A stretch of DNA of 64,000 nucleotides from an uncultured bacterium (GTDB taxonomy: Bacteria; Fermentibacterota; Fermentibacteria; Fermentibacterales; JCC-6). Shown here piece after piece: positions 1-64,000 of this stretch. Positions within the stretch are counted from its first letter, which is position 1. The number at the start of each line of letters is the position of its first letter. A program made the translations under genes and the position numbers. The stretch spans positions 666 to 64,665 of the forward strand of contig CAZIPI010000014.1 of the NCBI GenBank assembly GCA_964541235.1, written 5' to 3'. Below the pieces are notes generated by a model, which saw only the letters and a list, made by a program, of their open reading frames with translations, did no database searches and was not told where the DNA came from.

Positions 1-1
1 G

Positions 2-163
2 ATATACGCCGGCTACTGGGCCACCACCGGCAACAGGACATTGACGGCTTTCTTCGGCAGCCCCACCGGCGACCTCTTCGAGTTCTGCCCGAATCTGCTG
101 CTGTCGGGAACAATGAACCTGTCTCCCATGACCTTCGGCGCCATAAAGGCGAGTTTCCAGTAG
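2..163 (+). CDS. C-terminal fragment (5' end off-window) of a third member of the paralog family seen at 201-821 and 831-1466
   Basis: Frame 2 is open from the window edge to TAG at 161-163. The C-terminus ...LLLSGTMNLSPMTFGAIKASFQ* parallels ...LNGTLSFQARTFGAIKASFD* of the next gene. Confidence 0.5.
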   Translation: MYAGYWATTGNRTLTAFFGSPTGDLFEFCPNLLLSGTMNLSPMTFGAIKASFQ

Positions 164-200
164 GGGGCGCTGCGGCAGTTTCCTGAACGGGGGGGGAAGA

Positions 201-821
201 ATGAGAAGTCTTGTGCTTGCGGGTCTGCTGGGATGTGCCGTGCTTGGCGCCGACATAGAGATCGGTACGAGCCAGTTCCCGGATGCGGTTCCCGTCTGCG
301 GGCCTTGAGTGCAGAACCTGCGCTACCAGGTGGTAGTGCTCGGAAGTGAGATCGGCAGCGCCATGACCATAGATGCCATCTCCTTTGTTGCGGCTCCGGA
401 AACAGGGGATTTCTCTTCATTCGACGAGTACAGGGTTTACATGGGTCCCACGACCCTGAACAGCCTGGGCACCGTCTTCGACGACAACTACAGCGGACCC
501 CGGCTCAATGTCTTCGACCATTCCAACGTGACGCACATGAATCAGGGCGGAATGGTGACCATCCCGCTGGACACTCCCTACTTCCACGCCGGGACCGGCA
601 ACCTGCTGATCGAGATAGATTACCAGATAGGCACGCCCATACCGGGCAATCAGAGCGTGTACGTCATGTACTGCTCGGTCCCGGATGACAGGATGCTGAG
701 GGCCAATGCTTCCGGCGCACAGAGCGGGCAGGCTTTCCCATTCCTTGCCCACATGTACCTGAACGGAACACTGTCATTCCAGGCGAGAACCTTCGGCGCC
801 ATCAAAGCGTCTTTCGACTAG
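201..821 (+). CDS. Exported (lipobox LLGC) protein of unknown family with in-frame TGA at 306-308. Candidate selenoprotein (CGP-U motif), paralog 1
   Basis: ATG at 201 follows a purine-rich stretch (ggggggaaga). The N-terminus MRSLVLAGLLGCAVLG looks like a signal peptide or lipobox. The same frame continues through TGA (306-308) into the ORF-track ORF 309-821. The region upstream of the TGA is conserved with paralog 2 in the same frame. Confidence 0.6.
320..339 (+). promoter_or_regulatory. Candidate bacterial SECIS hairpin (gcgctacc-AGGU-ggtagtgc)
   Basis: An 8-bp stem (one G-U pair) with a 4-nt AGGU loop begins 11 nt after TGA 306-308. The spacing and GGU-containing loop match the E. coli fdhF minimal SECIS model. 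Confidence 0.5.
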
Positions 822-830
822 CGGGAGGTC

Positions 831-1466
831 ATGATCAGGGCAGCGCTCACCAGGAGTGTCACCAACCTGAAGTGGGCGCTGCCCTTTCTTTTCTGCAGCT
901 CCGCCGCGGCGGTCAGCATCGAGACAGGTGTTTCAGAGTTCCCGATGAACATTCCATTCTGCGGAGGTTGACACAGTCAGATGCGCTGCCAGGTGGTGGT
1001 GCCGGGAAGCGAAATGGGGGGCAGCGGAGTTTTTTCCGTGTTCATCGAGTCCATCTCCTTCAGGGCCGCCGCCCCTGAGACGGTTGCCTTCGACCGCTTC
1101 TCGGTATCGCTGGGCACAGCGGCGAACGGGTTCCTTGAGGAGAGTTTCCAGGGTAACTTTGCGGGAGAGAGAGTTAGCGTGTTTGAGGCAGAGGGGTGTT
1201 CGTTCACCCCTTCCGGGGGTTGGGTGTCCATCCCGCTGGAAAGGGAATACCTGTTCAACTGCTCGGATAACCTTCTCATAGAGGTGATCTACAGCGGAGC
1301 GGATGGCGGCATGCTCTACTGCGGTTTCGGGGAGACCGATGAAGTGCGGACTGTATGCAACGGAGACCACCAAAGCCCCCGGGGCTACACGTACCGGTTC
1401 GCACCCCATATTGTCATCTCCGGAACACTTGGAGTGAACACATTGTTCGGTGAGTGCATTCTGTGA
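831..1466 (+). CDS. Exported protein, paralog 2, with in-frame TGA at 969-971. Candidate selenoprotein (CGG-U motif)
   Basis: GGGAGG RBS at 823-828 precedes ATG 831. The N-terminus has a hydrophobic signal-like segment (WALPFLFCSSAAA). The frame continues through TGA 969-971 into ORF-track ORF 981-1466. It aligns with paralog 1 on both sides of the TGA (IE[IT]G[TV]S[QE]FP...CG[PG]-TGA-...[YC]QVVV[LP]GSE[IM]G). Confidence 0.6.
983..1002 (+). promoter_or_regulatory. Candidate bacterial SECIS hairpin (gcgctgcc-AGGU-ggtggtgc)
   Basis: An 8-bp stem (G-C plus G-U wobble pairs) with the same AGGU loop again starts exactly 11 nt after the TGA (969-971). Confidence 0.5.
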
Positions 1467-1510
1467 GACCGGAGGGGTTTCATCACGGCTGAAAAGGGGG
1501 TCGGATCCAC

Positions 1511-2869
1511 ATGAGGGTGATTCTGGCAGTTCTTGTCCTCGCCGCGGTAGCCGCCGCACAGTGCCCGTTGCGCCTGACCCCCGCCGAGGCGTGTTTCGAG
1601 GGTTCCCCCAGGTGCGCGCTCTATGTGGATTCCAACGGAGATCAGAGGTGCGACAACCCCGGTCCCCAACCGGTGATAGACCCCGAACCCGAGCCTGAGC
1701 CCGAACCTGAACCTGTTCCGGAAGAGGCTGCCCCGGTAGTCGAGGATACTCCCGTTATCCCTGAGCCCGAACCCACTCCAGCAGTCACCGAGGAAACCCG
1801 GCCGCAGCCCGTTGTGGAGGAGGCGATCCAGGAGGAAGAGGCTGTGCAGGAGGAACCTTCTCCCTCCGATACGCTTCCAGTGACAGCGGAGCCGCCGGCC
1901 TTCACAGGGTGCCCCCTTGGTCTGCCGCCCGAGGAGGCCTGTTACTCCGAGTCCCCAAGGTGCGCCCTCTTCACCGATTCGAACCAGGATGGAAGGTGCG
2001 ACAACCCGGGTGAAGCGGAGGAACGGCCCGACACCGTTCAGGCGGTTCCCGTAACGGGATGCCCCCTGGGGCTGCCTCCTGAGGCGGCATGCCCCGGCGA
2101 CCTGGCGCTGTGCCCGCACTGGTTCGGCCATTCGACAGGCGTCCCATGCTCCAACCCCTCCGGCGGGAGCAGAAGGGTTTACATAGCCCTTATCGCGCTC
2201 TCCATACTTATGATGGTCTCCACCGTGCTCAGCAGAAGGCTCCGGGGGAGAAAGCTGCATGACAGGCTCAGAAGGAGCATCGCACACAAAACGATCCACG
2301 GCTTGAGCCTTGTTACGCTGGGCTTCGGCATTCAGGGCTGTTTCTGCCCACTTGGAGCGTTCCAGTATGCCTTCCTGAAAGACGGCCTTCTGTTCCTGGG
2401 GTGGGCGGGTGTGGCCCTTCTGGTGATCCCATTCCTGTTCGCATCGTTCTTCGGCAGGATATTCTGCTGCTGGGTCTGTCCAATGGGCGCCATGCAGGAA
2501 CTGGCCTACCGGATCCCATCACCGGGCAAGCTGAACCCCCGGGGCCGTATCAGCAGGATCGTGGGCAGGTTTCGTTTCGTGGTGCTGGGAGGGCTGGTCA
2601 CTGTGCTGCTTCTGAACAGGTTCGGCATGATCCAGAGCCAGTGGCCCGCTATCTTCTGCAGGTTCGACCCCTTCCACACCATATTCACGCTGTTCCTCAC
2701 GGGGAGCATGATCGCAGCGGGTGTCACCCTTCTGCTCTCGGTCTTCGTGAGAAGGTTCTTCTGCAGGTACCTGTGCTTCCTGGGGGCAGCCCTGAGCCTC
2801 TTCGCGCCACTCAGGATCTACAGCCGCATCACGGGCAGGAAACAGCCGGCTTCAAGCTGCGACACCTGA
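1511..2869 (+). CDS. Membrane 4Fe-4S-binding (NapH/NosR-like polyferredoxin-type) protein with N-terminal signal peptide, three Cys-rich repeats and a Pro/Glu-rich linker
   Basis: Signal peptide MRVILAVLVLAAVAAAQ. Three repeats of the form CPLxLxPxEAC...SPRCAL..DSNxDxRCDNPG. A PEPEPEPEPEP linker. The multi-TM C-terminal half carries FCCWVCPMGAMQE and FFCRYLCFLGA motifs typical of the NapH/Fer4_5-type membrane Fe-S family. Confidence 0.7.
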   Translation: MRVILAVLVLAAVAAAQCPLRLTPAEACFEGSPRCALYVDSNGDQRCDNPGPQPVIDPEPEPEPEPEPVPEEAAPVVEDTPVIPEPEPTPAVTEETRPQPVVEEAIQEEEAVQEEPSPSDTLPVTAEPPAFTGCPLGLPPEEACYSESPRCALFTDSNQDGRCDNPGEAEERPDTVQAVPVTGCPLGLPPEAACPGDLALCPHWFGHSTGVPCSNPSGGSRRVYIALIALSILMMVSTVLSRRLRGRKLHDRLRRSIAHKTIHGLSLVTLGFGIQGCFCPLGAFQYAFLKDGLLFLGWAGVALLVIPFLFASFFGRIFCCWVCPMGAMQELAYRIPSPGKLNPRGRISRIVGRFRFVVLGGLVTVLLLNRFGMIQSQWPAIFCRFDPFHTIFTLFLTGSMIAAGVTLLLSVFVRRFFCRYLCFLGAALSLFAPLRIYSRITGRKQPASSCDT

Positions 2870-3706
2870 TCAGGGAAGGCAGACGAGCCTGATCGGCGGC
2901 ATCCCGGAGCCTCCGGCCAATCGTGCCAGATAGACCCCCGCAGCCGGAGGAGCGAACAGCCCCGAGCCGGAGGAAACATCCAGGCTCTGCACCTTTCTGC
3001 CTGAGATGTCGAACACCTCAAGAACCCCCTCGGAAGGGATCCCTTGCACCGAGATGATGACGCTTCCCGAAAAGGGGTTCCTGTCGGGGATGATGGCCGG
3101 GGCGGGGATCGCGTCGTGGGACTGGCCTTCCGTTCCGGTCTCATCGTACTGGAGTTCGGCCCAGTCCCACCAGGCGGTGGTCTCCCCGGCGGCAAGACCC
3201 CACTCACCCTCCCGGACGTCCGCGGAAGAGCTTGCCGCGAGAAGCCAGGTCTGGGAGGACTGAACATGCTCGATGCTGAGCAGCATATCGGGGCCCTGGC
3301 AGGTGAACACCAGCAGGTATTCGCCCGCGGGGAAGTCGGTGTAGAGCGAGCTGAAAATGGTTGACGTGGTACCATTGCTGACCCGTCTTATCCTGGCGAC
3401 GTTGTGGTCCACTGAAATGTAGGCGTAAACTCCCGTGTTCAGGTTGTCCAGCCTTGCAACGACTCCGAAAGTGTGGTTCCCGCTCCCGAAAACGCTTATC
3501 ACCCCGTCCTGTGTGGTGGGATTACCGGGGAACACCAGAGCGCTGCATGTCCTGGAGGTCTGGCAGAAAGCCATTCCGTTGCTGGGGTACCAGTTCGCTG
3601 TTCCGCAACGGGCCGTCCATCCGCCAAGCCCATCGGAGAAGTCATCGAAGAGGGTGGCGGAAAGGGCGACAGACACTGCCAGCAAAGTGCCGTATGCGCT
3701 TCTCAT
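2870..3706 (-). CDS. Secreted DUF1080/LamG-like domain protein with Por/T9SS-type C-terminal sorting domain
   Basis: Signal peptide MRSAYGTLLAVSVALSATL (ATG at 3706; the ORF extends to 3766). FDDFSDGLGGW is typical of DUF1080-like jelly-roll domains. C-terminal ...VFDISGRKVQSLDV...GVYLARL...IRLVCLP resembles a T9SS CTD. Confidence 0.6.
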   Translation of the reverse strand: MRSAYGTLLAVSVALSATLFDDFSDGLGGWTARCGTANWYPSNGMAFCQTSRTCSALVFPGNPTTQDGVISVFGSGNHTFGVVARLDNLNTGVYAYISVDHNVARIRRVSNGTTSTIFSSLYTDFPAGEYLLVFTCQGPDMLLSIEHVQSSQTWLLAASSSADVREGEWGLAAGETTAWWDWAELQYDETGTEGQSHDAIPAPAIIPDRNPFSGSVIISVQGIPSEGVLEVFDISGRKVQSLDVSSGSGLFAPPAAGVYLARLAGGSGMPPIRLVCLP

Positions 3707-3810
3707 CTCTTTCCTGCCCTTCTGTAAATCCATACATGGAACAATAATGTGCATTTGCGCTTTCAAAACATGGTATAGCCTCTTGTAGCAGGGGCGTCAA
3801 GTTCCCCGGC

Positions 3811-4596
3811 ATGTATCCGCAGGCGCGAAAACATGGGTATATTCAGGATCGTCGTTTCAAAGGAGGAGAATTGGCTGATCCAAGGATCAAGGGCGAGAAG
3901 GGCAGAAGCCCCCTGAAAGAGGTTTTCGGGGAAATGCCCCTGCCCGGTTCTCTCTCGGAGAGAACACTGGATTACGATGCCTACTGGACGGAACGCCTTG
4001 ACTCAGGGGTTCTCACGGAACCTGCAAAAAGGCGTGCCAGGGGCATCAGCGACCTGATCGGGAGAGGCGACTCGGTTCTCGACATAGGTTGCGGCACTGG
4101 AGAAACCCTTGAACTCCTCCGGGATGAGAAGGCTGTGGAAGGCACGGGGCTGGATGTATCGGACCTGGCCCTGTCCAGTGTGAGCCGGATGGGTTTCAAG
4201 ACCATCAACTGCGATCTCACACTGGAGAATACATCCCTGGCAGGCCAATGGGACCACATAATCCTGTTCGAGATAATCGAACACATCCACGAGGCCGAGG
4301 TCCTGATGCTGAAGCTGAAGGGACGGTATAGAAAGGGGCTGTACGTCTCCACCCCCAACCTGGGTTACCTGTCCCACAGGCTGAGGCTTCTGTTCGGGCG
4401 TTTCCCGGTCACCTACATAAGCGACCCCAGAGAACACATCAGATACTGGAGTGTCAGGGATTTCATCTGGTGGTCCCGCTCTCTGGGCTTTCCCGCTCCC
4501 GAGGTCAGGGGTCTGAGAGGAAGACCCGCCCTTCTGGGGCTCCCGCGGCGATGGCCCGCGCTCTTCGCCAGCGAGGTGGTGTACTGCTTCAGATAA
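3811..4596 (+). CDS. Class I SAM-dependent methyltransferase (MetW-like)
   Basis: VLDIGCGTGE (motif I) and WDHIILFEIIEHI. The likely true start is TTG 3871, preceded by AGGAGG at 3861-3866. Confidence 0.7.
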   Translation: MYPQARKHGYIQDRRFKGGELADPRIKGEKGRSPLKEVFGEMPLPGSLSERTLDYDAYWTERLDSGVLTEPAKRRARGISDLIGRGDSVLDIGCGTGETLELLRDEKAVEGTGLDVSDLALSSVSRMGFKTINCDLTLENTSLAGQWDHIILFEIIEHIHEAEVLMLKLKGRYRKGLYVSTPNLGYLSHRLRLLFGRFPVTYISDPREHIRYWSVRDFIWWSRSLGFPAPEVRGLRGRPALLGLPRRWPALFASEVVYCFR

Positions 4597-4668
4597 TGCC
4601 CTCTTGACCCCGCCCGGTGATGTGCTAATTCATTGGCCTGAGTTTGTCATTCCAAGCGGGGGGGTAAC

Positions 4669-6573
4669 ATGAGGGAGACCTGGGGAAGCAGACGGGCCTT
4701 CATTCTGGCCGCTATCGGAAGCGCCATAGGGCTCGGGAACATCTGGAGATTTCCGTACGTGGCGTACGCCAACGGGGGAGGCGCCTTCCTGGTGGCCTAC
4801 TTCGCATGCCTCTTCATCGCGGGCATTCCCGTTATGATGCTTGAGTTCGGCCTTGGGCACAGGTACAGGCAGGCGGCTCCGGGGGCTTTCCGAAGCATCA
4901 GGCCCTCGCTGGAGTGGTTCGGATGGATGGCCGCCCTTCTTTCCTTCGTGATCGTGGTGTACTACGCCATAATCATGACATGGTGCGTGAACTACACCTA
5001 CGAGGCCGCAACCCAGGGATGGAAGCAGGAACCGGGTCTTTATGCCGACCCATCCGTGGCCATCGCCCCCACCCTCCTGTCGGACATGGAGGTCCTTACC
5101 CCGGTGCCCGGCGAGCTTGCGGGGTCTCCCTTCGTCTCACCGGTGAGCGGCACTCCCGGTGTCGTGCGATCCGAGCCCACATCAATCGTGATGCACCAGG
5201 GATGCGCCTACGGCTTCCCAACCCGTGCGCAGGCAGAAGCCTTCGCCCGGCAGCCCTGCGTTGACGACCACTGCGTCCTGACCTCCGGAGAGGGCACGGG
5301 AACATCCGTACTCCCCCGGGTGCCGGCCGCGCTTCTGGGCCGACCCTACGTATCCCCTGTTGACGGTTCGTCCGGGGTGGTGATGAACATCTCCACCATC
5401 CTCGTTGCGTACGGGGGGCGTTTGTACGGTTTCGACAGCGTTGACGAGGCAAGCACTTTCATGGGGTCTCCCGGGGACTTCTTCTTCAACCGGTTCCTGG
5501 GCATCACCTCTTCTCCATGGGACATGGGAAGCTTCCGCTGGCCCCTTCTGATCGGCTTCATCATCTCGTGGGTCTGGATAATCGCAAGCATCTGGAAGGG
5601 CACGAAAACGGTGGGCAGGGTTGTTTACTACACCGTGATAATCCCCTGGGTGCTGCTTCTTGTATTCATCATCAGGGGGGTCACCCTGCCGGGGGCAGGC
5701 GCGGGGCTTGCCTACTACCTTACTCCGGAGTGGGGCCGGCTCCTCAGCGGCGACATCTGGCTTGCTGCGCTGACCCAGGTCTTCTTCAGTCTTAGCGTGG
5801 GCTTCGGGGTGATGATCGCCTACGGCAGCTTCCTGCCAAAAAAGGCAAACCTGGCCGGAAGCGCCTTCATCATCGGAATTGCCGACGCCCTGACCGCCTT
5901 CTGCGGAGGGCTGGCCGTTTTCAGCGCCCTGGGTTTCCAGGCGTCCAGGCTGGGGGTGCCCGTGAGCGAAGTGGTGAAATCTGGGCCGGGCCTGGCCTTC
6001 GTGGCGTACCCCCACATCATATCCAGCCTGCCGGGGGCGCCTGTTTTCGGCGTGCTCTTCTTCCTGATGCTTCTTACCCTGGCTGTGGATTCGGCGTTCA
6101 GCCTCGTTGAGGGCGTCACCGCATCCATCAAGGACAAATGGGGGCTCTCACACAGGCGGGTGAACCTGATGGTGGGCGGCGCCGCCTTCCTTCTGGGCCT
6201 TCCCATGCTGTCAGGGGCCGGGCTTCACATCCTCGACATAGTTGACCACTTCATGAACAACATCTCCCTGGCGCTGGTGGTCCTGGGCCAGATCCTCATC
6301 GTCGGCTGGTTCCTGCCTGCGGAGAAGATGAGAACCTACATCAACGCCAACTCCGGGATCCGAACAGGCCTCTGGTGGAACACCAGCGTCCGCTGGATCA
6401 TACCCTTGGGCATGCTGTGGATGCTGGCGTCGGAGATCAGGGCCAGAACCGCGGGCGCATACGGCAGCTTCGAACTGCGGAGCCAGGAGTTCCTTCTGGG
6501 GTGGCTTGTTGTGATGCTCCTGCCGGTGGTGGGAGACCTGCTGGCATCGGGCAAAGGGAGCTGGAAGGACTAG
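4669..6573 (+). CDS. Neurotransmitter:sodium symporter (NSS/SNF) family transporter with a ~170-aa insertion after TM3
   Basis: Hallmark N-terminus WGSRRAFILAAIGSAIGLGNIWRFPY. Multi-TM throughout. An internal duplicated module lies at aa 145-196 and 217-268. Confidence 0.9.
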   Translation: MRETWGSRRAFILAAIGSAIGLGNIWRFPYVAYANGGGAFLVAYFACLFIAGIPVMMLEFGLGHRYRQAAPGAFRSIRPSLEWFGWMAALLSFVIVVYYAIIMTWCVNYTYEAATQGWKQEPGLYADPSVAIAPTLLSDMEVLTPVPGELAGSPFVSPVSGTPGVVRSEPTSIVMHQGCAYGFPTRAQAEAFARQPCVDDHCVLTSGEGTGTSVLPRVPAALLGRPYVSPVDGSSGVVMNISTILVAYGGRLYGFDSVDEASTFMGSPGDFFFNRFLGITSSPWDMGSFRWPLLIGFIISWVWIIASIWKGTKTVGRVVYYTVIIPWVLLLVFIIRGVTLPGAGAGLAYYLTPEWGRLLSGDIWLAALTQVFFSLSVGFGVMIAYGSFLPKKANLAGSAFIIGIADALTAFCGGLAVFSALGFQASRLGVPVSEVVKSGPGLAFVAYPHIISSLPGAPVFGVLFFLMLLTLAVDSAFSLVEGVTASIKDKWGLSHRRVNLMVGGAAFLLGLPMLSGAGLHILDIVDHFMNNISLALVVLGQILIVGWFLPAEKMRTYINANSGIRTGLWWNTSVRWIIPLGMLWMLASEIRARTAGAYGSFELRSQEFLLGWLVVMLLPVVGDLLASGKGSWKD

Positions 6574-7676
6574 TACCCCCCGAACGCAGGGCATGTGGAG
6601 CAATCCGAGGCGAAGCATTCCAGGTCGGGACGGATGTAGAAACTGAAGCCGGAATCGGGATCGCACCTGTACCCGAACCCGCTCATGTACTGGTAAACTA
6701 TGCCCGCCCTTTCCTGATCGTAGGGCTCATACCCCACGGCGAACAGCCTGAACCTGCGGGCTTCCGCTTGTTCAACGGCATGTTCCTGCCAGGGGGAAAG
6801 CACCGCCTCCGATCTGTGATCGAACCACCAGGGACCTATCACTCCGGCCAGTTCCGGTATCCTTTCCAGCGCTTCAAGCCAGTCCGAAGTGTCGGCGCTC
6901 ACCACATAGAGCGGCGGCATTGCCGCCCCGGCAAGGTCGCGAGCCATGTCCGTTCCCCTGTCGCCCGGCATCCCGGGGAAAGTGAGCAGGTAGATGGTGT
7001 CCTGGTCCATGGCGCTCCATACGCCTGGCTGGCCGGGGGATTCCACCAGCCTGGGGTCGGAGGGGGCTGCGTAGAATGCCGCCAGTCCCCGGATGCCAAT
7101 GACCATGAAGTACACCGCCACAAACACAGCAAGTACCCGTGCAACGCCGGTGAACCACCTCTTTGCGGTGAAGAGCCCGGCAATGGAGAGGGGAAGCATG
7201 TAAACGGTGGTGCCGAAGAAGAACCCAGCGAAGAGAAGCGCCCCGTTCAGCGCCCCTCCCGCATCGAACGCGCTTGTCAGGGCGATGAGGAAAGCGGGAC
7301 ACAGCGAGAAGCCGGTGAATATCCCCAGCAGGAACGGGCTTCCCGTGAACTTCATCCACTTGGATACCTGACAGCCGCCGCATTTCCTGTTCACCCTCAG
7401 GGTGCTCACCAGCAGGAACACGCTGAAGAGGATGTAACCCGCATAGGAAAGGGGTATCCTTACACGGCTGGGTATCCCGCCTCCGAGGAAGCCGATGAGC
7501 GCCCCGAAGCAGACGTAGGCGGCGAACCTTCCCAGGTTCAGGGTGAGCAGGACAAGAAGCGACTGCTTCCCGGTCCTCTTCTCGCTGAACAGGTACGCCG
7601 CATAGACAGGCCCGCATGACGCCAGGCAGGAAACCCCTGTGGCAAGCCCAAGGCTCAGCCCCTCAACAAGGCCCAC
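6570..7676 (-). CDS. DsbD_2/TauE-like integral membrane protein (C-x3-CGP motif) fused to a ~170-aa C-terminal soluble domain ending in CxxxxCxxCP
   Basis: N-terminus GLATGVSCLASCGPV followed by about 6 hydrophobic helices and a CGGC motif. The C-terminus is ...DLECFASDCSTCPAFGGY*. It is the last gene of the minus-strand operon. Confidence 0.55.
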   Translation of the reverse strand: MGLVEGLSLGLATGVSCLASCGPVYAAYLFSEKRTGKQSLLVLLTLNLGRFAAYVCFGALIGFLGGGIPSRVRIPLSYAGYILFSVFLLVSTLRVNRKCGGCQVSKWMKFTGSPFLLGIFTGFSLCPAFLIALTSAFDAGGALNGALLFAGFFFGTTVYMLPLSIAGLFTAKRWFTGVARVLAVFVAVYFMVIGIRGLAAFYAAPSDPRLVESPGQPGVWSAMDQDTIYLLTFPGMPGDRGTDMARDLAGAAMPPLYVVSADTSDWLEALERIPELAGVIGPWWFDHRSEAVLSPWQEHAVEQAEARRFRLFAVGYEPYDQERAGIVYQYMSGFGYRCDPDSGFSFYIRPDLECFASDCSTCPAFGGY

Positions 7677-7700
7677 TGTCTCCCCTTTCCCTGATGCCGG

Positions 7701-8906
7701 CTAAAGATGAGCCGCGGGATGGAAGGCAAGCCCTCCCTGGATGGAGTTCCAGGTCTCGGTGTACTCCAGCTCGGATGCCTGACGGCGAAGAACGATCCAC
7801 CCGGTGAACCCGTTCTTCATCCTGTACTCCAGGCCTCCCCCGTAGCTTTCGCGCCTTCTTGTTCCGCCGGTTCCCGGGATGCTGCTGGGGCCCTCCCAGA
7901 TCCTGCCGCTCACAAGGACCGAGAGCCCCCGGTAAACGCCGACCCTGGTCTCGAGCTCACCGAAGCGGGTGCTTATGAAACTCTCGGTGCCCTGCCCGTA
8001 AAGGCTCACGCTGGAGGGATGGTCGCCCCATCCCGCGAAAGCGAGCCTGAGCCGGCCGCCGGCCTGGAATGCCGCCAGACGGGTCTGGTCCTGGTCGAAA
8101 TCGAGCGTCTGGCAAACCGTGAAGTTGAAGGTCAGGTTGCGGGCAAGGGTCTGCACCGCCCTTAGTCTGGCGGTGGCCCTGTCCGGAAGGGAAGACCCGT
8201 TGTGGTCGTCTCCGCTCATGACCGAAAAGGCAAGGTCGGCCATCACCTGGGTACGTGTGGGAAGCCTGCGCGGCGCCAGGGAAGCGGCAAGGTCGACCCG
8301 GCCGTAGGTCTCGTCGAAGCCTGTTCCTTCGATGCTGGTGTTGTGGCTCACTCCGCTGACACCGATGTCTATTCCCAGAGGAGTGTACCAGACCGCTCCG
8401 CCCCCTGCCCTGGTCTCGGCCCAGGAAAGGTCCTGTTGGTCCTGGTCTGAAACGCTCCTGTTCCAGAGGCGGCCGAAGGCATTGAGCCTCACGGTGCCCG
8501 GAACTCCCCACTGAACATGGAGCCCGGGTCTCAGGGTGTTGTCTCGGACGGCGACGCCTTCCGAGCGGGGCAGCACCACGGCAGCGCTGTCAATGTCCGC
8601 TGTGAAACGGAAGTCGGGCCGCACAGTGAACCCGCCCTGACTGTAGTTCAGGGATACGGTGGTCTCGGACCGGTGGGTGGAGAACCTTGGAAGCGCGGCG
8701 TCATCACCGGAGGCCTTCCTGTAGGTCTGTTCCAGCTGGAACCGCCACGGCCCCTGAAAGAGCCTTACCCCGGCGGAGGCGTCAAGATAGGCCCCGCCGC
8801 CGTAGTTCACGCTGTCGTCGTTCACGGCTATCCTGGCGTACTCCTCGATGCCGAGGCCCATGCAGCAGGCGAACGCCCAGAACAGGAGAAGCATCGCTGT
8901 CTTCAT
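7701..8906 (-). CDS. Predicted outer-membrane beta-barrel protein (unknown family)
   Basis: Signal peptide MKTAMLLLFWAFACC (ATG 8906 overlaps the upstream stop). Composition is rich in alternating hydrophobic/polar residues and in Gly, Tyr, Arg and Asp, with no long hydrophobic helices after the signal peptide. Confidence 0.5.
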   Translation of the reverse strand: MKTAMLLLFWAFACCMGLGIEEYARIAVNDDSVNYGGGAYLDASAGVRLFQGPWRFQLEQTYRKASGDDAALPRFSTHRSETTVSLNYSQGGFTVRPDFRFTADIDSAAVVLPRSEGVAVRDNTLRPGLHVQWGVPGTVRLNAFGRLWNRSVSDQDQQDLSWAETRAGGGAVWYTPLGIDIGVSGVSHNTSIEGTGFDETYGRVDLAASLAPRRLPTRTQVMADLAFSVMSGDDHNGSSLPDRATARLRAVQTLARNLTFNFTVCQTLDFDQDQTRLAAFQAGGRLRLAFAGWGDHPSSVSLYGQGTESFISTRFGELETRVGVYRGLSVLVSGRIWEGPSSIPGTGGTRRRESYGGGLEYRMKNGFTGWIVLRRQASELEYTETWNSIQGGLAFHPAAHL

Positions 8907-9148
8907 CAGTACACCGCTCCCTTCGGGCATATCTCCACGCAGCGGTAGCAGAGGCGGCAGAGGCTTGGGTTGATCACGGCGTCGCCGTCAATCACCTCGA
9001 TGGCGTTGTAGGGGCAGACCTTCTCGCACTCGCCGCAGCCGATGCAGAGGTCGTTGTCCACCACCAGACCGGTGTTCTCGGTGGGGGGCGCGCAGGCGAA
9101 GAGAAGCATTGCGGCCGCCAGCAGAACCGTCTCAGTGAATCGCGTCAT
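8906..9148 (-). CDS. Small lipobox-bearing 2x[4Fe-4S] ferredoxin-domain protein
   Basis: MTRFTETVLLAAAMLLFAC (lipobox-like), then CIGCGECEKVCP and CRLCYRCVEICP. Confidence 0.7.
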   Translation of the reverse strand: MTRFTETVLLAAAMLLFACAPPTENTGLVVDNDLCIGCGECEKVCPYNAIEVIDGDAVINPSLCRLCYRCVEICPKGAVY

Positions 9149-9362
9149 ATGTGCATACCCCCTGGCAGAGCCCGCAGCCGATGCACTTCTCGGGGTCGAT
9201 CCTGGACTTGCCGTTCTCGATCTCGATGGCGTTCACCGGGCACACCCTTGAGCAGTCTCCGCACCCCGAGCAGTTGTCGGGCTCGACCCAGTACCTCACG
9301 GAGCCAAGGGCCAGGGCCGCCGCAAGGCACATCAGAAGGAACATCCCCCCCCGGATGCGCAT
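9132..9362 (-). CDS. Small signal-peptide-bearing 2x[4Fe-4S] ferredoxin-domain protein
   Basis: MRIRGGMFLLMCLAAALALG, then CSGCGDCSRVCP and CIGCGLCQGVC. Confidence 0.7.
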   Translation of the reverse strand: MRIRGGMFLLMCLAAALALGSVRYWVEPDNCSGCGDCSRVCPVNAIEIENGKSRIDPEKCIGCGLCQGVCTYDAIH

Positions 9363-9781
9363 CAGTACACCTCGAATTCCCCGGTTATGTGTGTTTCCTC
9401 ATCCCCGTTCACACCGTAGATGGCCACATTGCCCGATCCCACCGTCACTATTGCGTCCATGGGGCAAGATGCAACGCACGCTCCGCAGAGAATGCACTTT
9501 TCCGGATCTATCCATGCCTTGTTGTCCTCGGTCATGCTTATGGCATCCACGGGGCATGAGCTTATGCAGATCCTGCAGCCGATGCACGCGCCGGGGTCAA
9601 CGATGTAGTCCTCGTTCAGCTCCACCGAGCAGTGCTCCAAGGAGAGTTCTGCAAGCACCCGTCCGAATGCGATCACCCTCAAACCCTCGAAGTCACCCTC
9701 CACCGGCTGCCATGAAATGGTGAATAGCCCCGCGGCGGCCACGGCGGCAAGTGCGGGAACGATCAGCAGGAGTTTCTTCAT
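9362..9781 (-). CDS. Signal-peptide-bearing 2x[4Fe-4S] ferredoxin-domain protein
   Basis: MKKLLLIVPALAAVAAAG, then CIGCRICISSCP and CILCGACVASCP. The stop overlaps the next start. Confidence 0.7.
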   Translation of the reverse strand: MKKLLLIVPALAAVAAAGLFTISWQPVEGDFEGLRVIAFGRVLAELSLEHCSVELNEDYIVDPGACIGCRICISSCPVDAISMTEDNKAWIDPEKCILCGACVASCPMDAIVTVGSGNVAIYGVNGDEETHITGEFEVY

Positions 9782-9805
9782 TGTCCATCCTTTCGGCTCA
9801 TGGCA

Positions 9806-10777
9806 CTAGCTGCCGGGAGGGGGAGGAGGAACGTCAGGAAGAACCCCCGAGGGCAGCACCAGCCTTCTCACGGCATTGTTATGGGGATAATACTCATCCG
9901 GATTGATAACGCTGTTGTAGTTCCAGCACTCCAGGAAGCACTGGCCGCAGTTCACGCACAGGTCGGGATTGATGTAGACCTGGAAAGACTTCCCGTAAAC
10001 ATTCTCAAGGTCCTGCCAGATGGCGTCGTAGGGGCAGAGAGGGCCGGTGTAGACACCCCCGCTGGTAAAATCGTTGAGGAGCGAGCAGCCCGATACGCAT
10101 GTACCGGTGGAATCAGGCGCCGAGGGGGGACAGCGGAGACAGCCGCCGAACTGGGGCACCTGCTTGATGAAGTGTACCATGTACATGGCCCTGGATGAGA
10201 CCTGTATGTCGTCGGACGCCTGGTTCTCGCCGAAGAACGCCCTCACCCCCACATAGTAGTCCCGGCCCAGCCGGCCCCCGTCTATGGCCTTCACGGGGCA
10301 GGCGTCAATGCACAGGCCGCAGCTTCCGCAGAGGTCCTGGTCGATCACCGCCACCCCGTTCTGTATGGTTATGGCCCCCACCGGGCAGGCCCTTTCACAA
10401 AGGCCGCAGCCGATGCAGGCCTCGGGGATGACCTGGGGTTGAAGGAACACCAGGGCCGACTCGGCGGGCGCGGGTATCTGGCCGGCGACGATGGCGCTGT
10501 TCCAGTTCTCGAGGGTTATGGGAGTGGTGGAGAGCCTTGCCTGATACCATACGGCGCCCGGAACCGGCGAGAACCGCACCGTGAACGCCTTCAGCTCCCC
10601 CCCGTCAACCCAGGGGAGCAGCGCCGCCAGCTCCGGTGACATTGCGGTGTAGCCCGAGTCAACAAGAAGCGCGCCGGACTGGAGCACGGTGGGAGAGGTA
10701 GGCCTGGGGGATTCGGTGAGGCAGGCGGCCAGTACCGCCAGCGCCGCGGCCAGGGCGACAAACGTTCCTTTGAGCAT
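9806..10777 (-). CDS. Lipoprotein with 2x[4Fe-4S] ferredoxin domain plus additional Cys-cluster motifs
   Basis: GGAGGG RBS and ATG 10777 (the ORF extends to TTG 10798). MLKGTFVALAAALAVLAAC is a lipobox. Motifs: CIGCGLCERACP, CGSCGLCIDACP, CLRCPP...C..GC, CPYDAI, CVNCGQCFLEC. Confidence 0.7.
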   Translation of the reverse strand: MLKGTFVALAAALAVLAACLTESPRPTSPTVLQSGALLVDSGYTAMSPELAALLPWVDGGELKAFTVRFSPVPGAVWYQARLSTTPITLENWNSAIVAGQIPAPAESALVFLQPQVIPEACIGCGLCERACPVGAITIQNGVAVIDQDLCGSCGLCIDACPVKAIDGGRLGRDYYVGVRAFFGENQASDDIQVSSRAMYMVHFIKQVPQFGGCLRCPPSAPDSTGTCVSGCSLLNDFTSGGVYTGPLCPYDAIWQDLENVYGKSFQVYINPDLCVNCGQCFLECWNYNSVINPDEYYPHNNAVRRLVLPSGVLPDVPPPPPGS

Positions 10778-10832
10778 GGCAAGCCCTCCATTCCGCAAAC
10801 CTGTATAGTACGATCCTTTTAATACTCATTCA

Positions 10833-11285
10833 GTGGTTCGTGTTCCATGGGGGAACTCGAACTGCCGTACTATCGCACCGTTTCCATTCGGAGGCAAGGT
10901 TTCTGGAAACTGCGTCTCCGCGGGGATGAAGGGAGTTGCCGTGATGATCGCTCTTGACCCCTGCATTACAAGGAAGAAGCTGTTCGACGGCGATGGGGAG
11001 GCCCTGATAGAGAGCCTCTTCGACCCGGGCGACTTCACCGCCAGGGTCAGGCTGTGCGCCCGCATCACGCTCCCCGCGGGAGCCTCAATCGGCTACCACG
11101 TTCACCGGGATGAGGATGAGATCTACTACATACTCTCGGGCTCCGGGCAGGTCTCGGACGGAGTTGGAACACATCCCGTCGGCCCCGGCAGCGCCATACT
11201 CACAAGGAGCGGAGAGGGGCACGGGCTGGCCAACAGCGGAGAAGGGGACCTCGTTCTTCTGGCAGTGATCCCGTTGCACGGCTGA
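10833..11285 (+). CDS. Cupin-domain protein
   Basis: [23 protein letters not shown]...GEGHGL is a cupin_2 signature. The true start may be ATG 10926 (MKGVAVM). Confidence 0.6.
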
Positions 11286-11323
11286 GCAGTCCAGAGGCGT
11301 ATCCCGCATTCGAAGGCCCTGGA

Positions 11324-11346
11324 GGGGGAGGCTGCGAGCCTCCCCC
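11324..11346. terminator. Bidirectional hairpin between convergent genes
   Basis: Perfect 10-bp stem gggggaggct / agcctccccc with a 3-nt loop, lying between the stop at 11285 (+) and the stop at 11356 (-). Confidence 0.5.
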
Positions 11347-11355
11347 AATCTCAGG

Positions 11356-12675
11356 TCACTGGAGCACGAGCAGTTTGCCCGAGGCAAGCTCTCCGTCACA
11401 GACGATACCGTAGAAGTACACCCCGGAAGGCAGCCCTCCGGCGTCCATTCTCACGGTGTGGCTTCCGGACCCCAGGGTGCCCTCGTGCAGTGAGGAAACC
11501 CTTCTGCCTGTGCAGTCGTAGATGGCAAGTGTGACATCCGCCGGTACTGTGAGATCGAAGGTTATCCCGATCCCGCCAGTGGGTTCGACTCGACCGCTGT
11601 GACTTCCCAGCACCGCCGGCCGATCCAGAGGCAGGCGCTCACCTCCGTCGCATCCTCCCCATTTGTGGTGCATGGCTGAGCACAGGAAGTCAATGGCGAT
11701 GGGGAACCTCTCGGTAAGCTTGTCGAAGTGCCCCCCCACGAATACCTGATACTCGTAGTCTATTCCCATCACGTCCAGGGAACACGCGAAGGCGTTGGAG
11801 CTGGGAAGGATGTAGAACTGGTCCTGGGTGCCGGCATCGAAGTAGATCCTGCCGTCATGTCTCCAGGGAGGGCTCGCCAGGTTCTGAACAAGGTTGGGCA
11901 TGTTGTGCTGCATCCAGAGCGCCCAGACCTCGGGAACCAGCTGGGCATAAGGGTCCAGCGGCAGGTCCACGTAGAAGGGCGGGTTGGCCAGATTCGGCGA
12001 GAACGCCCCGGACATGCTGAAGAGGACCGCGTTGGCGAACCCGGCGCTGGGGGTGTAGAACCAGGGGGGGCCCTGCTGGCCCATGGCCTGCAGCTCTGCC
12101 AGCACTCCGTAAACGTTTATCGCGAGCATGCTGGGAAGATCGAGGCCGCTGGCGCATACCCCCGCCGCACAGCAGTAAAGGTCAGGATGCTGGCCGTAGT
12201 ACATCAGCGCCCCGTACCCGCCCATGGAATGGCCCATGAGGGCACGCTTCATCCTGCTGGGAATGGTTCTGAAGTTGGCGTCCGTCCATGCGATGAGGTC
12301 GGTGGACATGTAGCCTTCCAGATCGCCGTACAGGGCCGAGCTGGTGTAGAAGGAGGCCGGGTAGGGGGATGAGAACCCATCCGGTCTCACTACGATGACC
12401 GGTTTGATCTGGTGTGTCTCGATCATCTCGTCCAGTGCTGCCACCAGCGTGGGAAACTCGTTGTGGCCCAGAAGAATGCCGGCGCCGTGGAAGTAGTAGA
12501 TAACGGGGTACCTTCCCCCTCCCCGGGGCTGATAGCCCTCGGGAAGGTACACCTGCACGTTCTTCTCCTGACCCAGCGCCGGGCTGTAGAAGGAAGTGTT
12601 CAGCACGGTCCCCCCCGCGAACGCCTCCCATGGAAGTGCCAGAAGAAGAAGTGCCGCCATCATCAGCCTGTACAT
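11356..12675 (-). CDS. Secreted alpha/beta-hydrolase esterase (esterase D/'putative esterase' family) with T9SS-type C-terminal domain
   Basis: Signal peptide MYRLMMAALLLLALPWEAFA (ATG 12675). YPVIYYFHG and GHSMGGYGAL form the nucleophile elbow. C-terminal ...YDCTGRRVSSLHEG...LPSGVYFYGIV...KLLVLQ. Confidence 0.75.
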   Translation of the reverse strand: MYRLMMAALLLLALPWEAFAGGTVLNTSFYSPALGQEKNVQVYLPEGYQPRGGGRYPVIYYFHGAGILLGHNEFPTLVAALDEMIETHQIKPVIVVRPDGFSSPYPASFYTSSALYGDLEGYMSTDLIAWTDANFRTIPSRMKRALMGHSMGGYGALMYYGQHPDLYCCAAGVCASGLDLPSMLAINVYGVLAELQAMGQQGPPWFYTPSAGFANAVLFSMSGAFSPNLANPPFYVDLPLDPYAQLVPEVWALWMQHNMPNLVQNLASPPWRHDGRIYFDAGTQDQFYILPSSNAFACSLDVMGIDYEYQVFVGGHFDKLTERFPIAIDFLCSAMHHKWGGCDGGERLPLDRPAVLGSHSGRVEPTGGIGITFDLTVPADVTLAIYDCTGRRVSSLHEGTLGSGSHTVRMDAGGLPSGVYFYGIVCDGELASGKLLVLQ

Positions 12676-13094
12676 TTCTGTACACCCCTCTCCCGCATTG
12701 CCGCTACAACCGGTGTTTCCGGTGTTCCGGCAGAACCGGCACCAGAACGCCCGGAGGGTGAAGCGGGAGACAAGGGAGTTGGAGGAAACTCTCCAAGCCT
12801 GTTGCCGACACTGCCGACAGCAGCCCACGCGTGTGTATATATGCCGGTGTAAGTGTTGTCAATGGCATGGGAATATGAAATGTTAGTGCAATACTTCTTT
12901 ACATATACATTTGATAGTGAATAATAGTACCGTATTTATTGCTTGTATAAACATGGCTGTAACAATCTATATATCTATGCATATGATGCATAATATACTA
13001 TTGATGTTGCCGCTGATAATGCCGGGTACCCCCGCATACTCCACAGGCTTAACATTGATTTCAGCCAATGCGTGGTTATAGTAACCCCTCCGGC

Positions 13095-13184
13095 GGAGGG
13101 GTGCCGGAGCGGTTGAACGGGACGGTCTCGAAAACCGTTGACTCCTTTCGGGGTCCGTGGGTTCGAATCCCACCCCCTCCGCCA
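13095..13184 (+). tRNA. tRNA-Ser (anticodon CGA), encoded CCA end
   Basis: Acceptor GGAGGGG/CCCCTCC. Anticodon stem ACGGT/ACCGT with loop CTCGAAA. Long variable arm. T-arm GGGTTCGAATCCC. 3' GCCA. Confidence 0.9.
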
Positions 13185-13196
13185 GTTGATACAGAG

Positions 13197-13220
13197 GCCG
13201 CCGGGAGGTTCCCCGGCGGC
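13197..13220 (+). terminator. Hairpin downstream of tRNA-Ser
   Basis: Perfect 9-bp stem gccgccggg / cccggcggc with a 6-nt loop, followed by ttctgggtt (a weak T tract). Confidence 0.45.
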
Positions 13221-13511
13221 TTCTGGGTTCATCAGTTCAAGATGACACACCCGTGTCCTATGCACATCAGTTTAACAACAACCGATCCGTGAAGACCCGG
13301 GAACTCTTCTGCTCCTCGAAGAGGGCAGATGTTTCACATCGAACTGCATTCGGCGGAACAATGCCCTTCCCGCCGGTGAGAGGGCTTCAGATCGTGATGC
13401 TTCTTCGGCACCTCCAGGGGTGTGTATCGTGAGGGTGCAGGCAAGCGTCCGTTATGGTATATGCCGTCATCCCGGGTTGGGAGCAGGGATATGGAAGAAT
13501 CCTGAAAAGGG

Positions 13512-13536
13512 CCGGGGAGGGCGATGCCCTCCCCGG
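13512..13536 (-). terminator. Hairpin terminator of the M28 peptidase gene
   Basis: 11-bp stem ccggggagggc / gccctccccgg with a 3-nt loop, followed on the minus strand by CTTTTCAGG. It lies 10 nt after the stop at 13546. Confidence 0.5.
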
Positions 13537-13545
13537 AGCACTTCT

Positions 13546-15081
13546 CTACCGCGCAACCACCATGCGGGCGTTGCGCGAGCTTCCCCCGGAGGTTACCCTG
13601 ACGGTATAGACGCCTATGGGAAGGGAAGAGGCGTCCACCGAAACCTGGTTCTCGCCGGGGGTGAGGAGCAGTGTCTCCCTCCGGACGGACCTGCCGGCTA
13701 TGTCGAAGACATGAAGGACCGCCTGGGCCTGAGCCTGCGCCTGCACCCTCACTACCGCCGAGGCGGACACCGGGTTGGGGGAGACGCTGAGGGCCGCACC
13801 GCTGAACACCGGAGTGCTGGCTCCACCGGCTATGCCGGTGCCCACCGGGTTCGCAAGATAGGCCACGGTTGCGATGGATGCCTTGGCCATGTTGGTGCCG
13901 AAGGGGAAGTACTGGAGGTAGTTGGCCATGAGGTCGGAGGTCTGGTGGTAGTAGGGGTTGCTGAAGACCTGACGTTCGATGTTGAGCATGGCCGCATAAC
14001 CGTTGTACCAGAAGCTGGCGTGATCGCTGGCGCTGGAGGGGCTGGATGCCACCTGCTTCACAAGGGCGGGCACATATGTGTCGCTTATGGCCTGGAAGGC
14101 CACGCCCAGACCGGAGGAGGCGGTGTTGTAGTGAAGCCATGCGATGTCGTTCCCCGCCGGGCCGTAGAATATCATGTCAAGGTTCACCACGCCCATGATG
14201 CTGTCGCCTGCCGCCGATGCCTGTGAAGCGTAGTAGGCGCTTCCGTAGAGGCCCTGTTCCTCGCCTCCGAACAGCATGTACTTCACGGTGTACTCGAACT
14301 GGTACTGGCTCATAATCCTCGCGGCTTCGATAACGGCCGCGGAGCCGCTGCCGTTGTCGTCCGCGCCCGGAGCGTCGTAGTAGGGGTTGGGCGAGGTGCT
14401 GTCGAGGTGGCCGCATATCACCCAGTACCGGTTGGGGTAAAGGGTTCCGGTCTGGGTGGCTATGACGTTCTGGCAGGTGTAGCTGCTCATGGGGAAGGGC
14501 TGTATCACTGTTTCAAGGCCCATGGCGTTGAACCTGTCCTGGCTCCAGGCGCAGGCGGTGTCGAAACCGTCGGAGTTCGAATGCCTTGTAAGGTAGTTCT
14601 GGTAGTTGGTGGTGTAGGAGATCAGTGAATCCTGGTTCACCGCCTCCACTATGTCCGCCACCATTCCGTCGTAACCGCTTCTCATGGGGATGGGGATGGG
14701 GTCGGCCGGGGCCCTGGTCTCGCGCAGGGGCTGGACATGATGGATCCCGGGGCGAACGAAGGGGTCGGGCACCGGCCTGTGAAGCCTGACTATCACGGAG
14801 TGGCCGTCGCGGTAAACCGGCTCGCCTATGGCGGAAATGTCATCCAGCCCGCTTTCGTTCCTGATGGTGACCAGGGCGTAGTCGGAGATACCGGCTGCAC
14901 CCGTGTCAAGGAGCCTGGAACCGTCCGTGGCGGACCCGAGGGCCACCACGTGATCGCTGGCCCTGTAAACCACCACATACCCGGCATCGGCGGTCGCTGA
15001 GCCGTCGGGAATGATAAAAAGCCCTGCGGCCTGAGCATTTACAGCAATGAGAAGTGCCGTGAGAATACATGCAGTCTTCAT
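13546..15081 (-). CDS. Secreted M28-family aminopeptidase with T9SS-type C-terminal domain
   Basis: Signal peptide MKTACILTALLIAVNAQA. GHLDS...GADDNGSGSAAVIEAARI is an M28 zinc-ligand motif. C-terminal ...VFDIAGRSVRRE...LPIGVYTVRV. Confidence 0.8.
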   Translation of the reverse strand: MKTACILTALLIAVNAQAAGLFIIPDGSATADAGYVVVYRASDHVVALGSATDGSRLLDTGAAGISDYALVTIRNESGLDDISAIGEPVYRDGHSVIVRLHRPVPDPFVRPGIHHVQPLRETRAPADPIPIPMRSGYDGMVADIVEAVNQDSLISYTTNYQNYLTRHSNSDGFDTACAWSQDRFNAMGLETVIQPFPMSSYTCQNVIATQTGTLYPNRYWVICGHLDSTSPNPYYDAPGADDNGSGSAAVIEAARIMSQYQFEYTVKYMLFGGEEQGLYGSAYYASQASAAGDSIMGVVNLDMIFYGPAGNDIAWLHYNTASSGLGVAFQAISDTYVPALVKQVASSPSSASDHASFWYNGYAAMLNIERQVFSNPYYHQTSDLMANYLQYFPFGTNMAKASIATVAYLANPVGTGIAGGASTPVFSGAALSVSPNPVSASAVVRVQAQAQAQAVLHVFDIAGRSVRRETLLLTPGENQVSVDASSLPIGVYTVRVTSGGSSRNARMVVAR

Positions 15082-15130
15082 GGGACACCTTCCGTATGTA
15101 TGGGAAACGCCTGTGTTTTACAAATATGCT

Positions 15131-15916
15131 CTACTCCCCGGGGACGGTACAGTTCCCTGCCAGGTGGTGGAGTATGATGGATGCCGACACCCCGGCGTTG
15201 AGGGAATCCACTCCATCGGCCATGGGAATGGACACCGATACCGAGATGCACTCCCTCACCGCGGGAGAGAGACCGTGTGCCTCCGAGCCCACCACGACGC
15301 AGACCGGGCCCCCGGGCCGGAACCCGCTCAGGGGCATTCCGCCAGTCTCGGCACCGGCGAAGGTGTACCCGGGATACCTGACAGCCAGCCCTTGAAGGGA
15401 GTCGGCGACGACGACCGGAAGACTGATGTTGGTCCCGGCGGCGGCCCTGGTGGTCTTCGGGCCGAACGGGTAGGCGCTTCCGGGGAGGAAGACCACCCCG
15501 GAGAACCGGAAAGCCGCCGCTGAGCGAACCGCCGTTCCGGCGTTGCCAGGATCGGAGACCCCGTCGAGAGCCAGAACGTGGCCTCCGTTGAATACTTGGT
15601 CATGGCCCCACTTCGGAAGGGGGAAGACGGCGGCGATCCCCTGGGGCGTCTTCGTGGAGGAGACTTTCGCGAACACACGGGGGTCCACTTCGAGGACCTC
15701 ACAGCCCCGGGCCCTGGCCTCGTCCGCGGCGGAAAGCGCCTCTCCGGTGGCGTTCAGGGATACAAGCACGAACAGCGGCTTCAGTTCCCCGGCACAGTCC
15801 AGGAACCTGGGGCCCTCAACCAGAAAGGCGCCGTGCTCCTCACAGCCCGAGGGCCTGTGAAGGGAGGCCGCCAGCTTGACCCTCCTGTTGCCGGGGCTTG
15901 TTACCGGTATCGTCAA
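15131..15916 (-). CDS. TrmH/SpoU-family RNA 2'-O-methyltransferase
   Basis: LDGVSDPGNAGTAVRSAAAF and IPMADGVDSLNAGVSASIILH are SpoU methylase motifs. Confidence 0.8.
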   Translation of the reverse strand: MTIPVTSPGNRRVKLAASLHRPSGCEEHGAFLVEGPRFLDCAGELKPLFVLVSLNATGEALSAADEARARGCEVLEVDPRVFAKVSSTKTPQGIAAVFPLPKWGHDQVFNGGHVLALDGVSDPGNAGTAVRSAAAFRFSGVVFLPGSAYPFGPKTTRAAAGTNISLPVVVADSLQGLAVRYPGYTFAGAETGGMPLSGFRPGGPVCVVVGSEAHGLSPAVRECISVSVSIPMADGVDSLNAGVSASIILHHLAGNCTVPGE

Positions 15917-16896
15917 TCCGCGCCTTCCGGCAGCCCGTGCTCGAGGATGGACCTGATGATGTCCTCGATGGGGGCGCAGGGCGAGAAGCCCAGAAGATGC
16001 CTGAGAAGGGAAACGTCGGGAACCCTGCGCTGCATGTCCTCGAAGTCTCCCGGGTAAGCCTCGTCGTAGGGAGTGAGTTCAATCGCCGACTGTGAGCCGG
16101 TGATCTCCAGCACCCTTCTCGCCAGCTCCAGGATGGTTATCTCCTGCACCGAGCCGATGTTTATCACCTTGCCCACCGCCTCGGGGGCATCCATGAGCGC
16201 GATGACGCACCGGGTGACCTCATGCACCGAGCTGAAGCACCTTGTCTGGGTTCCGTTGCCGAAAACGGTGAGCGGCCGTCCAGTGAGCGCCTGGTTGATG
16301 AAGCGGGGAAGCACCATGCCGTACCTGCCGGACTGTCTTGGTCCCACTGTGTTGAACAGCCTGCCCACCACCACGGGAAGCCCCCTTGCCTTGTGGTAGG
16401 CCAGGGCCAGGAACTCGTCCAGCGCCTTGCTGCACGCGTAGCTCCAGCGGCTCCGGCTTGTGGCGCCCAATACTATGTCGCCGTCCTCCCTGAAGGGGGT
16501 CTCCCAGCTCTTGCCGTAAACCTCGCTGGTGGATGCCACGAATACCTTCGTTCCCCGTTCAGCGGCGGCTGACAGCACATTCTCGGTGCCGCCTATGTTT
16601 ATCTCGATGGTCTCCACCGGACGCCGAATGATGTTCTCCACCCCCACCGCTGCGGCGAGGTGGATCACCGCCCCGGATCGCCCCGCAAGGTCGCGGACCG
16701 TATCAGGCTCCATCACGGACCCCGTTTCCAGCCGGAACAGCGGGTTGCCGGAGAGGTGGGCCACATTCTTCAGGCTTCCCGTGGAGAGGTCGTCGAGCAC
16801 CAGGACGCTGCGCCCCCCCTCCACGATGGCTGTGCACAGGTGCGACCCGATGAAGCCGGCGCCCCCGGTGACCAGGAAGTCGTGCCGGGCGTTCAC
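15913..16896 (-). CDS. NAD-dependent sugar-nucleotide epimerase/dehydratase (extended SDR)
   Basis: VTGGAGFIGSHL Rossmann motif and YACSK (YxxxK). Confidence 0.8.
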   Translation of the reverse strand: MNARHDFLVTGGAGFIGSHLCTAIVEGGRSVLVLDDLSTGSLKNVAHLSGNPLFRLETGSVMEPDTVRDLAGRSGAVIHLAAAVGVENIIRRPVETIEINIGGTENVLSAAAERGTKVFVASTSEVYGKSWETPFREDGDIVLGATSRSRWSYACSKALDEFLALAYHKARGLPVVVGRLFNTVGPRQSGRYGMVLPRFINQALTGRPLTVFGNGTQTRCFSSVHEVTRCVIALMDAPEAVGKVINIGSVQEITILELARRVLEITGSQSAIELTPYDEAYPGDFEDMQRRVPDVSLLRHLLGFSPCAPIEDIIRSILEHGLPEGAD

Positions 16897-18092
16897 TAGC
16901 GGCTCACCACGCTCAGCAGGACCCCTGCGGCAATGGCGCTTCCAATGACCCCGGCCACGTTGGGACCCATGGCGTGCATCAGAAGGTGGTTCTTCGGGTC
17001 GGCCCTGCGGCCCTCCATCTCAGCTACCCTGGCGGCCACCGGGACTGCGCTCACACCGGCGGCGCCCACCAGGGGGTTGATGCGGTTCCCGCCCTTAAGG
17101 AAGAGGTTCATGAACTTGGCGAACAGCACCCCGCCGGCGGTGGCTATGGCGAAGCTCACCACACCCATGGCGAAGATCTTCAGGGAGGACAGGGTGAGGA
17201 AGGTGCCGGCCAGGGTGGTGGTTCCAACACTGAACCCCAGAAGCACCACCACGATGTTGTTCAGCGGGCCCTGCGCCCCCTCGGCAAGCCTGCGGGTCAC
17301 GCCGCTCTCCTTGAGAAGGTTGCCGAAGAACAGCATTCCCAGCAGCGGGATGGCGCCGGGAACGATGAAGGCCGTAACGATGAAAGCCACGATGGGGAAG
17401 AGGATCTTCTCCTTCTGGCTCACGAGCCTTGCCGGCTTCATTCGAATTGCGCGTTCGGCGGGAGTGGTGAGCAGCCTCATGATGGGGGGCTGTATCACAG
17501 GGACCAGCCCCATGTATGAGTATGCGGCCAGGGCTATTGCCCCAAGGAGATGGGGCGCCATCTGGCTGGCCACGAAGATGGCCGTGGGGCCGTCGGCGCC
17601 GCCGATTATGCCTATGGCCGAGGCCTCGCTGAGGCTGAAGTCGAGGAAGAGGGAGCCTATCAGCGTGAGGAAAATGCCTATCTGCGCCGCGGCACCCAGC
17701 AGGAGCAGCTTCGGGTTGGAGAGCATGGCGCTGAAGTCGGTCATCGCCCCTATCCCCAGGAAGATCAGCGGCGGGAAGAGCCCGCTCTTCACTCCGAAGT
17801 AGATCAGGCTGAACACGGAGCCAGGCTCCTGGTAGCCAATGGGCATAAGGGCCGGGTTGTAGGGCATGTTCCCGGCTATCATGCCGAAGCCTATGGGGAT
17901 CAGGAGAAGGGGCTCGTACTCCCTCCTGATGGCCAGGTAAACGAAGACGAGACCCAGGGCGATCATCACCAGGTTGCCCCAGGTCACCTGGCCGAACCCG
18001 GTGTCCCTCAGGAAACCGGCGAAGCTTATCCCTTCCCGGTCACCGGCTAGAAGGCACTGGAGCGCGGAGGCGAGGGAGGAGGCTTGCGACAT
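16896..18092 (-). CDS. mmdB: Na+-translocating decarboxylase beta subunit (OadB/MmdB family)
   Basis: Polytopic membrane protein matching the OadB/GcdB/MmdB family end to end (NLVMIALGLVFVYLAIRREYEPLLLIPIGFG...). Confidence 0.9.
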   Translation of the reverse strand: MSQASSLASALQCLLAGDREGISFAGFLRDTGFGQVTWGNLVMIALGLVFVYLAIRREYEPLLLIPIGFGMIAGNMPYNPALMPIGYQEPGSVFSLIYFGVKSGLFPPLIFLGIGAMTDFSAMLSNPKLLLLGAAAQIGIFLTLIGSLFLDFSLSEASAIGIIGGADGPTAIFVASQMAPHLLGAIALAAYSYMGLVPVIQPPIMRLLTTPAERAIRMKPARLVSQKEKILFPIVAFIVTAFIVPGAIPLLGMLFFGNLLKESGVTRRLAEGAQGPLNNIVVVLLGFSVGTTTLAGTFLTLSSLKIFAMGVVSFAIATAGGVLFAKFMNLFLKGGNRINPLVGAAGVSAVPVAARVAEMEGRRADPKNHLLMHAMGPNVAGVIGSAIAAGVLLSVVSR

Positions 18093-18101
18093 GGGCCCCT
18101 C

Positions 18102-18539
18102 CTATCCTATGCTCATGATAAGGGCGTTTTCCAGCACTGTGTCGCCCTCGCTGACGGAGATCCGGGTTACCTGGCCGGCCAGCGGAGATTCGATCTCGTT
18201 CTCCATCTTCATGGCTTCCATGATGGCCACTATCTGGCCCTTCTCCACGGTATCCCCCTGCCTGACGAGTATCTTCAGCATGTTCCCCGGCAGCGGGGAG
18301 AGTATGTCGCCCTTGTTCCCGTGGCCCCCGGGCGCCGTGGTCCGGTCCGGTGACGCCGATGCGTCGTGCACCCTCTTCTCCCGGACGATGGTGGGTGTCT
18401 TGGCGGGCTTCCGGGAGGGCGATTCCACGGTGGCGGTGAAGGTCCTGTCGCCCAGCCGAACCTCGACCTGGTCGTCCTCAAGCCTGCCGATGCTGACGCT
18501 GTAGGTGTTTCCGCAGATGGTAACATTGTACTCGGGCAT
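18102..18539 (-). CDS. mmdC: Biotin carboxyl-carrier subunit of the decarboxylase
   Basis: Biotinylation motif EAMKMENEI. ATG 18539 overlaps the upstream stop (the ORF extension to 18677 is unlikely to be real). Confidence 0.85.
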   Translation of the reverse strand: MPEYNVTICGNTYSVSIGRLEDDQVEVRLGDRTFTATVESPSRKPAKTPTIVREKRVHDASASPDRTTAPGGHGNKGDILSPLPGNMLKILVRQGDTVEKGQIVAIMEAMKMENEIESPLAGQVTRISVSEGDTVLENALIMSIG

Positions 18540-18937
18540 CACACCCTCCTGTCCCTGAGCCTCAGGCTTGTACGGGCAAGAAGGGTCTTGGCCCTCCCCG
18601 CAAGCCGCCAGGGTGAGTAAGGTTTGTCGTGGTCCTGCCACGTGATCTTTCTTTCGCATTCCTGATCGAGCCGGCACAGGTGGGTGTGGATCGCCACCGC
18701 CACCGCGGCCACTTCCTCGGGGGTGAGGCTCTTCTGCGCATCCGGCGCCGCCTTCTTCAGAACAGGGAGGGGGCTTCCGGACTCGGCCGCTCTCCTGAGA
18801 AGGGGGAGCAGCAGCGCCAGCAGCGCCAGACCGGCGAACACGGCGGCGACCCCAAGAACGGTCACCTGAACCCCGTCGGGCAGCAGTGAGGCCCCGGAGG
18901 ACTGGACAAGCGCCGAAAGCAGTGCCGCCGCCATCAT
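18539..18937 (-). CDS. OadG-like small membrane subunit (decarboxylase gamma/delta)
   Basis: A single N-terminal TM ([23 protein letters not shown]) and an operon position between the carboxyltransferase and the BCCP. Confidence 0.6.
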
Positions 18938-20484
18938 AACGGTATGTTCCCGTGCTTCTTGGAGGGGATCTCCTGCCTCTTGCCCTGAAGCATCTCGAGG
19001 CTGCGGATTATCCTGAACCTTGTTTCCCCCGGCGTGATGACGGCATCAATGTAGCCCCGGGACGCTGCGTCGTAGGGGTTGGCGAACTTGTCGCGGTACT
19101 CCTGCACCAGCTCCGCCCTTCTGGCTTCGGGGTCTTCGGAGGCAGCCAGCTCGTTCCTGAAGATGACGTTCACCGCACCCTCGGGACCCATCACGGCGAT
19201 CTCGGCCGAGGGCCAGGCGTAGTTCACGTCGCTGCGGAGATGCTTGGAGGACATGACGTCGTAGGCTCCGCCGTAGGCCTTTCGAGTGATGACCGTGATC
19301 TTGGGCACTGTGGCCTCGGCGAACGCGTAGAGAAGTTTCGCGCCGTTCCTTATGATGCCGCCGTACTCCTGCTTGGTTCCCGGCATGAAGCCCGGAACGT
19401 CAACGAAGGTGACCAGTGGAATGTTGAAGGCATCGCAGAACCTTACGAAACGCGCGGCCTTCACCGAGGCGTCTATGTCCAGCACTCCCGCAAGGAAGCT
19501 GGGCTGGTTGGCCACCACCCCGACAGGCTTTCCGTTCATGCGCCCGAACCCGATGATGATGTTCTGGGCGTACGCCCTCTGTATCTCCAGGAACTCGCCA
19601 TGGTCAACGATGGCCGCAATGATCCTGCGCATGTCGTAGGGCTTGTTGGGATTCTCCGGAACGAAGTCTTCCAGCCATTCCTCGGCACGGTCGGGAGCGT
19701 CGCTGCAGGGTGTTGCTACCGGGTCCTCCATGTTGTTCTGCGGGATGTAGCTGAAAAGCTTCCTAACCAGAAGGAGGGCTTCCTTCTCGTCCTTGCACAC
19801 GATGTGGGAGACACCGCTTCTCTGGCTGTGCACGAAGGGGCCTCCAAGCTCGTCCTTCGTGACGTCCTCGCCGGTCACGGCCCGCACCACGTCAGGCCCG
19901 GTGACGAACATGTAGCTGGTGTTCTCCACCATTATGGTGAAGTCGGTTATTGCCGGGCTGTAAACGGCCCCTCCAGCGCACGGGCCGAGGATGACGCTGA
20001 TCTGCGGTATCACACCGGAGTAGAGGACGTTCTTCAGGAAGATGTCGCCGTAACCCGCCAGGCTCTCGATGCCCTCCTGTATCCTTGCGCCTCCGGAGTC
20101 GTTGAGGCCGATTAGGGGAGCGCCGTTCTGCGCGGCCAGGTCCATCACCTTCTTGATCTTCTCGGCGAAGGTCTCGGAGAGGGACCCCCCGAACACGGTG
20201 AAATCCTGGCTGAACACATAGACGAGCCTGCCGTCTATGGTGCCGTACCCGGTCACCACGCCGTCGCCGTAGTACTTCTGCTTTTCCAGGCCGAAGTTGG
20301 TTGACCGGTGGGTCTTCAGCTGGTCGAACTCCTCGAAGCTGCCGTCGTCCAGAAGTATCTCGAGCCTTTCCCTGGCGGTGAGGCTTCCCTGGGCGTGCTG
20401 TTTCGCGACCCTCTTCTCCCCGCCCCCCTGCAGCGCCAGTTCCCTGAGCTTCCGCAGCTTGCTGTTCCTGTCCGTTGAGCCCAT
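18934..20484 (-). CDS. mmdA: Methylmalonyl-CoA decarboxylase alpha subunit (acyl-CoA carboxyltransferase)
   Basis: Full-length match to the carboxyltransferase family ([18 protein letters not shown]..., [27 protein letters not shown]). Confidence 0.9.
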
Positions 20485-20503
20485 TCCTGAAGAACCCTTT
20501 CCG

Positions 20504-20905
20504 TCAGTGCTGGCAGAGTTCGGTGAGAACCCTGCCGCTGGCCCTGGGGTGAATGAAAGCTATCTTCGTGCCTCCGGCCCCGGGTCTTGGTGTTTTGTCT
20601 ATCATATTCACCCCGGCCCCGGTCAGCTCGACCACCGCCTGAGCGGCGTCGGAGACCGAGTAGGCGATATGGTGCACTCCCTGCCCCCGGGACTCGAGGA
20701 AGGCGGCCACGGGGCTGTCGGGGGATGTGGGCTCCAGAAGCTCTATCCTGGATTCGCCCACGGCGAACATGGCCACTCTGACCTTCTGGGAGGGAACTTC
20801 CTCGATCCCGATAAGCTCGAGCCCCAGCACGTCACGGTAGAAGGCCATGGACTCATCGAGGTTCTCCACCCCGATGCCTATGTGGTCGATCTTCTTGATC
20901 TTCAT
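20504..20905 (-). CDS. mce: Methylmalonyl-CoA epimerase (VOC/glyoxalase fold)
   Basis: [18 protein letters not shown]...GVHHIAY...IAFIHP. Confidence 0.85.
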
Positions 20906-21852
20906 TCCGGGATCATCCTTTCGACGACCCGGGCAAGCCTTTGCCCGACTTCGTAAGGTGTTGTGGAACCTTCTGATATCTGCTGCAAAAGAACTTCCTT
21001 TGGACCGTACTCCCTGAGAAGGAGCCTCTCGGCGAACATGGCCCCGCGTTCTGCGAGTATGGACTGAAGTGTTCTGCGGGTGTTCTCGAGCCTCCGCTTA
21101 ACGGGGTCCACCTGTTCAAGCATGGAATCAACGGCCTGCCACAGGGCTTCGAGCCCCAGGCCGGAAACGGAGGAGACCCGTGCCACGGGAGGTTTGGGCC
21201 TTTCCGCGGGGACAAGCTCAAGCGCCGCCGCCACCGCTGCCTCGAGCTGGTCTATCCCGGGCCTGTCCGCCTTGTTAAGGACTATGAGGTCGCCGATCTC
21301 CATGATCCCGGCCTTCATGGCCTGAACGTCATCCCCTGCCCCCGGAACCAGCACGAGCATGGTAATGTCCGCAACCTCGGCGATCTCCACCTCGGCCTGT
21401 CCCACACCCACCGTCTCGAGGATCACGGGATCGTAGCCGGCGGCGGCCATGAGCATGGCTGCGTCGCGGGTGGCTCCGGAAAGCCCTCCCAGGTGCCCGC
21501 GGCTGCCCATGCTTCTGATGAAGACGGCCGGATCGGTGGAGTGGGACTGCATCCTCAGCCTGTCGCCCAGCAGGGCGCCTCCTGTGAAGGGGGATGAGGG
21601 GTCAACCGCCAGAACTCCCACCCTGGCCCCCCGTTTCCGGAAGTGGCCTATCATCCTGTCCAGAAGCGTGCTCTTCCCTGCCCCGGGAGGGCCGGTGACG
21701 CCAATGGTCCGGTGGTGTGGAACCGACGGGAAGAGGGCATGCAGCAGACCCGCGGCCTCGGGGGCACCGTTCTCCACAATGCTCAATCCCCGGGCAAGCG
21801 CCCGGATATCGCGGCCTGTAATGCCCTCTGCCAGGGATTCCCCGGGGATCAT
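20902..21852 (-). CDS. meaB: Methylmalonyl-CoA mutase-associated GTPase MeaB/ArgK
   Basis: P-loop GVTGPPGAGKSTLLD, ILETVGVGQ and VLNKAD motifs. Confidence 0.9.
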   Translation of the reverse strand: MIPGESLAEGITGRDIRALARGLSIVENGAPEAAGLLHALFPSVPHHRTIGVTGPPGAGKSTLLDRMIGHFRKRGARVGVLAVDPSSPFTGGALLGDRLRMQSHSTDPAVFIRSMGSRGHLGGLSGATRDAAMLMAAAGYDPVILETVGVGQAEVEIAEVADITMLVLVPGAGDDVQAMKAGIMEIGDLIVLNKADRPGIDQLEAAVAAALELVPAERPKPPVARVSSVSGLGLEALWQAVDSMLEQVDPVKRRLENTRRTLQSILAERGAMFAERLLLREYGPKEVLLQQISEGSTTPYEVGQRLARVVERMIPE

Positions 21853-21855
21853 ACG

Positions 21856-22257
21856 TCAGCTTCTGTTCTTCTGTTCGTTCTCGATGAATGAGATCACATC
21901 GGAGGCGGGCGTGCCGGGGGTGAAGATCGCCCTGAACCCCGCTTCCATGAGGCCCGGGATGTCCTCATCGGGTATGACGCCGCCGCCGAAGAGCACTATG
22001 TCCGGGGCGCCCTTCTCCCTGAGTATCCTGGCCACTTCAGGAAAGAGGTGGTTGTGGGCTCCGGAGAGAAGCGAGAGCCCCACGAAGTCAACATCCTCCT
22101 GAACCGCGGCATCGGCGATCGCCTGGGGGGTCTGCCTGATGCCGGTGTATATGACTTCCATTCCAGCGTCGCGGAGAGCCCTGGCGATGTACTTGGCCCC
22201 CCTGTCATGACCGTCCAGCCCGGGTTTGCCGATAAGAACCCTTATCCTGCGCTCCAT
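21856..22257 (-). CDS. Methylmalonyl-CoA mutase B12-binding (small) subunit
   Basis: [23 protein letters not shown] contains the DxHxxG cobalamin-binding motif. ATG 22257 is preceded by gaaagagg (the ORF extends to 22377). Confidence 0.85.
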
Positions 22258-22441
22258 GGATGCCTCTTTCCGGTTTTCCGGGAGCTTCCGCTCCAAAAGG
22301 TGGGTACGCCTATATTGCGTATCATCTTCAATTTCACCGTTTCTGTAAAGACAGCGCCCTTTCTCGGGCAGGTCCATGGAACAATATTACACAGGTGCTG
22401 TTACTCACTGAGCGTGCCACAGCAAAAGGAAAGGTATATCA

Positions 22442-22906
22442 ATGAAACTCGCAGCGACCCTGTCCTTACTGGTTTCCGCCATGGCTTTCGCAGTCGTCTC
22501 CCCGGCCACCATCGCAGGCTATCTGGATGACATCAACGCCACCTACCAGCAGGACGAAGACGTTTTCTTCATCGTTCAGACCGACGAGGAAACAGGCGAT
22601 GCCTACGCCATCTTCTACATCGAGATCAACGAGGTCATGGACGCCTGCTTCATGGCCGGCCCCACGCCCGGCCTTGTTCCGGCATCGGGAGCGGGAAGGC
22701 TTCAGGCCCTTGAGCTTATTGCCAACCTGAACAGCACCTATCCCTTCGTGAAGTTCGAAGCCGACCCTTCCACCGGCGAGGTCATGTGCACTTACACCTT
22801 CACCACCGAGAACGGGATCGGGTTCGAGGCCTTCACCGCCATGATAAGCGTTATCTTCAGCACCATAGAGGAGACGGCGGACGATTTCATCGCCCTGAGG
22901 CAGTAG
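22442..22906 (+). CDS. Hypothetical protein with N-terminal signal-like segment (possibly YbjN-like fold)
   Basis: ORF with MKLAATLSLLVSAMAFA. The family assignment is a weak pattern impression only. Confidence 0.35.
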   Translation: MKLAATLSLLVSAMAFAVVSPATIAGYLDDINATYQQDEDVFFIVQTDEETGDAYAIFYIEINEVMDACFMAGPTPGLVPASGAGRLQALELIANLNSTYPFVKFEADPSTGEVMCTYTFTTENGIGFEAFTAMISVIFSTIEETADDFIALRQ

Positions 22907-22931
22907 GTCACCGGGGATCAGGGGGGGACAG

Positions 22932-23966
22932 ATGTACGGAAGCATTGCGATATGCTCCGGCAGGGCCAGTACAGGGCTCTGCAGGAGTGTCTGCAGGATC
23001 CTGGGAATAGAGCCCGAACCGGTTGAGTTCCACCAGTTCTCCAACGGGAACATGATGGTGAACTTCCCCGGAGGAACTGTGAGGGAGAAGGACGTCTTCA
23101 TCCTCCAGTCCGGGGAACGGTCCATTCTGGGCGACAAGACCGAGTCCTACCGCACGGTGGCCGGCGACATCCTGGAACTGCTTCAGATGATCAGCGCCCT
23201 GAAGGACAGCGCCGGGCGCATCACCGCTGTGACCCCCTATTTCCCCTACGCCAGAAGCGACAAGAAGGACAAGCCCCGGATCGCCATAACCTCCAAGATG
23301 ATCTTCGACCTCATAGCGGCGGTGGGCGCCCACAGGGTGCTGGCAATGACCCTTCACTGCCCCCAGAGCCAGGGCTTCAGCAACATTCCGGTGGATCAGC
23401 TCCACGCCTACACCGTTTTCATCAACAGGATACTTGGAATGGGGTGCGAGAAGCTGGCCTTCATAGCCCCCGACTCGGGCTCGATACTGGACAACGACTT
23501 CCTCGCACTCCACGCTGCCAAGGGCATAAGGGACGCCGGAGGCTCTCCTGACATCACAACGGGCTACGTGAAGAAGGTCCGTGTTGACGACAGCGAGAAG
23601 CCCCTGGTGCGCACCGTCGAGGGAGTGGACGACCTGGCCGACAGGACCGTCATCATGAGCGACGACGAGATCCTGAGCGGCCGAAGCCTGATACTCTGCG
23701 CAGAAACAGCGAAGGCAAAGGGCGCCGGTGAGATATACGCATTCGTCACCCATGCCATACTAAGCGGAGAAGCGGTTCGAAGCATCGAGGAAAGCCCGAT
23801 AACAAGGCTGTACATCACCGACACGGTGGAACTGGACCGGGAAGCCGCTGAAAGGGTCAACGGAGGCCCCCTTACCAAGATAGAGACACTTTCCGTTGCG
23901 CACATCTTCGCCGAGGCCATAAAGAGGATCCATCAGGGCCGAAGCCTGAGTTCCCTCTACCTCTGA
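22932..23966 (+). CDS. prs: Ribose-phosphate pyrophosphokinase
   Basis: VTPYFPYARSDKK and the PRPP-binding loop VIMSDDEILSGRS. Confidence 0.85.
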   Translation: MYGSIAICSGRASTGLCRSVCRILGIEPEPVEFHQFSNGNMMVNFPGGTVREKDVFILQSGERSILGDKTESYRTVAGDILELLQMISALKDSAGRITAVTPYFPYARSDKKDKPRIAITSKMIFDLIAAVGAHRVLAMTLHCPQSQGFSNIPVDQLHAYTVFINRILGMGCEKLAFIAPDSGSILDNDFLALHAAKGIRDAGGSPDITTGYVKKVRVDDSEKPLVRTVEGVDDLADRTVIMSDDEILSGRSLILCAETAKAKGAGEIYAFVTHAILSGEAVRSIEESPITRLYITDTVELDREAAERVNGGPLTKIETLSVAHIFAEAIKRIHQGRSLSSLYL

Positions 23967-24289
23967 TGGAAAGGCTGCCCTTCGACGATCACCTCGACCC
24001 AAGGGGTTTCGTGGTCAACCCTCTGGAAGGCATCGGCAACACCGGTGTCGTGACCAACTGCCACGCCTTCTCAATCAACCCCGGCTGCTCCCGGGGCGGG
24101 CACTCGCACCCGGACCGTAACGAGAAGGTGCTCCTTCTTTCGGGAAAGATCGCCGTGACCACCCCCGACGGAACGGAGGAGTTCTCCGCTCCGGCTCTGA
24201 TCGGGCTGGGGCCGGGCGAGTTCCATACGTTCAGTTGCCAGGGACGTGAGCCTGCCGCGGTGCTGTGCTGGAGCGACAGGCAGGGCTGA
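23966..24289 (+). CDS. Small cupin-fold protein (WbuC/WxcM-like, tentative)
   Basis: GGHSHPDRNEKVLLLSGKI. The start overlaps the prs stop. Confidence 0.4.
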   Translation: MERLPFDDHLDPRGFVVNPLEGIGNTGVVTNCHAFSINPGCSRGGHSHPDRNEKVLLLSGKIAVTTPDGTEEFSAPALIGLGPGEFHTFSCQGREPAAVLCWSDRQG

Positions 24290-24297
24290 CGGGGACC

Positions 24298-25467
24298 CTA
24301 GCTCTCCGGATAGGCGCTTCGTATCTCCCAGAGGTGGTTCATGGTTGACATGAACGGCTCCCTGAGCGCCGGGTCGAACTTCCTGCCGAACAGCGGCGCC
24401 ATGGTGCCGGCTGTCCGGCACAGGTCCCATGGATCCTTGTAGCACCGCCTGCTCCCAAGCGCGTCGAAAACATCCGCAACGGACGTTATCCTGGCCCAGA
24501 ACGAGATGTCGTTCCCCGAAGAGCCGGCCGGGTATCCCGAACCGTCCCAGTTCTCGTGATGGTCCATGGCTATCTCCCTGGCCATCTCATCGAACGAGGT
24601 CTCGCACTTGTCCAGGATGCCGGCGCCTATCCCGCAATGGCTCTCCATGACCCGGCGCTCCTGACTGGTGAGGGGGCCCGGCTTCTTGAGTATGCTGTCG
24701 GGTATCCCCACCTTTCCAACATCGTGGAGCATGGCGGCCATTCTGAGAACATCGCGGTTCACGGCCCTCTCCTTCTCCGGCACCGAGTTCATGGACGCCC
24801 AAGCGTCGTACAGCGCCAGGGCGCAGGCAGCCACCCTGTTCACGTGGGGTCCGGTCTCCCTCGGGTCCCGGAGTTCAGCCATGTTTATCATCCGGAGAAG
24901 AAGGGTGCGGGTCATCATTGCCCGTTCCAGGGCCATGGCCGCCAGAGTGGCGAAATGGCCGGCGAAGGGTATCACCTCGTCCGTGAAGGGTGCAGGAGCG
25001 CCCCGGTGGTCCAGGGCGTTGATGAGCTGAAGGACCCCGACGACCCTGCGCCTGTTGTTGCACAGGGGAAGAGTCAGGCTGGAAACGGTGCGGTAGCCGG
25101 AGGCCCTGTCGTAGCGCTGCGCGAAGGAGTAGGGTGCGTCCCCGGCTATGGCGCCAACATCAGGTATCGAGAGCATCTCGCCGGTTGCGGCCACGAAGCC
25201 GGCGATGCTGTCGGTGTTGATCGGGACGGTGAACCGGGTGTAGGGGATCCTGGCCCCCTTTGCGGCCAGTGTGTCGTTCTGGGCATGCCTGAACGAGAGG
25301 GTGTCGCCTTCGCGGGTATAGACCGAACCCGCGTCGGCTCCGGTGGCCAGCCTGGCCTCGTGAAGGATCTTCTCCAGCAGTATGTCCAGGTCGTTTATCT
25401 CCTTGAAGACACCGTCCAGCTGGAGCACCCTCTGCAGCCTGTTGTCATCCCGGGAAACGGTGGTCAT
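24298..25467 (-). CDS. GAF domain / HD-GYP domain protein (putative c-di-GMP phosphodiesterase)
   Basis: LHDVGKVGIP and HHENWDGSGYP motifs, with an N-terminal GAF-like region. Confidence 0.85.
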   Translation of the reverse strand: MTTVSRDDNRLQRVLQLDGVFKEINDLDILLEKILHEARLATGADAGSVYTREGDTLSFRHAQNDTLAAKGARIPYTRFTVPINTDSIAGFVAATGEMLSIPDVGAIAGDAPYSFAQRYDRASGYRTVSSLTLPLCNNRRRVVGVLQLINALDHRGAPAPFTDEVIPFAGHFATLAAMALERAMMTRTLLLRMINMAELRDPRETGPHVNRVAACALALYDAWASMNSVPEKERAVNRDVLRMAAMLHDVGKVGIPDSILKKPGPLTSQERRVMESHCGIGAGILDKCETSFDEMAREIAMDHHENWDGSGYPAGSSGNDISFWARITSVADVFDALGSRRCYKDPWDLCRTAGTMAPLFGRKFDPALREPFMSTMNHLWEIRSAYPES

Positions 25468-27377
25468 CCCTCCTCCAGCACCTGCCTGATCTTGGCGGCA
25501 AGCTCCATGGTGCCGTAGGGTTTGGGGATGAAGTGAAGGCCCTTCTCGAGAACACCCTGCCGGGCGATGATCTCCTCGGAGTAGCCGGATGTGAAAAGCA
25601 CCTTCACGGCGGGCCTTCTCTTCTTCAGGGTTTCGGCCAGGGTGCGCCCCCCGATGACGGGCATGACCACATCCACAAGAAGCAGATGGATCTCCCCGCT
25701 GAAACCGTCGGACAGTTCCAGCGCCTGGGGGCCTCCGGCGGCCGAAAGCACGGAGTAGCCGAGTCCGGCCAGCGTCTTCTCGGAGATGCTTCTGACCATG
25801 TCGTCGTCTTCCACCAGAAGCACCGTTTCCGAACCCCCGCTGCCGGGCAGGGCCGGTGACGCTTCAGCGCCCTCCATCACGCACTCCGCCCTGGGAAGAA
25901 GAACACGGAAGACCGCCCCTTCCCCCGGCCTGCTCTCCACCAGCAGATGTCCCCGGTGCTGTCTGACGATGCCGAACACGGTGGACAGGCCCAGACCTGT
26001 TCCCTCGTTTGGCCCCTTGGTGGTGAAGAAGGGTTCGAACACCCTTTCAAGCGTTGCCTGGTCCATTCCGCAGCCGTCATCGGCCACGAACACCTCGGAG
26101 AACTCCCTGACCAGGTCCCCATCGTCTTCCTCCACCCTGTCCGCAGGAGGAGGGCATGAGGCCCTGGTCCCAATGGTGATGCTCCCTTCGGTGGATATGG
26201 CGTCCCTGGCGTTCACCACAAGGTTGATGACCACCTGCTCCAGCTGTCCGGGGTCCACGAGAACGCACTTGGCCTCTGGATCAAGCTTCCATACAAGGTT
26301 GATGTCCGGTCCGACTACCTTTCCGATCATGCGGTCCAGTTCCGCCAGGGTCCCGTTAAGGTCCACCGGCTTCGGCTCTATGATCTGCTTCCTGCTGAAG
26401 GCAAGGAGCTGCCTTGTGAGCCTGGCCGCCTTCTCGCCGGCCCTCAGGATGTCCTCAAGAGCGGGGGATATCTCCGGTGACCCGGGGGGGAGGCCGGCGG
26501 CCACCGATGCGTTGCCGATTATGGCCGTGAGCAGGTTGTTGAAATCGTGGGCCACCCCTCCCGCCAGCCGTCCCACGGTCTCCATCTTCTCGGAGTGCCT
26601 GAGCCTGGCTTCGAGATGGCCTTTTTCGAGGCTCAGCTCCTCTATCCTGGCCATCTCGTCCCTGAGTATCTGGTTGGAGCGTACCAGCTCCGCGGTCCGC
26701 TCGGCGATCCTGTTCTCAAGGCTCCTGTTCGACGCTGCCACAAGGGCCTTCTCGGCGGAGAGGCTCCACTGGAGCGCATACTGGTACCTGTGGGAACGCT
26801 CAAGCCTGCGGCAGGCCCCGATGCAGACCACGCTCATGCTCACGAAGAAGAAGCTGTTCAGCAGCCTGACGGGCGCGGGGGTATCGGTGAGGAAGTGGTT
26901 CACCAGGATGAAGCCCAGCAGGATCAGCAGCCATCCGGCGGCGGCCCAGACGAACCTGATCCCCATGAAGACCAGAAGGCTCACCATGACAAGAAGGAGG
27001 CCGGTCTGATAACCGGTCCTGACCAGCTGGTTCCCGGTGACTATCATGACCGTTATGCCCGCCGCTCCCAGAACCATCAGGAGCGTGGTGAGGGGCTGGT
27101 GATACCTCTCGAACCAGCCGGCCCCGGAGACCAGCAGGAACAGCACCACCAACGGCATTACCAGGGCGAACCTGATGAAGAGGAAGGTCCCCGCGCTGCC
27201 CGGGTCGATCCGGTGGTCGAGGATGGCGAACGAGGCGTACATCACGGCCAGTATCACGATGGAAACCCTTACGCGGTACAGGGAGTCGCGGAAGCTGTCC
27301 TTCCGGAACGGCTCCTCAAGCGCCTTCCACTGGCCGCAGAAGGCCAGAGTGAACGGGTGCAGCCTGACAGATCGCAT
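25464..27377 (-). CDS. Hybrid sensor histidine kinase (multi-TM sensor, HisKA, HATPase_c, receiver)
   Basis: H-box VAHDFNNLLTAI, G-boxes DDGCGM and GTGLGLS, and a receiver domain VLLVEDDDMVR...DVVMP. Confidence 0.85.
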   Translation of the reverse strand: MRSVRLHPFTLAFCGQWKALEEPFRKDSFRDSLYRVRVSIVILAVMYASFAILDHRIDPGSAGTFLFIRFALVMPLVVLFLLVSGAGWFERYHQPLTTLLMVLGAAGITVMIVTGNQLVRTGYQTGLLLVMVSLLVFMGIRFVWAAAGWLLILLGFILVNHFLTDTPAPVRLLNSFFFVSMSVVCIGACRRLERSHRYQYALQWSLSAEKALVAASNRSLENRIAERTAELVRSNQILRDEMARIEELSLEKGHLEARLRHSEKMETVGRLAGGVAHDFNNLLTAIIGNASVAAGLPPGSPEISPALEDILRAGEKAARLTRQLLAFSRKQIIEPKPVDLNGTLAELDRMIGKVVGPDINLVWKLDPEAKCVLVDPGQLEQVVINLVVNARDAISTEGSITIGTRASCPPPADRVEEDDGDLVREFSEVFVADDGCGMDQATLERVFEPFFTTKGPNEGTGLGLSTVFGIVRQHRGHLLVESRPGEGAVFRVLLPRAECVMEGAEASPALPGSGGSETVLLVEDDDMVRSISEKTLAGLGYSVLSAAGGPQALELSDGFSGEIHLLLVDVVMPVIGGRTLAETLKKRRPAVKVLFTSGYSEEIIARQGVLEKGLHFIPKPYGTMELAAKIRQVLEEG

Positions 27378-27715
27378 CAGCCGCCGGCGCCTGACCCTTC
27401 CATCTCCCTGGGGTGTGGTGTCTTCACCACCAGGAACGTGGCTCCCTCACCGTGCTCGTTGAGTATCCTCATGGGGGTTCCGTAGGCCACGGGAACAAGG
27501 TCGCCCGCTTCCGCCTGCATCGGAACACCGTCGAGGAACAGACTTATCTTCCCTTCCAGGATTATCAGGTGCACGTTGGAGTTCGCCTTGTGAAGCGGCA
27601 CCTCCTGCCCCGGAAGCAGCGCTATCTGCATCAGAAGAAGATGGCTCTCATCAACGACTGCCCTTCTTCCGAAGTTTTCCGTCGAGTACGGTGCGTCTGC
27701 GATGAGCCTGTTCAT
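27377..27715 (-). CDS. Cupin-domain protein
   Basis: VPLHKANSNVHLIILEGKISLFLDG is cupin-like. Its stop overlaps the kinase start. Confidence 0.6.
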   Translation of the reverse strand: MNRLIADAPYSTENFGRRAVVDESHLLLMQIALLPGQEVPLHKANSNVHLIILEGKISLFLDGVPMQAEAGDLVPVAYGTPMRILNEHGEGATFLVVKTPHPREMEGSGAGG

Positions 27716-28314
27716 TTCGCTCCGTCCCTGGTCAGATGGGGCACACCCCTTCCGCGCCTGAACGCTTCCATGTTGACTGCCAGTGCCTTTGGCGGCACCC
27801 TCTCCTCTATTGCCTTTTCCCAGCTTGCGGGGTCTATCCCGGGGATGAGCGTCGAAGCCGCTCCCAGCAGGGCCACGTTCACCACCTTGAAGTTGGACAG
27901 CTCCCTGGCTATGGCCAGCACCGGGACCTCGGTGCAGGGGATGCCCTTCTCAATCACCAGCCGGTCAACGTCGGGGTACTCCGCCGAACCGGTGTTCACC
28001 GTCATGGGGTTTATCCTGATGTCGGCGGAGACCAGCCTGCCCGAGGGGGAGAGGTAATGGGCCCATCGAAGGCCTTCCATCTTCTCCAGGGCAAGCACCA
28101 TGTCGGCTGTTCCCTGCTCCACCAGAACGCTGAACACCTTCTCGCCGAACCTGACGTGGCTCGAGACGCTCCCCCCCCGCTGGGCCATCCCGTGGACCTC
28201 GCTCTTCTTAACGTCGAACCCGCTGTTCCAGGCCGCCGCGCAGATGACCTCGCTGGCCAGCAGAATGCCCTGCCCGCCGGTTCCGCAAAGGATGATGTTT
28301 GTCGTTCCGCTCAT
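27712..28314 (-). CDS. iorB: Indolepyruvate:ferredoxin oxidoreductase beta subunit
   Basis: MSGTTNIILCGTGGQGILLAS. ATG 28314 overlaps the iorA stop (the ORF extension to 28392 is unlikely). Confidence 0.85.
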   Translation of the reverse strand: MSGTTNIILCGTGGQGILLASEVICAAAWNSGFDVKKSEVHGMAQRGGSVSSHVRFGEKVFSVLVEQGTADMVLALEKMEGLRWAHYLSPSGRLVSADIRINPMTVNTGSAEYPDVDRLVIEKGIPCTEVPVLAIARELSNFKVVNVALLGAASTLIPGIDPASWEKAIEERVPPKALAVNMEAFRRGRGVPHLTRDGAK

Positions 28315-30110
28315 CAGACCACCCCCTCCAGATCCTTGCTGAGGGCCCCCACCGGGCACACCTGAACGCACAGATTGCAGTTGGGCCAGCACTGCATCTC
28401 GCTGATGACCGGGACGTTCTTCTCCGCATCCCAGCTTATGGCGGGACAGCCCAGTCTAAGGCAGGCCTTGCAGTGGACGCACTTCCCGGGGTCGTGGACA
28501 GCAACGGTCTTGCGCAGCGGCCTGTATGCCATGATACAGGGCCGCCTGGTGATTATCACGCTGAGTTCCTGCGCCTCGGTCTCCTCCCTGAGAACCCTTT
28601 TCATCTCTTTCAGGTCGTGGGGGTCCACCACCCTGACCCTGTTCACACCGCAGGCCCTGACCATCTGCACAAGGTCCAGCGCCGGGGCGGGTTCACCCCT
28701 GAGGTTCTTCCCCGTCGAGGGGTTCTGCTGACCCCCGGTCATGGCGGTGAGGCTGTTGTCCATGATCATCACGGTACCCTTGTTGCCGTTGTACACCATG
28801 TCTATCAGCCCGGTGATGCCGGAATGTATGAAGGTGGATTCGCCGATGGCCGCCACCAGCCTGGGCATGCCTTCCCGGTCAAGCACCTTTTCGATCCCCG
28901 CCAGAACACCCACCGCTGCTCCCATGCAGACCGTTGTTTCCAGGGCGTTGTACGGCGGCATCAGACCCAGTGTGTAGCAGCCGATGTCTCCCGTGGAGCT
29001 GTACTTCATCCCTGCAAGGGTGTGGAAGGCGCCCCTGTGGGGGCATCCCGGACACAGGGACGGCGGTCTTCCGGGGAGTTCCGTCGCCTCGAAGGGGGAG
29101 GGCGTGACGGACTCGGGCTTCAGGGCTTTCCTCACCAGCTCAGGGTTCAGCTCGCCCTCGACGGGTATGAAGCTCTTTCCCTGTGCGTCGATGAGAAAGC
29201 GGCTCCTTATGCTCTCCTCCAGGTAGGGCTCCCCCTCCTCGACGATGATGACCCTGGAAACGAGACCGATGAACTCCTCTATGAGCTTCCAGGGGAGCGG
29301 GTTGGTGATCCCCAGCTTGAGGACGCTGGCGCCCGGGTACGTTTCGCGCACGTACTGGTAGGATATCCCGGAGGTTATGACCCCGATCGAGGCATCGTTG
29401 ATCTCCATGCGGTTGAGCGGGCTTTCCGCTCCCCACTCGGCAAGCCTCTCGAGCCTGTCCTCCACACGGCTGTGCATCCTGCGGGCGTTGGCGGGGATCG
29501 GGACCCTTTTCGCGATGTCCTTCACGTAGCCCTTGACCGGTACTTCCTCCCGGTCCGCGACTTTCACCAGGCTTTTCGAGTGGCAGACCCTGGTGGTAAC
29601 CCTGAGAAGAACAGGGGTGTCGAACTCCTCGCTGATACGGAAGGCCTCCCTGGTGAAGTCAAGCGCCTCCTGGCTGTCGGATGGCTCAAGCACCGCAAGC
29701 TTCGCCGCACGGCCCATGAGCCTGTTGTCCTGCTCGTTCTGGGACGAGTGCATGCCCGGATCGTCGGCGCTCACCACCACTATGCCCCCGGTGGCGCCTA
29801 TGTAGCTCAGGGTGAAGAGGGGATCCGCGGCGACATTGAGCCCCACGTGCTTCATGGCCGACAGCACCCTTGCCCCGGCAAAGCTGGCCCCGGCCACCAC
29901 TTCGAGGGCAACCTTTTCGTTCGGCGCCCACTGTGCGGTAATCTCGGGGTAGTGCTCCCCGATGGTTTCCAGTATCTCCGTCGAGGGAGTGCCGGGATAG
30001 GCCGAGGCAAAGTGCGCCCCGCTCTCCCACGCCCCCCGGGCGATAGCCTCGTTGCCGGACAGGAACAAGGTGCCCGATCTCTGCTGGTTCAGCGTCTTCC
30101 CCATTCTCAT
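28314..30110 (-). CDS. iorA: Indolepyruvate:ferredoxin oxidoreductase alpha subunit
   Basis: Full-length 2-oxoacid:Fd oxidoreductase/TPP architecture, with C-terminal CVHCKACLRLGCP and CNLCVQVCP clusters. Confidence 0.9.
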   Translation of the reverse strand: MRMGKTLNQQRSGTLFLSGNEAIARGAWESGAHFASAYPGTPSTEILETIGEHYPEITAQWAPNEKVALEVVAGASFAGARVLSAMKHVGLNVAADPLFTLSYIGATGGIVVVSADDPGMHSSQNEQDNRLMGRAAKLAVLEPSDSQEALDFTREAFRISEEFDTPVLLRVTTRVCHSKSLVKVADREEVPVKGYVKDIAKRVPIPANARRMHSRVEDRLERLAEWGAESPLNRMEINDASIGVITSGISYQYVRETYPGASVLKLGITNPLPWKLIEEFIGLVSRVIIVEEGEPYLEESIRSRFLIDAQGKSFIPVEGELNPELVRKALKPESVTPSPFEATELPGRPPSLCPGCPHRGAFHTLAGMKYSSTGDIGCYTLGLMPPYNALETTVCMGAAVGVLAGIEKVLDREGMPRLVAAIGESTFIHSGITGLIDMVYNGNKGTVMIMDNSLTAMTGGQQNPSTGKNLRGEPAPALDLVQMVRACGVNRVRVVDPHDLKEMKRVLREETEAQELSVIITRRPCIMAYRPLRKTVAVHDPGKCVHCKACLRLGCPAISWDAEKNVPVISEMQCWPNCNLCVQVCPVGALSKDLEGVV

Positions 30111-30119
30111 CCCTTCAAT

Positions 30120-31196
30120 TCAGATGTACTCCCGTTCGTCCTCCACACCGTTCAGAACCCGGAGAACGCCCCTGACAAGGGCCTCAAGCTCGGCTTCCCC
30201 GGGAAAGACCATCACAGGGGCGATGAAGGACAGGTACTCCCTCAACACCCCGGTCAGCCATTCGTTATGCGCCATGCCCCCGGTGACCACCACCGCGTCA
30301 ACCTTCCCGGCCAGGGCCGCAGCCATTGAACCGGCCTCCTTGGCCATCTGGTACGCCATGGCCCTGAGTACCAGGTCGGCTTCCGAATCCCCCGCGAGGG
30401 CCCTCTCCCTCACCGCAGGAAGATGCTCCTCTCCCAGGTAGGCGTACAGCCCCCCCTGCTTCAGGAACATGGTCTTCAGCTCCCCCTCGCCGTACTTCCC
30501 GCTGAAGCACAGCTTCAGCAGTCCCGTGAGGGGAAGGCCCCCGGTCCTGGTGCTGCTGAAGGGTCCGCCGTCGTTGGCGTTGTTGGTGTCTATCATCCTT
30601 CCCTTGCGCAGTGCGTTCACGCTGACGCCGCTGCCCAGGTGCATGACCACCAGGTTGAGCGAGGAGAGGGGCGCGCCAATCTCTTCCGCGGCCTTGTAGG
30701 CCACCATTCGGATGTTGAGGGCATGGCTGAGGCTGACCCGGGGAAGAAGGGGATGACCGCTGAACCGGGCCTCCTCAATGAGTTCGTCAACGCAGACCGG
30801 ATCCACGAAGTATGCGGGTATGCCGGTCTGCCCCGCTATGGACCAGGCGATGGGGGCACCGAGGTTGGAGGGGTGATCGGCCTGAAGTGTGGCGCCGTCC
30901 CTTATGTGGTCCAGCAGCCTCTCCGTGACCCTGTACGTTCCGCTGGAGAGCGGCTTGAACGTGCCCCCCCTGCCCACCACAGCAGTGAGTTCCTCCAGCC
31001 GGTGGCCCTTGCGCTCCAGTTCCTCGAGGATAAGGTCACGCCTGTACTCCAGCTGGCCGAAGGTGGACCCCAGCGCCGCAAGCTGGCCCGGATCGTGATG
31101 TACGTTCTCCTCGAAGACTGGAGCGGTCTCGCGGAAGAGGCCTATCTTCGTCGAGGTCCCTCCGGGATTGATGGCAAGTATCACCCTGTCAGCCAT
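30120..31196 (-). CDS. buk: Butyrate kinase (ASKHA family)
   Basis: MADRVILAINPGGTSTKIGLF. The family match runs end to end. Confidence 0.85.
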   Translation of the reverse strand: MADRVILAINPGGTSTKIGLFRETAPVFEENVHHDPGQLAALGSTFGQLEYRRDLILEELERKGHRLEELTAVVGRGGTFKPLSSGTYRVTERLLDHIRDGATLQADHPSNLGAPIAWSIAGQTGIPAYFVDPVCVDELIEEARFSGHPLLPRVSLSHALNIRMVAYKAAEEIGAPLSSLNLVVMHLGSGVSVNALRKGRMIDTNNANDGGPFSSTRTGGLPLTGLLKLCFSGKYGEGELKTMFLKQGGLYAYLGEEHLPAVRERALAGDSEADLVLRAMAYQMAKEAGSMAAALAGKVDAVVVTGGMAHNEWLTGVLREYLSFIAPVMVFPGEAELEALVRGVLRVLNGVEDEREYI

Positions 31197-32091
31197 TGCC
31201 GCCCTCCGAGACCACCACACCCAGGGCCAGGGAGTTGATCTTGGTGGAGGCCGAGTCTGAGCGGCTCAGCATCACCACCGGGGCCGCGGCCCCCGCTATG
31301 AGCCCTCCGACCTGGGCGCTGGTCATGTACATGAAGGCCTTTGCGAAGATGTTGCCGCTGGCAATGTCCGGTGTTACAAGCACGTTCGCCCTGCCGGCGA
31401 CCTGGCCGGTCATCCCCTTTACGGCGGCGGCTTCGGGGTCCATGGCGCCGTCAACGGCCATGGGGCCGTCAACGAACACCCCGGGTATGCCCCTTTCCGC
31501 TATGCCCTTCCAGAGAAGTGTCTCGGGCATCTTTTCGTTAGGGGTCTCTATGGCCGCCAGCAGTGCCGCCCGGATCTCCCGGGCGCCGAGCCTTTCCATA
31601 ACGAAGCCGGCGTTCCTCACTATCTCCACCGCCTCCGCTGCGTCGGGCCTGATGATCATGCCGCCGTCGGTGATGGCCACCAGCCTGTCCTGGCGCGGAA
31701 CATGGACGACCGCCACATGGCTCAGCAGCCCTCCGGACCTGAGCCCGACGTTCTCGTCCAGTACGGCCTTGAGGAATACCGATGTCTTGAGGAGCCCCTT
31801 CATCAGTACTGTGGCGCCGCCGCTGCTCACCAGCTGGACCGCCCGGAGCGCCGCCCGGGTTTCGTCGGCCTGGTCTTCCAGGGATATCTCCGGCGGGAGC
31901 TTCTCCCCCAGCTCGGTCAGCGAACGCTGGACCTGGCCCTCGGGGGCGATGATCACCGCTCCGGCCAGCCCCTCCCTGGCCGCGGTGATAAGCGCCTCGA
32001 GGGAGGCCGGGTCATGCCCCATCGGAACCGCGACAACGGCCCCGCTCCTCTGCCTGGCGGCTTCGCGGATGTCTTGAAAGTTCCTGAACAA
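31189..32091 (-). CDS. ptb: Phosphate butyryltransferase/phosphotransacylase
   Basis: PTA_PTB family pattern (...LMKGLLKT..., VVMLSRSDS). Confidence 0.85.
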   Translation of the reverse strand: MFRNFQDIREAARQRSGAVVAVPMGHDPASLEALITAAREGLAGAVIIAPEGQVQRSLTELGEKLPPEISLEDQADETRAALRAVQLVSSGGATVLMKGLLKTSVFLKAVLDENVGLRSGGLLSHVAVVHVPRQDRLVAITDGGMIIRPDAAEAVEIVRNAGFVMERLGAREIRAALLAAIETPNEKMPETLLWKGIAERGIPGVFVDGPMAVDGAMDPEAAAVKGMTGQVAGRANVLVTPDIASGNIFAKAFMYMTSAQVGGLIAGAAAPVVMLSRSDSASTKINSLALGVVVSEGGNG

Positions 32092-32131
32092 AGGCTCACC
32101 TCCCGGTGTTGGCTGGCACAGGGCAACAGAC

Positions 32132-32848
32132 TTGGAAAGCTATTATGATTCCCGTCTTCCGTTTGTGCAAAGCGAAGGGAGCCGTTTCTTGTCTCTGCGC
32201 CGCCTCTGGGATGATTGTTCCGCCGTGCTGTTTGACTTCGACGGGGTTCTGGCGGACAGCGAGCCTCTGTACAGGGAAACATGGAACCGGGTCATCCACC
32301 CCGCCGGGCCGATACCCGAGGAGGAGTACTTCCGGCGCTGGTCGTTCCTCGGGGAGGGTGAGCAGCACCTTTCCGAGATGGGGTTCGACCCGGACGAGAG
32401 GGCGGCCCTGCGCCAGTCACAGAAACGCATCTACGGCTCCCTCTGCGCCGGCGGCTCCGTTCCGCTCTTCCCGGAAACGGCCCCGCTGCTCGAGTGGGTT
32501 TCCTTCAGAAAGCCCTTCATCATAGCCTCGAACACGGAATCGGAACTTGTCAGTGCAGTCCTTCGCCACGGCGGCGTCGCGGAGGCGCCGGTAGTGGGGG
32601 GGGAGGGGCTGAGGCACAAGCCCCACCCGGATATATTCCTGGCGGCGGCCGGGCTTCTGGGGTTCCCGCCCGGGCGATGCCTGGTGGTCGAGGATGCCTG
32701 GAAGGGCATCGAGGCGGCCGGACGCGGGGGATTTCCCTCGCTCCTTGTGAGGAACAGGAACAACAGGGGTCTGGAGGCAAAGGCCTCCTTCGAGGCCTCT
32801 GGGCTTTCCGGGATCCTTGAGGCATGGAGGGGAGGGGAGAACCCGTGA
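32132..32848 (+). CDS. HAD-superfamily hydrolase (beta-phosphoglucomutase-like subfamily IA)
   Basis: DFDGVLADSE (DxD motif I) and VVEDAWKGIEAA (motif IV). Confidence 0.8.
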   Translation: MESYYDSRLPFVQSEGSRFLSLRRLWDDCSAVLFDFDGVLADSEPLYRETWNRVIHPAGPIPEEEYFRRWSFLGEGEQHLSEMGFDPDERAALRQSQKRIYGSLCAGGSVPLFPETAPLLEWVSFRKPFIIASNTESELVSAVLRHGGVAEAPVVGGEGLRHKPHPDIFLAAAGLLGFPPGRCLVVEDAWKGIEAAGRGGFPSLLVRNRNNRGLEAKASFEASGLSGILEAWRGGENP

Positions 32849-33420
32849 CCGGCGTCCTGGTGATGATAGATCCCTTCTGGGCGCCTCTTGTCATGACTGT
32901 GCTGGGGCTTGCGGCGGCTTTCCTGGGCCGCAGGCTCATCGGGCCGGTGCTGGCGCTTTCCGGGTTCGCCTTGGGCCTTGTGCACGGCGCGGGGATCGCT
33001 GCCGCAATAAGCAGCAGCGCCGGGTTCATCCGACTGGCACCCTGGATCTTCGCCGTGCTCTTCGCCGCACTTTCAGGCCTGCTGCTGAGGCTTGTTCTCT
33101 TCCTGTCAGGGGCTCTTCTCGCCGCAGCAGCGGTGGCCAGCGCCATGACTCCGCCTCCGCTCCTGGCGGTGGCCATTGCAGCGCTCCTGGGCGGGGGACT
33201 GGCGTGCGCCTACAGGAACGTTGTGTTCGCGCTTCTCACCGCGGCTTTCGGGAGCCTTCTTGCCTCTTCCGGGATCGTGAACCTGGCCGCGAACTTTTCA
33301 TTCCCCATAGGTGCAGCGGGGTACTTCATCATTCTCGCCGTGTTGTTCATAGCCGGGTTCGCCTTTCAGCTCAAGGGAAGAAAGCGTGAAGGATCCGGGA
33401 CGAAACGAAAACGGAGGTAA
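32824..33420 (+). CDS. Hypothetical multi-TM membrane protein
   Basis: About 5 hydrophobic helices rich in Ala, Leu and Gly. The probable start is GTG 32845, overlapping the HAD stop, after GGAGGGGAGGGGAG. Confidence 0.5.
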   Translation: MEGRGEPVTGVLVMIDPFWAPLVMTVLGLAAAFLGRRLIGPVLALSGFALGLVHGAGIAAAISSSAGFIRLAPWIFAVLFAALSGLLLRLVLFLSGALLAAAAVASAMTPPPLLAVAIAALLGGGLACAYRNVVFALLTAAFGSLLASSGIVNLAANFSFPIGAAGYFIILAVLFIAGFAFQLKGRKREGSGTKRKRR

Positions 33421-33426
33421 CCGCTT

Positions 33427-33930
33427 ATGAATCAGCGGCTTCACGATATCCTGTGGGTTGTACTGGTTCTGGGGATACTCAAGGGCCTCTTCGAGCTGAC
33501 CAAACTGCTGCTCAAGAGGTTCACCGCCCTCCTGTCGGCCAAGGGCCACCCCCTCAACCGTGATACGGCCATCCAATGGGGGATAGGGTTCCTTCTCTCG
33601 GGCCTTCTTCTGCTTCCGTTCTTCACCTCCGTGCTGGCCCTGTTCGACAACAGGCGGCTGGTGGGAGGCATGGCCCTTCACCTGGCTCTGGTGGCTGTGT
33701 CCATCATTCTTTTCAGCTTCGCGGAAGACCTGATCAGGATCTTCAACTCCTTTCCGCCGGGAAGGTCCGGCCTGCTCCCCGTGCGAAGCCATGTGAAGCG
33801 CATGCTCCCCTTCATCCTGGCTTTCTGGGCGGCTGGGGTGCTCCTGCTGAGCCCCATTTTCTACACCGCCCTTTCAATGCTCATCTGTGTCTTCTACCTC
33901 GCCGTTCTTCACGGCCGCAAGAAGAACTGA
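33427..33930 (+). CDS. Hypothetical multi-TM membrane protein
   Basis: ORF with about 4 hydrophobic helices. No recognisable motif. Confidence 0.5.
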   Translation: MNQRLHDILWVVLVLGILKGLFELTKLLLKRFTALLSAKGHPLNRDTAIQWGIGFLLSGLLLLPFFTSVLALFDNRRLVGGMALHLALVAVSIILFSFAEDLIRIFNSFPPGRSGLLPVRSHVKRMLPFILAFWAAGVLLLSPIFYTALSMLICVFYLAVLHGRKKN

Positions 33931-33934
33931 GGAC

Positions 33935-35122
33935 ATGGCCGGACGGGTCTCGATCCTTCACGTGATCACCAAGCTCGCCGTGGGCGGTTCCGGGATGAAC
34001 ACGCTCATAAGCTGCCGCGACATCGGCGCCCCTGATTTCGTGTCCGAGCTGGTCACAGGGCCAGAAAAGGCCGTTGAGGGGGACTACTTTGACCTGGCCC
34101 GGAAGTTCGGCATCACCACCATGACAGCGCCGCACCTCTTCCGCAGGATATCGCCGCTCAACGACCTTCTGGCCGTCGGTGAGCTGGCCGGGATCATCAG
34201 AAAGGGGCGCTATGCCATCGTTCACACCCACGGCAGCAAGGCCAGGTTCGTGGGAAGGCTTGCGGCCAGGCTTTCGGGATGCCGGCCCCGCGTGGTCCAG
34301 ACGTTCCACGGCTGGCCCTTCGACTTCAACATGAGCCTTCCTGTGCAGGCCGCCTGCACAGCCATGGAACGCATCGGCTTCGGTCTTGCGTGCGAGTCCG
34401 TGGCGGTGACCCCTGAGGATATTTTCAAGGGCGTCGCATGGGGGGTCGGAAAACCCGACGACTACACCGTGATAAGAAGCGGAGTGGAGTTCGGCCGCTT
34501 CAGGGACTTCCGGGGAACGAAGACCAGGGCCAGGGAGCTGCTGGGCGTTCCCGGGGAGGGACCGGTGGTGGGGACCGTGGCCCGGCTGGCGCCGGTGAAG
34601 GACCCCATGGTTTTCATCGGGGTCGCCGAGCTTGTGCTGGAACGCTTTCCGGGTTCAAGGTTCGTGATCGTGGGCGACGGCCCCATGCGTTACGAGGTGG
34701 AACGCCGCATTGCCGGGAGCGGCGCTTCCTCACGGATCATCCTGGCCGGGAACAGGAACGACGTCGAGCGGCTTCTTCCGGCGCTGGACGTGTTTCTGAT
34801 AACTTCCAGGAGCGAGGGGCTGCCCAGGGGCATGCTCGAGGCTTTGGCGGCGGGAGTGCCTGTTGTTTCAACCGACGTCGGTGGGGTCTGCGAGCTGCTT
34901 ACCGGCGAACGCAACGGTCTCATCCGCCCGGTTGGGGATGTGAAGGGGCTGGCGGACGCTGTATGCGGCATCCTTTCATCTCCGGAACTGCCCGGAAGGC
35001 TTCTGCGGAACGTGGACACCGACCTGGAACCCTTCTCGGCGGAGAAGATGGTCGCCGATCTGAAAGAACTGTACCTTTCCATGGCCTGCGGGCCGGCGCG
35101 CGGCCCGCAGGAAAACCACTGA
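33935..35122 (+). CDS. Glycosyltransferase family 4 (GT-B)
   Basis: MAGRVSILHVITKLAVGGSG and EGLPRGMLEALAAGVPVVSTDVGG (E(x7)E region). ATG 33935 follows GAGGA. Confidence 0.8.
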   Translation: MAGRVSILHVITKLAVGGSGMNTLISCRDIGAPDFVSELVTGPEKAVEGDYFDLARKFGITTMTAPHLFRRISPLNDLLAVGELAGIIRKGRYAIVHTHGSKARFVGRLAARLSGCRPRVVQTFHGWPFDFNMSLPVQAACTAMERIGFGLACESVAVTPEDIFKGVAWGVGKPDDYTVIRSGVEFGRFRDFRGTKTRARELLGVPGEGPVVGTVARLAPVKDPMVFIGVAELVLERFPGSRFVIVGDGPMRYEVERRIAGSGASSRIILAGNRNDVERLLPALDVFLITSRSEGLPRGMLEALAAGVPVVSTDVGGVCELLTGERNGLIRPVGDVKGLADAVCGILSSPELPGRLLRNVDTDLEPFSAEKMVADLKELYLSMACGPARGPQENH

Positions 35123-35128
35123 CACCCG

Positions 35129-35296
35129 TCAGGGGGCCTCTATGGCCTCCACCGGACAGACGGCGGCGCAGGCTCCGCAGTCGATGCAGGTAGCCGGGTC
35201 GATGGAGTACTTGTCTCCCTCGGATATGGCGTCAACGGGGCATTCGCTCATGCAGGCGCCACAGGCGATGCATGCGTCGGTGATCTTGTAGGCCAT
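35129..35296 (-). CDS. fdx: Clostridial-type 2x[4Fe-4S] ferredoxin (55 aa, cytoplasmic, no signal peptide)
   Basis: MAYKITDACIACGACMSECP...CIDCGACAAVCP. Confidence 0.85.
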   Translation of the reverse strand: MAYKITDACIACGACMSECPVDAISEGDKYSIDPATCIDCGACAAVCPVEAIEAP

Positions 35297-35349
35297 ACGA
35301 AACCTCCTGGTTGAGAACGCTGAATACGATATGACAACCCGAACCCATG

Positions 35350-36213
35350 TCAACGGGAAGAGCTTCTGAGCATGGAGAGCAGCCTGTCCAGCTCATCCAG
35401 CGATGCGTACTCTATCTCGATGCTGCCCCTGCCCCCCGAGTCCCTGACCCTTACCCTTGTTCCCAGAACCCTTTGAAGGCTCTCTTCCAGCTGGGCGATC
35501 TCGGGGGAGCTTCGACGGGTGCCTGCGCGGGGCTTGACCGGCTTTCTGCGGAGCCTGACGAACTCCTCAAGTGCCCTTACGCTCATCCCCCTGTGAACCG
35601 CCAGCCCCGCCGCCCGCACTATGCCCTCTTCGTCGGAGAGACCGAGGAGGGCCCTTCCATGACCCATGGAGAGGGCTCCCGACCTGAGCATGGCCCTGAC
35701 CCTCTCAGGAAGCTCAAGAAGCCGCTGGAAGTTCGCGACGGCCGAGCGGCTGAGGCCAACCTGCCTTCCCAGTTCCTCCTGCGTCAGTTGGAACTCCTGG
35801 CAGAACCTGTGGAATGCCTCAGCCTTCTCCATCGGGTTCAGATCGGCCCTCTGAATGTTCTCCACGAGAGCCAGCGCCAGCATCTGCCGGTCATCGGCCT
35901 CGCGGAGCACCGCCGGGACCTCCTGAAGCCCGGCCATGGAAGAGGCTCTGACCCTCCTCTCTCCCGCGATGAGCTGGTACCTGTCTCCAGCCCTTCTTAG
36001 AACAACAGGCTGAAGCACTCCCTGGGCCCGTATGGAGTCGCTGAGGGACTGCAGGTCCTCCTGGCTCCAGTCCACCCTGGGCTGAAAAGGGTTCGAATCA
36101 ATGAGACGGATAGGGACCATGGCCGGCGCATCGGCCTCCCTGCCGCTTTCGGGAACACTTGGCAAAAGCGCCTCGAGCCCCCTTCCCAGAACCTTCCTGC
36201 CTTTTTCCTTCAC
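35350..36213 (-). CDS. parB: Chromosome partitioning protein ParB
   Basis: LGRGLEALL, NPFQPR and GERRVRAS motifs, plus an HTH region. Confidence 0.9.
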   Translation of the reverse strand: MKEKGRKVLGRGLEALLPSVPESGREADAPAMVPIRLIDSNPFQPRVDWSQEDLQSLSDSIRAQGVLQPVVLRRAGDRYQLIAGERRVRASSMAGLQEVPAVLREADDRQMLALALVENIQRADLNPMEKAEAFHRFCQEFQLTQEELGRQVGLSRSAVANFQRLLELPERVRAMLRSGALSMGHGRALLGLSDEEGIVRAAGLAVHRGMSVRALEEFVRLRRKPVKPRAGTRRSSPEIAQLEESLQRVLGTRVRVRDSGGRGSIEIEYASLDELDRLLSMLRSSSR

Positions 36214-36965
36214 CTCTCCATCACCTCCCTCGCAAGGCTCAGGTAACTGCCGGCGCCCTTTGAGAAAGGGTCGTACAGAATAGCCGGCTTTCCGAAGCTC
36301 GGCGCTTCGCCCAGTTTTACGTTCCTTGGTATGGTGGTGTTGAACAGCGCCTTGCCAAGGTGTGCCCTGGCCTCCTCGAACACTTCCCTGCTCAATTTCA
36401 GCCTTGAGTCGTACATCGTGACGACTACACCGAACAGAAGGAGCCTCCGGTTCCAGGCGGAACGCACCCTGGCTATGGTCTGCAGCAGGTGGGAAAGCCC
36501 TTCCAGTGCGTAGTACTCGCTCTGCACCGGCAGTATGACGCTGTCCGCGGCCACCAGCCCGTTCACCGTGAGAAGGCCGAGGGAGGGGGGGCAGTCTATC
36601 AGCACGTAGGAATACCTCTCGACCCTTCCCCTGAGGGCCCTGTCGAGGAAGAACTCCCTTCTGTCCTGTGAGGCCAGTTCCGTCTCCAGCCCGGCCATGT
36701 CCGTGGAACCGGGGACCAGGTCCAGTCCCTCGATGTCGGTTCCCACTATCAGTTCATCCAGGGGCCTTCTGCCTGCTATCAGGGCGTGCATCCCCTCCAT
36801 GCCCGCCTGCTGCCTTCCCAGTCCGCTGGTGGCATTGGCCTGGGGGTCGAGGTCAACCACCAGAACGTCCCTGTTGTTCACGGCAAGGCAGGCGCCGAGG
36901 TTTATCACTGTAGTGGTCTTGCCAACGCCGCCCTTCTGGTTGGCGACCGCAATTATCCTTGTCAT
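36210..36965 (-). CDS. parA: Chromosome partitioning ATPase ParA/Soj
   Basis: Deviant Walker A NQKGGVGKTTT. Confidence 0.9.
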   Translation of the reverse strand: MTRIIAVANQKGGVGKTTTVINLGACLAVNNRDVLVVDLDPQANATSGLGRQQAGMEGMHALIAGRRPLDELIVGTDIEGLDLVPGSTDMAGLETELASQDRREFFLDRALRGRVERYSYVLIDCPPSLGLLTVNGLVAADSVILPVQSEYYALEGLSHLLQTIARVRSAWNRRLLLFGVVVTMYDSRLKLSREVFEEARAHLGKALFNTTIPRNVKLGEAPSFGKPAILYDPFSKGAGSYLSLAREVMER

Positions 36966-37600
36966 CTCTTCCTTTTCACAGCTTTGAACCCCGATCCGGG
37001 ATGGCGAAACTGCACCATGAACCCCGGGCGGTCAAGAGGCGGTGAGGGCAGGGCAACCACAAGCTTTTCGCATGGAATGGAATACGGTTCCGCGACCCTG
37101 AGCGTGAGAGTGCAGCCGTCGGGCGCCGTCCCCGCAACGCGGGACAGGAGCTGTTCAGGGTCCTCCACTGCCCTCGCGGTAAAAGCGGTGTCCTTCGGGA
37201 AGGGGCCGGCCTCCTCGATGCCGCAGTGCATCGCCGCCGCGTTCCCCAGCCCCAGGGAGTCCAGCGCCCAGAGAAGGAACAGATACCTCTTCCTCCTTCT
37301 CTCCACCATGGTGACGTTCATTCCAAAGATCGCCAGGACCATTCCCGGGAACCCCGCTCCGCTCCCGATGTCCACCACCGGCCCTGCTTCCTTCAGGAGG
37401 GGCATGTACGCGGCGGACTCAAGGACGTGCCTTCCCCAGAGGCGTTCCATCTCCCGCGGACCCAGCAGGTTGCCGAACCTGCCCCCCATGCCGTGCTCAA
37501 GAAGGACCGCGAACTCGGAAAGCATCTGCAGGGCGCTCCCCGTGGGCTCCACCCCCAGCGCTCGGAGCGAAGAGGAAGCGTCATCCGGAATGTGTTTCAC
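36962..37600 (-). CDS. rsmG: 16S rRNA m7G527 methyltransferase RsmG (GidB)
   Basis: DIGSGAGFPG motif and the conserved position between mnmG and parA. Confidence 0.85.
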   Translation of the reverse strand: MKHIPDDASSSLRALGVEPTGSALQMLSEFAVLLEHGMGGRFGNLLGPREMERLWGRHVLESAAYMPLLKEAGPVVDIGSGAGFPGMVLAIFGMNVTMVERRRKRYLFLLWALDSLGLGNAAAMHCGIEEAGPFPKDTAFTARAVEDPEQLLSRVAGTAPDGCTLTLRVAEPYSIPCEKLVVALPSPPLDRPGFMVQFRHPGSGFKAVKRKR

Positions 37601-39377
37601 GTGGAACCTTTCCCCTGAGGGCCTGCAGTGTCATCACTTCCACATCCGACGCCCTCACCCCGGGAAGGCGTGAAGCCTCCCTTATGGTTAGCGGTTCGGC
37701 ATTGCATATGGCCTGCCTGGCTTCGATGGACATACCGGACAGCAGTTGCGCCGGGGGGACAGGCAGGTCGAGGTGTTCTCCTGCGGCGTGGACCCGCCTC
37801 TGATGCCTGCTGATGTATCCTCCGTACCTGATGTCGTTGAATACGCACCCGACTCCCTCGGGGTCCACCTCCTTCAACTCCGGGCAGAGCCCTGTGATCA
37901 CTCTGGTGGTGGTCTCGGGCCTTCTGCAGAGGGATTCCAGGCCGCTGCCGCCTATGAGAAGCCGGGCCCTCTCCCTGTGGGCTTCCAGAGCCTTCATCCT
38001 GCCCAGTCGCTCCCCTCCCAGGACACCAAGTCCGGTGCCGAACTCAATAAGCCTTGCGTGGGCGTTGTCCTGTCTCAGGTGAAGCCTGTTCTCGGCCCTG
38101 CTGGAGAAGAGCCTGTAGGGCTCCTCGATACCCTTGCTGACAAGGTCGTTGACCATGACGCCCAGGTAGCTCTGTTGCCTGTCCGGAACCGCAGGGGGCA
38201 TGTCCAGTGCTGTCCTTGCGGCGTTCGCGCCGGCGAGAAGGCCCAGCGCCGCTGCTTCCTCATACCCGGACGTCCCGAGGAGCTGGCCGGCCGCGAACAG
38301 GTTCACGGTCCCGCGAAGCCTGAGCGTTTCATCGAACGTGCCCCAGGCCAGCCTTCCGTACTCCACGGCATACCCGAACAGGGCGATCTCGGCCCTGTGG
38401 AAGCCGTCCATGCTTCTCAGCATCCGGTACTGGACGTCCTGGGGCATGCTGGTGGAAAGACCGTTCAGGTATGAAAGCCTTGAATGCTCCGCCACCGGCT
38501 CAACGTGTACAGGGTGATCGGAGCGCTCCGGGAACTTGAACACCTTGTCCTCGAAGCTTGGGCAGTACCTCGGGCCCCTTCCCCCTATGCGCCGGGAGAG
38601 CAGGGGCGATCTTCCGGCGTTCTCCCTTACGGCCTCGGCGGTCCTGACGTTTGTCCTTGCAAGGTGGCACAGCCTCTCCCCGCAGGTGCGTTCGCCGGTC
38701 TCCACGCTGAACCTGAAAGGGAAACGGTGAGCCTCCTGAACCTCCAGAGCGTCCAGATCAATGGAAGAGGTGACGATCCTGGGAGACGTCCCTGTCTTGA
38801 AACGTTCCACGTGGAACATTCCCGAGAGGAACCTGTGCAGCTCAACAGAGGGAAGGCCCCCGTCCCTTCCGCCGGGCCAGCGTTCATCCCCCCTGTAAAG
38901 GGTTCCGCCAAGGTACGTGCCGGTGGCGAGTACGAATGAGTCGCCCGGTACCGAGCGGCCACCGTCCAGCAGCGCTTCGGTGAACCTTTCGGGGCCCCCG
39001 CCGAGAGCCAGCGCCATGCCCTTCACCACCGTTACCCCGGCGGCGTCCAGCGCCCGCCTCACGAAGCGCGGGTACAGCCTTGAGTCGGACTGAACCCTCG
39101 GCCCCCACACGGCGGGCCCCCTGCTCATGTTCAGCATGCGGAACTGCAGTGATGTGCAGTCGGCCGCCAGCCCCATTATGCCTCCGAGGGCGTCGATCTC
39201 CCTTACGAGACATCCCTTGGCCACGCCTCCGATGGCGGGGTTGCAGGGCATCAGGGCTATGGCGCCCGGTTCCGCCGTAACAAGCACGGCGCGGGCCCCG
39301 ACCCTCGCCGCGGCCATTGCCGCCTCGGCGCCGGCGTGGCCGCCGCCCACCACCACCACCGTTCTACTTGCCGACAC
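37581..39377 (-). CDS. mnmG: tRNA uridine-5-carboxymethylaminomethyl synthesis enzyme MnmG (GidA)
   Basis: VVVVGGGHAGAEAA FAD motif. Full-length family match. GTG start at 39377. Confidence 0.95.
   Translation of the reverse strand: MSASRTVVVVGGGHAGAEAAMAAARVGARAVLVTAEPGAIALMPCNPAIGGVAKGCLVREIDALGGIMGLAADCTSLQFRMLNMSRGPAVWGPRVQSDSRLYPRFVRRALDAAGVTVVKGMALALGGGPERFTEALLDGGRSVPGDSFVLATGTYLGGTLYRGDERWPGGRDGGLPSVELHRFLSGMFHVERFKTGTSPRIVTSSIDLDALEVQEAHRFPFRFSVETGERTCGERLCHLARTNVRTAEAVRENAGRSPLLSRRIGGRGPRYCPSFEDKVFKFPERSDHPVHVEPVAEHSRLSYLNGLSTSMPQDVQYRMLRSMDGFHRAEIALFGYAVEYGRLAWGTFDETLRLRGTVNLFAAGQLLGTSGYEEAAALGLLAGANAARTALDMPPAVPDRQQSYLGVMVNDLVSKGIEEPYRLFSSRAENRLHLRQDNAHARLIEFGTGLGVLGGERLGRMKALEAHRERARLLIGGSGLESLCRRPETTTRVITGLCPELKEVDPEGVGCVFNDIRYGGYISRHQRRVHAAGEHLDLPVPPAQLLSGMSIEARQAICNAEPLTIREASRLPGVRASDVEVMTLQALRGKVPRETHSG
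37593..37608. other. parS-like site TGTTTCACGTGGAACC
   Basis: 14 of 16 match to the parS consensus TGTTNCACGTGAAACA. It lies at the mnmG/rsmG junction, about 1.4 kb upstream of the parAB genes. Confidence 0.55.
38803..38818. other. parS-like site CGTTCCACGTGGAACA
   Basis: Contains the perfect 14-bp palindrome GTTCCACGTGGAAC. 14 of 16 match to the parS consensus. It lies inside mnmG. Confidence 0.55.
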
Positions 39378-40569
39378 AGAGAACGCTCAGCGCCCGCTCC
39401 ACCGCAGTGAGGTCGTGGCGGATACCCGTGATCTCCTCTGCAATGGTCTCGGCCTCTCGTATGAGCCCGGCTGCGATCCCGGGCTCCTGGTCCGCCGTTG
39501 CCCGGGCCTCCAGAAGCAATGACAGGACCCGGGATGCCATGTGCTCAGCGGGAGACGAAGACATGTCAACGAGGCATTTCACAAGTTCCCCGACCCCCTC
39601 GCCTGTCACTGATGAAACCCGTTGCCCGTTGAGGCTGTGGGTGTCGCTTTTGGACAGGACCGTAAGAACCCTTGCCCCCCTTGAGAGAAGCACTTCAGGC
39701 GCCCCCTCTCCGCCGGGGCTGAGCCAAACCACCATGTCCTCGGGTCGGATCCCGCTCAGCGAAGCCGCAAGCGCCGCCCCGTCCAGGGCTCCGCCCCCGA
39801 ATCCCGGCGTGTCTATCAGAAGGAACCTCCGCCCCTGAAGGGAGACCTCCCTGCGGGCGCCGTCACGGGTGGTCCCGGGTTCCGGATGGACAAGGGCCAC
39901 GAATGAGCCGCACAGCGTGTTCATCAGGGTTGACTTCCCGGCGTTCACCCTTCCGGTCAGATAGACCTTCGCTGCCCTGGAAAGCCCTTGTGCGCTCTCG
40001 AGAAGTTCCCTGGCGGACCCGACGGCCGCCTCAAGGGCATCCACTGGGTCATGCCGGCACCGGCTGCTCTCCTCGGGGAACTCGATGGACCCCTCGATGT
40101 CCTCCAGGGCTTTCGAGATCATCTTTTGAAGGGCGGGCACGGCAACGTCAAGCGGGTCCGCCTTGCGGCCCGTCTCCACCGCCGCGGCCAGGGCAAGTAT
40201 CTGCTGGCCGGACACCCTTCCGTTGCGCCAGGCCCTTCCTGTGAACTCCCCGGGCAGCGCGCCTCTGGCTCCCGCCCCGATAACTGCGTCCAGAAGGGCC
40301 GAGACGAACTCGGGTATGCCGTGGCAGATGAGTTCCACCATCTCTTCCCCGGTGTAGCTGCCGCCCTCGGGCCAGGCCAGCGCCACCACATCCCCGGCGC
40401 GCGGGATCACGGCAACAGCCCTCCGCATGCCCCTGAGCCTGCCCCCCTCAAGCCCTGCAAGACCCTCCACCAGGGCGCAGCACCCGGGGCCGGAGAGCCT
40501 CACCACCGCCAGGGCAGACAGCCCCGGCGGAGTGGCAACGGCGGCTATGATATCGTTTTCAGGGGTCAC
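39364..40569 (-). CDS. mnmE: tRNA modification GTPase MnmE (TrmE)
   Basis: GTG 40569 overlaps the yidC stop (GTGA). IIAAVATPPG, G-domain GRVNAGKSTLMN, and C-terminal CVGK. Confidence 0.85.
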   Translation of the reverse strand: MTPENDIIAAVATPPGLSALAVVRLSGPGCCALVEGLAGLEGGRLRGMRRAVAVIPRAGDVVALAWPEGGSYTGEEMVELICHGIPEFVSALLDAVIGAGARGALPGEFTGRAWRNGRVSGQQILALAAAVETGRKADPLDVAVPALQKMISKALEDIEGSIEFPEESSRCRHDPVDALEAAVGSARELLESAQGLSRAAKVYLTGRVNAGKSTLMNTLCGSFVALVHPEPGTTRDGARREVSLQGRRFLLIDTPGFGGGALDGAALAASLSGIRPEDMVVWLSPGGEGAPEVLLSRGARVLTVLSKSDTHSLNGQRVSSVTGEGVGELVKCLVDMSSSPAEHMASRVLSLLLEARATADQEPGIAAGLIREAETIAEEITGIRHDLTAVERALSVLCVGK

Positions 40570-42128
40570 CTGGGCTCTTCGGCCTCCATCTTCTTCCTGA
40601 TAAGCTCCTGATGGCCCATGGTGAGAAGGTTGAACACCATCCAGTAAAGGTTCATGCCGGCCGCGAACTTCATGAAGATGTAGCTCATGAACACCGGCAT
40701 CAGGTACATCATGCCCTTCTGCTGCTGCATCGAGGCCGAACTCATCTTCTGCTGGATGATCATGAACGCGGCGCTCACAAGCGCCATGAGCCCTATCCCG
40801 TGAAGACCGAGGATGGGGGCCTGGAACGGGATGAGTATCTCCGGCCTTGACAGGTCGGTCATCCACAGCACGAAGGGAGCGCCCCTGAGTTCCACTGCGT
40901 TCCCCAGAACCCTGTACATGGCGAAGAACACCGGCATCTGCAGAAGCATGGGAAGACACCCTCCGAGAGGGTTGGCGCCGGACTCCCTGTAGAGCTTCTG
41001 CATTGCCTGCTGCTGTTTCTGCGGGTCGGCCGCGTATTTCTGCTGTATCTCCTTTATGGCCGGGGAAAGCTTCTGCATCTTCTGCATGGCCACGAAGCTC
41101 TTCTTGGTGAGGGGCATCATAAGGAGCTTGAGTGTGAAGGCCAGAACGATTATCCTGAGGCCCCAGTTGCCAATGAACGAGAGAACGCGGTCGAGATACA
41201 GGAAGATCAGCTGAGCAAGCTGTCTGACCACGGGAAAGCCGAAGTCCACCATTTTGCCGGTGTCGCTTCCCAGGCCGGTCAGGACCGTGTAGCTCACGGG
41301 TCCGGCGTAAACAGTGACGTTCTCCGCTTCCAGTGAAACTTCGGGGGAGCTTCCGGCACCAGGTGCGACAAATCCGCTGACCCTCTCCCGCGACTGCGGA
41401 AGAAGCACGATGCAGAAGTACCTTGATGAGGCGGCGACCCACCTGCTGTTGCCGGTTCCCTCAAGCGCATCGATGGCGGTTGCTTTCCTGCGTGTCATCT
41501 TGTTGGTGTACCAGCAGGCGGAATAATACTGCCTGAGGTCGGCCCCGGCTTCCGTGACCGGTATCGCCCCGGACTGCACGGTCATCCTGCCGGAAAGCCC
41601 TTCCTCGGATACGTCGAAGGCGTAGGATCCGCTTCTGAACCTGAAGGTGCGGGTGGCGCTCCCGGCGGTCATCACCACTTCGGCATCTCCGGCGACCACC
41701 ACGGTGTCCGGGCTGTTGCAGTGGAAGGCCACCGGTTCGCCCCTGGAGTTCATCGCCATGAGCCATGGTTCCCTGGCAAGGTTCACCGCTTCCCCGGAGG
41801 CATCCCCTGTAAGATCGGGGTAGCTGTTCAGCGACCAGCGGGTGACGCCCCCGCCGAAGGTTGTCAGACGGGCGTCCACGAGGACCGATTCGCCGTCCAT
41901 TATCAACACGGTTATTGCTCGTGGGGATGTCTGCTCTTCATGGAAGTCCACCGGTGGCTCAGGCTCGGGCTGGTCAGGGGCAAGGAGTTCGGGGGCCGTT
42001 TCCCGCACCTCTCCCGTCTGCGCTGGAGGGGTGGTCGTCCTGGGGCCGGCCAGGAACCAGCTCAAGGCCAGGACCGCCATCATGAGCGCGGCTGCTAGAA
42101 GCATTCGTGACTGGTCACTGATCGCCAT
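40566..42128 (-). CDS. yidC: Membrane protein insertase YidC
   Basis: N-terminal TM, a large periplasmic domain, and the conserved C-terminal 5-TM core (GGCLPMLLQMPVFFA...). Confidence 0.9.
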   Translation of the reverse strand: MAISDQSRMLLAAALMMAVLALSWFLAGPRTTTPPAQTGEVRETAPELLAPDQPEPEPPVDFHEEQTSPRAITVLIMDGESVLVDARLTTFGGGVTRWSLNSYPDLTGDASGEAVNLAREPWLMAMNSRGEPVAFHCNSPDTVVVAGDAEVVMTAGSATRTFRFRSGSYAFDVSEEGLSGRMTVQSGAIPVTEAGADLRQYYSACWYTNKMTRRKATAIDALEGTGNSRWVAASSRYFCIVLLPQSRERVSGFVAPGAGSSPEVSLEAENVTVYAGPVSYTVLTGLGSDTGKMVDFGFPVVRQLAQLIFLYLDRVLSFIGNWGLRIIVLAFTLKLLMMPLTKKSFVAMQKMQKLSPAIKEIQQKYAADPQKQQQAMQKLYRESGANPLGGCLPMLLQMPVFFAMYRVLGNAVELRGAPFVLWMTDLSRPEILIPFQAPILGLHGIGLMALVSAAFMIIQQKMSSASMQQQKGMMYLMPVFMSYIFMKFAAGMNLYWMVFNLLTMGHQELIRKKMEAEEPR

Positions 42129-42348
42129 CGTTCCCTTCCTCCGGTACGGGGTCGTATCCTCCCCGGTTCCATGGGTTGCACCTGAGTATCCTCTTCAGTG
42201 CCAGTCCCGATCCCCTGGCAACGCCGAACCTTTCCACCGCTGTTCTGGCGTAGCTGCTGCATGACGGCGTGAAGCGGCATGACCTTGGCAGAAGAGGGGA
42301 CAGGAATCTCCTGTATCCGTCTATCAGGAAAAGGACCATGCCCTTCAT
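42115..42348 (-). CDS. yidD: Membrane protein insertion efficiency factor YidD
   Basis: YRRFLSPLLPRSCRFTPSCSSYA. Confidence 0.9.
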   Translation of the reverse strand: MKGMVLFLIDGYRRFLSPLLPRSCRFTPSCSSYARTAVERFGVARGSGLALKRILRCNPWNRGGYDPVPEEGNDGDQ

Positions 42349-42722
42349 CTCCTGGCTTCCGTAACCAGCTTGTTGAAGTCATCGCGGAGCGCTGGCCATC
42401 CGATCTCCCTGAGCTTCACCAGCGGCGTCACTACGGCGTCGAATCCCCGGCCTTCACGGTCCTCGCGGGCCAGCTGCCTGAGCCTTCTTCTGAACAGGTT
42501 CCTCTCCACGGCATTCCCTGTTCTTCTCGATACGGAAAACCCCAGGCGTATAACGCCCAGGGTGTTTCTGCAGTGTCTCGCCTTTACTGTTCCGCCGGTG
42601 AATCGGTTCCCCGACTTGAAAAGGCGGATGAACTCCGGAGTTCTCTTCAGGGAAAAACACGGGGTTCCGGTTCTGTCAGCCCTAGGGCACCAGTCTTTTG
42701 CGGCCCTTCCTTCTTCTGGCAT
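42345..42722 (-). CDS. rnpA: RNase P protein component
   Basis: Sits between rpmH and yidD. Basic, with an EFIRLFKSG...G.S.SRR..NAV.RN..RR pattern. The start is uncertain because the ORF start overlaps rpmH by 41 nt. Confidence 0.75.
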
Positions 42723-42816
42723 TCAGAACCTTCCTGCCGCCCCGGGTGGCCATTCTGGCCCTGAACCCATGCTTCCTTACCCTTGAGATCCTGCTGGGCT
42801 GATAGGTTCTCTTCAT
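42682..42816 (-). CDS. rpmH: 50S ribosomal protein L34 (absent from the ORF track because it is under 60 aa)
   Basis: Manual translation gives [44 protein letters not shown]. Confidence 0.9.
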
Positions 42817-43095
42817 GACCCGTTCCTTCTTGACTAAACCGGCGGCTGGTTGCCCCGGGAAACAAAAAATGCCTATTCCAATGGGAAGCGGAATTTTACT
42901 AATTCACGCGGGGCGTGTCAAGCTCTTTTCCGCCCTTGCCAACGGAAAAGAAATCAACATGTTCTGGTCTGTATCGAGCGGCCCGGATTTTCATTCAATT
43001 GCTGTGCAAGTGTTTACTACGGCCGGAGGTGTGTTGAAAACTATGTTGATCATTGCTGACCCTGTTGTGTGCATTCGTCTTACGGCTCTTCTCAG

Positions 43096-44412
43096 ATGTT
43101 CCTGAGCAACACATCCGAGTCCGCCTGGTCCCAGTGTCTTTCGATGGCGAAGGAGCGGCTTGGGCTCGATACGTTCAACTCGTGGCTGGCCGGCTCCAGG
43201 TTCGTGAGCTTCGAGTACGAGACATTCACCGTTGAGTTCAAGGACGATTTCAGCGCCGGTTTCGTCTCAGCCCACTTCTCCGAGAAGCTCCGGCCCATCC
43301 TGGCTGAGCTTCTGGAATGCCCCGACCTCCATTTCCGCGCCATCTCCGCGTCCCGCAGCGTCCCTGCAAGGCGCGAGAACCTTCTCCCAACCATGCTGAG
43401 GTCAACCTACACCTTCGAACGGTTCATCGTTGACGACAACAACAGGCTCGCCTACGCAACAGCGGTCTCAGCCGCGAAGAACATGGGCTCCGATCTTGCC
43501 AACCCCCTATTCATCTACGGCGGGGTCGGCCTGGGCAAGACCCACCTCATCCAGGCTGTGGCCCACTACGTAAGCAATCACAGGCCCGACCTTCTGGTCC
43601 GCTACATATCAAGCGAGGCATTCCTGAACCAGCTCGTTGCAGGCTTCAACAACAAGAGCACCATGGAGGCGTTCGAGAAGCGTTTTCGTGACGTTCACTA
43701 CCTTCTCATGGACGACGTTCAGTTCTTCGGCGGAAAGCAGGTCCTCGAGCAGAAGCTCTTCCACATCTTCAACGACCTTTACCTTCAGGGAAGGCAGATC
43801 GTTCTTACGTCGGACAGGCCTCCCCATGAGATAGAGCCGCTGGAGGAGCGTCTTGTCTCAAGGTTCCAGTCCGGCATCGTTGCCGATATCAAGCCGCCGG
43901 GCCTTGAGACAAGGGTCGCCATTCTCAGCCAGATCGCCAGGGAAAAAAGGATCTCCATAGAAGACGAGATCATGTACCTGATCGCGGACTCGGTTAAGTC
44001 CAACGTACGCCAGCTCGAGGGTGTGGTCAACCTCATTGCCGTGCGCTCCCAGGTTCTGAACATCTCCATAACCAAGGACCTTGTTCGCAACATAATCGCC
44101 GAGTCTTTGGGAGCGGGAACGCGCCATCTTAACCCGGGCAGCATAACAAGCGCCGTGGCGGAAGCCTTTTCCATCAACCCTGCGCTGATAAGGGGAAAGC
44201 AGCGCAAGCGCGAGGTACTTATCCCCCGGCATGTTTCCATGCTGCTCATAAGGGACCTGACCGACACACCCCTTACGGAGATCGGCCGCTTCTTCTCGGG
44301 CCGAGACCATTCCACGGTTCTCAATGCCATTGCACGGATCAAGGAGATGATGGCCGAGAACCCTTCCCTGAAGAGGAAGGTTCAGGACGTGAAGGAAAGC
44401 CTCACCAGCTGA
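43096..44412 (+). CDS. dnaA: Chromosomal replication initiator DnaA
   Basis: Walker A GGVGLGKTHL, the box VII/sensor region, and the C-terminal DNA-binding domain (DHSTVLNA). ATG 43096 is preferred over GTG 43069. Confidence 0.95.
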   Translation: MFLSNTSESAWSQCLSMAKERLGLDTFNSWLAGSRFVSFEYETFTVEFKDDFSAGFVSAHFSEKLRPILAELLECPDLHFRAISASRSVPARRENLLPTMLRSTYTFERFIVDDNNRLAYATAVSAAKNMGSDLANPLFIYGGVGLGKTHLIQAVAHYVSNHRPDLLVRYISSEAFLNQLVAGFNNKSTMEAFEKRFRDVHYLLMDDVQFFGGKQVLEQKLFHIFNDLYLQGRQIVLTSDRPPHEIEPLEERLVSRFQSGIVADIKPPGLETRVAILSQIAREKRISIEDEIMYLIADSVKSNVRQLEGVVNLIAVRSQVLNISITKDLVRNIIAESLGAGTRHLNPGSITSAVAEAFSINPALIRGKQRKREVLIPRHVSMLLIRDLTDTPLTEIGRFFSGRDHSTVLNAIARIKEMMAENPSLKRKVQDVKESLTS

Positions 44413-44656
44413 CGATGTTCAAAAACCTCCTGCTTTCCTGTGGAAAAAGTGTTGATGCTCCTTACGGAAATCACTTTCGCGAATGATTGTGGGAAAAACC
44501 GTTTCTCCAATCCCGTTGCCCACGGGTTTTCAACACCTCGAACTACCTGCCCGCCACCCCCGGAGCCTTACTTTTCCACAAATCCACATGTATAATTGTG
44601 ATGACTATTCTTTAGATGTTTGAACTCTACCTCTCTGTAACTGTGTGGAAGGAGAG
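44413..44656. other. Candidate oriC (dnaA-dnaN spacer with DnaA-box-like repeats and an AT-rich segment)
   Basis: TGTGGAAAA at 44440-44448, TGTGGGAAA at 44489-44497, TTTTCCACA at 44572-44580, AAATCCACA at 44580-44588, TGTGGAAGG at 44644-44652. An AT-rich stretch tataattgtgatgactattctttagatgtttgaa lies at about 44591-44625. Confidence 0.5.
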
Positions 44657-45775
44657 ATGCGCATGGTGAAGCTTCTGGTATCCTACGGAGACCTTCTCAA
44701 GGGCCTTAGCATTGTGGCCAATGCTCTGCCTCCAAAAACTAGTCTGCCGTCCCTGACCAACATTCTTCTCGAGACCCAGGGCGACCGGTTGAGCCTTGCC
44801 GCCACCGATCTCGACACCTCTGTGATCACATCGGTGCCGGCCACCATCAGCACCCAGGGATCGGTGGCCCTTCCAGGCAAGAAGCTTCTCGAGATCGTAA
44901 AGGAGCTTCCCGGCGGCGACATTCACATCGGCGGCTCCGGAAGCAGGATCACCATTTCCTGCGGCAACAGCAACTTCATCCTTGCGGGGAGCAGCAGGGA
45001 CAGCTTCCCGTCCCTTCCTTCCGCCAGCGAGGTTTCCTTCACCGAACTGCCCATAAAGGCGGTATCGGAAGCGGTGAGGAAAACCGCGTTCGCCGTGGCG
45101 TCCGACGACTACCGGCCCGCACTCAACGGCGCGCTCTGGAAAATGGGGCCCGAGGGGCTTGAGATGGTGGCCACCGACGGGCACCGCCTGGCCCGGATGC
45201 GCCTTTCAGAGCTTGTCTCCCAGAAGCCCATGGAGGCCATCGTGGCGCCCAAGGCATTGAACCTTCTGGGCCGGCTGGGCGAGGACGAGAACATCCTTCT
45301 CGGCTCCCAGGGCACGCAGATCTGCTTCAAATCAGGAGAGACGGCGGTGTTCAGCAGGATCATCGAGGGGCCCTATCCCCCCTACGAGAAGGTGATACCC
45401 GGGGAGAACCCGTTCCTGCTCACCGTGAACCGCGTTGACATCATAGCCAGCCTGAGAAGGATGAGGATCATTGCGAACCCTGCAACCCATCAGGTTCGTT
45501 TCACCCTCGAACAGGGGAGGATGATACTTCAGGCCGAGAACACCGATGCAGGCGAAGCCAGGGAGGAACTCCAGGCCCGTTTCGACTCCGACCCGCTGCA
45601 GATCGCGTTCAACGGAGACTTCCTGATGGAGATACTGAAGAACATGGACAGCGAATCGGTTGTCATGAAGATAAGGGATGGGGCCACCGCAGTTGTCATA
45701 GAAGAGCTGGAACAGGATTCCGGCATGGAGTACCTGGCTCTGCTGATGCCGGTGCGGCTGGCCACCCCGGCGTAG
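44657..45775 (+). CDS. dnaN: DNA polymerase III beta sliding clamp
   Basis: Three-domain length and family pattern (ATDGHRLA, LQAENTDAGEA). GGAGAG RBS before ATG 44657. Confidence 0.9.
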   Translation: MRMVKLLVSYGDLLKGLSIVANALPPKTSLPSLTNILLETQGDRLSLAATDLDTSVITSVPATISTQGSVALPGKKLLEIVKELPGGDIHIGGSGSRITISCGNSNFILAGSSRDSFPSLPSASEVSFTELPIKAVSEAVRKTAFAVASDDYRPALNGALWKMGPEGLEMVATDGHRLARMRLSELVSQKPMEAIVAPKALNLLGRLGEDENILLGSQGTQICFKSGETAVFSRIIEGPYPPYEKVIPGENPFLLTVNRVDIIASLRRMRIIANPATHQVRFTLEQGRMILQAENTDAGEAREELQARFDSDPLQIAFNGDFLMEILKNMDSESVVMKIRDGATAVVIEELEQDSGMEYLALLMPVRLATPA

Positions 45776-45792
45776 CGAAAGGTTCTCCGCTT

Positions 45793-50483
<4,691 letters not shown>

Positions 50484-50487
<4 letters not shown>

Positions 50488-53400
50488 CCAGCAAGGACGC
50501 TCTGAAGGCCAGGCTTGCAACATGGTTGTCGGTGCATGGCGAAGACAGGGCGCTGCCTCCCCCGGTATCGGTACCGGCTCTTCCCGCGGTGCGCCCGGAG
50601 GTCCTGAACGCCACTCCTGCCGCCGCCGCCGCGCTGGGAGGCCTTCCGCTGTTCAAGCCCTGGAGGAGGGCGCTGCCCGTGGCCGCGTCTCTGCTCACGG
50701 GCATGGAAGCAGGCTCCGGCGGCGCCATCTTCAAGAAGCTCCAGACCCTGAGATCCCCGCCGGCGTCCGCCGAGCTGGCCCTTGAGTGGTTTTCCGCAAT
50801 TCACCTCCTTCCCCACAACCTTTGGGACCTGGGGATGGAGGGGTTCTTTCAGCTCGCCGGGACACTGTCCGAGAACGGCGGTCCCTCCGACGAACCCGGT
50901 CTCGGGAGCGCTCTCGCAAGCTGGTACAGGGTTCTGAGAAGCTGCGGCGACGGCAACCTGGGCGAAGACGCCGCGTCCTTCTGCCTTGATCTTGCAGGTT
51001 TCTGGCCGGGCCACTTCGCATACCTCTGCGACAGGCTCTCCTCGGGTGGTGAAGAAGTTCATGAGGCACTGAAGAAAGCCGCGGCCTTCAAGAATGTTTC
51101 CGAGAACAACCGGGCCGTGCTTCTGGATTTCGCCGCCGACCTGGGCTGGCTCTACCGCGGTGACGAGTTCGCCCCCCTGTGGGAGATAGTGGCCAGAAGG
51201 GGAATGCCCATTTACAGAAGGATCGCCGAGGGCATGGCCCCCATGGGCTCCATCAGGTTCTACTGCGGCGCCATGAGAGCCCTTCAGAAGAAACGGGGCA
51301 TTGACGAGCTTCTCTCCGAGGAGAGGGTTCACAGGGCCATGGTCCTGTTCAGGACCGACGAGGTGGATGTGGTTGCATCCGTGCTGAAATCCAGCCCGGT
51401 AGCTTGCAGCTACCTTGACTCGCAGATGGAGATAGATCTGGCCATCGACCTCTTCTCGATACGCACCTCGGGGACCGAGAACCCTTCCTCCCTGGGGGAG
51501 GACTTCATAGAAATGGTGGACTCAGCCCAGAAAGGCATCACATACCAGGGGCTCGTCAAGTTCCTTTCCGTGATGCAGGGAAGGGTCGAGGGGGAACCCC
51601 TGGCATTCGTGAGCGGCTACCTGACCGACGCGGGTGAGAAGAGCTTCTACACCGCAGTGGACGCCATGAGGATGTACCGGATCACCGAGGTCGTCTTCTC
51701 GGTGGGAAGGACCGCTGACCGCCGCAGCCTCAGGACAGTGTTCCGGGCCCTTGACGGCGCGCCGTCGGGAAGAAGGGGGCTGGCACTGCTTGAAAGGGCC
51801 TTGTCCCGCAGGGGGAGCCACCTCCCGCACCTCGCCGCAGTTGCATCACTGCTGGTCAGGGCCGCCCCCGACGATGATGCCGCAGCATACCTGAACAGGG
51901 CCCGGGGCATGGCGGACGTGTTCTCACTGCTCACGCCCGTTGACAGGGGCAAGCTGTCGTCGGGGCTGGCTCCGGCATGGATGGAGAAGCTGCTGGACGC
52001 TGAACCGGAAGCCGAGAAGACGGTCATCCAGTTCCTCGGCAGGGTTGAGGACCCCTCCAGGAGGCTCAGGTTCCTTGACATGGTGGTGGCGCCGCTGATG
52101 CAGGAGGTCAGCGCCTCCGACCCGCTCTTCAGTGACTGCCTTGCCTTCGCGGTCACGGGCTACAATTCGGCGCCTGAGCAGGACAGGCTTCGTGAGGCCG
52201 AGAACCTGACCCTTCAGAGGGTTTTCAGGGCAGGGGGCAGGGTCGCCGCCCTGGATGTTCTGATGCAGGACTTCCTGGCAATGCCCGGATTGTCGAGGCA
52301 TCGCTCCGAAGAACTGCTTGCCGGGATAAGGGCCATCTGCGACAGGTTCAGCAGACAGGCCGTCTGGCAGGAGGGCTTCGACAGGATCTTCTCCAACTTC
52401 CTGGAAGAGGGCATTAGAAGGATACTGAACGCGTTCATGGAGGTGCCCGATTCACTGGATACCGTTGACAGCGGGTTCATAGCCCGGCTGGCGGACAGGC
52501 TGATGCCGGTGAGACATGCAGGCGCCAGCGTTTCCACTGGCGCCGGGCGTTCCGCGATGGCCTTCTTCACCCAGGTCCTTCCTGAAAGCGTGTTCTTCTA
52601 CCACAGGTGCCTGGATCAGCTGGCGGGCTTCCTCGAGAAGGCCATAGACATGGCCCAGAGAAGCATCGGGGGCATCCCGGCGGGCGAGGAGTTCCTCTCC
52701 CACCTGGCCGGCGAGATCCAGGAGAGCCGTGCACTCGAGTTCTCCACAAGCCTTGATGCGTGGCTCAGGGGCAACCCGGCCCCCACCGCCGAGACCGACA
52801 ATTTCAACCCCGAGGAGATACTGGGTTCGTGGTACGGGATCCATGAAGCCCGGGAAGTGCCGAGGAAACGGCTGGGCGGAGTCGCTGCACTGGTGACCTC
52901 ATCGCAGACCCGTCGGGAGGAACTGCTGAAGCTCTGCTCCGTGCTCAGCGCGGGTCTCGCTTCGACGGGGGTTCCGGGGGGGGATCAGCTTGATTTCCAT
53001 TGCGACAGACAGGCCCTGATGAAGCTGAAGGCAACCCTGGGCGATAGACGGGACCTGCTGGACCTCTTCATATCCATCAGAAGGGGCAGGGTGCAGCCTG
53101 GAGACGAAAAGGCGGTCGCCGAGCTTTCCATGGCTGCGGAGGATACCGGCGGCGATCCGGTCCACGCCTGGGCACTCAGGAACCTGCCGCCCCTACTCAA
53201 CTGCGCCCTGATGATGATGCTGGCGGAGCCCGCCGACCCTGAAAAGGCACTGGCCATTGCTGCCTCCATAGTGGAAGTGGTTGATTTCATGGGGTCCGAA
53301 GGCGCTTCGGAGCTTCTTCTGATGGTTGCCGGATGTCTTTCCGCCGCGGCGTTCCCCGGTCAGGCGCCGGACCTTCTTGAAAGGCAGCTCTTCGGACCGA

Positions 53401-54038
53401 TGTGGAAAACAAGGGCACTTGACCGTATCGAGCTCTTCCTGGCCGGCCGTTCACAGCGCAGGCGTCTTCTCGAGCTTCTTCTGGAAAGGCTCCGTCTTGA
53501 ATCCGGCACCCCCGAAAGGGTTTCTTTCATCAGGCGTTACGGAACCATGTTCATCTGCGTCTGGGGGTACGTTCTGGAGAAGCCGTTCCCGGACACCGAG
53601 AAGATCATGACCGAGGTGCTGTCCGGTTCCTGGGTTTTCACCGATGGAGGGAACCAGCCCCAGTACCCGGCGGCGCTCCAGGAGATCCACGACCTGGTGA
53701 GGGACGAGGTCAGGAAGCGCAAACACGCCTTCGGGGTGGTATCCATGGAGGAGGCCCGTGAGATCAGCGCCGACATGCGCAGGAAGTACAGGGACAACGC
53801 CGATTCGGTTGCGATCCTTCTGCGATGGACGGTTGACCCCGCAAGAGAGGACCTGCTAAGGCTTCTTGAAGAGAACGAGACCCTGCTCCAGGCCGTGAGC
53901 ACCGACCACGAGCTTCTTCACCTTCTGGACATGTTCGGCGGCAACAAGGAGATCATGGGAAGGGCCGCCGGACTCGCCGCCGACCCTGCGAAGCTCAAGA
54001 AGAGCCTCTCCGACTTCTCGAGGAGAAGAGATGACTGA
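50484..54038 (+). CDS. Large (1184 aa) hypothetical protein with no recognisable motif
   Basis: Uninterrupted ORF. ATG 50484 overlaps the gyrA stop (ATGA) and its own end overlaps the next start. Composition is rich in Leu, Ala, Arg and Glu, suggesting an all-alpha fold. Confidence 0.7.
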
Positions 54039-55005
54039 GAGGATCCTGGTGCTTTCCACGGGCGGCACAATAGAGATGGCGCCGGGTCAGAGGGGGCTGG
54101 TCATCGGCCCCGGGATGGAGTTCGACAGGCGCTCCGCGGGAATACCTGATACAGTCCAGCTGTTCAATGAGAGGATGTTCAGCCTTCCCAGCCCCCACAT
54201 GACCCCCGGGCGGATGCTGGAGCTGACAAGACGGCTTCTCGAGATCGAGGCTTCGGGAGACTACAGCGGTGTAGTGGTCACACACGGCACAGACACCCTT
54301 GAAGAGAGCGCCTTCCTCGCCGACCTTCATCTCGTGGGAACCACCCCTGTTGTTTTCACCGCCGCCATGAGGAGCCCCGGCGAACTCGGGGTGGACGGAC
54401 CCCGCAACCTCAGGGCGGCGATACTCACCGCAAATTCCGAAGTTCATGAATTGGGAGTTACGGTTGTCCTTGGCGATGAGATACATGCCGCAGGGCGCGT
54501 GACCAAGACCTGCACATCAAACACCAGCAGCTTCAACTCCCCGGGCTACGGCCCTCTGGGGTTCGTGGACGAAGACGGGGTCATCCTTCACAGGAAGCCG
54601 CTCTGGCGGCTTTCACTGCCCGGGGGGCCAGCCGTTCTTGACACCCGGGTCGGCCTTGTAAGGTGCGCAGCGGGGTTCGGAGGCGAACCGATAGATCTTC
54701 TGGCGGGCAGGGGATACAGAGGCATCGTGGTGGAGGCGTTCGGACGGGGCAACGTGGCTCCCGAGACCGCCGCGGCCATGAAGAACGCCATGGCGCAGGG
54801 TGTTGTCTGCGTCATCACCAGCCGCTGCTACGAGGGCAGGGTGCTTGGCGTTTACGCCTATGAGGGAGGATGTGTGGACCTCATGGAGGCCGGAGCCCTG
54901 ACAGCGGGGGATATGCAGGGGCACAAGATACGTCTTCTTCTCATGGCGTGCCTGGGACGCGGAATGGGCGCAGAAGAGATAGGGAATGTTCTGAAGCGCC
55001 TCTGA
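54031..55005 (+). CDS. ansA: Type I L-asparaginase
   Basis: VLSTGGTIEM (catalytic Thr motif) and THGTDTLEESAF. Confidence 0.85.
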   Translation: MTERILVLSTGGTIEMAPGQRGLVIGPGMEFDRRSAGIPDTVQLFNERMFSLPSPHMTPGRMLELTRRLLEIEASGDYSGVVVTHGTDTLEESAFLADLHLVGTTPVVFTAAMRSPGELGVDGPRNLRAAILTANSEVHELGVTVVLGDEIHAAGRVTKTCTSNTSSFNSPGYGPLGFVDEDGVILHRKPLWRLSLPGGPAVLDTRVGLVRCAAGFGGEPIDLLAGRGYRGIVVEAFGRGNVAPETAAAMKNAMAQGVVCVITSRCYEGRVLGVYAYEGGCVDLMEAGALTAGDMQGHKIRLLLMACLGRGMGAEEIGNVLKRL

Positions 55006-55069
55006 GGGATTGGCCTGAAGACGGCTCCGGGTTAGGTTACATGGTGCCGGGACCGTTCACGGAGGGAAG

Positions 55070-55417
55070 ATGGCAAGGAGCAATGAGGGTTTCACCATAG
55101 CCGTGATACCCCATTCCGCCCATGGCAGGAGACGGGAGCTTCGCGTTACCGGAGGCAGCGTACCCCTTTTTCATGCCGCGTTGGTGGTGGTGATCCTTGT
55201 GATAGCCGCATCGGTTTACATGTTCGCCTCCGGGGTGTTGACCCAGGGCAGGGTGGAGGCCCTGAACCGGCGTATCGCAGGCCTGCAGGACTCTCTGACC
55301 GCCGCCGCCGACCTGGGCACGCGATTGAGTGCGATTGAAGAACAGCTGGAGGAGATAAGAGCCGCCAGAAGGGTGATAGAGAACATTGCCACTCAGGGAG
55401 CCCCTTCGGTGGATTAG
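55070..55417 (+). CDS. Small single-TM coiled-coil protein
   Basis: One TM (LFHAALVVVILVIAASVYMF) followed by a heptad-like Leu/Ala/Glu region. It sits directly upstream of the bactofilin gene. Confidence 0.5.
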   Translation: MARSNEGFTIAVIPHSAHGRRRELRVTGGSVPLFHAALVVVILVIAASVYMFASGVLTQGRVEALNRRIAGLQDSLTAAADLGTRLSAIEEQLEEIRAARRVIENIATQGAPSVD

Positions 55418-55432
55418 GCGTAAGGAGACAAT

Positions 55433-55792
55433 GTGGGCAGAGAAGATACGGGAAATGCCATCAACTCCATCATCGGGGCCGGCAGTACATTCACCGGGGT
55501 TCTGAACGTACAGGGGGGCCTGAGGGTGGACGGTCTGGTGGATGGCGAAGTTGGCGTTTCAGCAACGCTGACCGTGGGGCACGAAGGAAGGATCAAGGGC
55601 GAGATAACGGTGGCCCAGGCGGTTATCGGCGGGACCATCAACGGCACCATTAGGGCCGAGAACCAGCTTGAGCTTCAGAACGGCTCCCGTGTCGAGGGCG
55701 ATATCTACACGCGGAGCCTGGTGATAGAGGAGGGTGTTTTCTTCCAGGGCCACTGCAGCATGAGCGGCAAGGACAGTCCGCAGAAGAGCTGA
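55433..55792 (+). CDS. Bactofilin (DUF583) cytoskeletal protein
   Basis: Repetitive beta-helix pattern: GAGSTFTGVLNVQGGLRVDGLVDGEV...IKGEITVAQAVIGGTINGTI...VEGDIYTRSLVIEEGVFFQG. Confidence 0.85.
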   Translation: MGREDTGNAINSIIGAGSTFTGVLNVQGGLRVDGLVDGEVGVSATLTVGHEGRIKGEITVAQAVIGGTINGTIRAENQLELQNGSRVEGDIYTRSLVIEEGVFFQGHCSMSGKDSPQKS

Positions 55793-55939
55793 ACCGTTGT
55801 TTGTGGAAAAATCCGCCTCATCGTTGATAACTATGTAACTCATTTGTGTGCATGATAATGCATCACTTTTCTAAAGCCGTTTGGAATATGATATCCACAA
55901 CTGCACTGTTGCCAGTGACCAGCGGAAGGGTGGATCCAG

Positions 55940-56254
55940 TTGAGCGAAAGCCTTGAGACGCTTCTCGCGGCGGAAGCCCGGGCGGCGGAGCTTTTGGAGA
56001 GGGCCGCCAGAGAGGCCCAGGGGGAAAGGGCTTCGATCCCCGAGGCACTGAGTGAGCTCGAGACCAGGTACGAGAGCGCCCTGGCGGCCGCAGAAGAGAG
56101 GGAGACCTCCGGGATCGTTCAGGAGGTAGGCACATACCATGAACAGCTGCGACAGATGAGGATGGCGCTGGAGGAGGAGCTTAAGGATAAGTCCAGGGAG
56201 CTGGATTCCGAGGCGTTCCGGCTTCTCAGGGCGAGAATGCTCAGGGGCGGTTGA
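55940..56254 (+). CDS. Small coiled-coil V-type ATPase stalk subunit (G/H-like, tentative)
   Basis: First ORF of the operon, with a TTG start. Rich in Ala, Glu and Arg and predicted helical. Confidence 0.45.
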   Translation: MSESLETLLAAEARAAELLERAAREAQGERASIPEALSELETRYESALAAAEERETSGIVQEVGTYHEQLRQMRMALEEELKDKSRELDSEAFRLLRARMLRGG

Positions 56255-56255
56255 G

Positions 56256-58238
56256 ATGGCCCTGGAGACCGTGGTCAAGACCGAGATACTCTGCCACAGG
56301 GCCCATCTGGACCAAGTGCTGAGGCTCCTTGAGAAGTCCGGCATGGTGCACCTGGCCGATGCGGACCCGGCGCTTTTTCAGGGCCTCTCCAGGATGGACA
56401 CCGGAAGCATCGAGGAGTTGCGTGAGCTGAGGGCAGAGCTGGAGAGGGCCATGCAGTTCCTGACCGGCTTCCAGCCCGGGAATGGCAGACCCGAGCTGGT
56501 GGTCACCCGCGAGGCCCTTGAGAAAGCCCTGGGCGACACATCAGCAAGAAGCGTCTCCAGGGAGGCATCGCTTCTCTCGGCGCAGTTCCAGGAAACAGAG
56601 CAGCAGATCCGCGAGATCAACGCCGGAAGGGCTCTGGCAGAGAAATGGGACTTCCTGCCCTGTCGTTTCGACATGGTTGGAAGGAAGGGCGATTTTGCGG
56701 TTTTCGCCGGCACCCTTCCCGGTTCAGCGGTGTTGGAGCCCCTTCTTCAAAATGAGTTCCCGCTCACCCGGCTGTTCGTTCACCCCGCAGACATGGTGAC
56801 GGCTGTATCCCACTCATCGGAAGCGAAGGCGTTCGGCGAGAGGATCGCCTCACTGGGTTACATTCCCGGTGATTTCGCCGGCCTGGCCGCCACCCCCGCC
56901 GAGGAGACGGCAAGGCTGGACGCGATGTTGGAAACAGCAGAGAAAAGGATGGCCGAATGCCGTGAACGGGCTGGCGAACTCTCCAGAAGGGTCCCGGAAC
57001 TCCGGATGATGTTCGACGCCGCCGGCCTTCTCATAACCAGACGGGAAGCAGCGTCCTCCGGTGTTTCCTCTGCGAGCGTTCTGGTCCTTCATGCCTGGAT
57101 GCGGAAAGCCGATGTTCCGGTGCTGAAGGCCGAGCTCGAGAAAGTGGCCGCAGCCGGAATAGAGATAGTGGAACCCCTGGAGGGCGAGACCCCGCCGGTG
57201 TTCCTAACCGAGCACGCCACCGTTGACCCCTACCTGCTCCTTACCGACATGTTCGGAAGACCGGCAGGCTCCGACCCCGACCCGACCCCCCTTTTCGCCC
57301 CCTTCTATGCGCTGTTCTTCGGCATCTGCATTGGCGACGCCGGCTACGGTGCGGCCCTGGTGCTTGGCAGCCTTCTGGGATGGTGGCTCACCGGGAAAAG
57401 GGGAGGGAACACCAGGCTTTTCAGGCTCATCTTCCAGGGGGGGCTTGCCAGCATCATTACCGGAGTGTTCCTGGGCGGATGGTTCGGAATGGAGTTCCAC
57501 TCCCTCCCGGGTTTTCTCCAGGAGCCGGCCATGCTCCTCAACGGCCTTGTTCCCGGGTACTCTCCGGGCAAGCCGGGTTTCTCCGTCTCCAACCAGTTCC
57601 TTTACCTGACACTGGGGCTGGGGCTTCTGCAGCTGTCCTGGGGAGTTCTCGTCAATCTTCCGAAAAGGCTTCGTCAGGGTGAGGGGTTCGCGGCGGTGCT
57701 GGAGCAGGGCGGATGGCTCCTTGCCATAGCCGGCCTGTTCCCCTGGCTTTTCAACCACTACCTTCTCAACGGAGCCCTTTACGACATCAGCGGCCCCGCT
57801 GACCGCTTCTTCCTTCTCATGCTTGCAGCCGGCGCTCTGCTGATCTTCGTCATGGGCGGCAGGTCCGCTGGAAGCATCGGGGGCAAGGTGGGGCTGGGAG
57901 CCTACGCCACATACGGGATCGTAAACCTTCTCGGTGATGTCCTGAGCTACTCCAGGCTTTTCGCGCTGGCCCTCTCAAGCGCCATCATTGCCCAGGTCAT
58001 AAACGAGATAGCGGGTATGCTGGCCGGAAGCATGGCCGGCATAGGGATCGTGCTCGCCATTGTGGTGCTTCTTGCCGGGCATGCGTTCAACCTGGCCATG
58101 GCGGTCCTTTCCGGCTTCATCCATACCGCCAGGCTCCAGTTCGTTGAGTTCTTCGGGAAGTTCTACGACGGCACGGGCGTTCCATTCTCGCCTCTCCGCT
58201 TCGAGCCGCGTTTCGTCCGTATCGGTGAATCGAGATGA
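56256..58238 (+). CDS. atpI: V-type ATP synthase subunit I (a-type stator)
   Basis: N-terminal soluble hairpin domain plus a C-terminal multi-TM domain with the conserved Arg region (LSYSRLFALAL). Confidence 0.85.
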   Translation: MALETVVKTEILCHRAHLDQVLRLLEKSGMVHLADADPALFQGLSRMDTGSIEELRELRAELERAMQFLTGFQPGNGRPELVVTREALEKALGDTSARSVSREASLLSAQFQETEQQIREINAGRALAEKWDFLPCRFDMVGRKGDFAVFAGTLPGSAVLEPLLQNEFPLTRLFVHPADMVTAVSHSSEAKAFGERIASLGYIPGDFAGLAATPAEETARLDAMLETAEKRMAECRERAGELSRRVPELRMMFDAAGLLITRREAASSGVSSASVLVLHAWMRKADVPVLKAELEKVAAAGIEIVEPLEGETPPVFLTEHATVDPYLLLTDMFGRPAGSDPDPTPLFAPFYALFFGICIGDAGYGAALVLGSLLGWWLTGKRGGNTRLFRLIFQGGLASIITGVFLGGWFGMEFHSLPGFLQEPAMLLNGLVPGYSPGKPGFSVSNQFLYLTLGLGLLQLSWGVLVNLPKRLRQGEGFAAVLEQGGWLLAIAGLFPWLFNHYLLNGALYDISGPADRFFLLMLAAGALLIFVMGGRSAGSIGGKVGLGAYATYGIVNLLGDVLSYSRLFALALSSAIIAQVINEIAGMLAGSMAGIGIVLAIVVLLAGHAFNLAMAVLSGFIHTARLQFVEFFGKFYDGTGVPFSPLRFEPRFVRIGESR

Positions 58239-58723
58239 TCGCTACCATTCCACAGGGAGGACAACAAGTGACAGTCTATCTCATCGCCTATCTCGGCGCC
58301 GGCATTGCCTGCGCCCTCGCGGGGATCGGCAGCTCCATCGGCGTGGGTATCGCGGCCCAGGCCAGCACCGGGGTCATGAGCGTTGACCCGAAGAAGTTCG
58401 GCAAGCTCCTTCTGCTCTCGGCCCTGCCGGGCACCCAGGGCATCTACGGGTTCGTGATTGCCTTCCTGCTCCTTCAGAAGATCGCTGGCTTCACGGCCCT
58501 CGAGGCATCCGACGCGTGGAAGGTGTTCGCGGCCGGCGTTCCGGTGGCCCTTGCAGGTCTTCTTTCCGGAATATTCCAGGGCAAGGTCTGCGCTTCAGGC
58601 GCCATGATGACCGCCAAACAGCCCGGCGAATCCGGAAAGGCACTGATCCTCGCGGTGTTCGTGGAGTTCTACGCCATCCTGGGCTTCCTCGTCAGCTTCC
58701 TCATGCTCGGGCAGATCGGTTGA
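58235..58723 (+). CDS. atpK: V-type ATP synthase proteolipid subunit K (duplicated 4-TM)
   Basis: LPGTQGIYGFVIAFLL, GIFQGKV, VFVEFYAILGF. An alternative start is GTG 58268, after GGGAGGA. Confidence 0.85.
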   Translation: MIATIPQGGQQVTVYLIAYLGAGIACALAGIGSSIGVGIAAQASTGVMSVDPKKFGKLLLLSALPGTQGIYGFVIAFLLLQKIAGFTALEASDAWKVFAAGVPVALAGLLSGIFQGKVCASGAMMTAKQPGESGKALILAVFVEFYAILGFLVSFLMLGQIG

Positions 58724-58728
58724 GCGGA

Positions 58729-59319
58729 ATGTCCCTCGAGACCATAAGACAGAAGATAATCCAGGATGCGGAAGCGGAAGGCGAGAGGATCCTCTCCCAG
58801 GCCAGGCACGAGAAGAAGGCCGCCCTTGAGGAGGCCAGGGCCAGGCTCACCGCCAGGGCCGAGAAGGACAAGGTCAGGCTTCTGGAAAGCCTGAAGCAGA
58901 GGAAGGCCCGGCTTCGTGAGCAAGCCCTCAGGGCGGAGGAGAGAAGTCTTCTGAACACGCGCAGAAGGCTGATAGACGAAGCTCTTCACAAGGCCGTTGC
59001 AAGCCTGGCATCCTCTCCTGATTACGCTTCCATAATCGAATCCCTCCTGGCCGGCTGCGATTTCACCGGGGAAGTTGAGGTGATCATCTCGGCCGCCGAT
59101 GCCGGGAGGATCAACCAGCAGTTCCTTGACAGGCACTCCTCAGACATGGTCAGGTTCCGTCTCTCCGATCAGCGTCACAATGCCAGGGGAGGGCTTATTC
59201 TCAGGTCCGGCAGAGTGAGCAGGAACGCCACGCTGGACATGATGGCCTCTCTGGTGCACGAAGAGATGGTGATGGAGCTATCCCGTATGCTTCCCCTGAA
59301 GAGGATGGAGAACCTGTGA
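58729..59319 (+). CDS. atpE: V-type ATP synthase subunit E
   Basis: MSLETIRQKIIQDAEAEGERILSQARHEKK is the typical subunit E N-terminal helix. ATG 58729 lies within the longer ORF 58516-59319. Confidence 0.8.
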   Translation: MSLETIRQKIIQDAEAEGERILSQARHEKKAALEEARARLTARAEKDKVRLLESLKQRKARLREQALRAEERSLLNTRRRLIDEALHKAVASLASSPDYASIIESLLAGCDFTGEVEVIISAADAGRINQQFLDRHSSDMVRFRLSDQRHNARGGLILRSGRVSRNATLDMMASLVHEEMVMELSRMLPLKRMENL

Positions 59320-60281
59320 GTTCGTCCTGGGAGTATGCGGCGGGCAGGATCAGCGCCCTTGAGGTCACTCTTCTCTCCCCCAGGCACTGGGGCCAGATAA
59401 TCGGCTCCGCCGGCGTGGAAGAACTTCTGAAGGTACTGGGCGAAACCTGGTACGGGCGCCTCATCCACGGAGACAGCCTTGAAGAAGCGCTCCCCGGAGC
59501 GCTTTCCGCGGCGGAGGACGAGCTCCTGGAGCTTGGTCCGGACCAAAGGCTGGCAAGGGCGATCCTTCTTCGCAGGGACGTGAGGAACGCCAGGTACACA
59601 TGGAAGGACATGGCCTCCGGAGGAGATGGAGCGGTTCCCCTGGAAAGGGACGGTACCCTCCCGGCGCAGCTCTTCGCCAGGGCCTGGAACGATCCGGCTT
59701 CAGCCGATGAGCTTCCCAAGGAATTCCGCGCCGCCATGGGCGGCATACAGGAGGTATCCCAGGGAGGGTCCCTCAGGGTTGACCTTCTGATGGACCAGCT
59801 GGCCGCTGATATTGAACGGGTTCACCTGGGGAGCCTTGATTCCGGGCTCGGATCGTTCGTGGCAGCCAGGCTCGAGTTGCGGAACTTCCTCACCGCCGGC
59901 AGGCTGGGGATCGAAGGTATCGCAGGCGGTCAGTTGGGGGGGTGGCTGTTCCCGGGGGGTTTGCACTCCATTGAGGAAGTGATGGAAGCATGCAGAAAGG
60001 GAAGGCTCCCCGATCTTCTGGCGGAGACCGCCGGATTCGAAACTGCGGCAGCGGCCCTGAAGGAAGGGCTGGAAGGCGGCTCATTCCTGGCTTTCCAAAG
60101 GGAGAGCGACAGAATTCTGCTTGAAACGGTCTCCAGTCTGGGGAAGCGGTCCGCTGGACCCGGGCTTCTGGCATCGTACGTGCTGGGTCGGGAGATGGAG
60201 ACTGTCCACCTGAACCTCGTGGCCGCCGCGAAAAGGGCGGAAATGAATACGGCGAAGCTGCAGATGCGGCTTCCCAGGTGA
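59316..60281 (+). CDS. atpC: V-type ATP synthase subunit C (d-type)
   Basis: Operon position, a size of about 320 aa, and a GTG start overlapping the atpE stop. Confidence 0.75.
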   Translation: MSSSWEYAAGRISALEVTLLSPRHWGQIIGSAGVEELLKVLGETWYGRLIHGDSLEEALPGALSAAEDELLELGPDQRLARAILLRRDVRNARYTWKDMASGGDGAVPLERDGTLPAQLFARAWNDPASADELPKEFRAAMGGIQEVSQGGSLRVDLLMDQLAADIERVHLGSLDSGLGSFVAARLELRNFLTAGRLGIEGIAGGQLGGWLFPGGLHSIEEVMEACRKGRLPDLLAETAGFETAAAALKEGLEGGSFLAFQRESDRILLETVSSLGKRSAGPGLLASYVLGREMETVHLNLVAAAKRAEMNTAKLQMRLPR

Positions 60282-60291
60282 AGGAGATTCG

Positions 60292-60618
60292 ATGACCGAA
60301 GGGCGCACGGCATTCATAGGTGACGCCGACTCGGTGCTTGGATTCAGGGCCCTGGGGGTGGAGACCTACACGCCCGGCGACCGGGAAGGCGCCCGGAAGA
60401 CCTTTCAGCGTCTTGTGAAAGAGAGGGTCTCGGTGATTATGCTCACCGAGGACATGCTGGAGAAGCTCGAAGACATGGTGAACGACACGCTCGGCCTGCC
60501 GGTACCGGCAGTGGTGGTTCTGCCCGGGGTTTCCGGAAGCCGCGGCCGGGGCGAGGATGCCATAAGAACACTGATCATCAAAGCCGTTGGAGTAGATCTG
60601 ATGAGCGAGGATGAATAG
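60292..60618 (+). CDS. atpF: V-type ATP synthase subunit F
   Basis: [18 protein letters not shown]. Size and operon position also fit. Confidence 0.8.
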
Positions 60619-60632
60619 CCGGAGGAAGCCGA

Positions 60633-62402
60633 ATGCTGCAGGGAAGGATTGACAAGATAGCCGGGCCCCTGGTGGTGGCCACTGGAATGACCGAGGCCAG
60701 GATGTACGATGTTGTGTATGTCTCCGACTATCGGCTGATCGGCGAGATCATCGAGCTGAAGGGTGACAGGGCCAGCATCCAGGTTTACGAGGAAACGGCG
60801 GGGCTCAAACCCGGAGACCCTGTTTACGAAACGGGCCTTCCGCTTTCCGTAGAGCTTGGCCCGGGGCTTCTCACCTCCATCTACGACGGTATTCAGCGTC
60901 CTCTCGACAAGGTGAGGGAGCAGGCGGGGGACTGGATCGGCAGGGGAATAAACATTCCCGGCCTCGACCATCAGAGGAAGTGGCCCTTCACCCCCCTGAT
61001 AAGCCCCGGAACGTCCACCCATGGCGGGGAATTCATCGGCAGCGTAGAGGAGACGGAACTCATCACTCACCGGGTCATGGTCCCGCCGGATACCCGCGGT
61101 GAGGTGACATGGGTCGCCGATGCGGGTGAATACACCATAGACGAACCGGTGGCGAAGCTCAAGACCTCCGACGGTTCCGTTCTCGAACTTCCCATGCTTC
61201 AGAAGTGGCCGGTGAGAAAGCCGAGGCCCTTCGCTACCAAGCTGGCGCCCAACGAACCCCTCATAACCGGCCAGAGGGTTGTGGACGCCTTCTTCCCTGT
61301 GGGGAAGGGCGGAACGGCATGCGTTCCCGGCCCCTTCGGCAGCGGCAAGACTGTCATCCAGCACCAGCTGGCGAAATGGGCCGATTCCGAGGTGGTGGTC
61401 TACGTAGGGTGCGGGGAACGCGGCAACGAGATGACAGACGTGCTCCAGGAGTTTCCGGAGCTCGAGGATCCCAAGAGCGGAAAACCCCTGATCCTGAAGA
61501 CGGTTCTGGTGGCCAACACCTCGAACATGCCCGTCGCCGCCAGGGAAGCCAGCGTCTATACAGGTGTAACCATCGCCGAGTACTTCAGGGACATGGGGTA
61601 TTCGGTGGCCCTCATGGCTGACTCCACAAGCCGCTGGGCCGAAGCCATGAGGGAGATGAGCGGCAGGCTGGAGGAGATGCCCGGCGAGGAAGGCTACCCG
61701 GCGTACCTTGGAACCCGCATCGCCGAGTTCTACGAGAGGGCCGGCAAGGTGGAGTGCCTGGGCGGGGACGACCGGACGGGAGCGCTCACCGTCGTAGGCG
61801 CGGTGAGTCCCGCGGGGGGCGACCTGTCCGACCCTGTGGTGCAGGCGACCCTGAGGGTGGTGAAGGTGTTCTGGAGCCTGCAGGCCAACCTGGCCTACAT
61901 GCGCCATTTCCCGGCCATAGGGTGGCTGGACAGCTACTCGCTCTACATCAGGAACCTAAGGGACTACTACGACGAAAGCCTGGGGCAGGACTGGGTGAAA
62001 ATGGTCTCCAGGGCCATGGCCCTTCTGCAGGAGGAGGCGAACCTGCAGGAGATAGCCAGGCTGGTGGGAGCCGAGTCGCTCTCGCCTGAGGACCAGCTGG
62101 TGCTCTTCACCAGCCGTTCGCTCAGAGAGGATTTCCTTCATCAGAACGCTTTCCACCCTGTGGACACCTACGCTTCCATACGGAAACAGAAGGCCATGCT
62201 GGAAACCATCATGCACACCCACGACGCGATGGGCCGCGCCCTGAAGGCCGGAGTGGCTCCCAGGGACCTCTTCGCCTTTCACAACAGGGAGAAGATCTCG
62301 GGCATGCGCTACATCCCCGAGGAGCATATCCCGGCCATCACGGAACTCAAGGACATTATCACCGGCGAACTTGACTCCATGGTCGAGAAAGCCCGACTCT
62401 AA
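60633..62402 (+). CDS. atpA: V-type ATP synthase catalytic subunit A
   Basis: Walker [10 protein letters not shown]. Full-length family match. Confidence 0.95.
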
Positions 62403-62416
62403 CCGGAGGTGACGAC

Positions 62417-63805
62417 TTGATCAAGGAATACACCACAACCGTTGAGATCTCCGGCCCGCTGATGCTTGTGGACGGAGTCTCTGATGTGAGCTTCGAGGAG
62501 CTGGTGGAGATCGAACTTCCCTCGGGCGAGATCCGGCACGGCAAGGTCCTCGAGGTTGACTCGCACAAGGCTCTGGTCCAGCTTTTCGAGGGCTCCAGCG
62601 GCACCGACCTTGACCGGTGCCGGGTTCGCTTCCTGGGAAAGGGAGTCGAGCTGGGTGTCAGCATCGAGATGCTCGGAAGGGTGTTCGACGGACAGGGAAG
62701 ACCCCGCCCCCCCTTCGATACCGCTCCCCCCATCGTTCCCGAGAAGATGGTGAACATCAACGGCGCCCCGATCAACCCCTTCGCCAGGGACTACCCTGCC
62801 GAGTTCATACAGACCGGGTTCAGCAGTATCGACGGGATTAACACCCTCGTCAGGGGGCAGAAACTCCCCGTCTTCAGCGCCAACGGCCTTCCGCACGGCG
62901 AAGTAGCGGCCCAGATCGCACGCCAGGCAAGGGTGCTCGGGAAGGGGGAGAACTTCGCCGTGGTCTTCGCCGCCATGGGGATCACCTTCGAGGAGGCGGA
63001 CTACTTCATTCGCGATTTCAAGGCCACCGGCGCCATGGACCGGGCCGTTGTCTTCCTGAACCTGGCCGACGACCCGGCCATCGAGAGGATAGCAACCCCA
63101 AGGATGGCCCTGACAGCCGCCGAATACCTGGCGTACGAGAAGGACATGCACATCCTGGTGATCCTCACCGACATGACCAACTACTGCGATGCCCTGCGGG
63201 AGATCAGCGCTGCCCGCAAGGAGGTTCCCGGAAGAAGGGGATATCCGGGCTATCTCTACACCGACCTTGCCTCGATCTACGAGAGGGCAGGCCGGATCAA
63301 GGGAAGGAAGGGGTCCATCACCCAGATACCCATCCTGACCATGCCCGAGGATGACAAGACCCACCCCATCCCCGACCTCACCGGCTATATCACCGAGGGG
63401 CAGCTCATCCTCAACCGCGAACTTCACAAGAAGGGCATCTACCCGCCGATGGACGTCATGGAATCCCTTTCCAGGCTCAAGGACAAGGGCATCGGCAGGA
63501 ACAAGACAAGGGAGGACCACTCGGACCTCTTCAACCAGCTGATGGCGGCCTATTCTGCGGGAAAGCAGGCGCGCGAGCTGTCCGTCATCCTGGGGGTCGC
63601 CGCCCTGAGCGCGCTCGACAGGCATTTCCTGGAGTTCGCCGAGGAGTTCGAGAAAAGGTACATCAGCCAGGAGGACCACGAGGACAGGGGCATAGAGGAT
63701 ACGCTCAACCTGGGATGGGAGCTTCTGAAGCACCTTCCAAGGGAGGAAATGAAGCGCATCCGTCCCGAGTACCTCGACCGCTACTGGCCAGTGGACAAGG
63801 ACTGA
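62417..63805 (+). CDS. atpB: V-type ATP synthase subunit B
   Basis: Full-length family match ([22 protein letters not shown]). TTG start after GGAGGTG. Confidence 0.95.
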
Positions 63806-63806
63806 C

Positions 63807-64000
63807 ATGGCTCTGCAGGTCCGAGCAACAAGAATGGAGCTGCTTCAGCTGAAGCGCCGCGTGAAGCTTGCCCGCAGGGGCCACAAGCTTCTCAAGGACA
63901 AGCTGGACGAGCTTATGCGGCAGTTCAAGATACTGATAGCAGACTACGAGGGAGCCAGGGCAAACCTGGAAAAGGAACTTCAAGGCGCATACTCGCGGTT
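63807..64000 (+). CDS. atpD: V-type ATP synthase subunit D (N-terminal part, runs off the window)
   Basis: Manual translation gives [40 protein letters not shown]... It is absent from the ORF track because there is no stop inside the window. Confidence 0.85.

Follow-up and report, generated by a model that had tools for sequence, protein, structure and literature searches.

In-frame UGA codons in tandem Fermentibacterota genes probably encode selenocysteine in a family of exported jelly-roll proteins

At one end of the window, the whole 64-kb (64,000-nucleotide) stretch of DNA analysed here, two neighbouring genes are each interrupted by an in-frame TGA and remain open on both sides of it. 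Are these codons stops, or are they translated and, if so, as which amino acid? A first-pass annotation, made from the letters of the sequence, had proposed a new selenoprotein family with a C-x-x-U motif and a matching hairpin downstream of each TGA. On recheck, its coordinates and the open frames across both TGAs were all reproduced. The features are as follows.

2..163, + strand: 3' end of paralog 1; the start lies upstream of the window and the gene is complete in the related locus L001
189..200, + strand: Shine-Dalgarno-like purine-rich stretch GGGGGGGGAAGA, 5' of ATG 201, read from the sequence
201..821, + strand: paralog 2, predicted selenoprotein coding sequence of 206 codons including Sec; stop TAG at 819-821
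201..251, + strand: predicted Sec-type signal peptide of paralog 2; probable cleavage after AVLGA and before DIEIG, placed by ortholog alignment
297..308, + strand: putative C-G-P-U motif of paralog 2; Cys TGC at 297-299, Sec TGA at 306-308
320..339, + strand: SECIS-like hairpin of paralog 2, GCGCUACC-AGGU-GGUAGUGC, within codons L-R-Y-Q-V-V-V-L, 11 nt after the UGA
823..828, + strand: Shine-Dalgarno sequence GGGAGG, 5' of ATG 831
831..1466, + strand: paralog 3, predicted selenoprotein coding sequence of 211 codons including Sec; the stop is an ordinary TGA at 1464-1466
960..971, + strand: putative C-G-G-U motif of paralog 3; Cys TGC at 960-962, Sec TGA at 969-971
983..1002, + strand: SECIS-like hairpin of paralog 3, GCGCUGCC-AGGU-GGUGGUGC, 11 nt after the UGA
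1511..2869, + strand: gene for a NapH/NosR-like Fer4_5 membrane protein, a conserved downstream partner

The paralog 2 frame (201-821) reads MRSLVLAGLLGCAVLGADIEIGTSQFPDAVPVCGP-TGA(306-308)-VQNLRYQVVVLGSEIG and the paralog 3 frame (831-1466) reads AAAVSIETGVSEFPMNIPFCGG-TGA(969-971)-HSQMRCQVVVPGSEMG. As originally reported, the distance from IE to the TGA is the same in both genes, at 17 codons. The short segment at 2-163, taken from the outset for the C-terminus of another paralog, does belong to one: the complete gene in L001 encodes a signal peptide and C-A-T-TGA (TGA at L001 9944), and it carries the same hairpin as paralogs 2 and 3. Each paralog is composed of a signal peptide, then C-x-x-TGA and then a domain of about 165 amino acids. 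Scanning the window for further TGA-interrupted open reading frames (ORFs) with coding potential on both sides yielded none that was convincing besides the two target genes.

Comparative sequence analysis leads us to conclude that the three tandem paralogs are very probably genuine selenoprotein genes in which the UGAs at 306-308 and 969-971 are decoded as selenocysteine (probability roughly 0.9). SelB carrying Sec-tRNA(Sec) would bind the 8-bp, AGGU-loop hairpin 11 nt past the UGA, and this hairpin would constitute a minimal bacterial SECIS embedded within codons R-Y/C-Q-V-V-V. The same genome employs UGA as its commonest ordinary stop.

The rival that fares best is that the UGA is read through without the Sec pathway, for instance by a suppressor tRNA or by near-cognate decoding with the tRNA for Trp or Cys, stimulated by the hairpin, so that a selenium-free full-length protein is made. 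The conserved TGA, its flanks and the hairpin do not in themselves identify the inserted residue. We collected 38 distinct TGA-containing homologous genes from Fermentibacterota genomes and metagenomes, the sources being MAGs named Ca. Fermentibacteria, Fermentibacteraceae, Hyd24-12 and Ca. Aegiribacteria, plus metagenomes. All 38 have TGA at the site, never TAA or TAG, yet a leaky stop stimulated by a stem-loop needs no specific TGA. Likewise, 38/38 retain an open frame upstream, a signal peptide and, 1 to 3 residues before the TGA, a Cys, rare members having C-x-U or C-U spacing instead of C-x-x-U, and in alignment A1 the residues C33, U36, R41, Q43 and V44 are invariant. Homologs with TGT/TGC in place of the TGA were found as well. 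At least 29 full-length homologs have Cys at the aligned position, namely two TGT genes (L010_11271 and L023_2367, both third-paralog genes) and 27 CxxC proteins; across these 27 the aligned Cys never varies, and conservation of the first Cys is 90% or more. Non-TGA homologs always have Cys at the site, never Trp, Gly or Arg, and this, together with the resulting C-x-x-U/C motif, argues against read-through of this kind.

The hairpins fold as the first-pass annotation had described, each with an 8-bp stem and a 4-nt loop, 11 nt past its TGA. Across the family the distance is 11 nt (rarely 14 nt), the loop starts 20 nt after the UGA, and the apical loop is AGGU, or AGUU in one clade; relative to paralog 2, two pairs of the paralog 3 hairpin are turned into G-U wobbles. 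When 40-nt pieces were folded against shuffles, z was -2.0 for 320-339 (6/200) and -0.8 for 983-1002 (41/200). Taken alone, the two window hairpins are only weakly better than shuffles and not significantly more stable, and significance therefore comes from the comparison of homologs. In an alignment of the hairpins of 34 of the 38 TGA genes, the inner 6 bp of the stem are paired in 34/34 sequences and double (compensatory) changes occur in 4/8 stem pairs (U-A to C-G, C-G to U-A, G-C to U-A or A-U, and A-U to G-C). The score of this alignment was reached by 0/500 shuffles, and sliding the register always gave a far lower score. Codon choice is frozen at +5 to +8 (CGC for Arg in 33/33, TAC in 27/27, CAG in 33/33 and GTG in 33/33); Pro -5 and Gly +16, which lie outside the hairpin and are just as invariant as residues, use four codons each. 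The hairpin sequence is nearly invariant across the whole phylum and the paralogs, and part of this nucleotide conservation is due to coding, because R-Y-Q-V-V is conserved in the protein too. It is the frozen synonymous sites and compensatory pairs among homologs that bear out the idea of a functional RNA. In two of three Cys forms checked, the hairpin is gone through the use of different synonymous codons; the third, L023_2367, keeps a strong hairpin in a different register, so loss of the hairpin upon loss of Sec is not absolute. Rfam searches (the window at the gathering threshold, and 150-1500 with E up to 10) returned no SECIS or other relevant family. The position of the hairpin and its small, G-containing apical loop fit bacterial SECIS criteria (PMC1088965), which is further evidence against read-through by other means.

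Sec machinery would be expected to accompany such genes. SelA, SelB and SelD occur across the phylum and adjoin one member of the family. In locus L041, yedF and a DUF3343/Se_S_carrier gene flank this member on one side, and selD, selA and selB flank it on the other; yedF, selD, selA and selB all score above curated NCBIfam cut-offs, and this SelD is itself UGA-containing. In L043, a member has yedF, DUF3343 and an SclA-like desulfurase around it. The closest SelB relatives bear the names Ca. Sabulitectum, Fermentibacteraceae, Fermentibacterales and Aegiribacteria; a cluster look-up turned up no accession that ties SelB to the MAG of the window. Among the loci compared, the L041 SelA, SelB and SelD queries matched L041 and L044-46 only. 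Neither the 64-kb window nor about 10 kb upstream of it yielded selA, selB, selC or selD. E. coli SelA, SelB and SelD, used in tblastn as approximate queries, had no match in the window or L001-L021, a weak negative. ARAGORN found no tRNA-Sec in the window or 21 related loci, and this absence from all sequence scanned speaks for read-through without Sec. Set against the invariant TGA, the exclusive alternation with Cys, the SECIS-like hairpin and the Sec genes of the phylum, we regard such read-through as very improbable.

Could the TGAs instead be real stops, each ending a gene for an exported peptide of 35-46 amino acids that is followed by a separate protein of 160-170 amino acids starting at GTG 309 or ATG 981? 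Public gene calls split every gene in just this way, into a 36-aa ORF and a 144-170 aa ORF, and alternative start codons do occur soon after the TGA. The database homologs of the window protein, 14 in all, are without exception fragments of 144-170 amino acids that start just past the TGA position; in their DNA the frame continues upstream into the N-terminal part absent from the entries, which includes a signal peptide and C-x-x-TGA. The supposed start is not conserved, being M, V or L at 1 to 12 positions past the TGA, a ribosome-binding site is impossible within the conserved coding stretch, and the frame is continuous across the TGA in every case. The Cys homologs, at least 29, are single uninterrupted proteins, and the orthologs keep the upstream frame, with none that starts downstream with a signal peptide of its own. 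In the AF2 model of a full-length Cys form, the residues that precede the Cys/Sec position belong to the fold, at a pLDDT of about 90. Furthermore, the downstream part would have no signal peptide, though its fold and its relatives are extracytoplasmic. These results make two separate proteins highly improbable.

Assembly or sequencing errors, pseudogene decay, or use of TGA as a sense codon have a close to negligible probability: the window comes from a metagenome assembly and some uncultivated lineages reassign UGA, but the identical in-frame TGA is present in more than 30 independent assemblies (ENA, JGI, NCBI, Logan), purifying selection still acts on the genes on both sides of it, and TGA terminates most long ORFs at expected ends. 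Assembly error in particular is ruled out because the TGA recurs in dozens of independent assemblies. An alternative genetic code (tables 4/25) was rejected, as TGA ends 26/40 long high-scoring ORFs and is the stop at the end of the curated models for DnaA, GyrB, GyrA and MnmG. The first-pass view that global recoding is unlikely, which cited dnaA and gyrA, thus holds for GyrB and MnmG too, and the terminator of paralog 3 is itself TGA.

What kind of protein would decoding of the UGA as selenocysteine produce? A precursor of about 200 amino acids would be exported by means of a Sec-type signal peptide, removal of which would leave a mature protein starting near (A)D-I/V-E-I-G. Judged from aligned sequences, each N-terminus resembles a standard signal peptide processed by SPase I, with cleavage ahead of A/D-[VI]-E-I-G. 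A lipobox segment had been suggested at first; it is not conserved in orthologs, and the lipoprotein reading was dropped because the LLGC Cys of paralog 2 is not kept in them. The C-x-x-U motif lies about 15-18 residues from the predicted mature N-terminus, in a loop before the first long strand. Modelling the truncated domain gave a result of middling quality (pLDDT 66), and we used the model of a full-length Cys form (pLDDT 90.6), in which the domain is predicted to fold as a beta jelly roll of about 165 amino acids resembling carbohydrate-binding modules (CBMs) and phage tail spikes. The mature domain, originally described as unrecognised and apparently beta-rich, is thus a probable jelly roll for which Pfam and NCBIfam hold no model: with U replaced by C, neither full-length protein had a match up to E = 10, and the three-repeat relatives scanned had none for the jelly-roll domain. 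The multi-domain relatives that we inspected are without a CxxC/CxxU motif.

The gene at 1511-2869 provides a lead to function. Its product carries a signal peptide and, towards the N-terminus, three 4-Cys modules outside the cytoplasm; it also has a linker rich in Pro and Glu, its transmembrane segments hold CxxCP-type motifs, and no C-terminal ferredoxin domain was detected in it. It passes the Fer4_5 (PF12801) cut-off with a bit score of 51.8 against 22, and reaches 57.8 against 1000 for NosR and 40.9 against 213 for napH. Membership of the NapH/MauN/NosR family would call for a score above the family cut-off together with two cytoplasmic 4Fe-4S ferredoxin motifs; with only the Fer4_5 cut-off passed, the protein is a weak match to this family and may work in an analogous way. 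A Fer4_5 gene lies directly 3' of the Sec genes in those Fermentibacteraceae-type and Aegiribacteria loci for which sequence further downstream was available, with 41-100% identity, exceptions being L005, L041, L043 and the Cys-form locus L037. The neighbourhood varies by clade, with Fer4_5 in one and yedF/sel genes in another.

The conserved NapH/NosR-like neighbour suggests an electron-fed extracytoplasmic redox role or a chalcogen/metal-binding role. Gene neighbourhood and fold tentatively point to a Cys/Sec pair that forms a redox-active selenenylsulfide or a chalcogen/soft-metal site outside the cytoplasm and that might be reduced via the co-encoded Fer4_5 protein and its 4-Cys modules, a reading somewhat short of even odds. 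The substrate could be a sulfur species, a selenium species or a disulfide carried by a bound polymer. Since the fold resembles a binding module, the location is extracytoplasmic and most forms have Sec, the Sec may do something other than classical thiol-disulfide catalysis. A bolder and rather unlikely proposal is that this is the first selenoprotein built on a CBM-like jelly roll: a surface or periplasmic Cys/Sec module handling chalcogens (selenium, polysulfide, sulfur) or soft metals, which would draw electrons from a NapH-like membrane conduit dedicated to it and, within one clade, be wired into yedF/DUF3343/selD selenium trafficking. If this were true, it would be a phylum-specific device for extracytoplasmic selenium/sulfur acquisition or respiration and not another antioxidant oxidoreductase.

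The family is apparently undescribed and has so far been found only in Fermentibacterota, the unnamed 'hypothetical protein' families of the Sargasso, GOS and Olavius studies lying outside the comparison. Our literature search found no paper linking Fermentibacter*, Hyd24-12 or Aegiribacteria with selenocysteine or selenoproteins. Fermentibacterota, a candidate phylum, are common in anaerobic digesters and sediments. With selenocysteine as the most probable reading, these bacteria (Hyd24-12) would use it in two or three tandem exported proteins, and the bacterial selenoproteome would gain a well-supported member that is now truncated in every public gene call. The near-invariant 20-nt SECIS, with its natural Sec/Cys and compensatory variants, would lend itself to a compact test of how SelB recognises a SECIS in an uncultivated phylum and would offer a simple pattern for correcting annotations, and the pairing with a NapH-like membrane protein makes a concrete prediction about electron supply.

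How does the family compare with known systems? In most selenoprotein families, Cys forms predominate over Sec forms. Here, unlike in most of them, the Sec forms outnumber the Cys forms, with 21 truncated clusters (putative Sec) and 6 full-length ones (Cys) among single-domain representatives of the best 150 matches. Bacterial selenoproteins have been recognised by at least two homologs with Cys at the aligned codon and a downstream stem-loop with a small apical loop containing G (criteria of Zhang and Gladyshev, PMC1088965), and the present family shows a conserved in-frame TGA, Cys homologs and a SECIS-like stem-loop. With SelB/SECIS selenoproteins, of which E. coli fdhF is the paradigm, it shares an in-frame UGA with conserved flanks, Cys homologs, a stem-loop 3' of the UGA and Sec genes in the lineage. 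Its hairpin differs from the fdhF SECIS in having no bulged U and in consisting simply of an 8-bp stem topped by a 4-nt loop.

The C-x-x-U redox selenoproteins that have been tabulated include SelW-like/Rdx, AhpD-like, HdrA, GrdA, DUF1858 and PrdC (PMC9312934). Like these, the family has a Cys three residues before Sec, and its Cys forms are CxxC; unlike them, it has a predicted jelly roll that is not thioredoxin-like, AhpD or Rdx, and it carries the motif in a loop at the N-terminal end of an exported product. Thioredoxin-fold CxxU/UxxC oxidoreductases have an alpha/beta fold with the motif at a helix N-terminus, features that are absent here. The first-pass remark that CxxU is the classic redox arrangement consequently stands for the motif, and the likeness to redox families goes no further than the motif because the fold is a jelly roll.

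The jelly roll is shared, at an identity of only 7-13%, with the CBM of acetylxylan esterases (7tog/7tok), Bxb1 gp29 (9d93), phi812 DUF4815 (9euf) and PHR domains (3gbw). Its sandwich is similar to that of solved CBMs, and it matches no curated CBM or Pfam family up to E 10. We know of no CBM that is a selenoprotein. NapH/NosR/CcoG-type Fer4_5 proteins transfer electrons through the membrane to acceptors in the periplasm; the partner resembles them in its match to PF12801 and differs in having three N-terminal 4-Cys modules and NapH/NosR scores far below the cut-offs. Synteny suggests that it is a partner of the selenoprotein.

Selenoproteins of the envelope or outside the cytoplasm include a TonB-dependent receptor, MtrB/PioB, BtuF-like CxxU proteins and DsbA/DsbG-like proteins, none of them reported from Fermentibacterota in the literature searched (PMC9312934 and PMC12013277 included). 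They are unrelated to the present family in sequence and fold, and what they have in common with it is export and the presence of Sec, to which the BtuF-like proteins add the same CxxU motif.

The genes at 201-821 and 831-1466 very probably encode selenocysteine (Sec); on comparative sequence evidence we place the probability at about 0.9. Reading and translating the window recovered the frames that the first-pass annotation had described. Each starts at an ATG after a purine-rich or GGGAGG stretch, has a hydrophobic N-terminus and carries the block I-E-x-G-x-S-x-F-P-x-x-x-P-x-C-G-x before an in-frame TGA and x-x-x-[LM]-R-[YC]-Q-V-V-V-x-G-S-E-[IM]-G after it, with 17 codons from I-E to the TGA in both genes. 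The two hairpins predicted there also fold as described. The features are:

201-821, +, paralog 2
306-308, +, in-frame TGA of paralog 2
320-339, hairpin of paralog 2, AGGU loop, 11 nt past the TGA
831-1466, +, paralog 3
969-971, +, in-frame TGA of paralog 3
983-1002, hairpin of paralog 3, AGGU loop, 11 nt past the TGA

The C-terminus of a third copy, previously placed at 2-163, was borne out as the terminal part of paralog 1; this gene begins farther upstream on the same 118-kb contig (L001), outside the window, and shares the layout of the other two, with the motif C-A-T-TGA.

A recoded genome was ruled out by the ordinary use of TGA as a stop, already noted for DnaA and GyrA. Of 40 long, high-scoring ORFs in the window, 26 end in TGA, more than at any other stop; DnaA, GyrB, GyrA and MnmG end at TGA at the last positions of curated models, and paralog 3 itself ends in TGA. 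Sec decoding is therefore site-specific. dnaA, dnaN, gyrB and gyrA are grouped at 43069-50487 (+), and upstream of them the other strand carries mnmG and mnmE-like genes (37581-41442), an arrangement that probably places the replication origin region within the window.

Among 5.8 billion proteins searched there were only 14 relatives, all of 144-170 aa, and all 14 'start' (at assorted M, V or L) at most 12 residues after the TGA position, which is the pattern that gene callers give on selenoprotein genes. We examined DNA from the loci of these relatives and from matches in GTDB genomes and JGI metagenomes. In 38 distinct genes the upstream frame, whose conservation had been suggested as a check, is continuous through TGA, never TAA or TAG, with a Cys, usually three codons before, and a signal peptide. 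Named genomes with TGA genes are all Fermentibacterota: Ca. Fermentibacteria, Fermentibacteraceae, Hyd24-12 UBA6080, and Ca. Aegiribacteria MLS_C and GLR63. Rarely the Cys is closer, as C-G-U (CxU) in locus L036 (about 866-871) and G-C-U (CU) in locus L040 (about 403-408); in both members Sec is still 4-5 residues away from the R/H-Y/H-Q block.

At the aligned site, homologs carry TGA in the 38 genes, TGT in two and Cys in 27 proteins. The TGT codons come from two genomes, in each case from the third paralog (L010 11271 and L023 2367; F-C-G-A-C-L-G-S-L-R-Y-Q). The 27 full-length proteins (196-218 aa), found by a profile search covering 1.8 billion representatives and a further protein search, carry P-F-C-G-x-C-A-x-S-M-R-Y-Q; Cys at the Sec column is invariant, conservation of the first Cys is 90% or more, and one of these proteins is entered at NCBI as 'hypothetical protein [Candidatus Fermentibacteraceae bacterium]'. 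Within the top 150 representatives of the profile search, the single-domain clusters comprised 21 N-terminally truncated (putative Sec) and six full-length ones, and every truncated cluster whose DNA was examined has TGA. The standard for new bacterial selenoproteins is at least two Cys homologs together with a SECIS-like structure (PMC1088965), and the family has both.

Taken alone, the window hairpins are statistically unimpressive against dinucleotide shuffles (z -2.0 for 320-339 and -0.8 for 983-1002). Across 33 distinct Sec genes, the codons of the 5' arm and loop show no synonymous variation: Arg is CGC in 33/33 (six Arg codons being possible), Tyr TAC in 27/27, and Gln CAG and Val GTG each in 33/33, whereas equally invariant residues outside the hairpin (Pro -5, Gly +16) use all four codons. 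The inner six base pairs form in all 34 distinct sequences, and both-sided changes occur at four of eight pairs, for instance with U-A becoming C-G where R-Y becomes H-H, and C-G becoming U-A where V-V becomes V-M. In 500 column shuffles the observed covariation was never reached, and pairing is lost when the 3' arm is slid. These patterns indicate selection on the hairpin at the RNA level. In divergent members the stem is retained in altered sequence, and the spacer measures 11 or 14 nt. Of three Cys forms checked, two lack the hairpin and spell the same residues in different codons (AGG TAT CAG GTG CTC GTT; AGA TAC CAG ACC). A caveat to this loss is the TGT form at L023 2367-2415, which keeps a strong hairpin in shifted register (GGUACCAG-GCG-CUGGUACC, -20.6 kcal/mol for a 48-nt piece) that may be a relic or a structure re-used after a Sec-to-Cys switch. 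With a conserved TGA, Cys homologs, a constrained hairpin and no recoding, the selenoprotein interpretation first proposed from the window holds.

No Pfam or NCBIfam model matched the full-length proteins. Their jelly-roll domain is widespread, with 3,832 matches at E <=1e-3 in the profile search, but no Pfam model describes it, and it constitutes a separate, uncharacterised domain family. Top matches are usually either lipoproteins of ~565 aa with three tandem copies and an N-terminal Gly-rich lipobox region, or giant surface proteins that carry several copies alongside CBM96, Big_5 or cadherin-like domains; up to 15 copies occur in proteins of 1,400-6,700 aa. Representatives of these architectures are P0026, P0027, P0034, P0055 and P0015-P0020. 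The CxxC/CxxU lies in the loop that joins a short N-terminal strand to the first long one (R-Y-Q-V-V-V). This loop (P-F-...-R-Y-Q) is without the Cys pair in those multi-domain relatives that were inspected, and the single-domain CxxU/CxxC subfamily seems to be restricted to Fermentibacterota. The fold is not that of thioredoxin, so membership in any thioredoxin-fold CxxU family was rejected.

No Sec machinery genes were found within the 64-kb window, and no tRNA-Sec in the window or the related loci scanned. A metagenomic locus, L041 (JGI Ga0366841_1000941), contains in order yedF (TIGR03527, 154 bits against a cut-off of 110), DUF3343/Se_S_carrier, a family member (C-G-S-TGA), a gene for a T9SS-tailed protein, selD (TIGR00476, 329 against 125), selA (TIGR00474, 489 against 268) and selB (TIGR00475, 322 against 242). 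Its SelD has its own in-frame UGA in A-A-C-A-G-U-A-G-K (about 10616-10660, -), upstream of selD at 9620-10615, and the public gene call is therefore truncated at the N-terminus; a hairpin lies 15 nt downstream of this TGA. In L043 (GCA_002754885.1), the genes around another member are yedF, two DUF3343 genes and one for a TIGR01977/SclA-like desulfurase. YedF and DUF3343 proteins have been proposed to act in selenium metabolism (PMC9312934). For the Sabulitectum-like clade, having yedF, DUF3343, selD and SclA as neighbours hints at a tie to selenium/sulfur trafficking, but this may equally reflect the frequent grouping of selenoprotein genes with sel genes.

The SelB of L041 has its closest database relatives in proteins that NCBI names Ca. 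Sabulitectum, Ca. Fermentibacteraceae, Ca. Fermentibacterales and Ca. Aegiribacteria, and the order rnfCDGEAB-selA-selB is conserved on contigs of 110-800 kb, from which we infer that the Sec trait spans the phylum; it co-occurs with the selenoprotein family at family rank. In three Fermentibacterota loci (L044-L046, 3299-11887) selA-selB directly follow rnfCDGEAB. Compared with these, L041 (1-14243) has about 8 kb inserted between rnfB and selA, holding two unknown genes, yedF, DUF3343, the selenoprotein, the T9SS protein and selD, an insert that looks like a selenium island.

In Fermentibacteraceae-type and Aegiribacteria loci with downstream sequence, one to three Sec genes come after a tRNA-Asp gene and directly before the gene for a Fer4_5 (PF12801) membrane protein, which shows 41-100% identity across the phylum. 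The tRNA-Asp(GTC) lies at L001 9610-9686 (-), immediately upstream of the Sec cluster on the opposite strand, and in the same position in L003, L004, L007, L010, L012, L014 and L016-L021; it is there in every Fermentibacteraceae-type or Aegiribacteria genome locus scanned, and this synteny is deeply conserved. The Fer4_5 protein matches NosR and NapH models weakly and has a signal peptide, three extracytoplasmic 4-Cys modules (C-P-L-x-L-x-P-x-E-A-C...C-A-L...R-C-D-N-P-G), a Pro/Glu-rich linker and CxxCP-type motifs in its TM segments; no family model covers the N-terminal part with the modules. In the window copy (1511-2869, +) the module Cys are 18/28/35/47, 134/144/151/163 and 184/194/201/213, the consensus is CPLxLxPxEAC...SPRCAL..DSN.D.RCDNPG, and the linker lies between the first two modules.

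NapH, NosR and CcoG-type proteins pass electrons to periplasmic acceptors. In the exported jelly-roll proteins, the Cys/Sec pair could form a selenenylsulfide redox centre or a chalcogen/soft-metal binding site, which would be held reduced via the Fer4_5 protein, and the jelly roll would provide substrate or surface binding. This function as a whole is a tentative proposal, to which we give slightly less than even odds. An opposite-strand cluster (6570-10798, -), conserved in the Fermentibacteraceae-type loci examined, lies some 4 kb past the Sec genes on their downstream side. It encodes a DsbD_2 membrane protein (368 aa), a ~400-aa protein without a family and four small to medium 4Fe-4S ferredoxin-type proteins; the genes for two of these (80 and 76 aa) share 17 nt. 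The cluster may be part of the same redox system.

New bacterial selenoprotein families are found regularly, and more than 100 are known. A literature search found no paper linking Fermentibacterota with selenocysteine, and no comparable entry appears in the 2022 catalogue of prokaryotic selenoprotein families (PMC9312934). We found no prior description of the family in a comparison that took in curated models, the literature and this catalogue, but not unnamed 'hypothetical protein' families of marine metagenomes. The family is unusually clean, phylum-defining, exported, built on a binding-module fold and mostly in the Sec form, and it is paired with a dedicated membrane protein predicted to transfer electrons. 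It passed all sequence-based membership tests for bacterial selenoproteins. The family is like CBMs in fold only, and its decoding works like that of a standard bacterial Sec site.

Follow-up and report, generated by a model that had tools for sequence, protein, structure and literature searches.

Near the left end of a 64,000-nucleotide stretch of DNA from an uncultured member of the Fermentibacteria (the window, in its entirety), a gene for a Cys-rich membrane protein stands directly behind genes for predicted exported selenoproteins, and the locus raises the question of what the membrane protein does there. It is a NapH/NosR-type membrane protein in which the usual cofactor domains are replaced by unnamed outward-facing Cys-rich modules, and it is most likely the membrane redox partner of the periplasmic selenoproteins, an electron-transfer role suggested by homology and gene context.

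Organization of the locus

The Fer4_5 gene (1511..2869, + strand) encodes 452 amino acids and is real and conserved: a homolog search returns 103 full-length homologs at E <= 1.4e-77, after which the next match drops to 2.4e-10, and all homologs with a named source belong to Fermentibacterota (Fermentibacteria, Sabulitectum or Aegiribacteria). Pfam Fer4_5 (PF12801) is present in 103/103 of these and scores 51.8 bits here (cut-off 22) in two stretches that cover the motifs FCCWVCPMG and FFCRYLCFLG, in agreement with the first-pass annotation of a NapH/NosR-like membrane protein. PF27309, assigned to some homologs, is 'MJ0753_N', a faint match on the membrane part that does not cover the repeat. 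The domain order is a Sec-type signal peptide, a Cys4 module, a Pro/Glu spacer, a second Cys4 module, a Cys4-His module and a five-helix Fer4_5 domain. The features of the locus are:

1..163, + strand: C-terminal end of a third selenoprotein paralog, cut by the window start, ending ...FFGSPTGDLFEFCPNLLLSGTMNLSPMTFGAIKASFQ*
201..821, + strand: selenoprotein paralog 1; signal peptide, ...PVCGP-U with TGA at 306..308, SECIS-like hairpin at 320..339, beta jelly-roll, tail TFGAIKASFD
831..1466, + strand: selenoprotein paralog 2; ...PFCGG-U with TGA at 969..971, hairpin at 983..1002
1511..1561, + strand: signal peptide (aa 1-17), Sec type, probable cleavage between AAA and QC, hydropathy peak at aa 2-20
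1562..1666, + strand: distal Cys4 module 1 (aa 18-52), CPLRLTPAEACFEGSPRCALYVDSNGDQRCDNPGP, with acidic loop D40-x-N42-x-D44-x3-D48-N49
1667..1909, + strand: Pro/Glu-rich acidic spacer (aa 53-133), predicted disordered or extended
1910..2014, + strand: distal Cys4 module 2 (aa 134-168), CPLGLPPEEACYSESPRCALFTDSNQDGRCDNPGE, an old duplicate of module 1
2060..2167, + strand: membrane-proximal Cys4-His module (aa 184-219), GCPLGLPPEAACPGDLALCPHWFGHSTGVPCSNPSGG, with the same Cys spacing and no acidic loop, directly preceding TM1
2177..2293, + strand: predicted TM1, out to in (aa 223-241; AF2 helix 217-243), then the strongly basic cytoplasmic loop RRLRGRKLHDRLRR (aa 242-261)
2294..2356, + strand: predicted TM2, in to out (aa 262-282), ending in QGCFCPLG at the outer face, with C277 and C279 invariant
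2387..2488, + strand: predicted TM3, out to in (aa 293-314), and first Fer4_5 motif GRIFCCWVCPMGAMQ, C319-x3-C323-P, at the cytoplasmic face
2558..2677, + strand: predicted TM4, in to out (aa 350-372; hydropathy, alignments), and the invariant outer loop FC383-x2-DPFH
2681..2785, + strand: predicted TM5, out to in (aa 391-412), and second Fer4_5 motif RRFFCRYLCFLG, C418-x3-C422-F, at the cytoplasmic face
2786..2869, + strand: interfacial helix, short C-terminal tail and stop codon, with no ferredoxin domain

The exported Cys4 modules

The N-terminus (MRVILAVLVLAAVAAAQ, followed by C) is hydrophobic; among 74 family members, the commonest signal-peptide junction is A-x-[QS]-C. No twin-arginine signal is present: the protein begins MRVILAV... 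with a single Arg, and an RR-like start occurs in 1 of the 74. The three repeats in the mature arm start exactly where they had been annotated (nt 1562, 1910 and 2060; aa 18, 134 and 184) and share the spacing C-x9-C-x6-C-x11-C. When aa 18-219 are shuffled, only 138 of 100,000 permutations yield at least one match to this pattern, compared with the three observed, which is more than chance would give. The spacing is kept in 318/318 modules from 110 homologs, which fall into two classes.

The first class comprises the distal modules, with four Cys invariant in 247/247 examples and an acidic loop (consensus D-x-[DN]-G-[DN]-G-x-C-D-N) that carries D/N at loop positions 1, 3, 5 and 9; by module position, conservation is 98% for D24, 92% for [DN]26, 99% for [DN]28, 99% for D32 (n=247) and within 98-100% for N33. 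The second is the membrane-proximal module, of which there is exactly one per protein, with an invariant His and Trp (H203, W204; 71 examples) and without the acidic loop; C184, C194 and C213 are invariant and C201, P202 and H203 are at least 90% conserved in alignments of 11 and 74 sequences. The DSNxD loop had been attributed to every copy; copies 1 and 2, which are identical at 24/35 residues and 71/105 nt, do have it, but copy 3 (CPLGLPPEAACPGDLALCPHWFGHSTGVPCSNPSG) does not and represents the separate module type. The duplication of modules 1 and 2 is old, since only 71/105 nt are identical; a recent DNA duplication was rejected, there being no DNA repeats and a nucleotide identity of 68% or less. 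The number of distal modules per protein varies from one to five, with two here.

The Glu-rich linker described between the first two copies is an 81-aa spacer with 21 Pro and 20 Glu, of variable length across the family, for which the AF2 pLDDT falls below 50-60 and the database matches are weak TonB-spacer ones only. The Cys4 modules themselves reach an AF2 confidence of no more than 55-70, a point we count against the redox reading. The repeat region (aa 18-219) has no Pfam or NCBIfam match at E <= 1, including the dockerin, EF-hand, thrombospondin type 3 and LDL-A models, and a PDB profile search gives 0 matches at E <= 10, consistent with the earlier view that no named domain accounts for the repeat; when nine homologs were scanned along with the protein, Pfam and NCBIfam offered only low-complexity TonB or PARP noise for it. 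The distal modules resemble Ca-binding, Cys-rich extracellular modules such as dockerin, thrombospondin type 3, LDL-receptor class A and FG-GAP loops (D-x-D-x-D-G) in being about 35 aa long, with invariant Cys, D/N at positions 1, 3, 5 and 9, and a tandem arrangement on flexible linkers, but they differ in Cys number and spacing and match none of the HMMs.

Only the second half of the distal module recurs outside the Fer4_5-gene family. Unnamed small secreted proteins with FVDEDGDGVCDN repeats (P0116-P0251) match this half (F/Y-x-D-x-[DN]-G-D-G-x-C-D-N, profile positions 22-36), and about 270 representatives reach E <= 1e-3; unlike the modules, they do not have the CPLG-x-x-PEEAC first half and contain one Cys per unit. 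In three contexts, their neighbourhoods show no link to Fer4_5 or selenoprotein genes; in two of the three, the gene stands ahead of a pair encoding an ECF sigma factor and an RsgI-like anti-sigma factor, and in the third it directly follows feoABC. TSP3-type proteins (MtsD, CglD) give sub-threshold matches only, and only to these small proteins.

Membrane domain and topology

The membrane module is predicted to consist of four core helices and one extra N-terminal helix, with both CX3C motifs at the cytoplasmic face, from hydropathy, positive-inside counts over 74 sequences and AF2 helices (five or six, pLDDT 85-94). Family-wide net charge in these sequences is -46.5 for the N-region, +7.8 for the TM1-TM2 loop, and +3.5 and +3.3 for the loops that follow the CX3C motifs; this pattern, together with the AF2 helices and the rarity of twin-arginine starts, upholds the prediction that the N-terminal arm lies outside the cytoplasm.

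The best Pfam Fer4_5 stretch (aa 296-336) includes the first motif, with R316, C319, W321, C323, P324, G326 and Q329 invariant; in the second, R415, F417, C418, Y420, C422, F423 and G425 are invariant. Both motifs described as CxxCP-type lie within the Fer4_5 stretches, but the second is CX3C-F: in C418-RYL-C422-F423 the Pro is replaced by a Phe that is invariant family-wide, where NosR has CRYLCPLG. We count this lost Pro against the redox reading. In the predicted topology, C277, C279 and C383 are family-specific outer-face Cys; NosR lacks C277 and C279 (NAQLS there), which some polyferredoxin-type Fer4_5 proteins do have, and it likewise lacks C383 (AEVEPFK there). C450 in the tail is nearly invariant in the 11-sequence alignment (A1) and below 90% in the 74-sequence one (A2), and is thus conserved in part of the family, many homologs ending in ...DSDEEFDK with the tail Cys missing.

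A motif scan finds no CxxCxxCxxxC ferredoxin motif in the 452 aa, and the protein ends 30 aa past the second motif, where NosR sequences run on into a ferredoxin domain. The label 'Fe-S protein' is thus nominal only; ferredoxin motifs are also absent from RdhC (PMC5928378). Pfam scans of the protein give no match to FMN_bind (PF04205) at E <= 0.1 or to the DsbD/CcdA domains PF02683 and PF13386.

Linkage to exported selenoproteins

The upstream paralogs are exported CxxU selenoproteins with an N-terminal Cys-x-x-Sec, as predicted from their in-frame TGA codons and SECIS-like hairpins. The TGA lies within P[FWLY]C[GA]xU in 21/21 paralogs from the 15 loci for which DNA was read, and a hairpin, GCGCUACC-AGGU-GGUAGUGC, begins 14-17 nt past the start of the UGA in all 20 paralogs extracted, with a compensatory C:G to U:A change seen; the hairpin of window paralog 1, which is outside the 20, was read directly at 320..339. 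A search of the window for selenocysteine (Sec) machinery yields nothing but a tRNA-Ser(CGA). GrdA is encoded in a relative's genome. A thioredoxin-like fold for the partner was ruled out: the body is a beta jelly roll with a carbohydrate-binding-module-like fold, which we count against the redox reading.

The gap of 44 nt between the stop of paralog 2 and the Fer4_5 gene on the same strand, already noted in the first-pass annotation, is confirmed by the ORF positions. No terminator-like sites are found in 1..4000, in a promoter and terminator scan that is uninformative for this phylum. At 17/17 testable loci the Fer4_5 gene is immediately preceded by exported CxxU paralogs, between one and three in number; 15 of these loci come from the Fer4_5 side with DNA read and two from a reverse look-up on the selenoprotein side (Fer4_5 gene directly downstream in 2/2). 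At 15/15 loci the paralog is on the same strand, with gaps of 18-315 nt and Fer4_5-protein identities of 37-98%, and the co-occurrence that had been proposed therefore holds wherever it is testable. Three paralogs precede the Fer4_5 gene at one other locus (L092), and what remains of the paralog truncated at the window start corresponds to the C-terminal ends of the first paralogs at L001 and L002. None of the outcomes that the annotation had named as fatal (cytoplasmic repeats, no co-occurrence, or a repeat belonging to a characterised, unrelated domain) was found. As the Fer4_5 gene stands directly behind exported-selenoprotein genes throughout the Fermentibacteria, the pair is probably one periplasmic redox system.

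A convergent gene (2870..3766) follows, its stop abutting the end of the Fer4_5 gene. At 2-7 kb downstream there is an operon encoding four leader-bearing 2x[4Fe-4S] proteins, a 409-aa secreted protein and a DsbD_2 fusion, present at 11/11 testable loci; a true DsbD_2 protein (Pfam match) is thereby encoded apart from the Fer4_5 protein, at 6570..7676. No nos, nap or rdh catalytic genes are found in the window neighbourhood or at L001-L016, and no mau genes nearby.

Relationship to known membrane redox proteins

NosR proteins are the best sequence matches (6.1e-16), followed by NapH/MauN (1.7e-10, NCBIfam), and the curated NCBIfam cut-offs are not reached (NosR 57.8 vs 1000; NapH/MauN 40.9 vs 213; NapH 30.2 vs 234). 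The alignment with NosR shows common GR-x-[FY]C-x3-CP-x-GA-x-Q and R-x-FCRYLC motifs and the same helix order. However, the C-terminal domain of NapH and NosR with two CxxCxxCxxxCP [4Fe-4S] motifs is missing here, as is the FMN domain PF04205 of the NosR matches (NosR/RdhC: flavinylated Thr, [S/T]GA[S/T]T).

There is an architectural likeness to RdhC/PceC, which combine the same two-CX3C(P) membrane module with an exported N-terminal domain and no C-terminal 4Fe-4S motifs, and whose gene adjoins that of the extracytoplasmic redox protein presumably served (PMC5928378). They differ in that what RdhC exports is an FMN-binding domain, covalently flavinylated and placed between helices 1 and 2, whereas here a cleaved signal peptide precedes Cys4 modules, and in that the RdhC partner is a corrinoid dehalogenase, whereas here it is a CxxU selenoprotein and the second motif reads CX3CF. 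Modular use of NapH-like proteins to link extracytosolic redox proteins to the membrane has been described (PMC8238504), and the role of the CX3CP motifs in NapH, NosR and RdhC is a long-standing question (PMC5928378). A functional analogy to DsbD/CcdA/ScsB, with Cys on both faces and exported Cys domains feeding CxxC-type (here CxxU) proteins, is possible, but there is no sequence relationship.

Proposed role and alternative explanations

We favor, with a probability of roughly 0.55, the reading that this NapH/NosR/RdhC-type module with a Cys4 arm is the dedicated partner of the co-transcribed periplasmic CxxU selenoproteins. For the scheme that follows, electron input by the Fer4_5-gene protein and Ca binding are what we infer from homology and gene context, as are the direction and donor of electron transfer and the chemistry of the Cys4 sites. 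The arm would be Sec-exported and periplasm-facing, with one proximal Cys4-His module and one to five distal Cys4 modules separated by Pro/Glu spacers. Reducing equivalents would enter at the cytoplasmic face and cross the membrane via conserved Cys (C319/C323 and C418/C422 inside, C277/C279/C383 outside), from where electrons would reach the membrane-proximal Cys4-His module and then the Cys-Sec centre of the selenoproteins, keeping that centre reduced or recycling it. The distal acidic-loop modules would most likely serve in cation-stabilised tethering or capture and not as obligatory relay steps, because their number varies from one to five and the proximal module is always single. An assignment of one module to each selenoprotein paralog was rejected, as copy numbers do not match; one homolog (P0020) has five distal modules and one paralog, and the window has two distal modules and three paralogs, which we count against the redox reading. 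A further point against it is that published descriptions make Fermentibacteria obligate fermenters that lack respiratory genes (PMC5030696, PMC5763382), so the quinol donor assumed for NapH-like proteins may be missing.

Several of these features could also be read in terms of thiophilic metal, metalloid or sulfur handling, which we consider unlikely. The CxxU proteins would then capture Hg, Cu(I), As, Se, Te or polysulfide/S0 and deliver it to the Cys4 modules and to a membrane domain lined with Cys, to be imported, sequestered or reduced, as with MerP/MerT or the cupric reductase CcoG (also a Fer4_5 protein). Of the 452 residues of the protein, 21 are Cys, with conservation at both faces of the membrane and in every exported module, and there is no recognisable redox cofactor site (ferredoxin motif and FMN domain both absent), and the CBM-like fold of its partners suits the binding of a particulate or polymeric substrate. 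A part in organometal transport has been suggested for Cys/Sec-cluster selenoproteins (bioRxiv 10.1101/2022.07.06.499078), Fermentibacteria come from sulfidic habitats with S0 use suggested (PMC5030696), and the small FVDEDGDGVCDN protein directly behind feoABC points the same way. Yet there is no homology to MerT, CopA or other transporters, the sole significant family match being the redox-associated Fer4_5 module; the neighbourhood of the Fer4_5 gene contains no conserved genes for metal resistance or transport; and acidic D/N loops are hard-cation (Ca-type) ligands and not soft-metal ones. More doubtful is a role of the Cys4 modules themselves as electron carriers, through a mononuclear Fe(Cys)4 (rubredoxin-like) or other self-assembling metal centre or by dithiol-disulfide cycling. 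The arm would then be a flexible extracytoplasmic wire to distant acceptors, possibly at the outer membrane and including the downstream ferredoxin/beta-barrel/DsbD_2 operon, whose presence at every testable locus accords with this. Four invariant Cys in every module and Pro/Glu spacers that resemble the periplasm-spanning TonB spacer argue in its favor; Sec export rules out pre-assembled clusters but not spontaneous Fe or Zn binding, and by our own reasoning structural disulfides are unexpected in a sulfidic, strictly anaerobic habitat. Against it, C-x9-C-x6-C-x11-C has no CxxC knuckles and corresponds to no Fe-S or rubredoxin signature that we know of, the invariant D/N loop looks like that of Ca-stabilised extracellular modules, whose Cys usually form disulfides, and a copy number of one to five is unusual for an obligatory wire.

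That the protein has no functional tie to the selenoproteins, and is a generic envelope protein (a Ca-binding anchor or sensor) syntenic by chance in one phylum, seems very improbable. The linkage evidence is all gene order in a single phylum, and close relatives share wider synteny anyway, but the two genes stay neighbours even where protein identity has fallen to 37% and the genes around them are entirely different (L003, L004, L006 and a JGI contig are flanked by lipase, lyase or transposase genes), always on the same strand with short gaps, and both families are seemingly restricted to the same phylum.

The redox reading can be extended to a phylum-wide periplasmic selenoprotein system, although we offer this only tentatively and think it somewhat unlikely as a whole. 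Here, a NapH-like module without flavin, haem or ferredoxin domains would move reducing power or a thiophilic substrate via two-face Cys and the tethered Cys4-His module, and the C-terminal tails of the CxxU proteins, which are conserved and contain Lys, would dock onto the distal modules. Extracytoplasmic selenoproteins would then, for the first time, have a membrane reductase dedicated to them, and an obligate fermenter would have a new, cofactor-light exit for electrons, perhaps acting with the neighbouring operon of leader-bearing ferredoxins, beta-rich secreted protein and DsbD_2 fusion.

Implications

The Fer4_5 protein and the exported selenoproteins probably constitute a previously undescribed periplasmic redox system. 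To our knowledge, no bacterial selenoprotein has been described that is exported and has a membrane partner dedicated to it; 'periplasm', 'secreted' and Fermentibacteria all go unmentioned in a recent review of the prokaryotic selenoproteome, and a literature search found nothing combining 'Fermentibacteria' with 'selenocysteine'. The family represents a stripped-down NapH/NosR/RdhC module with no ferredoxin or flavin domain, and the function of the module should be easier to test here because the cysteines are the only conserved functional candidates. It also brings two additions to the domain catalogue, an extracytoplasmic module of 35 aa that has no name and a short, widespread motif related to it, and points to unrecognised extracytoplasmic redox chemistry in supposed plain fermenters of anaerobic digesters and sulfidic sediments.

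Architecture of the Fer4_5 protein

The gene under study codes for a protein with a membrane domain in its C-terminal half, preceded by an exported N-terminal part, the Cys4 arm.

1511..2869, forward strand: Fer4_5 gene, an open reading frame of 452 aa

The C-terminal half matches Pfam Fer4_5 (PF12801) in two stretches (51.8 bits; gathering score, 22), and the closest NCBIfam models are NosR (6.1e-16), NapH/MauN (1.7e-10) and NapH (2.3e-7), with the curated cut-offs far from reached (NosR, 57.8 versus 1000; NapH/MauN, 40.9 versus 213). The membrane module is of a known kind. The protein has 21 cysteines, but a pattern search of all 452 aa finds no CxxCxxCxxxC ferredoxin motif and a Pfam scan no FMN-binding domain, so that its domain make-up is nearer to RdhC/PceC than to NapH or NosR; RdhC combines an exported domain with a membrane module that has two CX3CP motifs and lacks 4Fe-4S motifs (PMC5928378). 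NosR has no counterparts of C277, C279 and C383, and reads NAQLS and AEVEPFK there; a G-C-x-C-P motif is present in some polyferredoxin-type Fer4_5 proteins. We note that the tetrapeptide C-P-[LMF]-G is found in every functional element of the protein, at the module starts (CPLG), the end of TM2 (CFCPLG) and the first Fer4_5 motif (VCPMG).

Full-length homologs number 103 at E <= 1.4e-77, and the next matches are to a polyferredoxin at 2.4e-10 and to NosR proteins; the homologs with organism names are all from Candidatus Fermentibacteria, Fermentibacterota, Sabulitectum or Aegiribacteria.

Hydropathy indicates a leader (aa 2-20) and, besides a weaker helix at 262-282, helices at about 223-241, 293-311, 350-372 and 391-412. 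An AF2 model built with 74 sequences has helices at 217-243, 249-273, 292-314, 346-370 and 387-412 (pLDDT 85-94), the Cys4 modules being modeled at pLDDT 55-70 and the linkers below 50. In the same alignment the net charge is -46.5 for the N-terminal region, +7.8 for the TM1-TM2 loop, +3.5 for the loop past the first CX3C motif and +3.3 for the segment past the second, and the remaining two loops are approximately neutral. Together these place the Cys4 arm, by prediction, outside the cytoplasm, as the first-pass annotation had proposed, with both CX3C motifs at the cytoplasmic face; the invariant C277, C279 and C383 are predicted to lie at the outer face. The CX3C motifs of NapH also face the cytoplasm. 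Only one of the 74 homologs has a twin-arginine-like start, and pre-assembled Fe-S clusters in the arm are unlikely because Sec-type export would carry it across the membrane unfolded.

Two classes of Cys4 module

Three stretches of the arm, starting at aa 18, 134 and 184 (nt 1562, 1910 and 2060), share the spacing C-x9-C-x6-C-x11-C, which appears even once in only 138 of 100,000 shuffles of aa 18-219. Copies 1 and 2 are identical at 24 of 35 residues and both have the loop D-S-N-G/Q-D-Q/G-R-C-D-N, whereas copy 3 retains only the CPLGLPPE-AC start, the Cys spacing and N-P, with CPHWFGHSTGVPC where the loop would be. The first-pass annotation gave the starts of all three copies exactly and was essentially right; its acidic loop in each copy is correct for copies 1 and 2 and mistaken for copy 3, and its 'Fe-S' label over-reads a protein without the ferredoxin motif. 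The spacing is kept in all 318 modules of 110 retrieved proteins, which fall into two classes:

Distal modules (n=247), 1-5 per protein: x-C-P-L-G-[FLY]-x-P-E-E-A-C-x4-P-x-C-[AT]-[LF]-[FY]-x-D-x-[DN]-G-[DN]-G-x-C-D-N-P-G-P-Q
Membrane-proximal modules (n=71), always a single copy in each protein, immediately ahead of the first membrane helix: G-C-P-L-G-L-P-P-E-A-A-C-P-x4-L-C-P-H-W-[YF]-G-x6-C-x-N-P-x-G-G

Copy 3 is therefore a different and more constrained type than copies 1 and 2. The proximal module of the window protein includes three Cys-Pro dipeptides, one of them followed by His-Trp. The DNA itself shows no repeats, and nucleotide identity among modules is at most 68%; the duplication is an old one.

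The first-pass annotation did not recognize the repeat as a named domain, and this holds: across the N-terminal 220 aa of the Fer4_5 protein and nine homologs, Pfam and NCBIfam give no match at E <= 1, the sole exception being low-complexity TonB or PARP matches from the Pro/Glu linker, and a profile of 72 distal modules has no PDB counterpart at E <= 10. PF27309 ('MJ0753_N'), precomputed for some homologs, is a faint match separate from the repeat. Among 1.84 billion representative proteins, the whole distal module (profile positions 1-37) occurs only in the Fer4_5 family and fragments thereof, and its second half (positions 22-36) matches about 270 small secreted proteins, each with 3-9 tandem 'F-V-D-E-D-G-D-G-V-C-D-N' units. 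D or N at loop positions 1, 3, 5 and 9 is typical of the D-x-D-x-D-G type Ca2+ loops of dockerin, FG-GAP and thrombospondin type 3 domains; the distal loop resembles these in pattern.

The small proteins fall into no family of Pfam or NCBIfam (both scanned), and their matches to thrombospondin-type-3 proteins are only sub-threshold. They (P0116-P0251; loci L087-L091) form a large unnamed family with 3-9 tandem F-[VI]-D-x-[DN]-G-D-G-[VI]-C-D-N units, some with T9SS sorting tails. Three gene contexts show no Fer4_5 link; in two of them an ECF sigma and RsgI-like anti-sigma pair follows the repeat-protein gene, and in the third the gene sits behind feoABC and is also preceded by a DtxR-type repressor.

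Linkage to genes coding for CxxU selenoproteins

Directly upstream of the Fer4_5 gene are genes for exported selenocysteine (U) proteins, the CxxU paralogs, with Sec signals:

..163, forward strand: third CxxU paralog, tail only, upstream of paralog 1
201..821, forward strand: CxxU paralog 1, with signal peptide, in-frame TGA in ...P-x-C-G-x-U, and a hairpin at 320..339 (read directly)
831..1466, forward strand: CxxU paralog 2, with signal peptide and in-frame TGA in ...P-x-C-G-x-U

The linkage is tight in both directions, bearing out the pairing that the first-pass annotation suggested. Among the window, L001-L009 and L011-L016, whose Fer4_5 proteins share 37-98% identity with the window protein, all 15 loci with enough upstream sequence have one or two CxxU genes directly upstream, and the end of the nearest is 18-315 nt away from the start of the Fer4_5 gene. 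In the reverse search, all 14 selenoprotein homologs are open reading frames of 154-170 aa, truncated at the TGA and without Pfam domains, and the Fer4_5 gene lies directly downstream on both contigs examined, one of which has three paralogs like the window. Distant loci have different genes on their flanks (lyase, lipase, transposase or glycosidases), so the adjacency is more than inherited synteny. No terminator-like site was found between the CxxU and Fer4_5 genes, which is weak evidence.

The TGA is kept in P-[FWLY]-C-[GA]-x-U by all 21 CxxU paralogs examined, and in the 20 other than window paralog 1, whose hairpin is the one at 320..339, a hairpin of the type GCGCUACC-AGGU-GGUAGUGC starts 14-17 nt past the start of the UGA, with a compensatory change of C:G to U:A; in both placement and shape the hairpin corresponds to a bacterial SECIS element. 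One relative's genome also encodes GrdA.

Downstream genes

2870..3766, reverse strand: T9SS type A sorting-domain protein, 298 aa (NCBIfam, 25.3 bits versus 23)
4669..6573, forward strand: gene of the SNF family (sodium:neurotransmitter symporter), carrying a long insert and placed between the Fer4_5 gene and the DsbD_2 operon
6570..10798, reverse strand: six-gene operon coding for four ferredoxin proteins, a 409-aa secreted protein and a DsbD_2 protein

The Fer4_5 stop codon (TGA, 2867..2869) directly abuts that of the convergent sorting-domain gene, with zero intergenic space and no terminator-like structure found at the 2867..2872 junction. The SNF-family gene is at the same place in the window and 9 of 16 related loci (61-83% identity), and within its insert are two segments that resemble each other (...SPFVSPVSGTPGVV... 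and ...RPYVSPVDGSSGVV...).

In all 11 Fermentibacteria loci with enough downstream sequence, the operon is convergent to the Fer4_5 gene and 2-7 kb downstream of it. Four of its products (330, 139, 76 and 80 aa) have bona fide dicluster 2x[4Fe-4S] ferredoxin domains, each behind an N-terminal leader that is hydrophobic or lipoprotein-like, and none of the four has a twin-arginine motif; such predicted outward-facing Fe-S proteins without Tat signals are odd. The 409-aa protein is beta-rich with no Pfam match, and the DsbD_2 membrane protein is extended at its C-terminus by a Cys-rich domain of about 170 aa. The ferredoxin components missing from the Fer4_5 protein may come from this operon, or the operon may be a separate conduit.

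Proposed role

Pairing, outward topology and the unnamed domain stand from the first-pass annotation, and its redox function we infer from precedent: NapH-like modules are used in a modular way to give extracytosolic redox proteins a connection with the membrane (PMC8238504), and RdhC/PceC share the plan of exported domain plus module (PMC5928378). By this precedent the Fer4_5 protein would partner the periplasmic CxxU proteins at the membrane and hand them reducing equivalents. Published accounts present the Fermentibacteria as strict fermenters that lack respiratory genes (PMC5030696, PMC5763382), so thioredoxin or ferredoxin, and not quinol, may be the electron donor. The main rival is that thiophilic metal, metalloid or sulfur species are handled, as by MerP/MerT or CcoG. 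For the arm, we favor the proximal Cys4-His module, which is single and invariant, as the functional interface with the outer-face cysteines of the membrane domain, and the distal acidic-loop modules, variable in number, as cation-stabilized tethering or capture modules; the distal modules could conceivably hold a metal site like that of rubredoxin, or work as a dithiol relay.

We found no link between Fermentibacteria and selenocysteine in the literature, and no such periplasmic system is described in a recent review of the selenoproteome. The exported Cys4 arm and its partnership with selenoproteins are new.

Follow-up and report, generated by a model that had tools for sequence, protein, structure and literature searches.

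To our knowledge, every established outer-membrane electron conduit is built on multiheme cytochromes. In DmsEFAB, the extracellular DMSO reductase of Shewanella, a [4Fe-4S] ferredoxin-type subunit (DmsB) lies outside the outer membrane beside an MtrB-like barrel; the trans-membrane wire is the decaheme cytochrome DmsE, and export proceeds by Tat and type II secretion. For extracytoplasmic Fe-S proteins, Tat export as a folded holo-protein is thought to be necessary. Here we describe a six-gene operon, A-F, in a 64-kb window (the whole stretch of DNA analyzed, 64,000 nucleotides) from an uncultured member of the Fermentibacteria, for which in silico analysis shows a defined gene structure, conserved Fe-S motifs, export signals, a barrel fold and synteny in two phyla. 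We give an even chance to the reading that A-F encode a heme-free [4Fe-4S] ferredoxin electron path, which starts at the inner membrane, traverses the periplasm and reaches, or passes through, the outer membrane.

The first-pass annotation of the window had reported six co-directional minus-strand genes joined by overlaps or 24-nt gaps, and all six open reading frames, with their coordinates and junctions, match the sequence and its ORF list. Gene A (9806-10777) encodes a 323-aa predicted lipoprotein polyferredoxin, in which a signal peptide with the lipobox VLAAC (Cys19) and an unassigned domain of ~95 aa precede two dicluster ferredoxin domains. A 24-nt gap containing AAAGGA leads to B (9362-9781), a 139-aa ferredoxin predicted to be exported by a type-I-like signal peptide (MKKLLLIVPALAAVAAAG), whose 2x[4Fe-4S] core is flanked by N- and C-terminal extensions. 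B overlaps C by 1 nt (TGATG); C (9132-9362) is a minimal 2x[4Fe-4S] ferredoxin of 76 aa, likewise predicted to be exported, whose n-region, MRIRGG, leads into a hydrophobic core of 14 residues. An overlap of 17 nt joins C to D (8906-9148), an 80-aa predicted lipoprotein 2x[4Fe-4S] ferredoxin with the lipobox LLFAC (Cys19), which a short linker of ~15 residues separates from the first cluster motif, and TGATG again marks a 1-nt overlap between D and E (7701-8906). The last gap, also of 24 nt and containing GGAAAGGGGAG, precedes F (6570-7676), a 368-aa predicted inner-membrane protein comprising a six-helix DsbD_2 domain and a C-terminal domain. A motif scan of all six proteins found no CxxCH heme site, as the annotation had stated for the four ferredoxins; the ferredoxin that it cited for comparison (35129-35296, minus strand) is a 55-aa clostridial-type protein that does lack an N-terminal extension.

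Inspection of the four ferredoxins revealed dicluster Fer4 domains in A, B, C and D (Pfam, E-values of 1e-17 to 1e-18), with Fer4 and Fer4_7 also above cut-offs, and a CxxCxxCxxxC motif that occurs three times in A and twice in each of the others. In A, the lipobox Cys19 and 16 further cysteines are invariant among 30-46 homologues, corresponding to four predicted [4Fe-4S] clusters. All eight cluster cysteines of C are invariant across 47 sequences, as are seven of eight in both B (49 orthologues; the remaining one 88% conserved) and D (46 sequences; the remaining one 98% conserved). This conservation of 88-100% over A-D is what is expected of clostridial-type 2x[4Fe-4S] ferredoxins, and the near-invariance of the cluster motifs over about 46-51 species indicates that they are predicted functional Fe-S sites. 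The two CxxCxxCxxxCP motifs originally assigned to each ferredoxin are upheld, whereas the count of "at least 8" clusters rises to ten predicted sites in the whole operon because A by itself accounts for four.

The fifth protein, E, had been described as a signal-peptide protein of β-barrel-like character. Structure prediction from 17 sequences models it as a 20-strand outer-membrane β-barrel at moderate confidence (pLDDT 70), with a length of 401 aa when translated from 8906; a longer ORF starting at 8930 was rejected, as homologues begin at MKT, which corresponds to 8906. No significant Pfam or NCBIfam match was found for E (Porin_4, at an E-value of 0.034, falls below its cut-off), nor any sequence match in the PDB, and among 1.84 billion proteins searched by profile only 21 clusters of relatives turned up, each about 400 aa long or a fragment of a protein of that length. 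At the sequence level E does not belong to the MtrB/PioB family, and the similarity of its fold of about 20 strands to MtrB is that of barrels in general. E is therefore predicted, at the level of a structural model, to be an orphan outer-membrane barrel.

Across 57 species-level Fermentibacteria loci, the order A-B-C-D-E-F is found in every locus that is sufficiently long, a recurrence far beyond chance, and a related form exists in a second phylum, the Fibrobacterota. There a Tat-ferredoxin gene comes first, then genes for a lipoprotein ferredoxin, for a signal-peptide protein of 414-456 aa and for a DsbD_2 protein. The Fibrobacterota counterpart of A is a lipoprotein in which five FN3 domains precede a dicluster ferredoxin domain. 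The 414-456-aa protein occupies the gene position of E and is not homologous to it; the β-amphipathic signature seen in E recurs in it at z 3-4 in four of five proteins tested and at 1.7 in the fifth (L066), with controls at or below 1.8, and most of these proteins end in a C-terminal W. It looks as if a required outer-membrane part had been replaced by a non-orthologous one.

An inner-membrane redox module always lies near the operon in both phyla. In the Fibrobacterota it is a NapH-NapG fusion gene, 15-82 bp downstream of the DsbD_2 gene. In the Fermentibacteria it is a convergent gene, present 0.4-5.5 kb downstream of F wherever a locus extends far enough and represented in the window by a 452-aa polytopic protein on the plus strand (1511-2869) that is a probable partner of A-F. 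This protein has a Fer4_5 domain (51.8 bits against a Pfam cut-off of 22), and its scores for NapH/MauN (40.9 against 213) and NosR (57.8 against 1000) place it, as judged by sequence, in the domain class that these families share but outside both. Its conserved N-terminal CPLG motif belongs to a region in which a signal peptide and three 4-Cys repeats (CPLxLxPxEAC...C...CDNPG), predicted to be exported, precede the membrane domain. The first-pass annotation had not mentioned this gene, whose product is the likeliest electron entry point of the system.

The resemblance of this partner to NapH and NosR, together with the NapH-NapG fusion of the Fibrobacterota, is also what would be expected of an Fe-S relay of the NapGH, MauMN or NosR type confined to the periplasm. 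Electrons from the NapH/NosR-like protein would then serve a periplasmic task, such as imported-substrate reduction, repair or cofactor maturation, with E as a substrate entry channel only; known Fer4_5 systems do terminate in the periplasm, and a barrel fold by itself is no proof of electron transfer. We nevertheless consider this arrangement rather unlikely. Neither phylum encodes a periplasmic catalytic subunit in the operon or its neighborhood, the E gene is translationally coupled to D, and a one-enzyme shuttle would not need four to five distinct ferredoxins that include two with lipid anchors and one fused to FN3 domains.

The sixth gene bears on a different alternative. F had been described as a polytopic protein with the C-x3-CGP motif of the DsbD_2 family, and Pfam places DsbD_2 at residues 7-191 (E-value 1e-21). 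Its conserved cysteines lie in TM1 (C17-x3-C21-G-P), in loop 3 (C99-x2-C102) and in TM4 (C126-P), and its C-terminal domain, of flavodoxin-like α/β fold, terminates in C354-x4-C359-x2-C362, a motif that is missing from the Fibrobacterota counterparts. CcdA keeps apocytochromes reduced, and F would most likely act as a maturation or support factor that maintains the 8-16 cysteines of each exported ferredoxin in the reduced state; alternatively, its membrane cysteines may form a MerT-like relay that hands on a thiophilic metal or a cluster. The latter possibility extends to a reading of the whole operon as a system for trafficking iron, sulfide or Fe-S clusters, with A-D as periplasmic cluster carriers or stores, E importing metal species, and F, by its DsbD_2/UreH-like transporter fold, moving metal over the inner membrane. 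The placement of conserved cysteines in TM1, TM4 and the cytoplasmic loop of F fits a thiophilic metal relay of the MerT type, and FeS and sulfide abound in the habitat (PMC5030696). However, canonical 2x[4Fe-4S] electron-transfer folds with a conserved CP motif are not known as cluster carriers, the constant company of a redox protein, NapH/NosR-like or NapH-NapG, suggests electrons, and the F counterparts of the Fibrobacterota lack the C-terminal cysteines, so that we regard trafficking as very unlikely.

The location of the ferredoxins depends on how their N-termini are read. The annotation had given each of the four a signal peptide or lipobox; signal-type N-termini with basic n-regions are present on A-E in all species, the lipobox cysteines of A and D are invariant in 46 orthologues each, and the pattern [LVI][ASTVI][GAS]C at the signal-peptide end matches 43 of 46 sequences for A and 50 of 53 for D, as in bacterial lipoproteins. 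Taken with the Tat motifs and the FN3 lipoprotein fusion found in homologues, these sequence features indicate that the N-termini are export signals rather than N-out anchors and that the ferredoxin domains of A-D are predicted to lie outside the cytoplasm. The opposite arrangement, in which hydrophobic N-out anchors would hold RnfB-like, cytoplasm-facing ferredoxins serving a cytoplasmic or membrane oxidoreductase, is scarcely credible and largely refuted in silico by these export signals and by the absence of rnf genes from the neighborhoods examined and of PF04060 (FeS_rnfB) from A-D, even though RnfB proteins are the next matches to A once operon-specific homologues are passed, since the matches of RnfB and similar models to the A-D cores are weak, far below family cut-offs and confined to the generic Fer4 core. 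Nor was a homologue found in any known cytoplasmic oxidoreductase: full-length relatives of A form only about 28 clusters, every one from an operon of this type, and those of E and F are similarly restricted.

The route of export is less uniform than first described. The twin-arginine sequence S/T-R-R-x-F-L-K is indeed absent from A-E of the window, where C carries R-I-R (R-x-R), but the claim does not extend to the family: the n-region of C orthologues has RR in 15 of 51 species, RK or KR in 15, KK in 11 and RxR in 8, and Fibrobacterota homologues of C show a canonical NRRxxLK (instances are NRRAILR, RRRTILK and NRRSLLK). A scan of 1.1 Mb of sequence found no TatA motif. The export signals of the window's ferredoxins look Sec-type, and the C family looks ancestrally Tat-dependent, which makes the "Sec, not Tat" paradox weaker than stated.

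Returning to the heme-free path, a cytoplasmic reductant would feed the NapH/NosR-like Fer4_5 membrane protein (1511-2869), from which the soluble periplasmic ferredoxins B and C would take electrons and pass them to the lipid-anchored minimal ferredoxin D. The outer membrane would be crossed at the 20-strand barrel E, a possible housing or dock for a small ferredoxin, to reach A, the lipoprotein polyferredoxin with four clusters, possibly on the cell surface. Electrons from fermentation could in this way be dumped on an external acceptor, for example S0 or polysulfide, Fe minerals, humics or a syntrophic partner. The initial proposal of a porin-ferredoxin conduit or periplasmic Fe-S relay is partly supported. 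The four findings that the annotation had named as refuting it (cytoplasm-facing anchors, a fifth protein that does not model as a barrel, a gene order not kept in relatives, and homologues in a known cytoplasmic oxidoreductase) were each looked for, and all four checks favored the proposal. Electron transfer across the outer membrane is read from anatomy only, and the steps and direction of flow, what accepts the electrons, whether A is surface-exposed and what F does are inferred. Weighing against the path, no catalytic subunit or terminal reductase is identifiable, the Sec-type look of the window's signals offers no obvious way for clusters to enter the proteins, and [4Fe-4S] clusters of this kind, oxygen-labile and low in potential, restrict the settings open to such a wire. 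A stricter version, in which the wire across the envelope is all-[4Fe-4S] and the ferredoxins, having lost RR in lineages like that of the window, are exported unfolded by Sec, gaining their clusters in a sulfidic, iron-rich periplasm with the help of F, strikes us as quite doubtful; if true, it would be without precedent both as a route of Fe-S maturation outside the cytoplasm and as an Fe-S conduit across the outer membrane.

Together with its Fibrobacterota form, the operon makes up a conserved ferredoxin and barrel system shared by two lineages of the FCB (Fibrobacteres-Chlorobi-Bacteroidetes) group, both fermentative and poor in cytochromes. Anaerobic digesters and sulfidic sediments harbor such fermenters in abundance. 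Respiratory genes are reported absent from Fermentibacteria genomes (PMC5030696; PMC5763382). If the proposed path is correct, extracellular electron transfer would extend to organisms now scored as plain fermenters, through a low-potential wire fit for sulfur reduction or interspecies electron transfer, and the operon would offer a concrete test case for Fe-S protein maturation outside the cytoplasm. Three orphan families gain a context from the locus as well, namely the barrel E, the subfamily of DsbD_2 proteins to which F belongs, and the 4-Cys repeats, predicted to be exported, that the NapH/NosR-like protein carries.

We found no publication describing such a ferredoxin-barrel system, and each of the closest known systems shares only part of its design. 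Like CcdA and DsbD, F has six TM helices with conserved cysteines in TM1 and TM4 (Cys-Pro) and the Pfam domain DsbD_2, "cytochrome c biogenesis transmembrane region", and like CcdA with cytochromes, it is encoded among exported Cys-rich redox proteins; it differs in matching DsbD_2 rather than the DsbD family proper, in two additional motifs, a CxxxC in TM1 and a CxxC in the cytoplasmic loop, and in having a flavodoxin-like C-terminal domain with no thioredoxin-like partner domain. The NapGH, MauMN and NosR modules likewise combine a polytopic Fer4_5 protein with exported poly-[4Fe-4S] ferredoxins, and the Fibrobacterota gene is a NapH-NapG-like fusion. All scores, however, fall below the NapH, NapG and NosR cut-offs, there is no NapAB, MauAB or NosZ partner, the window's ferredoxins lack RR, and A-F add an outer-membrane barrel, lipoprotein ferredoxins and a DsbD_2 protein. 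DmsEFAB resembles A-F in pairing a ferredoxin-type Fe-S subunit with a barrel, but A-F have neither heme nor a molybdoenzyme. PcoAB, a porin-multicopper oxidase system hypothesized from genomics alone (He et al., 2017; PMC5566968), is similar in joining a non-heme redox protein to a porin, whereas its cofactor is copper, its families are others with no homology to A-F, and its hosts are aerobic or microaerobic iron oxidizers (PMC5566968). In comparison with MtrCAB, PioAB and Pcc, finally, A-F contain no CxxCH and include no multiheme cytochrome; predicted [4Fe-4S] clusters distributed over several small proteins stand where those conduits have one decaheme, and a barrel of about 20 predicted strands, unrelated in sequence, stands where MtrB and PioB have 26.

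Re-finding the open reading frames returned exactly the six minus-strand coordinates of the first-pass annotation: four predicted exported ferredoxins, A (9806-10777), B (9362-9781), C (9132-9362) and D (8906-9148), followed by the barrel-like protein E (7701-8906) and the DsbD_2 membrane protein F (6570-7676). Read from the sequence, A and B are separated by a 24-nt gap carrying a purine-rich, ribosome-binding-like stretch, B/C and D/E each overlap by one base in a TGATG, C and D overlap by 17 nt, and E and F lie 24 nt apart. By layout, A-F is a single predicted translationally coupled operon. A scan for sigma-70 promoters and terminators gave matches at or below chance, FCB-type promoters lying outside its scope. 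In Pfam, A-D contain dicluster 4Fe-4S ferredoxin domains (E about 1e-17), residues 7-191 of F match DsbD_2 (E 1e-21) and E has no significant domain; NCBIfam matches were sub-threshold and core-only, to many ferredoxin-containing enzymes. The reported lack of CxxCH heme sites holds, with the motif found in none of the six proteins.

When one genome for each GTDB species was scanned, 57 loci came from Fermentibacteria and 13 more from Fibrobacterota, Chitinispirillaceae, Chitinivibrionales and Coatesbacteria. Reading frames in all these loci were classified using HMMs derived from five operons. The trans-envelope conduit first proposed for these genes had been made to depend on a gene order conserved in relatives; the order A-B-C-D-E-F is kept in every Fermentibacteria locus of sufficient length, with A sometimes duplicated. 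Homologues of F are labelled by their sources as Candidatus Fermentibacteria, Fermentibacter, Sabulitectum or Aegiribacteria. The protein families are narrow. E forms 17 clusters at 90% identity, and just 21 representatives were recovered when 1.84 billion proteins were searched with its profile; full-length relatives of A form about 28 clusters, beyond which matches are to generic Fer4 cores.

Inspection of the cysteines across 46-51 species revealed 88-100% conservation for the eight in each of B, C and D, and 16 invariant cysteines in A besides that of its lipobox. The first ferredoxin domain of A is a canonical dicluster (C121 to C160); the second, which contains a long insertion, uses C213, C216, C231 and C248-P together with C274, C277, C280 and C284. 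Such conservation argues that the predicted Fe-S sites of A-D are probably occupied. The first-pass annotation's total of at least eight [4Fe-4S] clusters rises to 10 predicted from conserved cysteines. The reading with most support, to which we give about even odds, is that the operon encodes an Fe-S electron path, in which electrons would leave the inner membrane through the ferredoxins B and C and pass by way of the lipoprotein D and barrel E to the four-cluster lipoprotein A. Such a path would serve electron disposal in organisms for which respiratory genes have been reported missing (PMC5030696; PMC5763382).

The outer-membrane step would run through E, for which a beta-barrel had been predicted. 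An AlphaFold2 model from a shallow, 17-sequence alignment bears this out, placing 20 beta strands after a signal helix (pLDDT 70, pTM 0.54); we read E as a probable outer-membrane barrel of about 20 strands and claim no particular kinship with MtrB. The Fibrobacterota operon has, in the position separating its lipoprotein ferredoxin gene from DsbD_2, a gene for a signal-peptide protein of 414-456 aa; most members carry a C-terminal Trp. An alternating-hydrophobicity signature is present in E homologues (z 3.5-5.1) and in four of the five Fibrobacterota proteins tested (z 3.1-4.2; 1.7 in L066), against z <= 1.8 in eight control proteins. Profile comparison detected no homology between E and the Fibrobacterota protein (hhalign probability 0.15%), and we treat them as positional analogues only; a PDB sequence search returned no match for either. 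That an unrelated barrel-like protein fills the same gene slot suggests that the system requires an outer-membrane component. The same parts could instead form a NapGH-like relay confined to the periplasm, with E serving as a substrate channel, an arrangement we regard as unlikely.

For the inner-membrane end of the proposed electron path, a probable partner overlooked in the first-pass annotation is a 452-aa Fer4_5 protein at 1511-2869 (plus strand), which weakly resembles NosR and NapH/MauN. Proteins of this class (NapGH, MauMN, NosR) are a known heme-free route by which electrons from the cytoplasmic side reach periplasmic partners. The Fer4_5 protein would be the likeliest electron entry point. 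Its signal peptide is followed by three exported four-Cys repeats (CPLxLxPxEAC-x3-SPRC-x10-RCDNPG), joined by PEPEPEP or acidic linkers, and then by the membrane domain; the repeat received no family assignment. Throughout Fermentibacteria, the first repeat of the orthologues directly follows the signal peptide. Wherever a Fermentibacteria locus extends far enough, it has an orthologue in convergent orientation 0.4-5.5 kb downstream of F, and the intervening genes differ between loci. Fibrobacterota have a gene for a NapH-NapG-like fusion 15-82 bp after DsbD_2, in the same orientation.

Alignment of F with 108 homologues shows conserved cysteines in TM1 (C17-x3-C21-G-P), the third loop (C99-x-G-C102), TM4 (C126-P) and the C-terminus (C354-x4-C359-x2-C362); the homologues from Fibrobacterota retain the cysteines of the membrane and loop and are missing the terminal motif. 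The odd loops carry about 11 K/R charges versus about 3 on the opposite side, from which, by the positive-inside rule, we infer a cytoplasmic CxxC loop and a periplasmic C-terminal domain. A PDB sequence search with F gave only spurious TM-helix matches (E around 0.005). Since cysteines in TM1 and TM4 recall CcdA/DsbD, and a membrane pair with a cytoplasmic pair recalls MerT, we tentatively assign F a support role, in which it might keep exported cysteines reduced or relay a thiophilic species. That the operon as a whole traffics Fe/S or clusters is, in our view, quite improbable.

In every species, each of A-E starts with a basic n-region and a hydrophobic core. This core ends in A and D in a lipobox with an invariant cysteine, and type-I-like cleavage sites follow it in B, C and E. 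The cytoplasmic ferredoxin at 35129-35296 (55 aa, minus strand) is, as previously described, without an N-terminal extension. The earlier statement that twin-arginine motifs are absent applies to the proteins of the window and does not extend to the whole family: the C n-region has a dibasic pair at a conserved position, which among 51 species is RR in 15 (e.g. MSVRRLLLP, MTARRVLA), RK or KR in 15, KK in 11 and R-x-R in 8, the window's MRIRGG among these. Fibrobacterota C-like ferredoxins carry textbook Tat motifs (MNRRAILRLIAG, RRRTILK, NRRSLLK), and A corresponds there to an 828-aa lipoprotein in which five FN3 domains precede a dicluster ferredoxin domain. Because of this fusion and the Tat-signal orthologue, the Fe-S domains of the operon ferredoxins are placed, by their sequences, outside the cytoplasm. 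An RnfB-like reading with N-out anchors and cytoplasm-facing ferredoxins, the topology that the first-pass annotation had set against its own proposal, is rejected on the export signals, the fusion and the Tat-signal orthologue, and we give it almost no credence. FN3 is not demonstrable in A itself, whose N-terminal domain had no Pfam FN3 match in 30 members and aligned to the Fibrobacterota array at E 0.086 (hhalign). No TatA motif turned up when the window and 76 loci were scanned; cluster delivery to Sec-type precursors could involve relaxed Tat recognition or F-aided periplasmic assembly in a sulfide- and iron-rich habitat.

The related operon occurs in Fibrobacterota, Chitinispirillaceae and Chitinivibrionales MAGs (L064, L065, L066, L068, L070, L071, L075), with no cultured isolate among the matches. 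It comprises an FN3-rich lipoprotein with a terminal ferredoxin domain, four small exported ferredoxins, of which one bears a canonical Tat signal, the 414-456-aa barrel-like protein, a shorter DsbD_2 protein and the NapH-NapG fusion; a GntR-type regulator lies upstream in L068 and L070. In the published MAG of Candidatus Sabulitectum silens (L057, MJAN01000001.1), F is broken into ORFs of 214 and 150 aa and additional A fragments lie upstream of the operon, which could reflect assembly frameshifts or real decay.

Next to the operon, a 634-aa SNF-family Na+ symporter (4669-6573, plus strand) converges on F, their stops overlapping at 6570-6573; an insertion of about 145 residues, with two similar segments (..FVSPVSGTPGVV..YGF.. 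and ..YVSPVDGSSGVV..YGF..), separates its two Pfam-matched parts. Divergent from A is a Cupin_2/AraC-binding-like protein (10833-11285, plus strand), a neighbour shared by L001, L002 and L003 and missing from L004 and L005, which are more distant; judging by the 114-117 aa of its homologues, the true start probably lies downstream of the listed GTG. Minus-strand genes at 2870-3766, 11356-12828 and 13546-15081 encode secreted signal-peptide proteins. Among them, in no particular order, are an M28 peptidase with a C-terminal sorting domain for type IX secretion (Pfam), and an esterase and a 298-aa unknown protein with tails that look similar by eye; the set would fit a diderm member of the FCB group. 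A single tRNA lies in the window, tRNA-Ser (CGA; 13095-13184, plus strand). Minus-strand genes at 16896-22377 encode an OAD beta subunit, a biotin carrier, a carboxyltransferase, MeaB and a protein with a B12-binding domain. Together they are typical of a route through a Na+-pumping methylmalonyl-CoA/oxaloacetate decarboxylase and a B12-dependent mutase, and they suggest a succinate/propionate pathway. The chromosomal origin region (35350-44412) contains minus-strand parB, parA, gidB, mnmG and mnmE and plus-strand dnaA (43069-44412), the last of these adjoining the cumulative GC-skew minimum (44001-46000).

No published description of a ferredoxin-barrel operon was found in the literature, the nearest proposed non-heme porin system being the hypothetical porin-multicopper-oxidase pair PcoAB (PMC5566968). 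Judged from its sequence, we rate the operon as a probable variation on the idea of a porin-associated conduit, assembled from NapG/NapH-class parts and three orphan families.

Follow-up and report, generated by a model that had tools for sequence, protein, structure and literature searches.

The window that we analyzed is a 64,000-nucleotide stretch of a contig from an uncultured member of the Fermentibacterota, and it carries an origin-proximal operon in which a 1,184-codon open reading frame (ORF) directly follows gyrA (Table 1). The first-pass annotation described the surrounding genes as a dnaA-dnaN-gyrB-gyrA block. We found that the block is present but that its actual order is dnaA-dnaN-dciA-gyrB-gyrA, dciA having been overlooked. 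The same annotation reported that the ATG of the ORF overlaps the gyrA stop codon and that the end of the ORF overlaps the start of ansA, and we saw both in the sequence. The ORF's ATG and the TGA stop codon of gyrA (50485-50487) have two bases in common (50485-50486), and the ORF terminates at TGA 54036-54038, downstream of the ATG of the next gene at 54031. Overlaps occur along the operon: 4 nt at dciA/gyrB, 8 nt at gyrB/gyrA, 4 nt at gyrA/ORF, and 8 nt at ORF/ansA. The frame is open from 50463 to 54038 on the plus strand, and the ORF listing and translation give 1,184 amino acids from the ATG at 50484. The evidence favors this ATG as the start over the GTG at 50463, since all seven species-level relatives keep the ATGA overlap and begin with M-T-x-K.

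The gene downstream of the ORF had been called a type I asparaginase. We could not uphold this, as its product scores beneath every NCBIfam cut-off, type I included (bits versus cut-off: type II, 154.6/314.3; type I, 131.5/260.5; GatD, 122.5/310). Inspection of the sequence showed that the catalytic motifs TGGT, HGTDT, and VTKT are intact. An AnsA-like protein that keeps its catalytic motifs and fits no curated subfamily could have a specialized role.

Table 1. Genes, junctions, and protein regions at the gyrA-ORF-ansA locus (positions in the window)
Feature	Position	Strand	Description
dciA	45793-46104		between dnaN and gyrB; Pfam DciA, E 3e-14
gyrB	46101-48041	+	overlaps dciA by 4 nt and gyrA by 8 nt
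gyrA	48034-50487	+	Pfam DNA_topoisoIV, E 7e-159, plus six DNA_gyraseA_C blades
ORF	50484-54038	+	1,184 aa, 130 kDa, pI 5.5; predicted soluble and all-alpha; undescribed family
ATGA, ORF start codon/gyrA stop codon overlap	50484-50487	+	sequence read directly
N-terminal third, ~residues 1-319	50484-51440	+	Fermentibacterota specific; unaligned with the two outgroup homologues (hhalign)
Family core, ~residues 320-1184	51441-54035	+	common to outgroup proteins P0031 and P0034
Central segment, residues 527-640	52062-52403	+	invariant columns; lowest nonsynonymous divergence
C-terminal helical domain, residues 1081-1184	53724-54035	+	most conserved part (conservation profile, alignment)
Motif including MRRKYRDNA, beginning with S, residues 1095-1106	53766-53801	+	invariant in Fermentibacterota
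8-nt overlap, ORF end/asparaginase-family gene start	54031-54038	+	sequence read directly
Asparaginase-family amidohydrolase (AnsA-like), 324 aa	54031-55005	+	Pfam Asparaginase and Asparaginase_C

We found that the ORF is a real gene and is strongly constrained. The frame, which had been singled out early as very long and uninterrupted, has orthologues of 1173 to 1222 amino acids across the Fermentibacterota, with identity down to 23%, and is under purifying selection. Its dN/dS against relatives is 0.07 to 0.17, and that of gyrA in the same genome pairs is 0.03 to 0.11. Its GC3 is 0.78, and that of gyrA and gyrB is 0.80. Chance would not come near to producing a 1,184-codon frame that has dozens of orthologues and is under purifying selection. 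We rejected an antisense ORF at 50205-51332 (375 amino acids) as a high-GC shadow frame, given the GC3 and the conserved orthologues of the plus-strand frame. Outside the phylum we found two homologues, P0031 and P0034, which match each other at a BLASTP E value of 1e-73; the initial description of the protein as lineage specific agrees with this distribution.

The family is previously undescribed: neither Pfam nor NCBIfam has a model for it, and its fold is neither solved nor recognizable. No family member matched Pfam, NCBIfam, PADLOC, or PHROGs, and the Pfam repeat families (HEAT, ARM, and TPR) gave nothing at an E value of ≤1 in 18 members. The protein was likewise free of detectable internal repeats: self-BLAST returned only the identity match, and off-diagonal self-hhalign probability was ≤0.5%. 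The AlphaFold2 (AF2) monomer model (pLDDT 84) is all-alpha, with about 60 helices, the longest of about 30 residues. Structure comparison returned DHR10, DHR8, DHR76, and TAL effector repeats, with matches that covered ≤163 of the 1,184 residues or had TM-scores of 0.10 to 0.12, and it gave no match to any enzyme. The likeness to HEAT/ARM/TPR solenoids, designed helical repeats, and TAL effector repeats is of a general kind and does not place the protein in any of these families. The protein had been called an orphan and a large alpha-solenoid or scaffold. It is an orphan by every method applied, having no family, motif, or fold match, and no remote homology to a known family was detected. It is also all-alpha and scaffold-like in the AF2 model, but the solenoid part of the description is not shown, as no sequence repeats were found and the local likeness is only generic.

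Searching word-indexed proteins with alignments A2 and A4 brought up nothing beyond close relatives or the query, and even the distant members of the alignments themselves were missed. The outgroup alignment A4 gave no match when metagenomes were scanned with it. We found nothing on the protein in the literature on Fermentibacteria gyrase, genes downstream of gyrA, and bacterial GatDE or in the Sabulitectum transcriptome supplement (PMC5763382). Anaerobic digesters are rich in Ca. Fermentibacter (PMC5030696). Two apparent new architectures, P0026 and P0030, were discarded as short fragments on low-coverage contigs. An anti-phage defense or mobile-element protein was also rejected, given the lack of PADLOC and PHROGs matches and blank tblastn searches of 72,556 plasmid and 50,697 phage records.

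The composition is rich in Leu (13%), Ala (11.9%), Arg (8.6%), and Glu (7.3%), much as first described. The claim that the protein lacks Walker, metal-binding, and transmembrane motifs also held. A motif scan of the 1,184 residues found no Walker A/B or CxxC motif, and the top 19-residue Kyte-Doolittle window is 1.48, which indicates no transmembrane segment. The sole HExxH (HELLH, 1142-1146) is not conserved, since orthologues have Q, S, T, or R in place of H1142 and H1146, and we rejected a zinc metalloprotease on this basis. A candidate beta-clamp-binding motif, LPLF at residues 54 to 57, was rejected as well; it becomes LAVS, LPVA, LDIS, or ISTV in Sabulitectum-type lineages. By family median all segments are acidic, and there is no basic domain anywhere. 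This makes direct DNA binding unlikely and basic protein surfaces plausible binding targets.

The N-terminal third opens with a conserved helix followed by a Pro-rich linker (alignment of residues 1 to 110). When alignment A5 was compared with the outgroup alignment A4 by hhalign, only residues 320 to 1192 aligned (probability, 99.7%; E value, 1.8e-26; 851 columns). In the central segment, windowed pN is 0.074 at codons 501 to 600. The only polar residues that are invariant in the whole family are R529, Y560, E573, and R586 in this central core and D1118 in the C-terminal domain; R570 and R582 are invariant in Fermentibacterota only. The C-terminal domain is the part by which the HMM search recovered P0031 and P0034. 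Its motif at residues 1095 to 1106 lies in a low-confidence loop (AF2 pLDDT of <50 at residues 1097 to 1105) and is not conserved in the alignment with P0031 and P0034.

We looked for loss of the gyrA linkage in relatives and found that within the phylum about 45 loci keep it, with gyrA directly upstream of the ORF wherever the contig reaches. In lineages beyond the species-level relatives, the gyrA/ORF junction is TAATG, GTGA, or a gap of ≤10 nt, and in the deepest Fermentibacterota lineages it is a gap of 60 to 220 nt. In most ansA-bearing loci, the ORF either overlaps ansA or ends no more than about 30 nt before it. At least two separate lineages of Fermentibacterota (L013-L015 and L042) lack ansA at the locus and keep the full-length ORF; here, a small membrane protein and a bactofilin directly follow the ORF. 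Across about 45 loci, the block that runs from dnaA to the V-ATPase operon keeps its gene order, even as ORF identity falls to 25%. Since this block is fixed throughout the phylum, adjacency within Fermentibacterota carries little specific information.

The two outgroup homologues lie in different settings. In the outgroup contig L019, P0031 comes directly after gyrA and reads in the same direction; prfB replaces gyrB upstream, the downstream genes all differ, and no ansA adjoins P0031. A 201-nt spacer and a strong intrinsic terminator (dG, -28.8 kcal/mol; z, -3.4) separate gyrA from P0031, so this adjacency may be leftover synteny rather than co-expression. In a single Coatesbacteria genome (MAG GCA_016927185.1; L020; two contigs with the same protein), P0034 follows gatD after a 3-nt gap, with no gyrA within 10 kb. 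This GatD qualifies as a bona fide equivalog, scoring 514 bits with NF003217 (cut-off, 310), and we found no gatE within 10 kb of its gene. Neither bactofilin nor V-ATPase genes lie near the homologue in either outgroup contig. An 887-amino-acid GlnD-like protein upstream of gatD in L020 was considered as a relative of the ORF family and showed no homology. Mirror-tree and partial correlation analysis of the ORF protein against GyrA, GyrB, AnsA, bactofilin, and V-ATPase I was without power, because the GyrA-GyrB positive control reached a partial r of only 0.1.

Bacterial gyrase is usually regarded as a self-sufficient A2B2 enzyme whose known modulators are small and accessory. Against this background, the entire phylum Fermentibacterota maintains, under strong selection, a 130-kDa protein whose gene is translationally coupled to gyrA. 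The functional links that we draw between the ORF and its neighbors come from gene order alone, and, as candidate partners, gyrase and an asparaginase-type enzyme are favored by the gene neighborhood to about the same degree. We tentatively suggest, as a possibility with the odds against it, that the ORF protein is a scaffold or regulator that binds proteins within the origin-proximal gyrase module. It would be a cytoplasmic, acidic, nonenzymatic, all-alpha-helical platform, and DciA, GyrB, GyrA, the ORF protein, and the downstream amidohydrolase would be made from one polycistronic message in Fermentibacterota. The protein might, for example, dock onto the C-terminal domain of GyrA, which is basic and wraps DNA, or it might tether gyrase to another cell component. 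Contact with gyrase, physical or functional, and the direction of any effect are things that we only infer.

The all-helical model, the lack of family matches and of Walker or metal motifs, and the small number of invariant polar residues are consistent with a scaffold. For gyrase as its partner speak the linkage across the phylum, with the start overlapping or abutting the gyrA stop codon in most lineages, and the persistence of P0031 behind gyrA in L019 despite an otherwise changed context. However, gyrA adjacency within the phylum is no more specific than that of ansA or bactofilin, the terminator and spacer part gyrA from P0031, and the Coatesbacteria homologue is operonic with GatD away from gyrA. 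Overlapping junctions, moreover, are the rule along the operon, the amidohydrolase gene included. Co-expression with gyrase, as first proposed, is thus shown by the overlap, but a shared function with gyrase is not. The suggestion of a chromosome- or gyrase-associated factor keeps the gyrA overlap in most lineages in its favor and is weakened by outgroup evidence that splits.

Resemblance to known gyrase partners is nil. We found no sequence or fold similarity to GyrI/SbmC, YacG, MfpA/Qnr, MurI, CcdB/ParE, or YejK, and the ORF protein is five to twenty times larger than the known modulators. It is acidic, as are the DNA mimics MfpA and Qnr, but all that it shares with gyrase modulators is the hypothetical role of a non-topoisomerase acting on gyrase. 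To our knowledge, it is not usual for the gene of a known modulator to be translationally coupled to gyrA. Should the ORF protein act on gyrase, it would be a gyrase partner of a size without precedent and would open a new route to chromosome-topology control in uncultured, FCB-related bacteria. Like the SMC/MukB condensins, it is large, origin proximal, and co-expressed with replication and topology genes; unlike them, it is acidic throughout and has no Walker A/B motif, long coiled coil, SMC_N domain, or hinge. An SMC_hinge match (E value of 0.016 in 1 of 18 members) was dismissed as noise.

Candidate phyla commonly carry conserved proteins of unknown function, and the ORF protein could well be an unrelated housekeeping protein in a fixed origin-proximal operon, a reading to which we give a substantial chance, though short of even. 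It could act, for instance, in the envelope or cytoskeleton with the bactofilin module, or in proteostasis, and its neighbors would then reflect only extreme synteny conservation and the gene compaction of small genomes. That the block stays collinear while the ORF diverges shows that synteny here is fixed whatever the function of the genes; neighboring genes of the operon normally overlap or abut, the contexts of the two outgroup homologues do not agree, and the bactofilin module follows the ORF directly in the lineages that lack ansA. Against this, gyrA and an asparaginase-family gene each reappear beside an outgroup homologue, which is unlikely by pure chance, and bactofilin and V-ATPase genes do not.

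The second of these reappearances suggests another partner. It is rather unlikely, yet worth weighing, that the ORF protein binds the AnsA-like enzyme (GatD in Coatesbacteria) and scaffolds, regulates, or localizes an ammonia-releasing activity, its gyrA adjacency being incidental. The asparaginase family is the only neighbor that is operonic in two lineages differing in gene order and in paralogues, with the ORF first and an 8-nt overlap in the window and GatD first and a 3-nt gap in Coatesbacteria. With one or two such genes per genome, we estimate chance adjacency in the single Coatesbacteria case at about 0.1 to 0.3%. However, that support is a single genome, ansA is missing from the lineages noted above and from beside P0031, and no member has a GatE/GatB-like or catalytic acceptor domain. 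P0034, directly after gatD, occupies a possible partner-subunit position like that of GatE in the archaeal GatDE Glu-tRNA(Gln) amidotransferase. The ORF family differs in that Pfam and NCBIfam find no GatB_N or GatB_Yqey/YqeY domain in any member, P0034 included, and it is all-alpha (window model) and twice the size of GatE. Lacking such domains, it cannot be a GatE orthologue or replace GatE as an amidotransferase. If the ORF protein is an amidohydrolase partner, the two would form a new amidohydrolase complex, which might explain an archaeal-type GatD in a bacterial lineage with no gatE nearby.

An accessory subunit of a new kind, one that physically joins gyrase to an amidohydrolase of the asparaginase/GatD type or regulates gyrase in some other way, would account for both reappearances outside the phylum, but we consider it improbable. 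If it were true, supercoiling would be linked to nitrogen or amino acid status in Fermentibacterota and neighboring candidate phyla. Still less probable is a cryptic enzyme or nucleic acid binder with an active site beyond current profiles. The five polar residues invariant family-wide and the strict conservation of MRRKYRDNA in a flexible loop in Fermentibacterota would fit it, but this basic motif is not kept in the outgroups, no domain is basic, and no fold matches an enzyme. An all-alpha architecture in which so few polar positions are invariant is more what one expects of a binding platform, and the confident AlphaFold model makes this one a concrete target for structure determination and pull-downs.

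We found that the ORF between gyrA and the asparaginase-family gene ansA is a real gene. Its GC contents at the three codon positions (0.64/0.46/0.78) resemble those of gyrA and gyrB, and its dN/dS was 0.11 to 0.17 against seven species-level relatives and 0.07 to 0.10 among closer pairs (gyrA, 0.03 to 0.11 in the same genome pairs). Bases 50484 to 50487 read ATGA, where the ORF start codon overlaps the gyrA TGA stop. Because this junction and an N-terminal M-T-x-K are kept in 7/7 of these relatives, we favor ATG at 50484 over GTG at 50463 as the start. At the other end, the stop codon lies inside ansA, and overlapping junctions run throughout the operon (dciA, gyrB, gyrA, ORF, and ansA). The first-pass annotation had described the ORF, both overlaps, and the lack of Walker motifs and transmembrane (TM) segments; every checkable particular was confirmed. 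It had also set the ORF in a dnaA-dnaN-gyrB-gyrA block, which is present but includes dciA, which had been missed. An antisense open frame of 375 aa (50205 to 51332, minus strand) spans the gyrA/ORF junction; we judged it a high-GC shadow frame, since codon bias and conserved orthologues belong to the plus frame.

Features of the ORF neighborhood and of two outgroup loci (window coordinates unless a locus is named)
Feature	Position	Strand	Details
dciA	45793-46104	+	103 aa; Pfam PF05258, E 3e-14; between dnaN and gyrB
dciA/gyrB junction			gyrB 46101-48041; overlap 4 nt
gyrB/gyrA junction			overlap 8 nt
gyrA	48034-50487	+	Pfam DNA_topoisoIV, E 7e-159; six DNA_gyraseA_C blades
gyrA/ORF junction			overlap 4 nt
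ORF open frame	50463-54038	+	1184 aa from ATG at 50484; stop 54036-54038
ORF/ansA junction			overlap 8 nt
ansA	54031-55005	+	Pfam Asparaginase and Asparaginase_C domains
115-aa protein	55070-55417	+	one predicted TM helix; coiled-coil-like C-terminal segment
Bactofilin	55433-55792	+	Pfam E 5e-27
V-type ATPase operon	55940-64000	+	104-aa protein, subunit I, then E-like, C/AC39, A, and B subunits
V-ATPase subunit I	56256-58238	+	
L019 intrinsic terminator	L019 4885-4960		GC-rich interrupted stem (13 pairs, MFE fold) and U-run; dG -28.8 kcal/mol, z -3.4
GatD gene	L020 8669-9997		Ca. Coatesbacteria MAG GCA_016927185.1; GatD_N and asparaginase domains

The protein (130 kDa, pI 5.5) is rich in Leu, Ala, Arg, Gly, and Glu. 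Its maximum 19-residue hydropathy of 1.48 indicates no TM segment, and it contains no Walker A/B or CxxC motif. Neither the window protein nor any of 18 members matched a Pfam or NCBIfam family, even at an E of ≤1; PHROGs gave no family match, and PDB sequence profiles gave nothing under an E of 2. The sole PADLOC match at an E of ≤0.1 was a noise-level Cmr5 (E 0.041) in one member, P0013. By family median every protein segment is acidic, and whole-protein pI is 5.0 to 5.8 in all intact members. Conservation is maximal in a C-terminal helical domain (residues 1081 to 1140). There, the motif S[11 protein letters not shown] is invariant across Fermentibacterota; it sits in a low-confidence loop of the structural model and is not conserved in the outgroups. 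A second peak covers residues 527 to 640, with R529, Y560, E573, and R586 invariant family-wide.

AlphaFold reached a pLDDT of 84 (pTM 0.50) with a 34-sequence alignment that included distant members, versus a pLDDT of 49 with a shallow alignment. The first-pass annotation had suggested a large alpha-solenoid or scaffold; the model is all-alpha, with about 60 helices and strand in traces only. Confidence dips at about residues 130 to 140, 590 to 610, 678 to 683, and 1097 to 1105 suggest several helical domains in this prediction. The fold comparison proposed earlier gave no Foldseek match in the PDB at an E of ≤0.001 (the best were TAL effectors, TM 0.10 to 0.12, and dynein fragments) and a TM of ≤0.16 in a viral structure library, and the proposed repeat detection found no internal sequence repeat.

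A word-indexed protein search returned only 11 clusters (66 to 100% identity), one named Candidatus Fermentibacteraceae. HMMER, run exhaustively against 1.84 billion representatives with a narrow profile built from those sequences, gave 24 matches, including ten full-length proteins (1173 to 1209 aa, 23 to 35% identity). Because the sole exhaustive search relied on this narrow profile, the spread of the family beyond Fermentibacterota is a minimum estimate. A GTDB genome scan found 7 loci, all in Fermentibacteria/Hyd24-12 MAGs, and a metagenome scan found 34 more. Cluster names among family members include Ca. Fermentibacteria, Ca. Sabulitectum, and "FCB group bacterium"; every database name for the proteins is "hypothetical protein." Plasmid and phage records held no family match, and no paper found in the literature collection searched mentions the ORF protein. 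Two outgroup homologues, P0031 (1475 aa, contig L019) and P0034 (1380 aa, Ca. Coatesbacteria, L020/L021), initially matched via the C-terminal domain only in HMMER. BLASTP showed the two to be homologous across >600 residues (E 1e-73), and a noncircular profile-profile comparison aligned them with the Fermentibacterota family over 851 columns, residues 320 to 1192 (hhalign 99.7%, E 1.8e-26). Thus, the family has a common core (about residues 320 to 1184) and a lineage-specific N-terminal third.

Within Fermentibacterota, tblastn mapping of about 45 loci, a synteny check also proposed earlier, placed the ORF after gyrA in a near-invariant order of gyrB, gyrA, ORF, ansA, 115-aa protein, bactofilin, and V-ATPase. 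This order held across ORF identities of 77% down to 25% and GyrA identities of 87% down to 59%. In most lineages, the gyrA stop and ORF start codons overlap or adjoin (as ATGA, TAATG, or GTGA) or lie ≤10 nt apart; in the deepest ones, 60 to 220 nt separate them. With the entire block fixed, being neighbors within the phylum is a poor guide to function, and the two outgroup loci are the informative cases. In L019, prfB, not gyrB, lies 5' of gyrA, and the P0031 gene still comes next after gyrA. The 201-nt spacer between them holds a strong intrinsic terminator, so their cotranscription is unlikely. Farther 3' are overlapping DUF1257 and DUF2997 genes and genes for a 764-aa TPR-like protein and a PatA_N protein. 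The P0034 gene of Coatesbacteria has no gyrA within 10 kb and starts 3 nt after a gene for a 442-aa GatD, a glutaminase of the asparaginase family, scoring 514 bits against the NCBIfam equivalog cutoff of 310 (NF003217). Each Fermentibacterota neighbor therefore recurs once outside the phylum: gyrA with its order kept, not operonic, and the asparaginase family as a different paralogue, on the opposite side of the ORF homologue, operonic.

Being all-alpha, large, and acidic, with few invariant polar residues and no cofactor or nucleotide motif, the ORF protein is better explained as a nonenzymatic protein-binding platform than as an enzyme or DNA-binding protein, and a cryptic enzyme or nucleic acid binder is very improbable. 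Our preferred mechanistic reading, held tentatively, is a scaffold of the gyrase module: gyrA coupling is the most constant feature phylum-wide, and the adjacency persists in L019 although the gyrB-gyrA linkage is lost. The acidic surface could plausibly bind the basic GyrA C-terminal domain. The case for a partnership with the asparaginase/GatD-type enzyme is the independent operonic juxtaposition in Coatesbacteria, but the locus has lost ansA in two Fermentibacterota lineages (L013 to L015 and, separately, L042) and in L019, and we consider this partnership rather unlikely. It is quite possible, if short of an even chance, that the protein has an unrelated function within a fixed operon; on present evidence, we rate it roughly level with, or above, each of the two specific models. 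Functional inference here rests on gene order, and candidate phyla harbor many conserved proteins without assigned function. The first-pass annotation had allowed for a gyrase-associated factor or a merely cotranscribed protein, an appropriately cautious framing, to which our analysis adds phylum-wide conservation, two outgroup lineages, a confident all-alpha model, and a second candidate partner, the asparaginase/GatD family. The family is a well-defined target with testable hypotheses.

Generic helical-repeat scaffolds are its closest structural analogues, but it lacks the sequence repeats of HEAT, ARM, and TPR proteins. It is unrelated to any known gyrase modulator, to GatE/GatB, and to SMC-type proteins, defense-system proteins, and metalloproteases. 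Within the reach of the tools used here, the family is undescribed in sequence and fold.

The window asparaginase-family protein has intact catalytic motifs (TGGT, HGTDT, and VTKT), scores under the curated cutoff of each NCBIfam model for asparaginases and GatD, and lies at about the same distance from type I, type II, and GatD; judged by sequence, it may be a distinct subfamily. In Coatesbacteria, bacterial MAG GCA_016927185.1 encodes a bona fide archaeal-type GatD, with no GatE/GatB-like gene within 10 kb; in L020, a gene for an 887-aa protein with a GlnD-like nucleotidyltransferase region precedes gatD, and the P0034 gene follows.

The collinearity from dnaA to the V-ATPase in about 45 loci, despite the divergence of the ORF, is unusually fixed synteny. 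dciA occupies the slot where recF stands in many bacteria, at the same position in all Fermentibacterota loci examined. The 115-aa protein always lies directly 5' of bactofilin, a pair kept phylum-wide between the gyrase and V-ATPase operons, and could be a membrane anchor for bactofilin. The 104-aa protein heading the V-ATPase operon had no Pfam match. In draft contigs L039 and L027 (LQAI01000013.1 and LQAJ01000015.1) and in L036, the ORF translation contains in-frame stops, and in L039 the gyrA frame is broken too (longest upstream frame, 436 aa). We take these for probable frameshift or assembly errors, not pseudogenes. A divergent intergenic region (42128 to 43069) separates the yidC/rnpA side (minus strand) from dnaA (plus strand). 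It contains a sigma-70-like promoter match (11/12; minus strand, 42921 to 42893) and is the likely candidate location of oriC.
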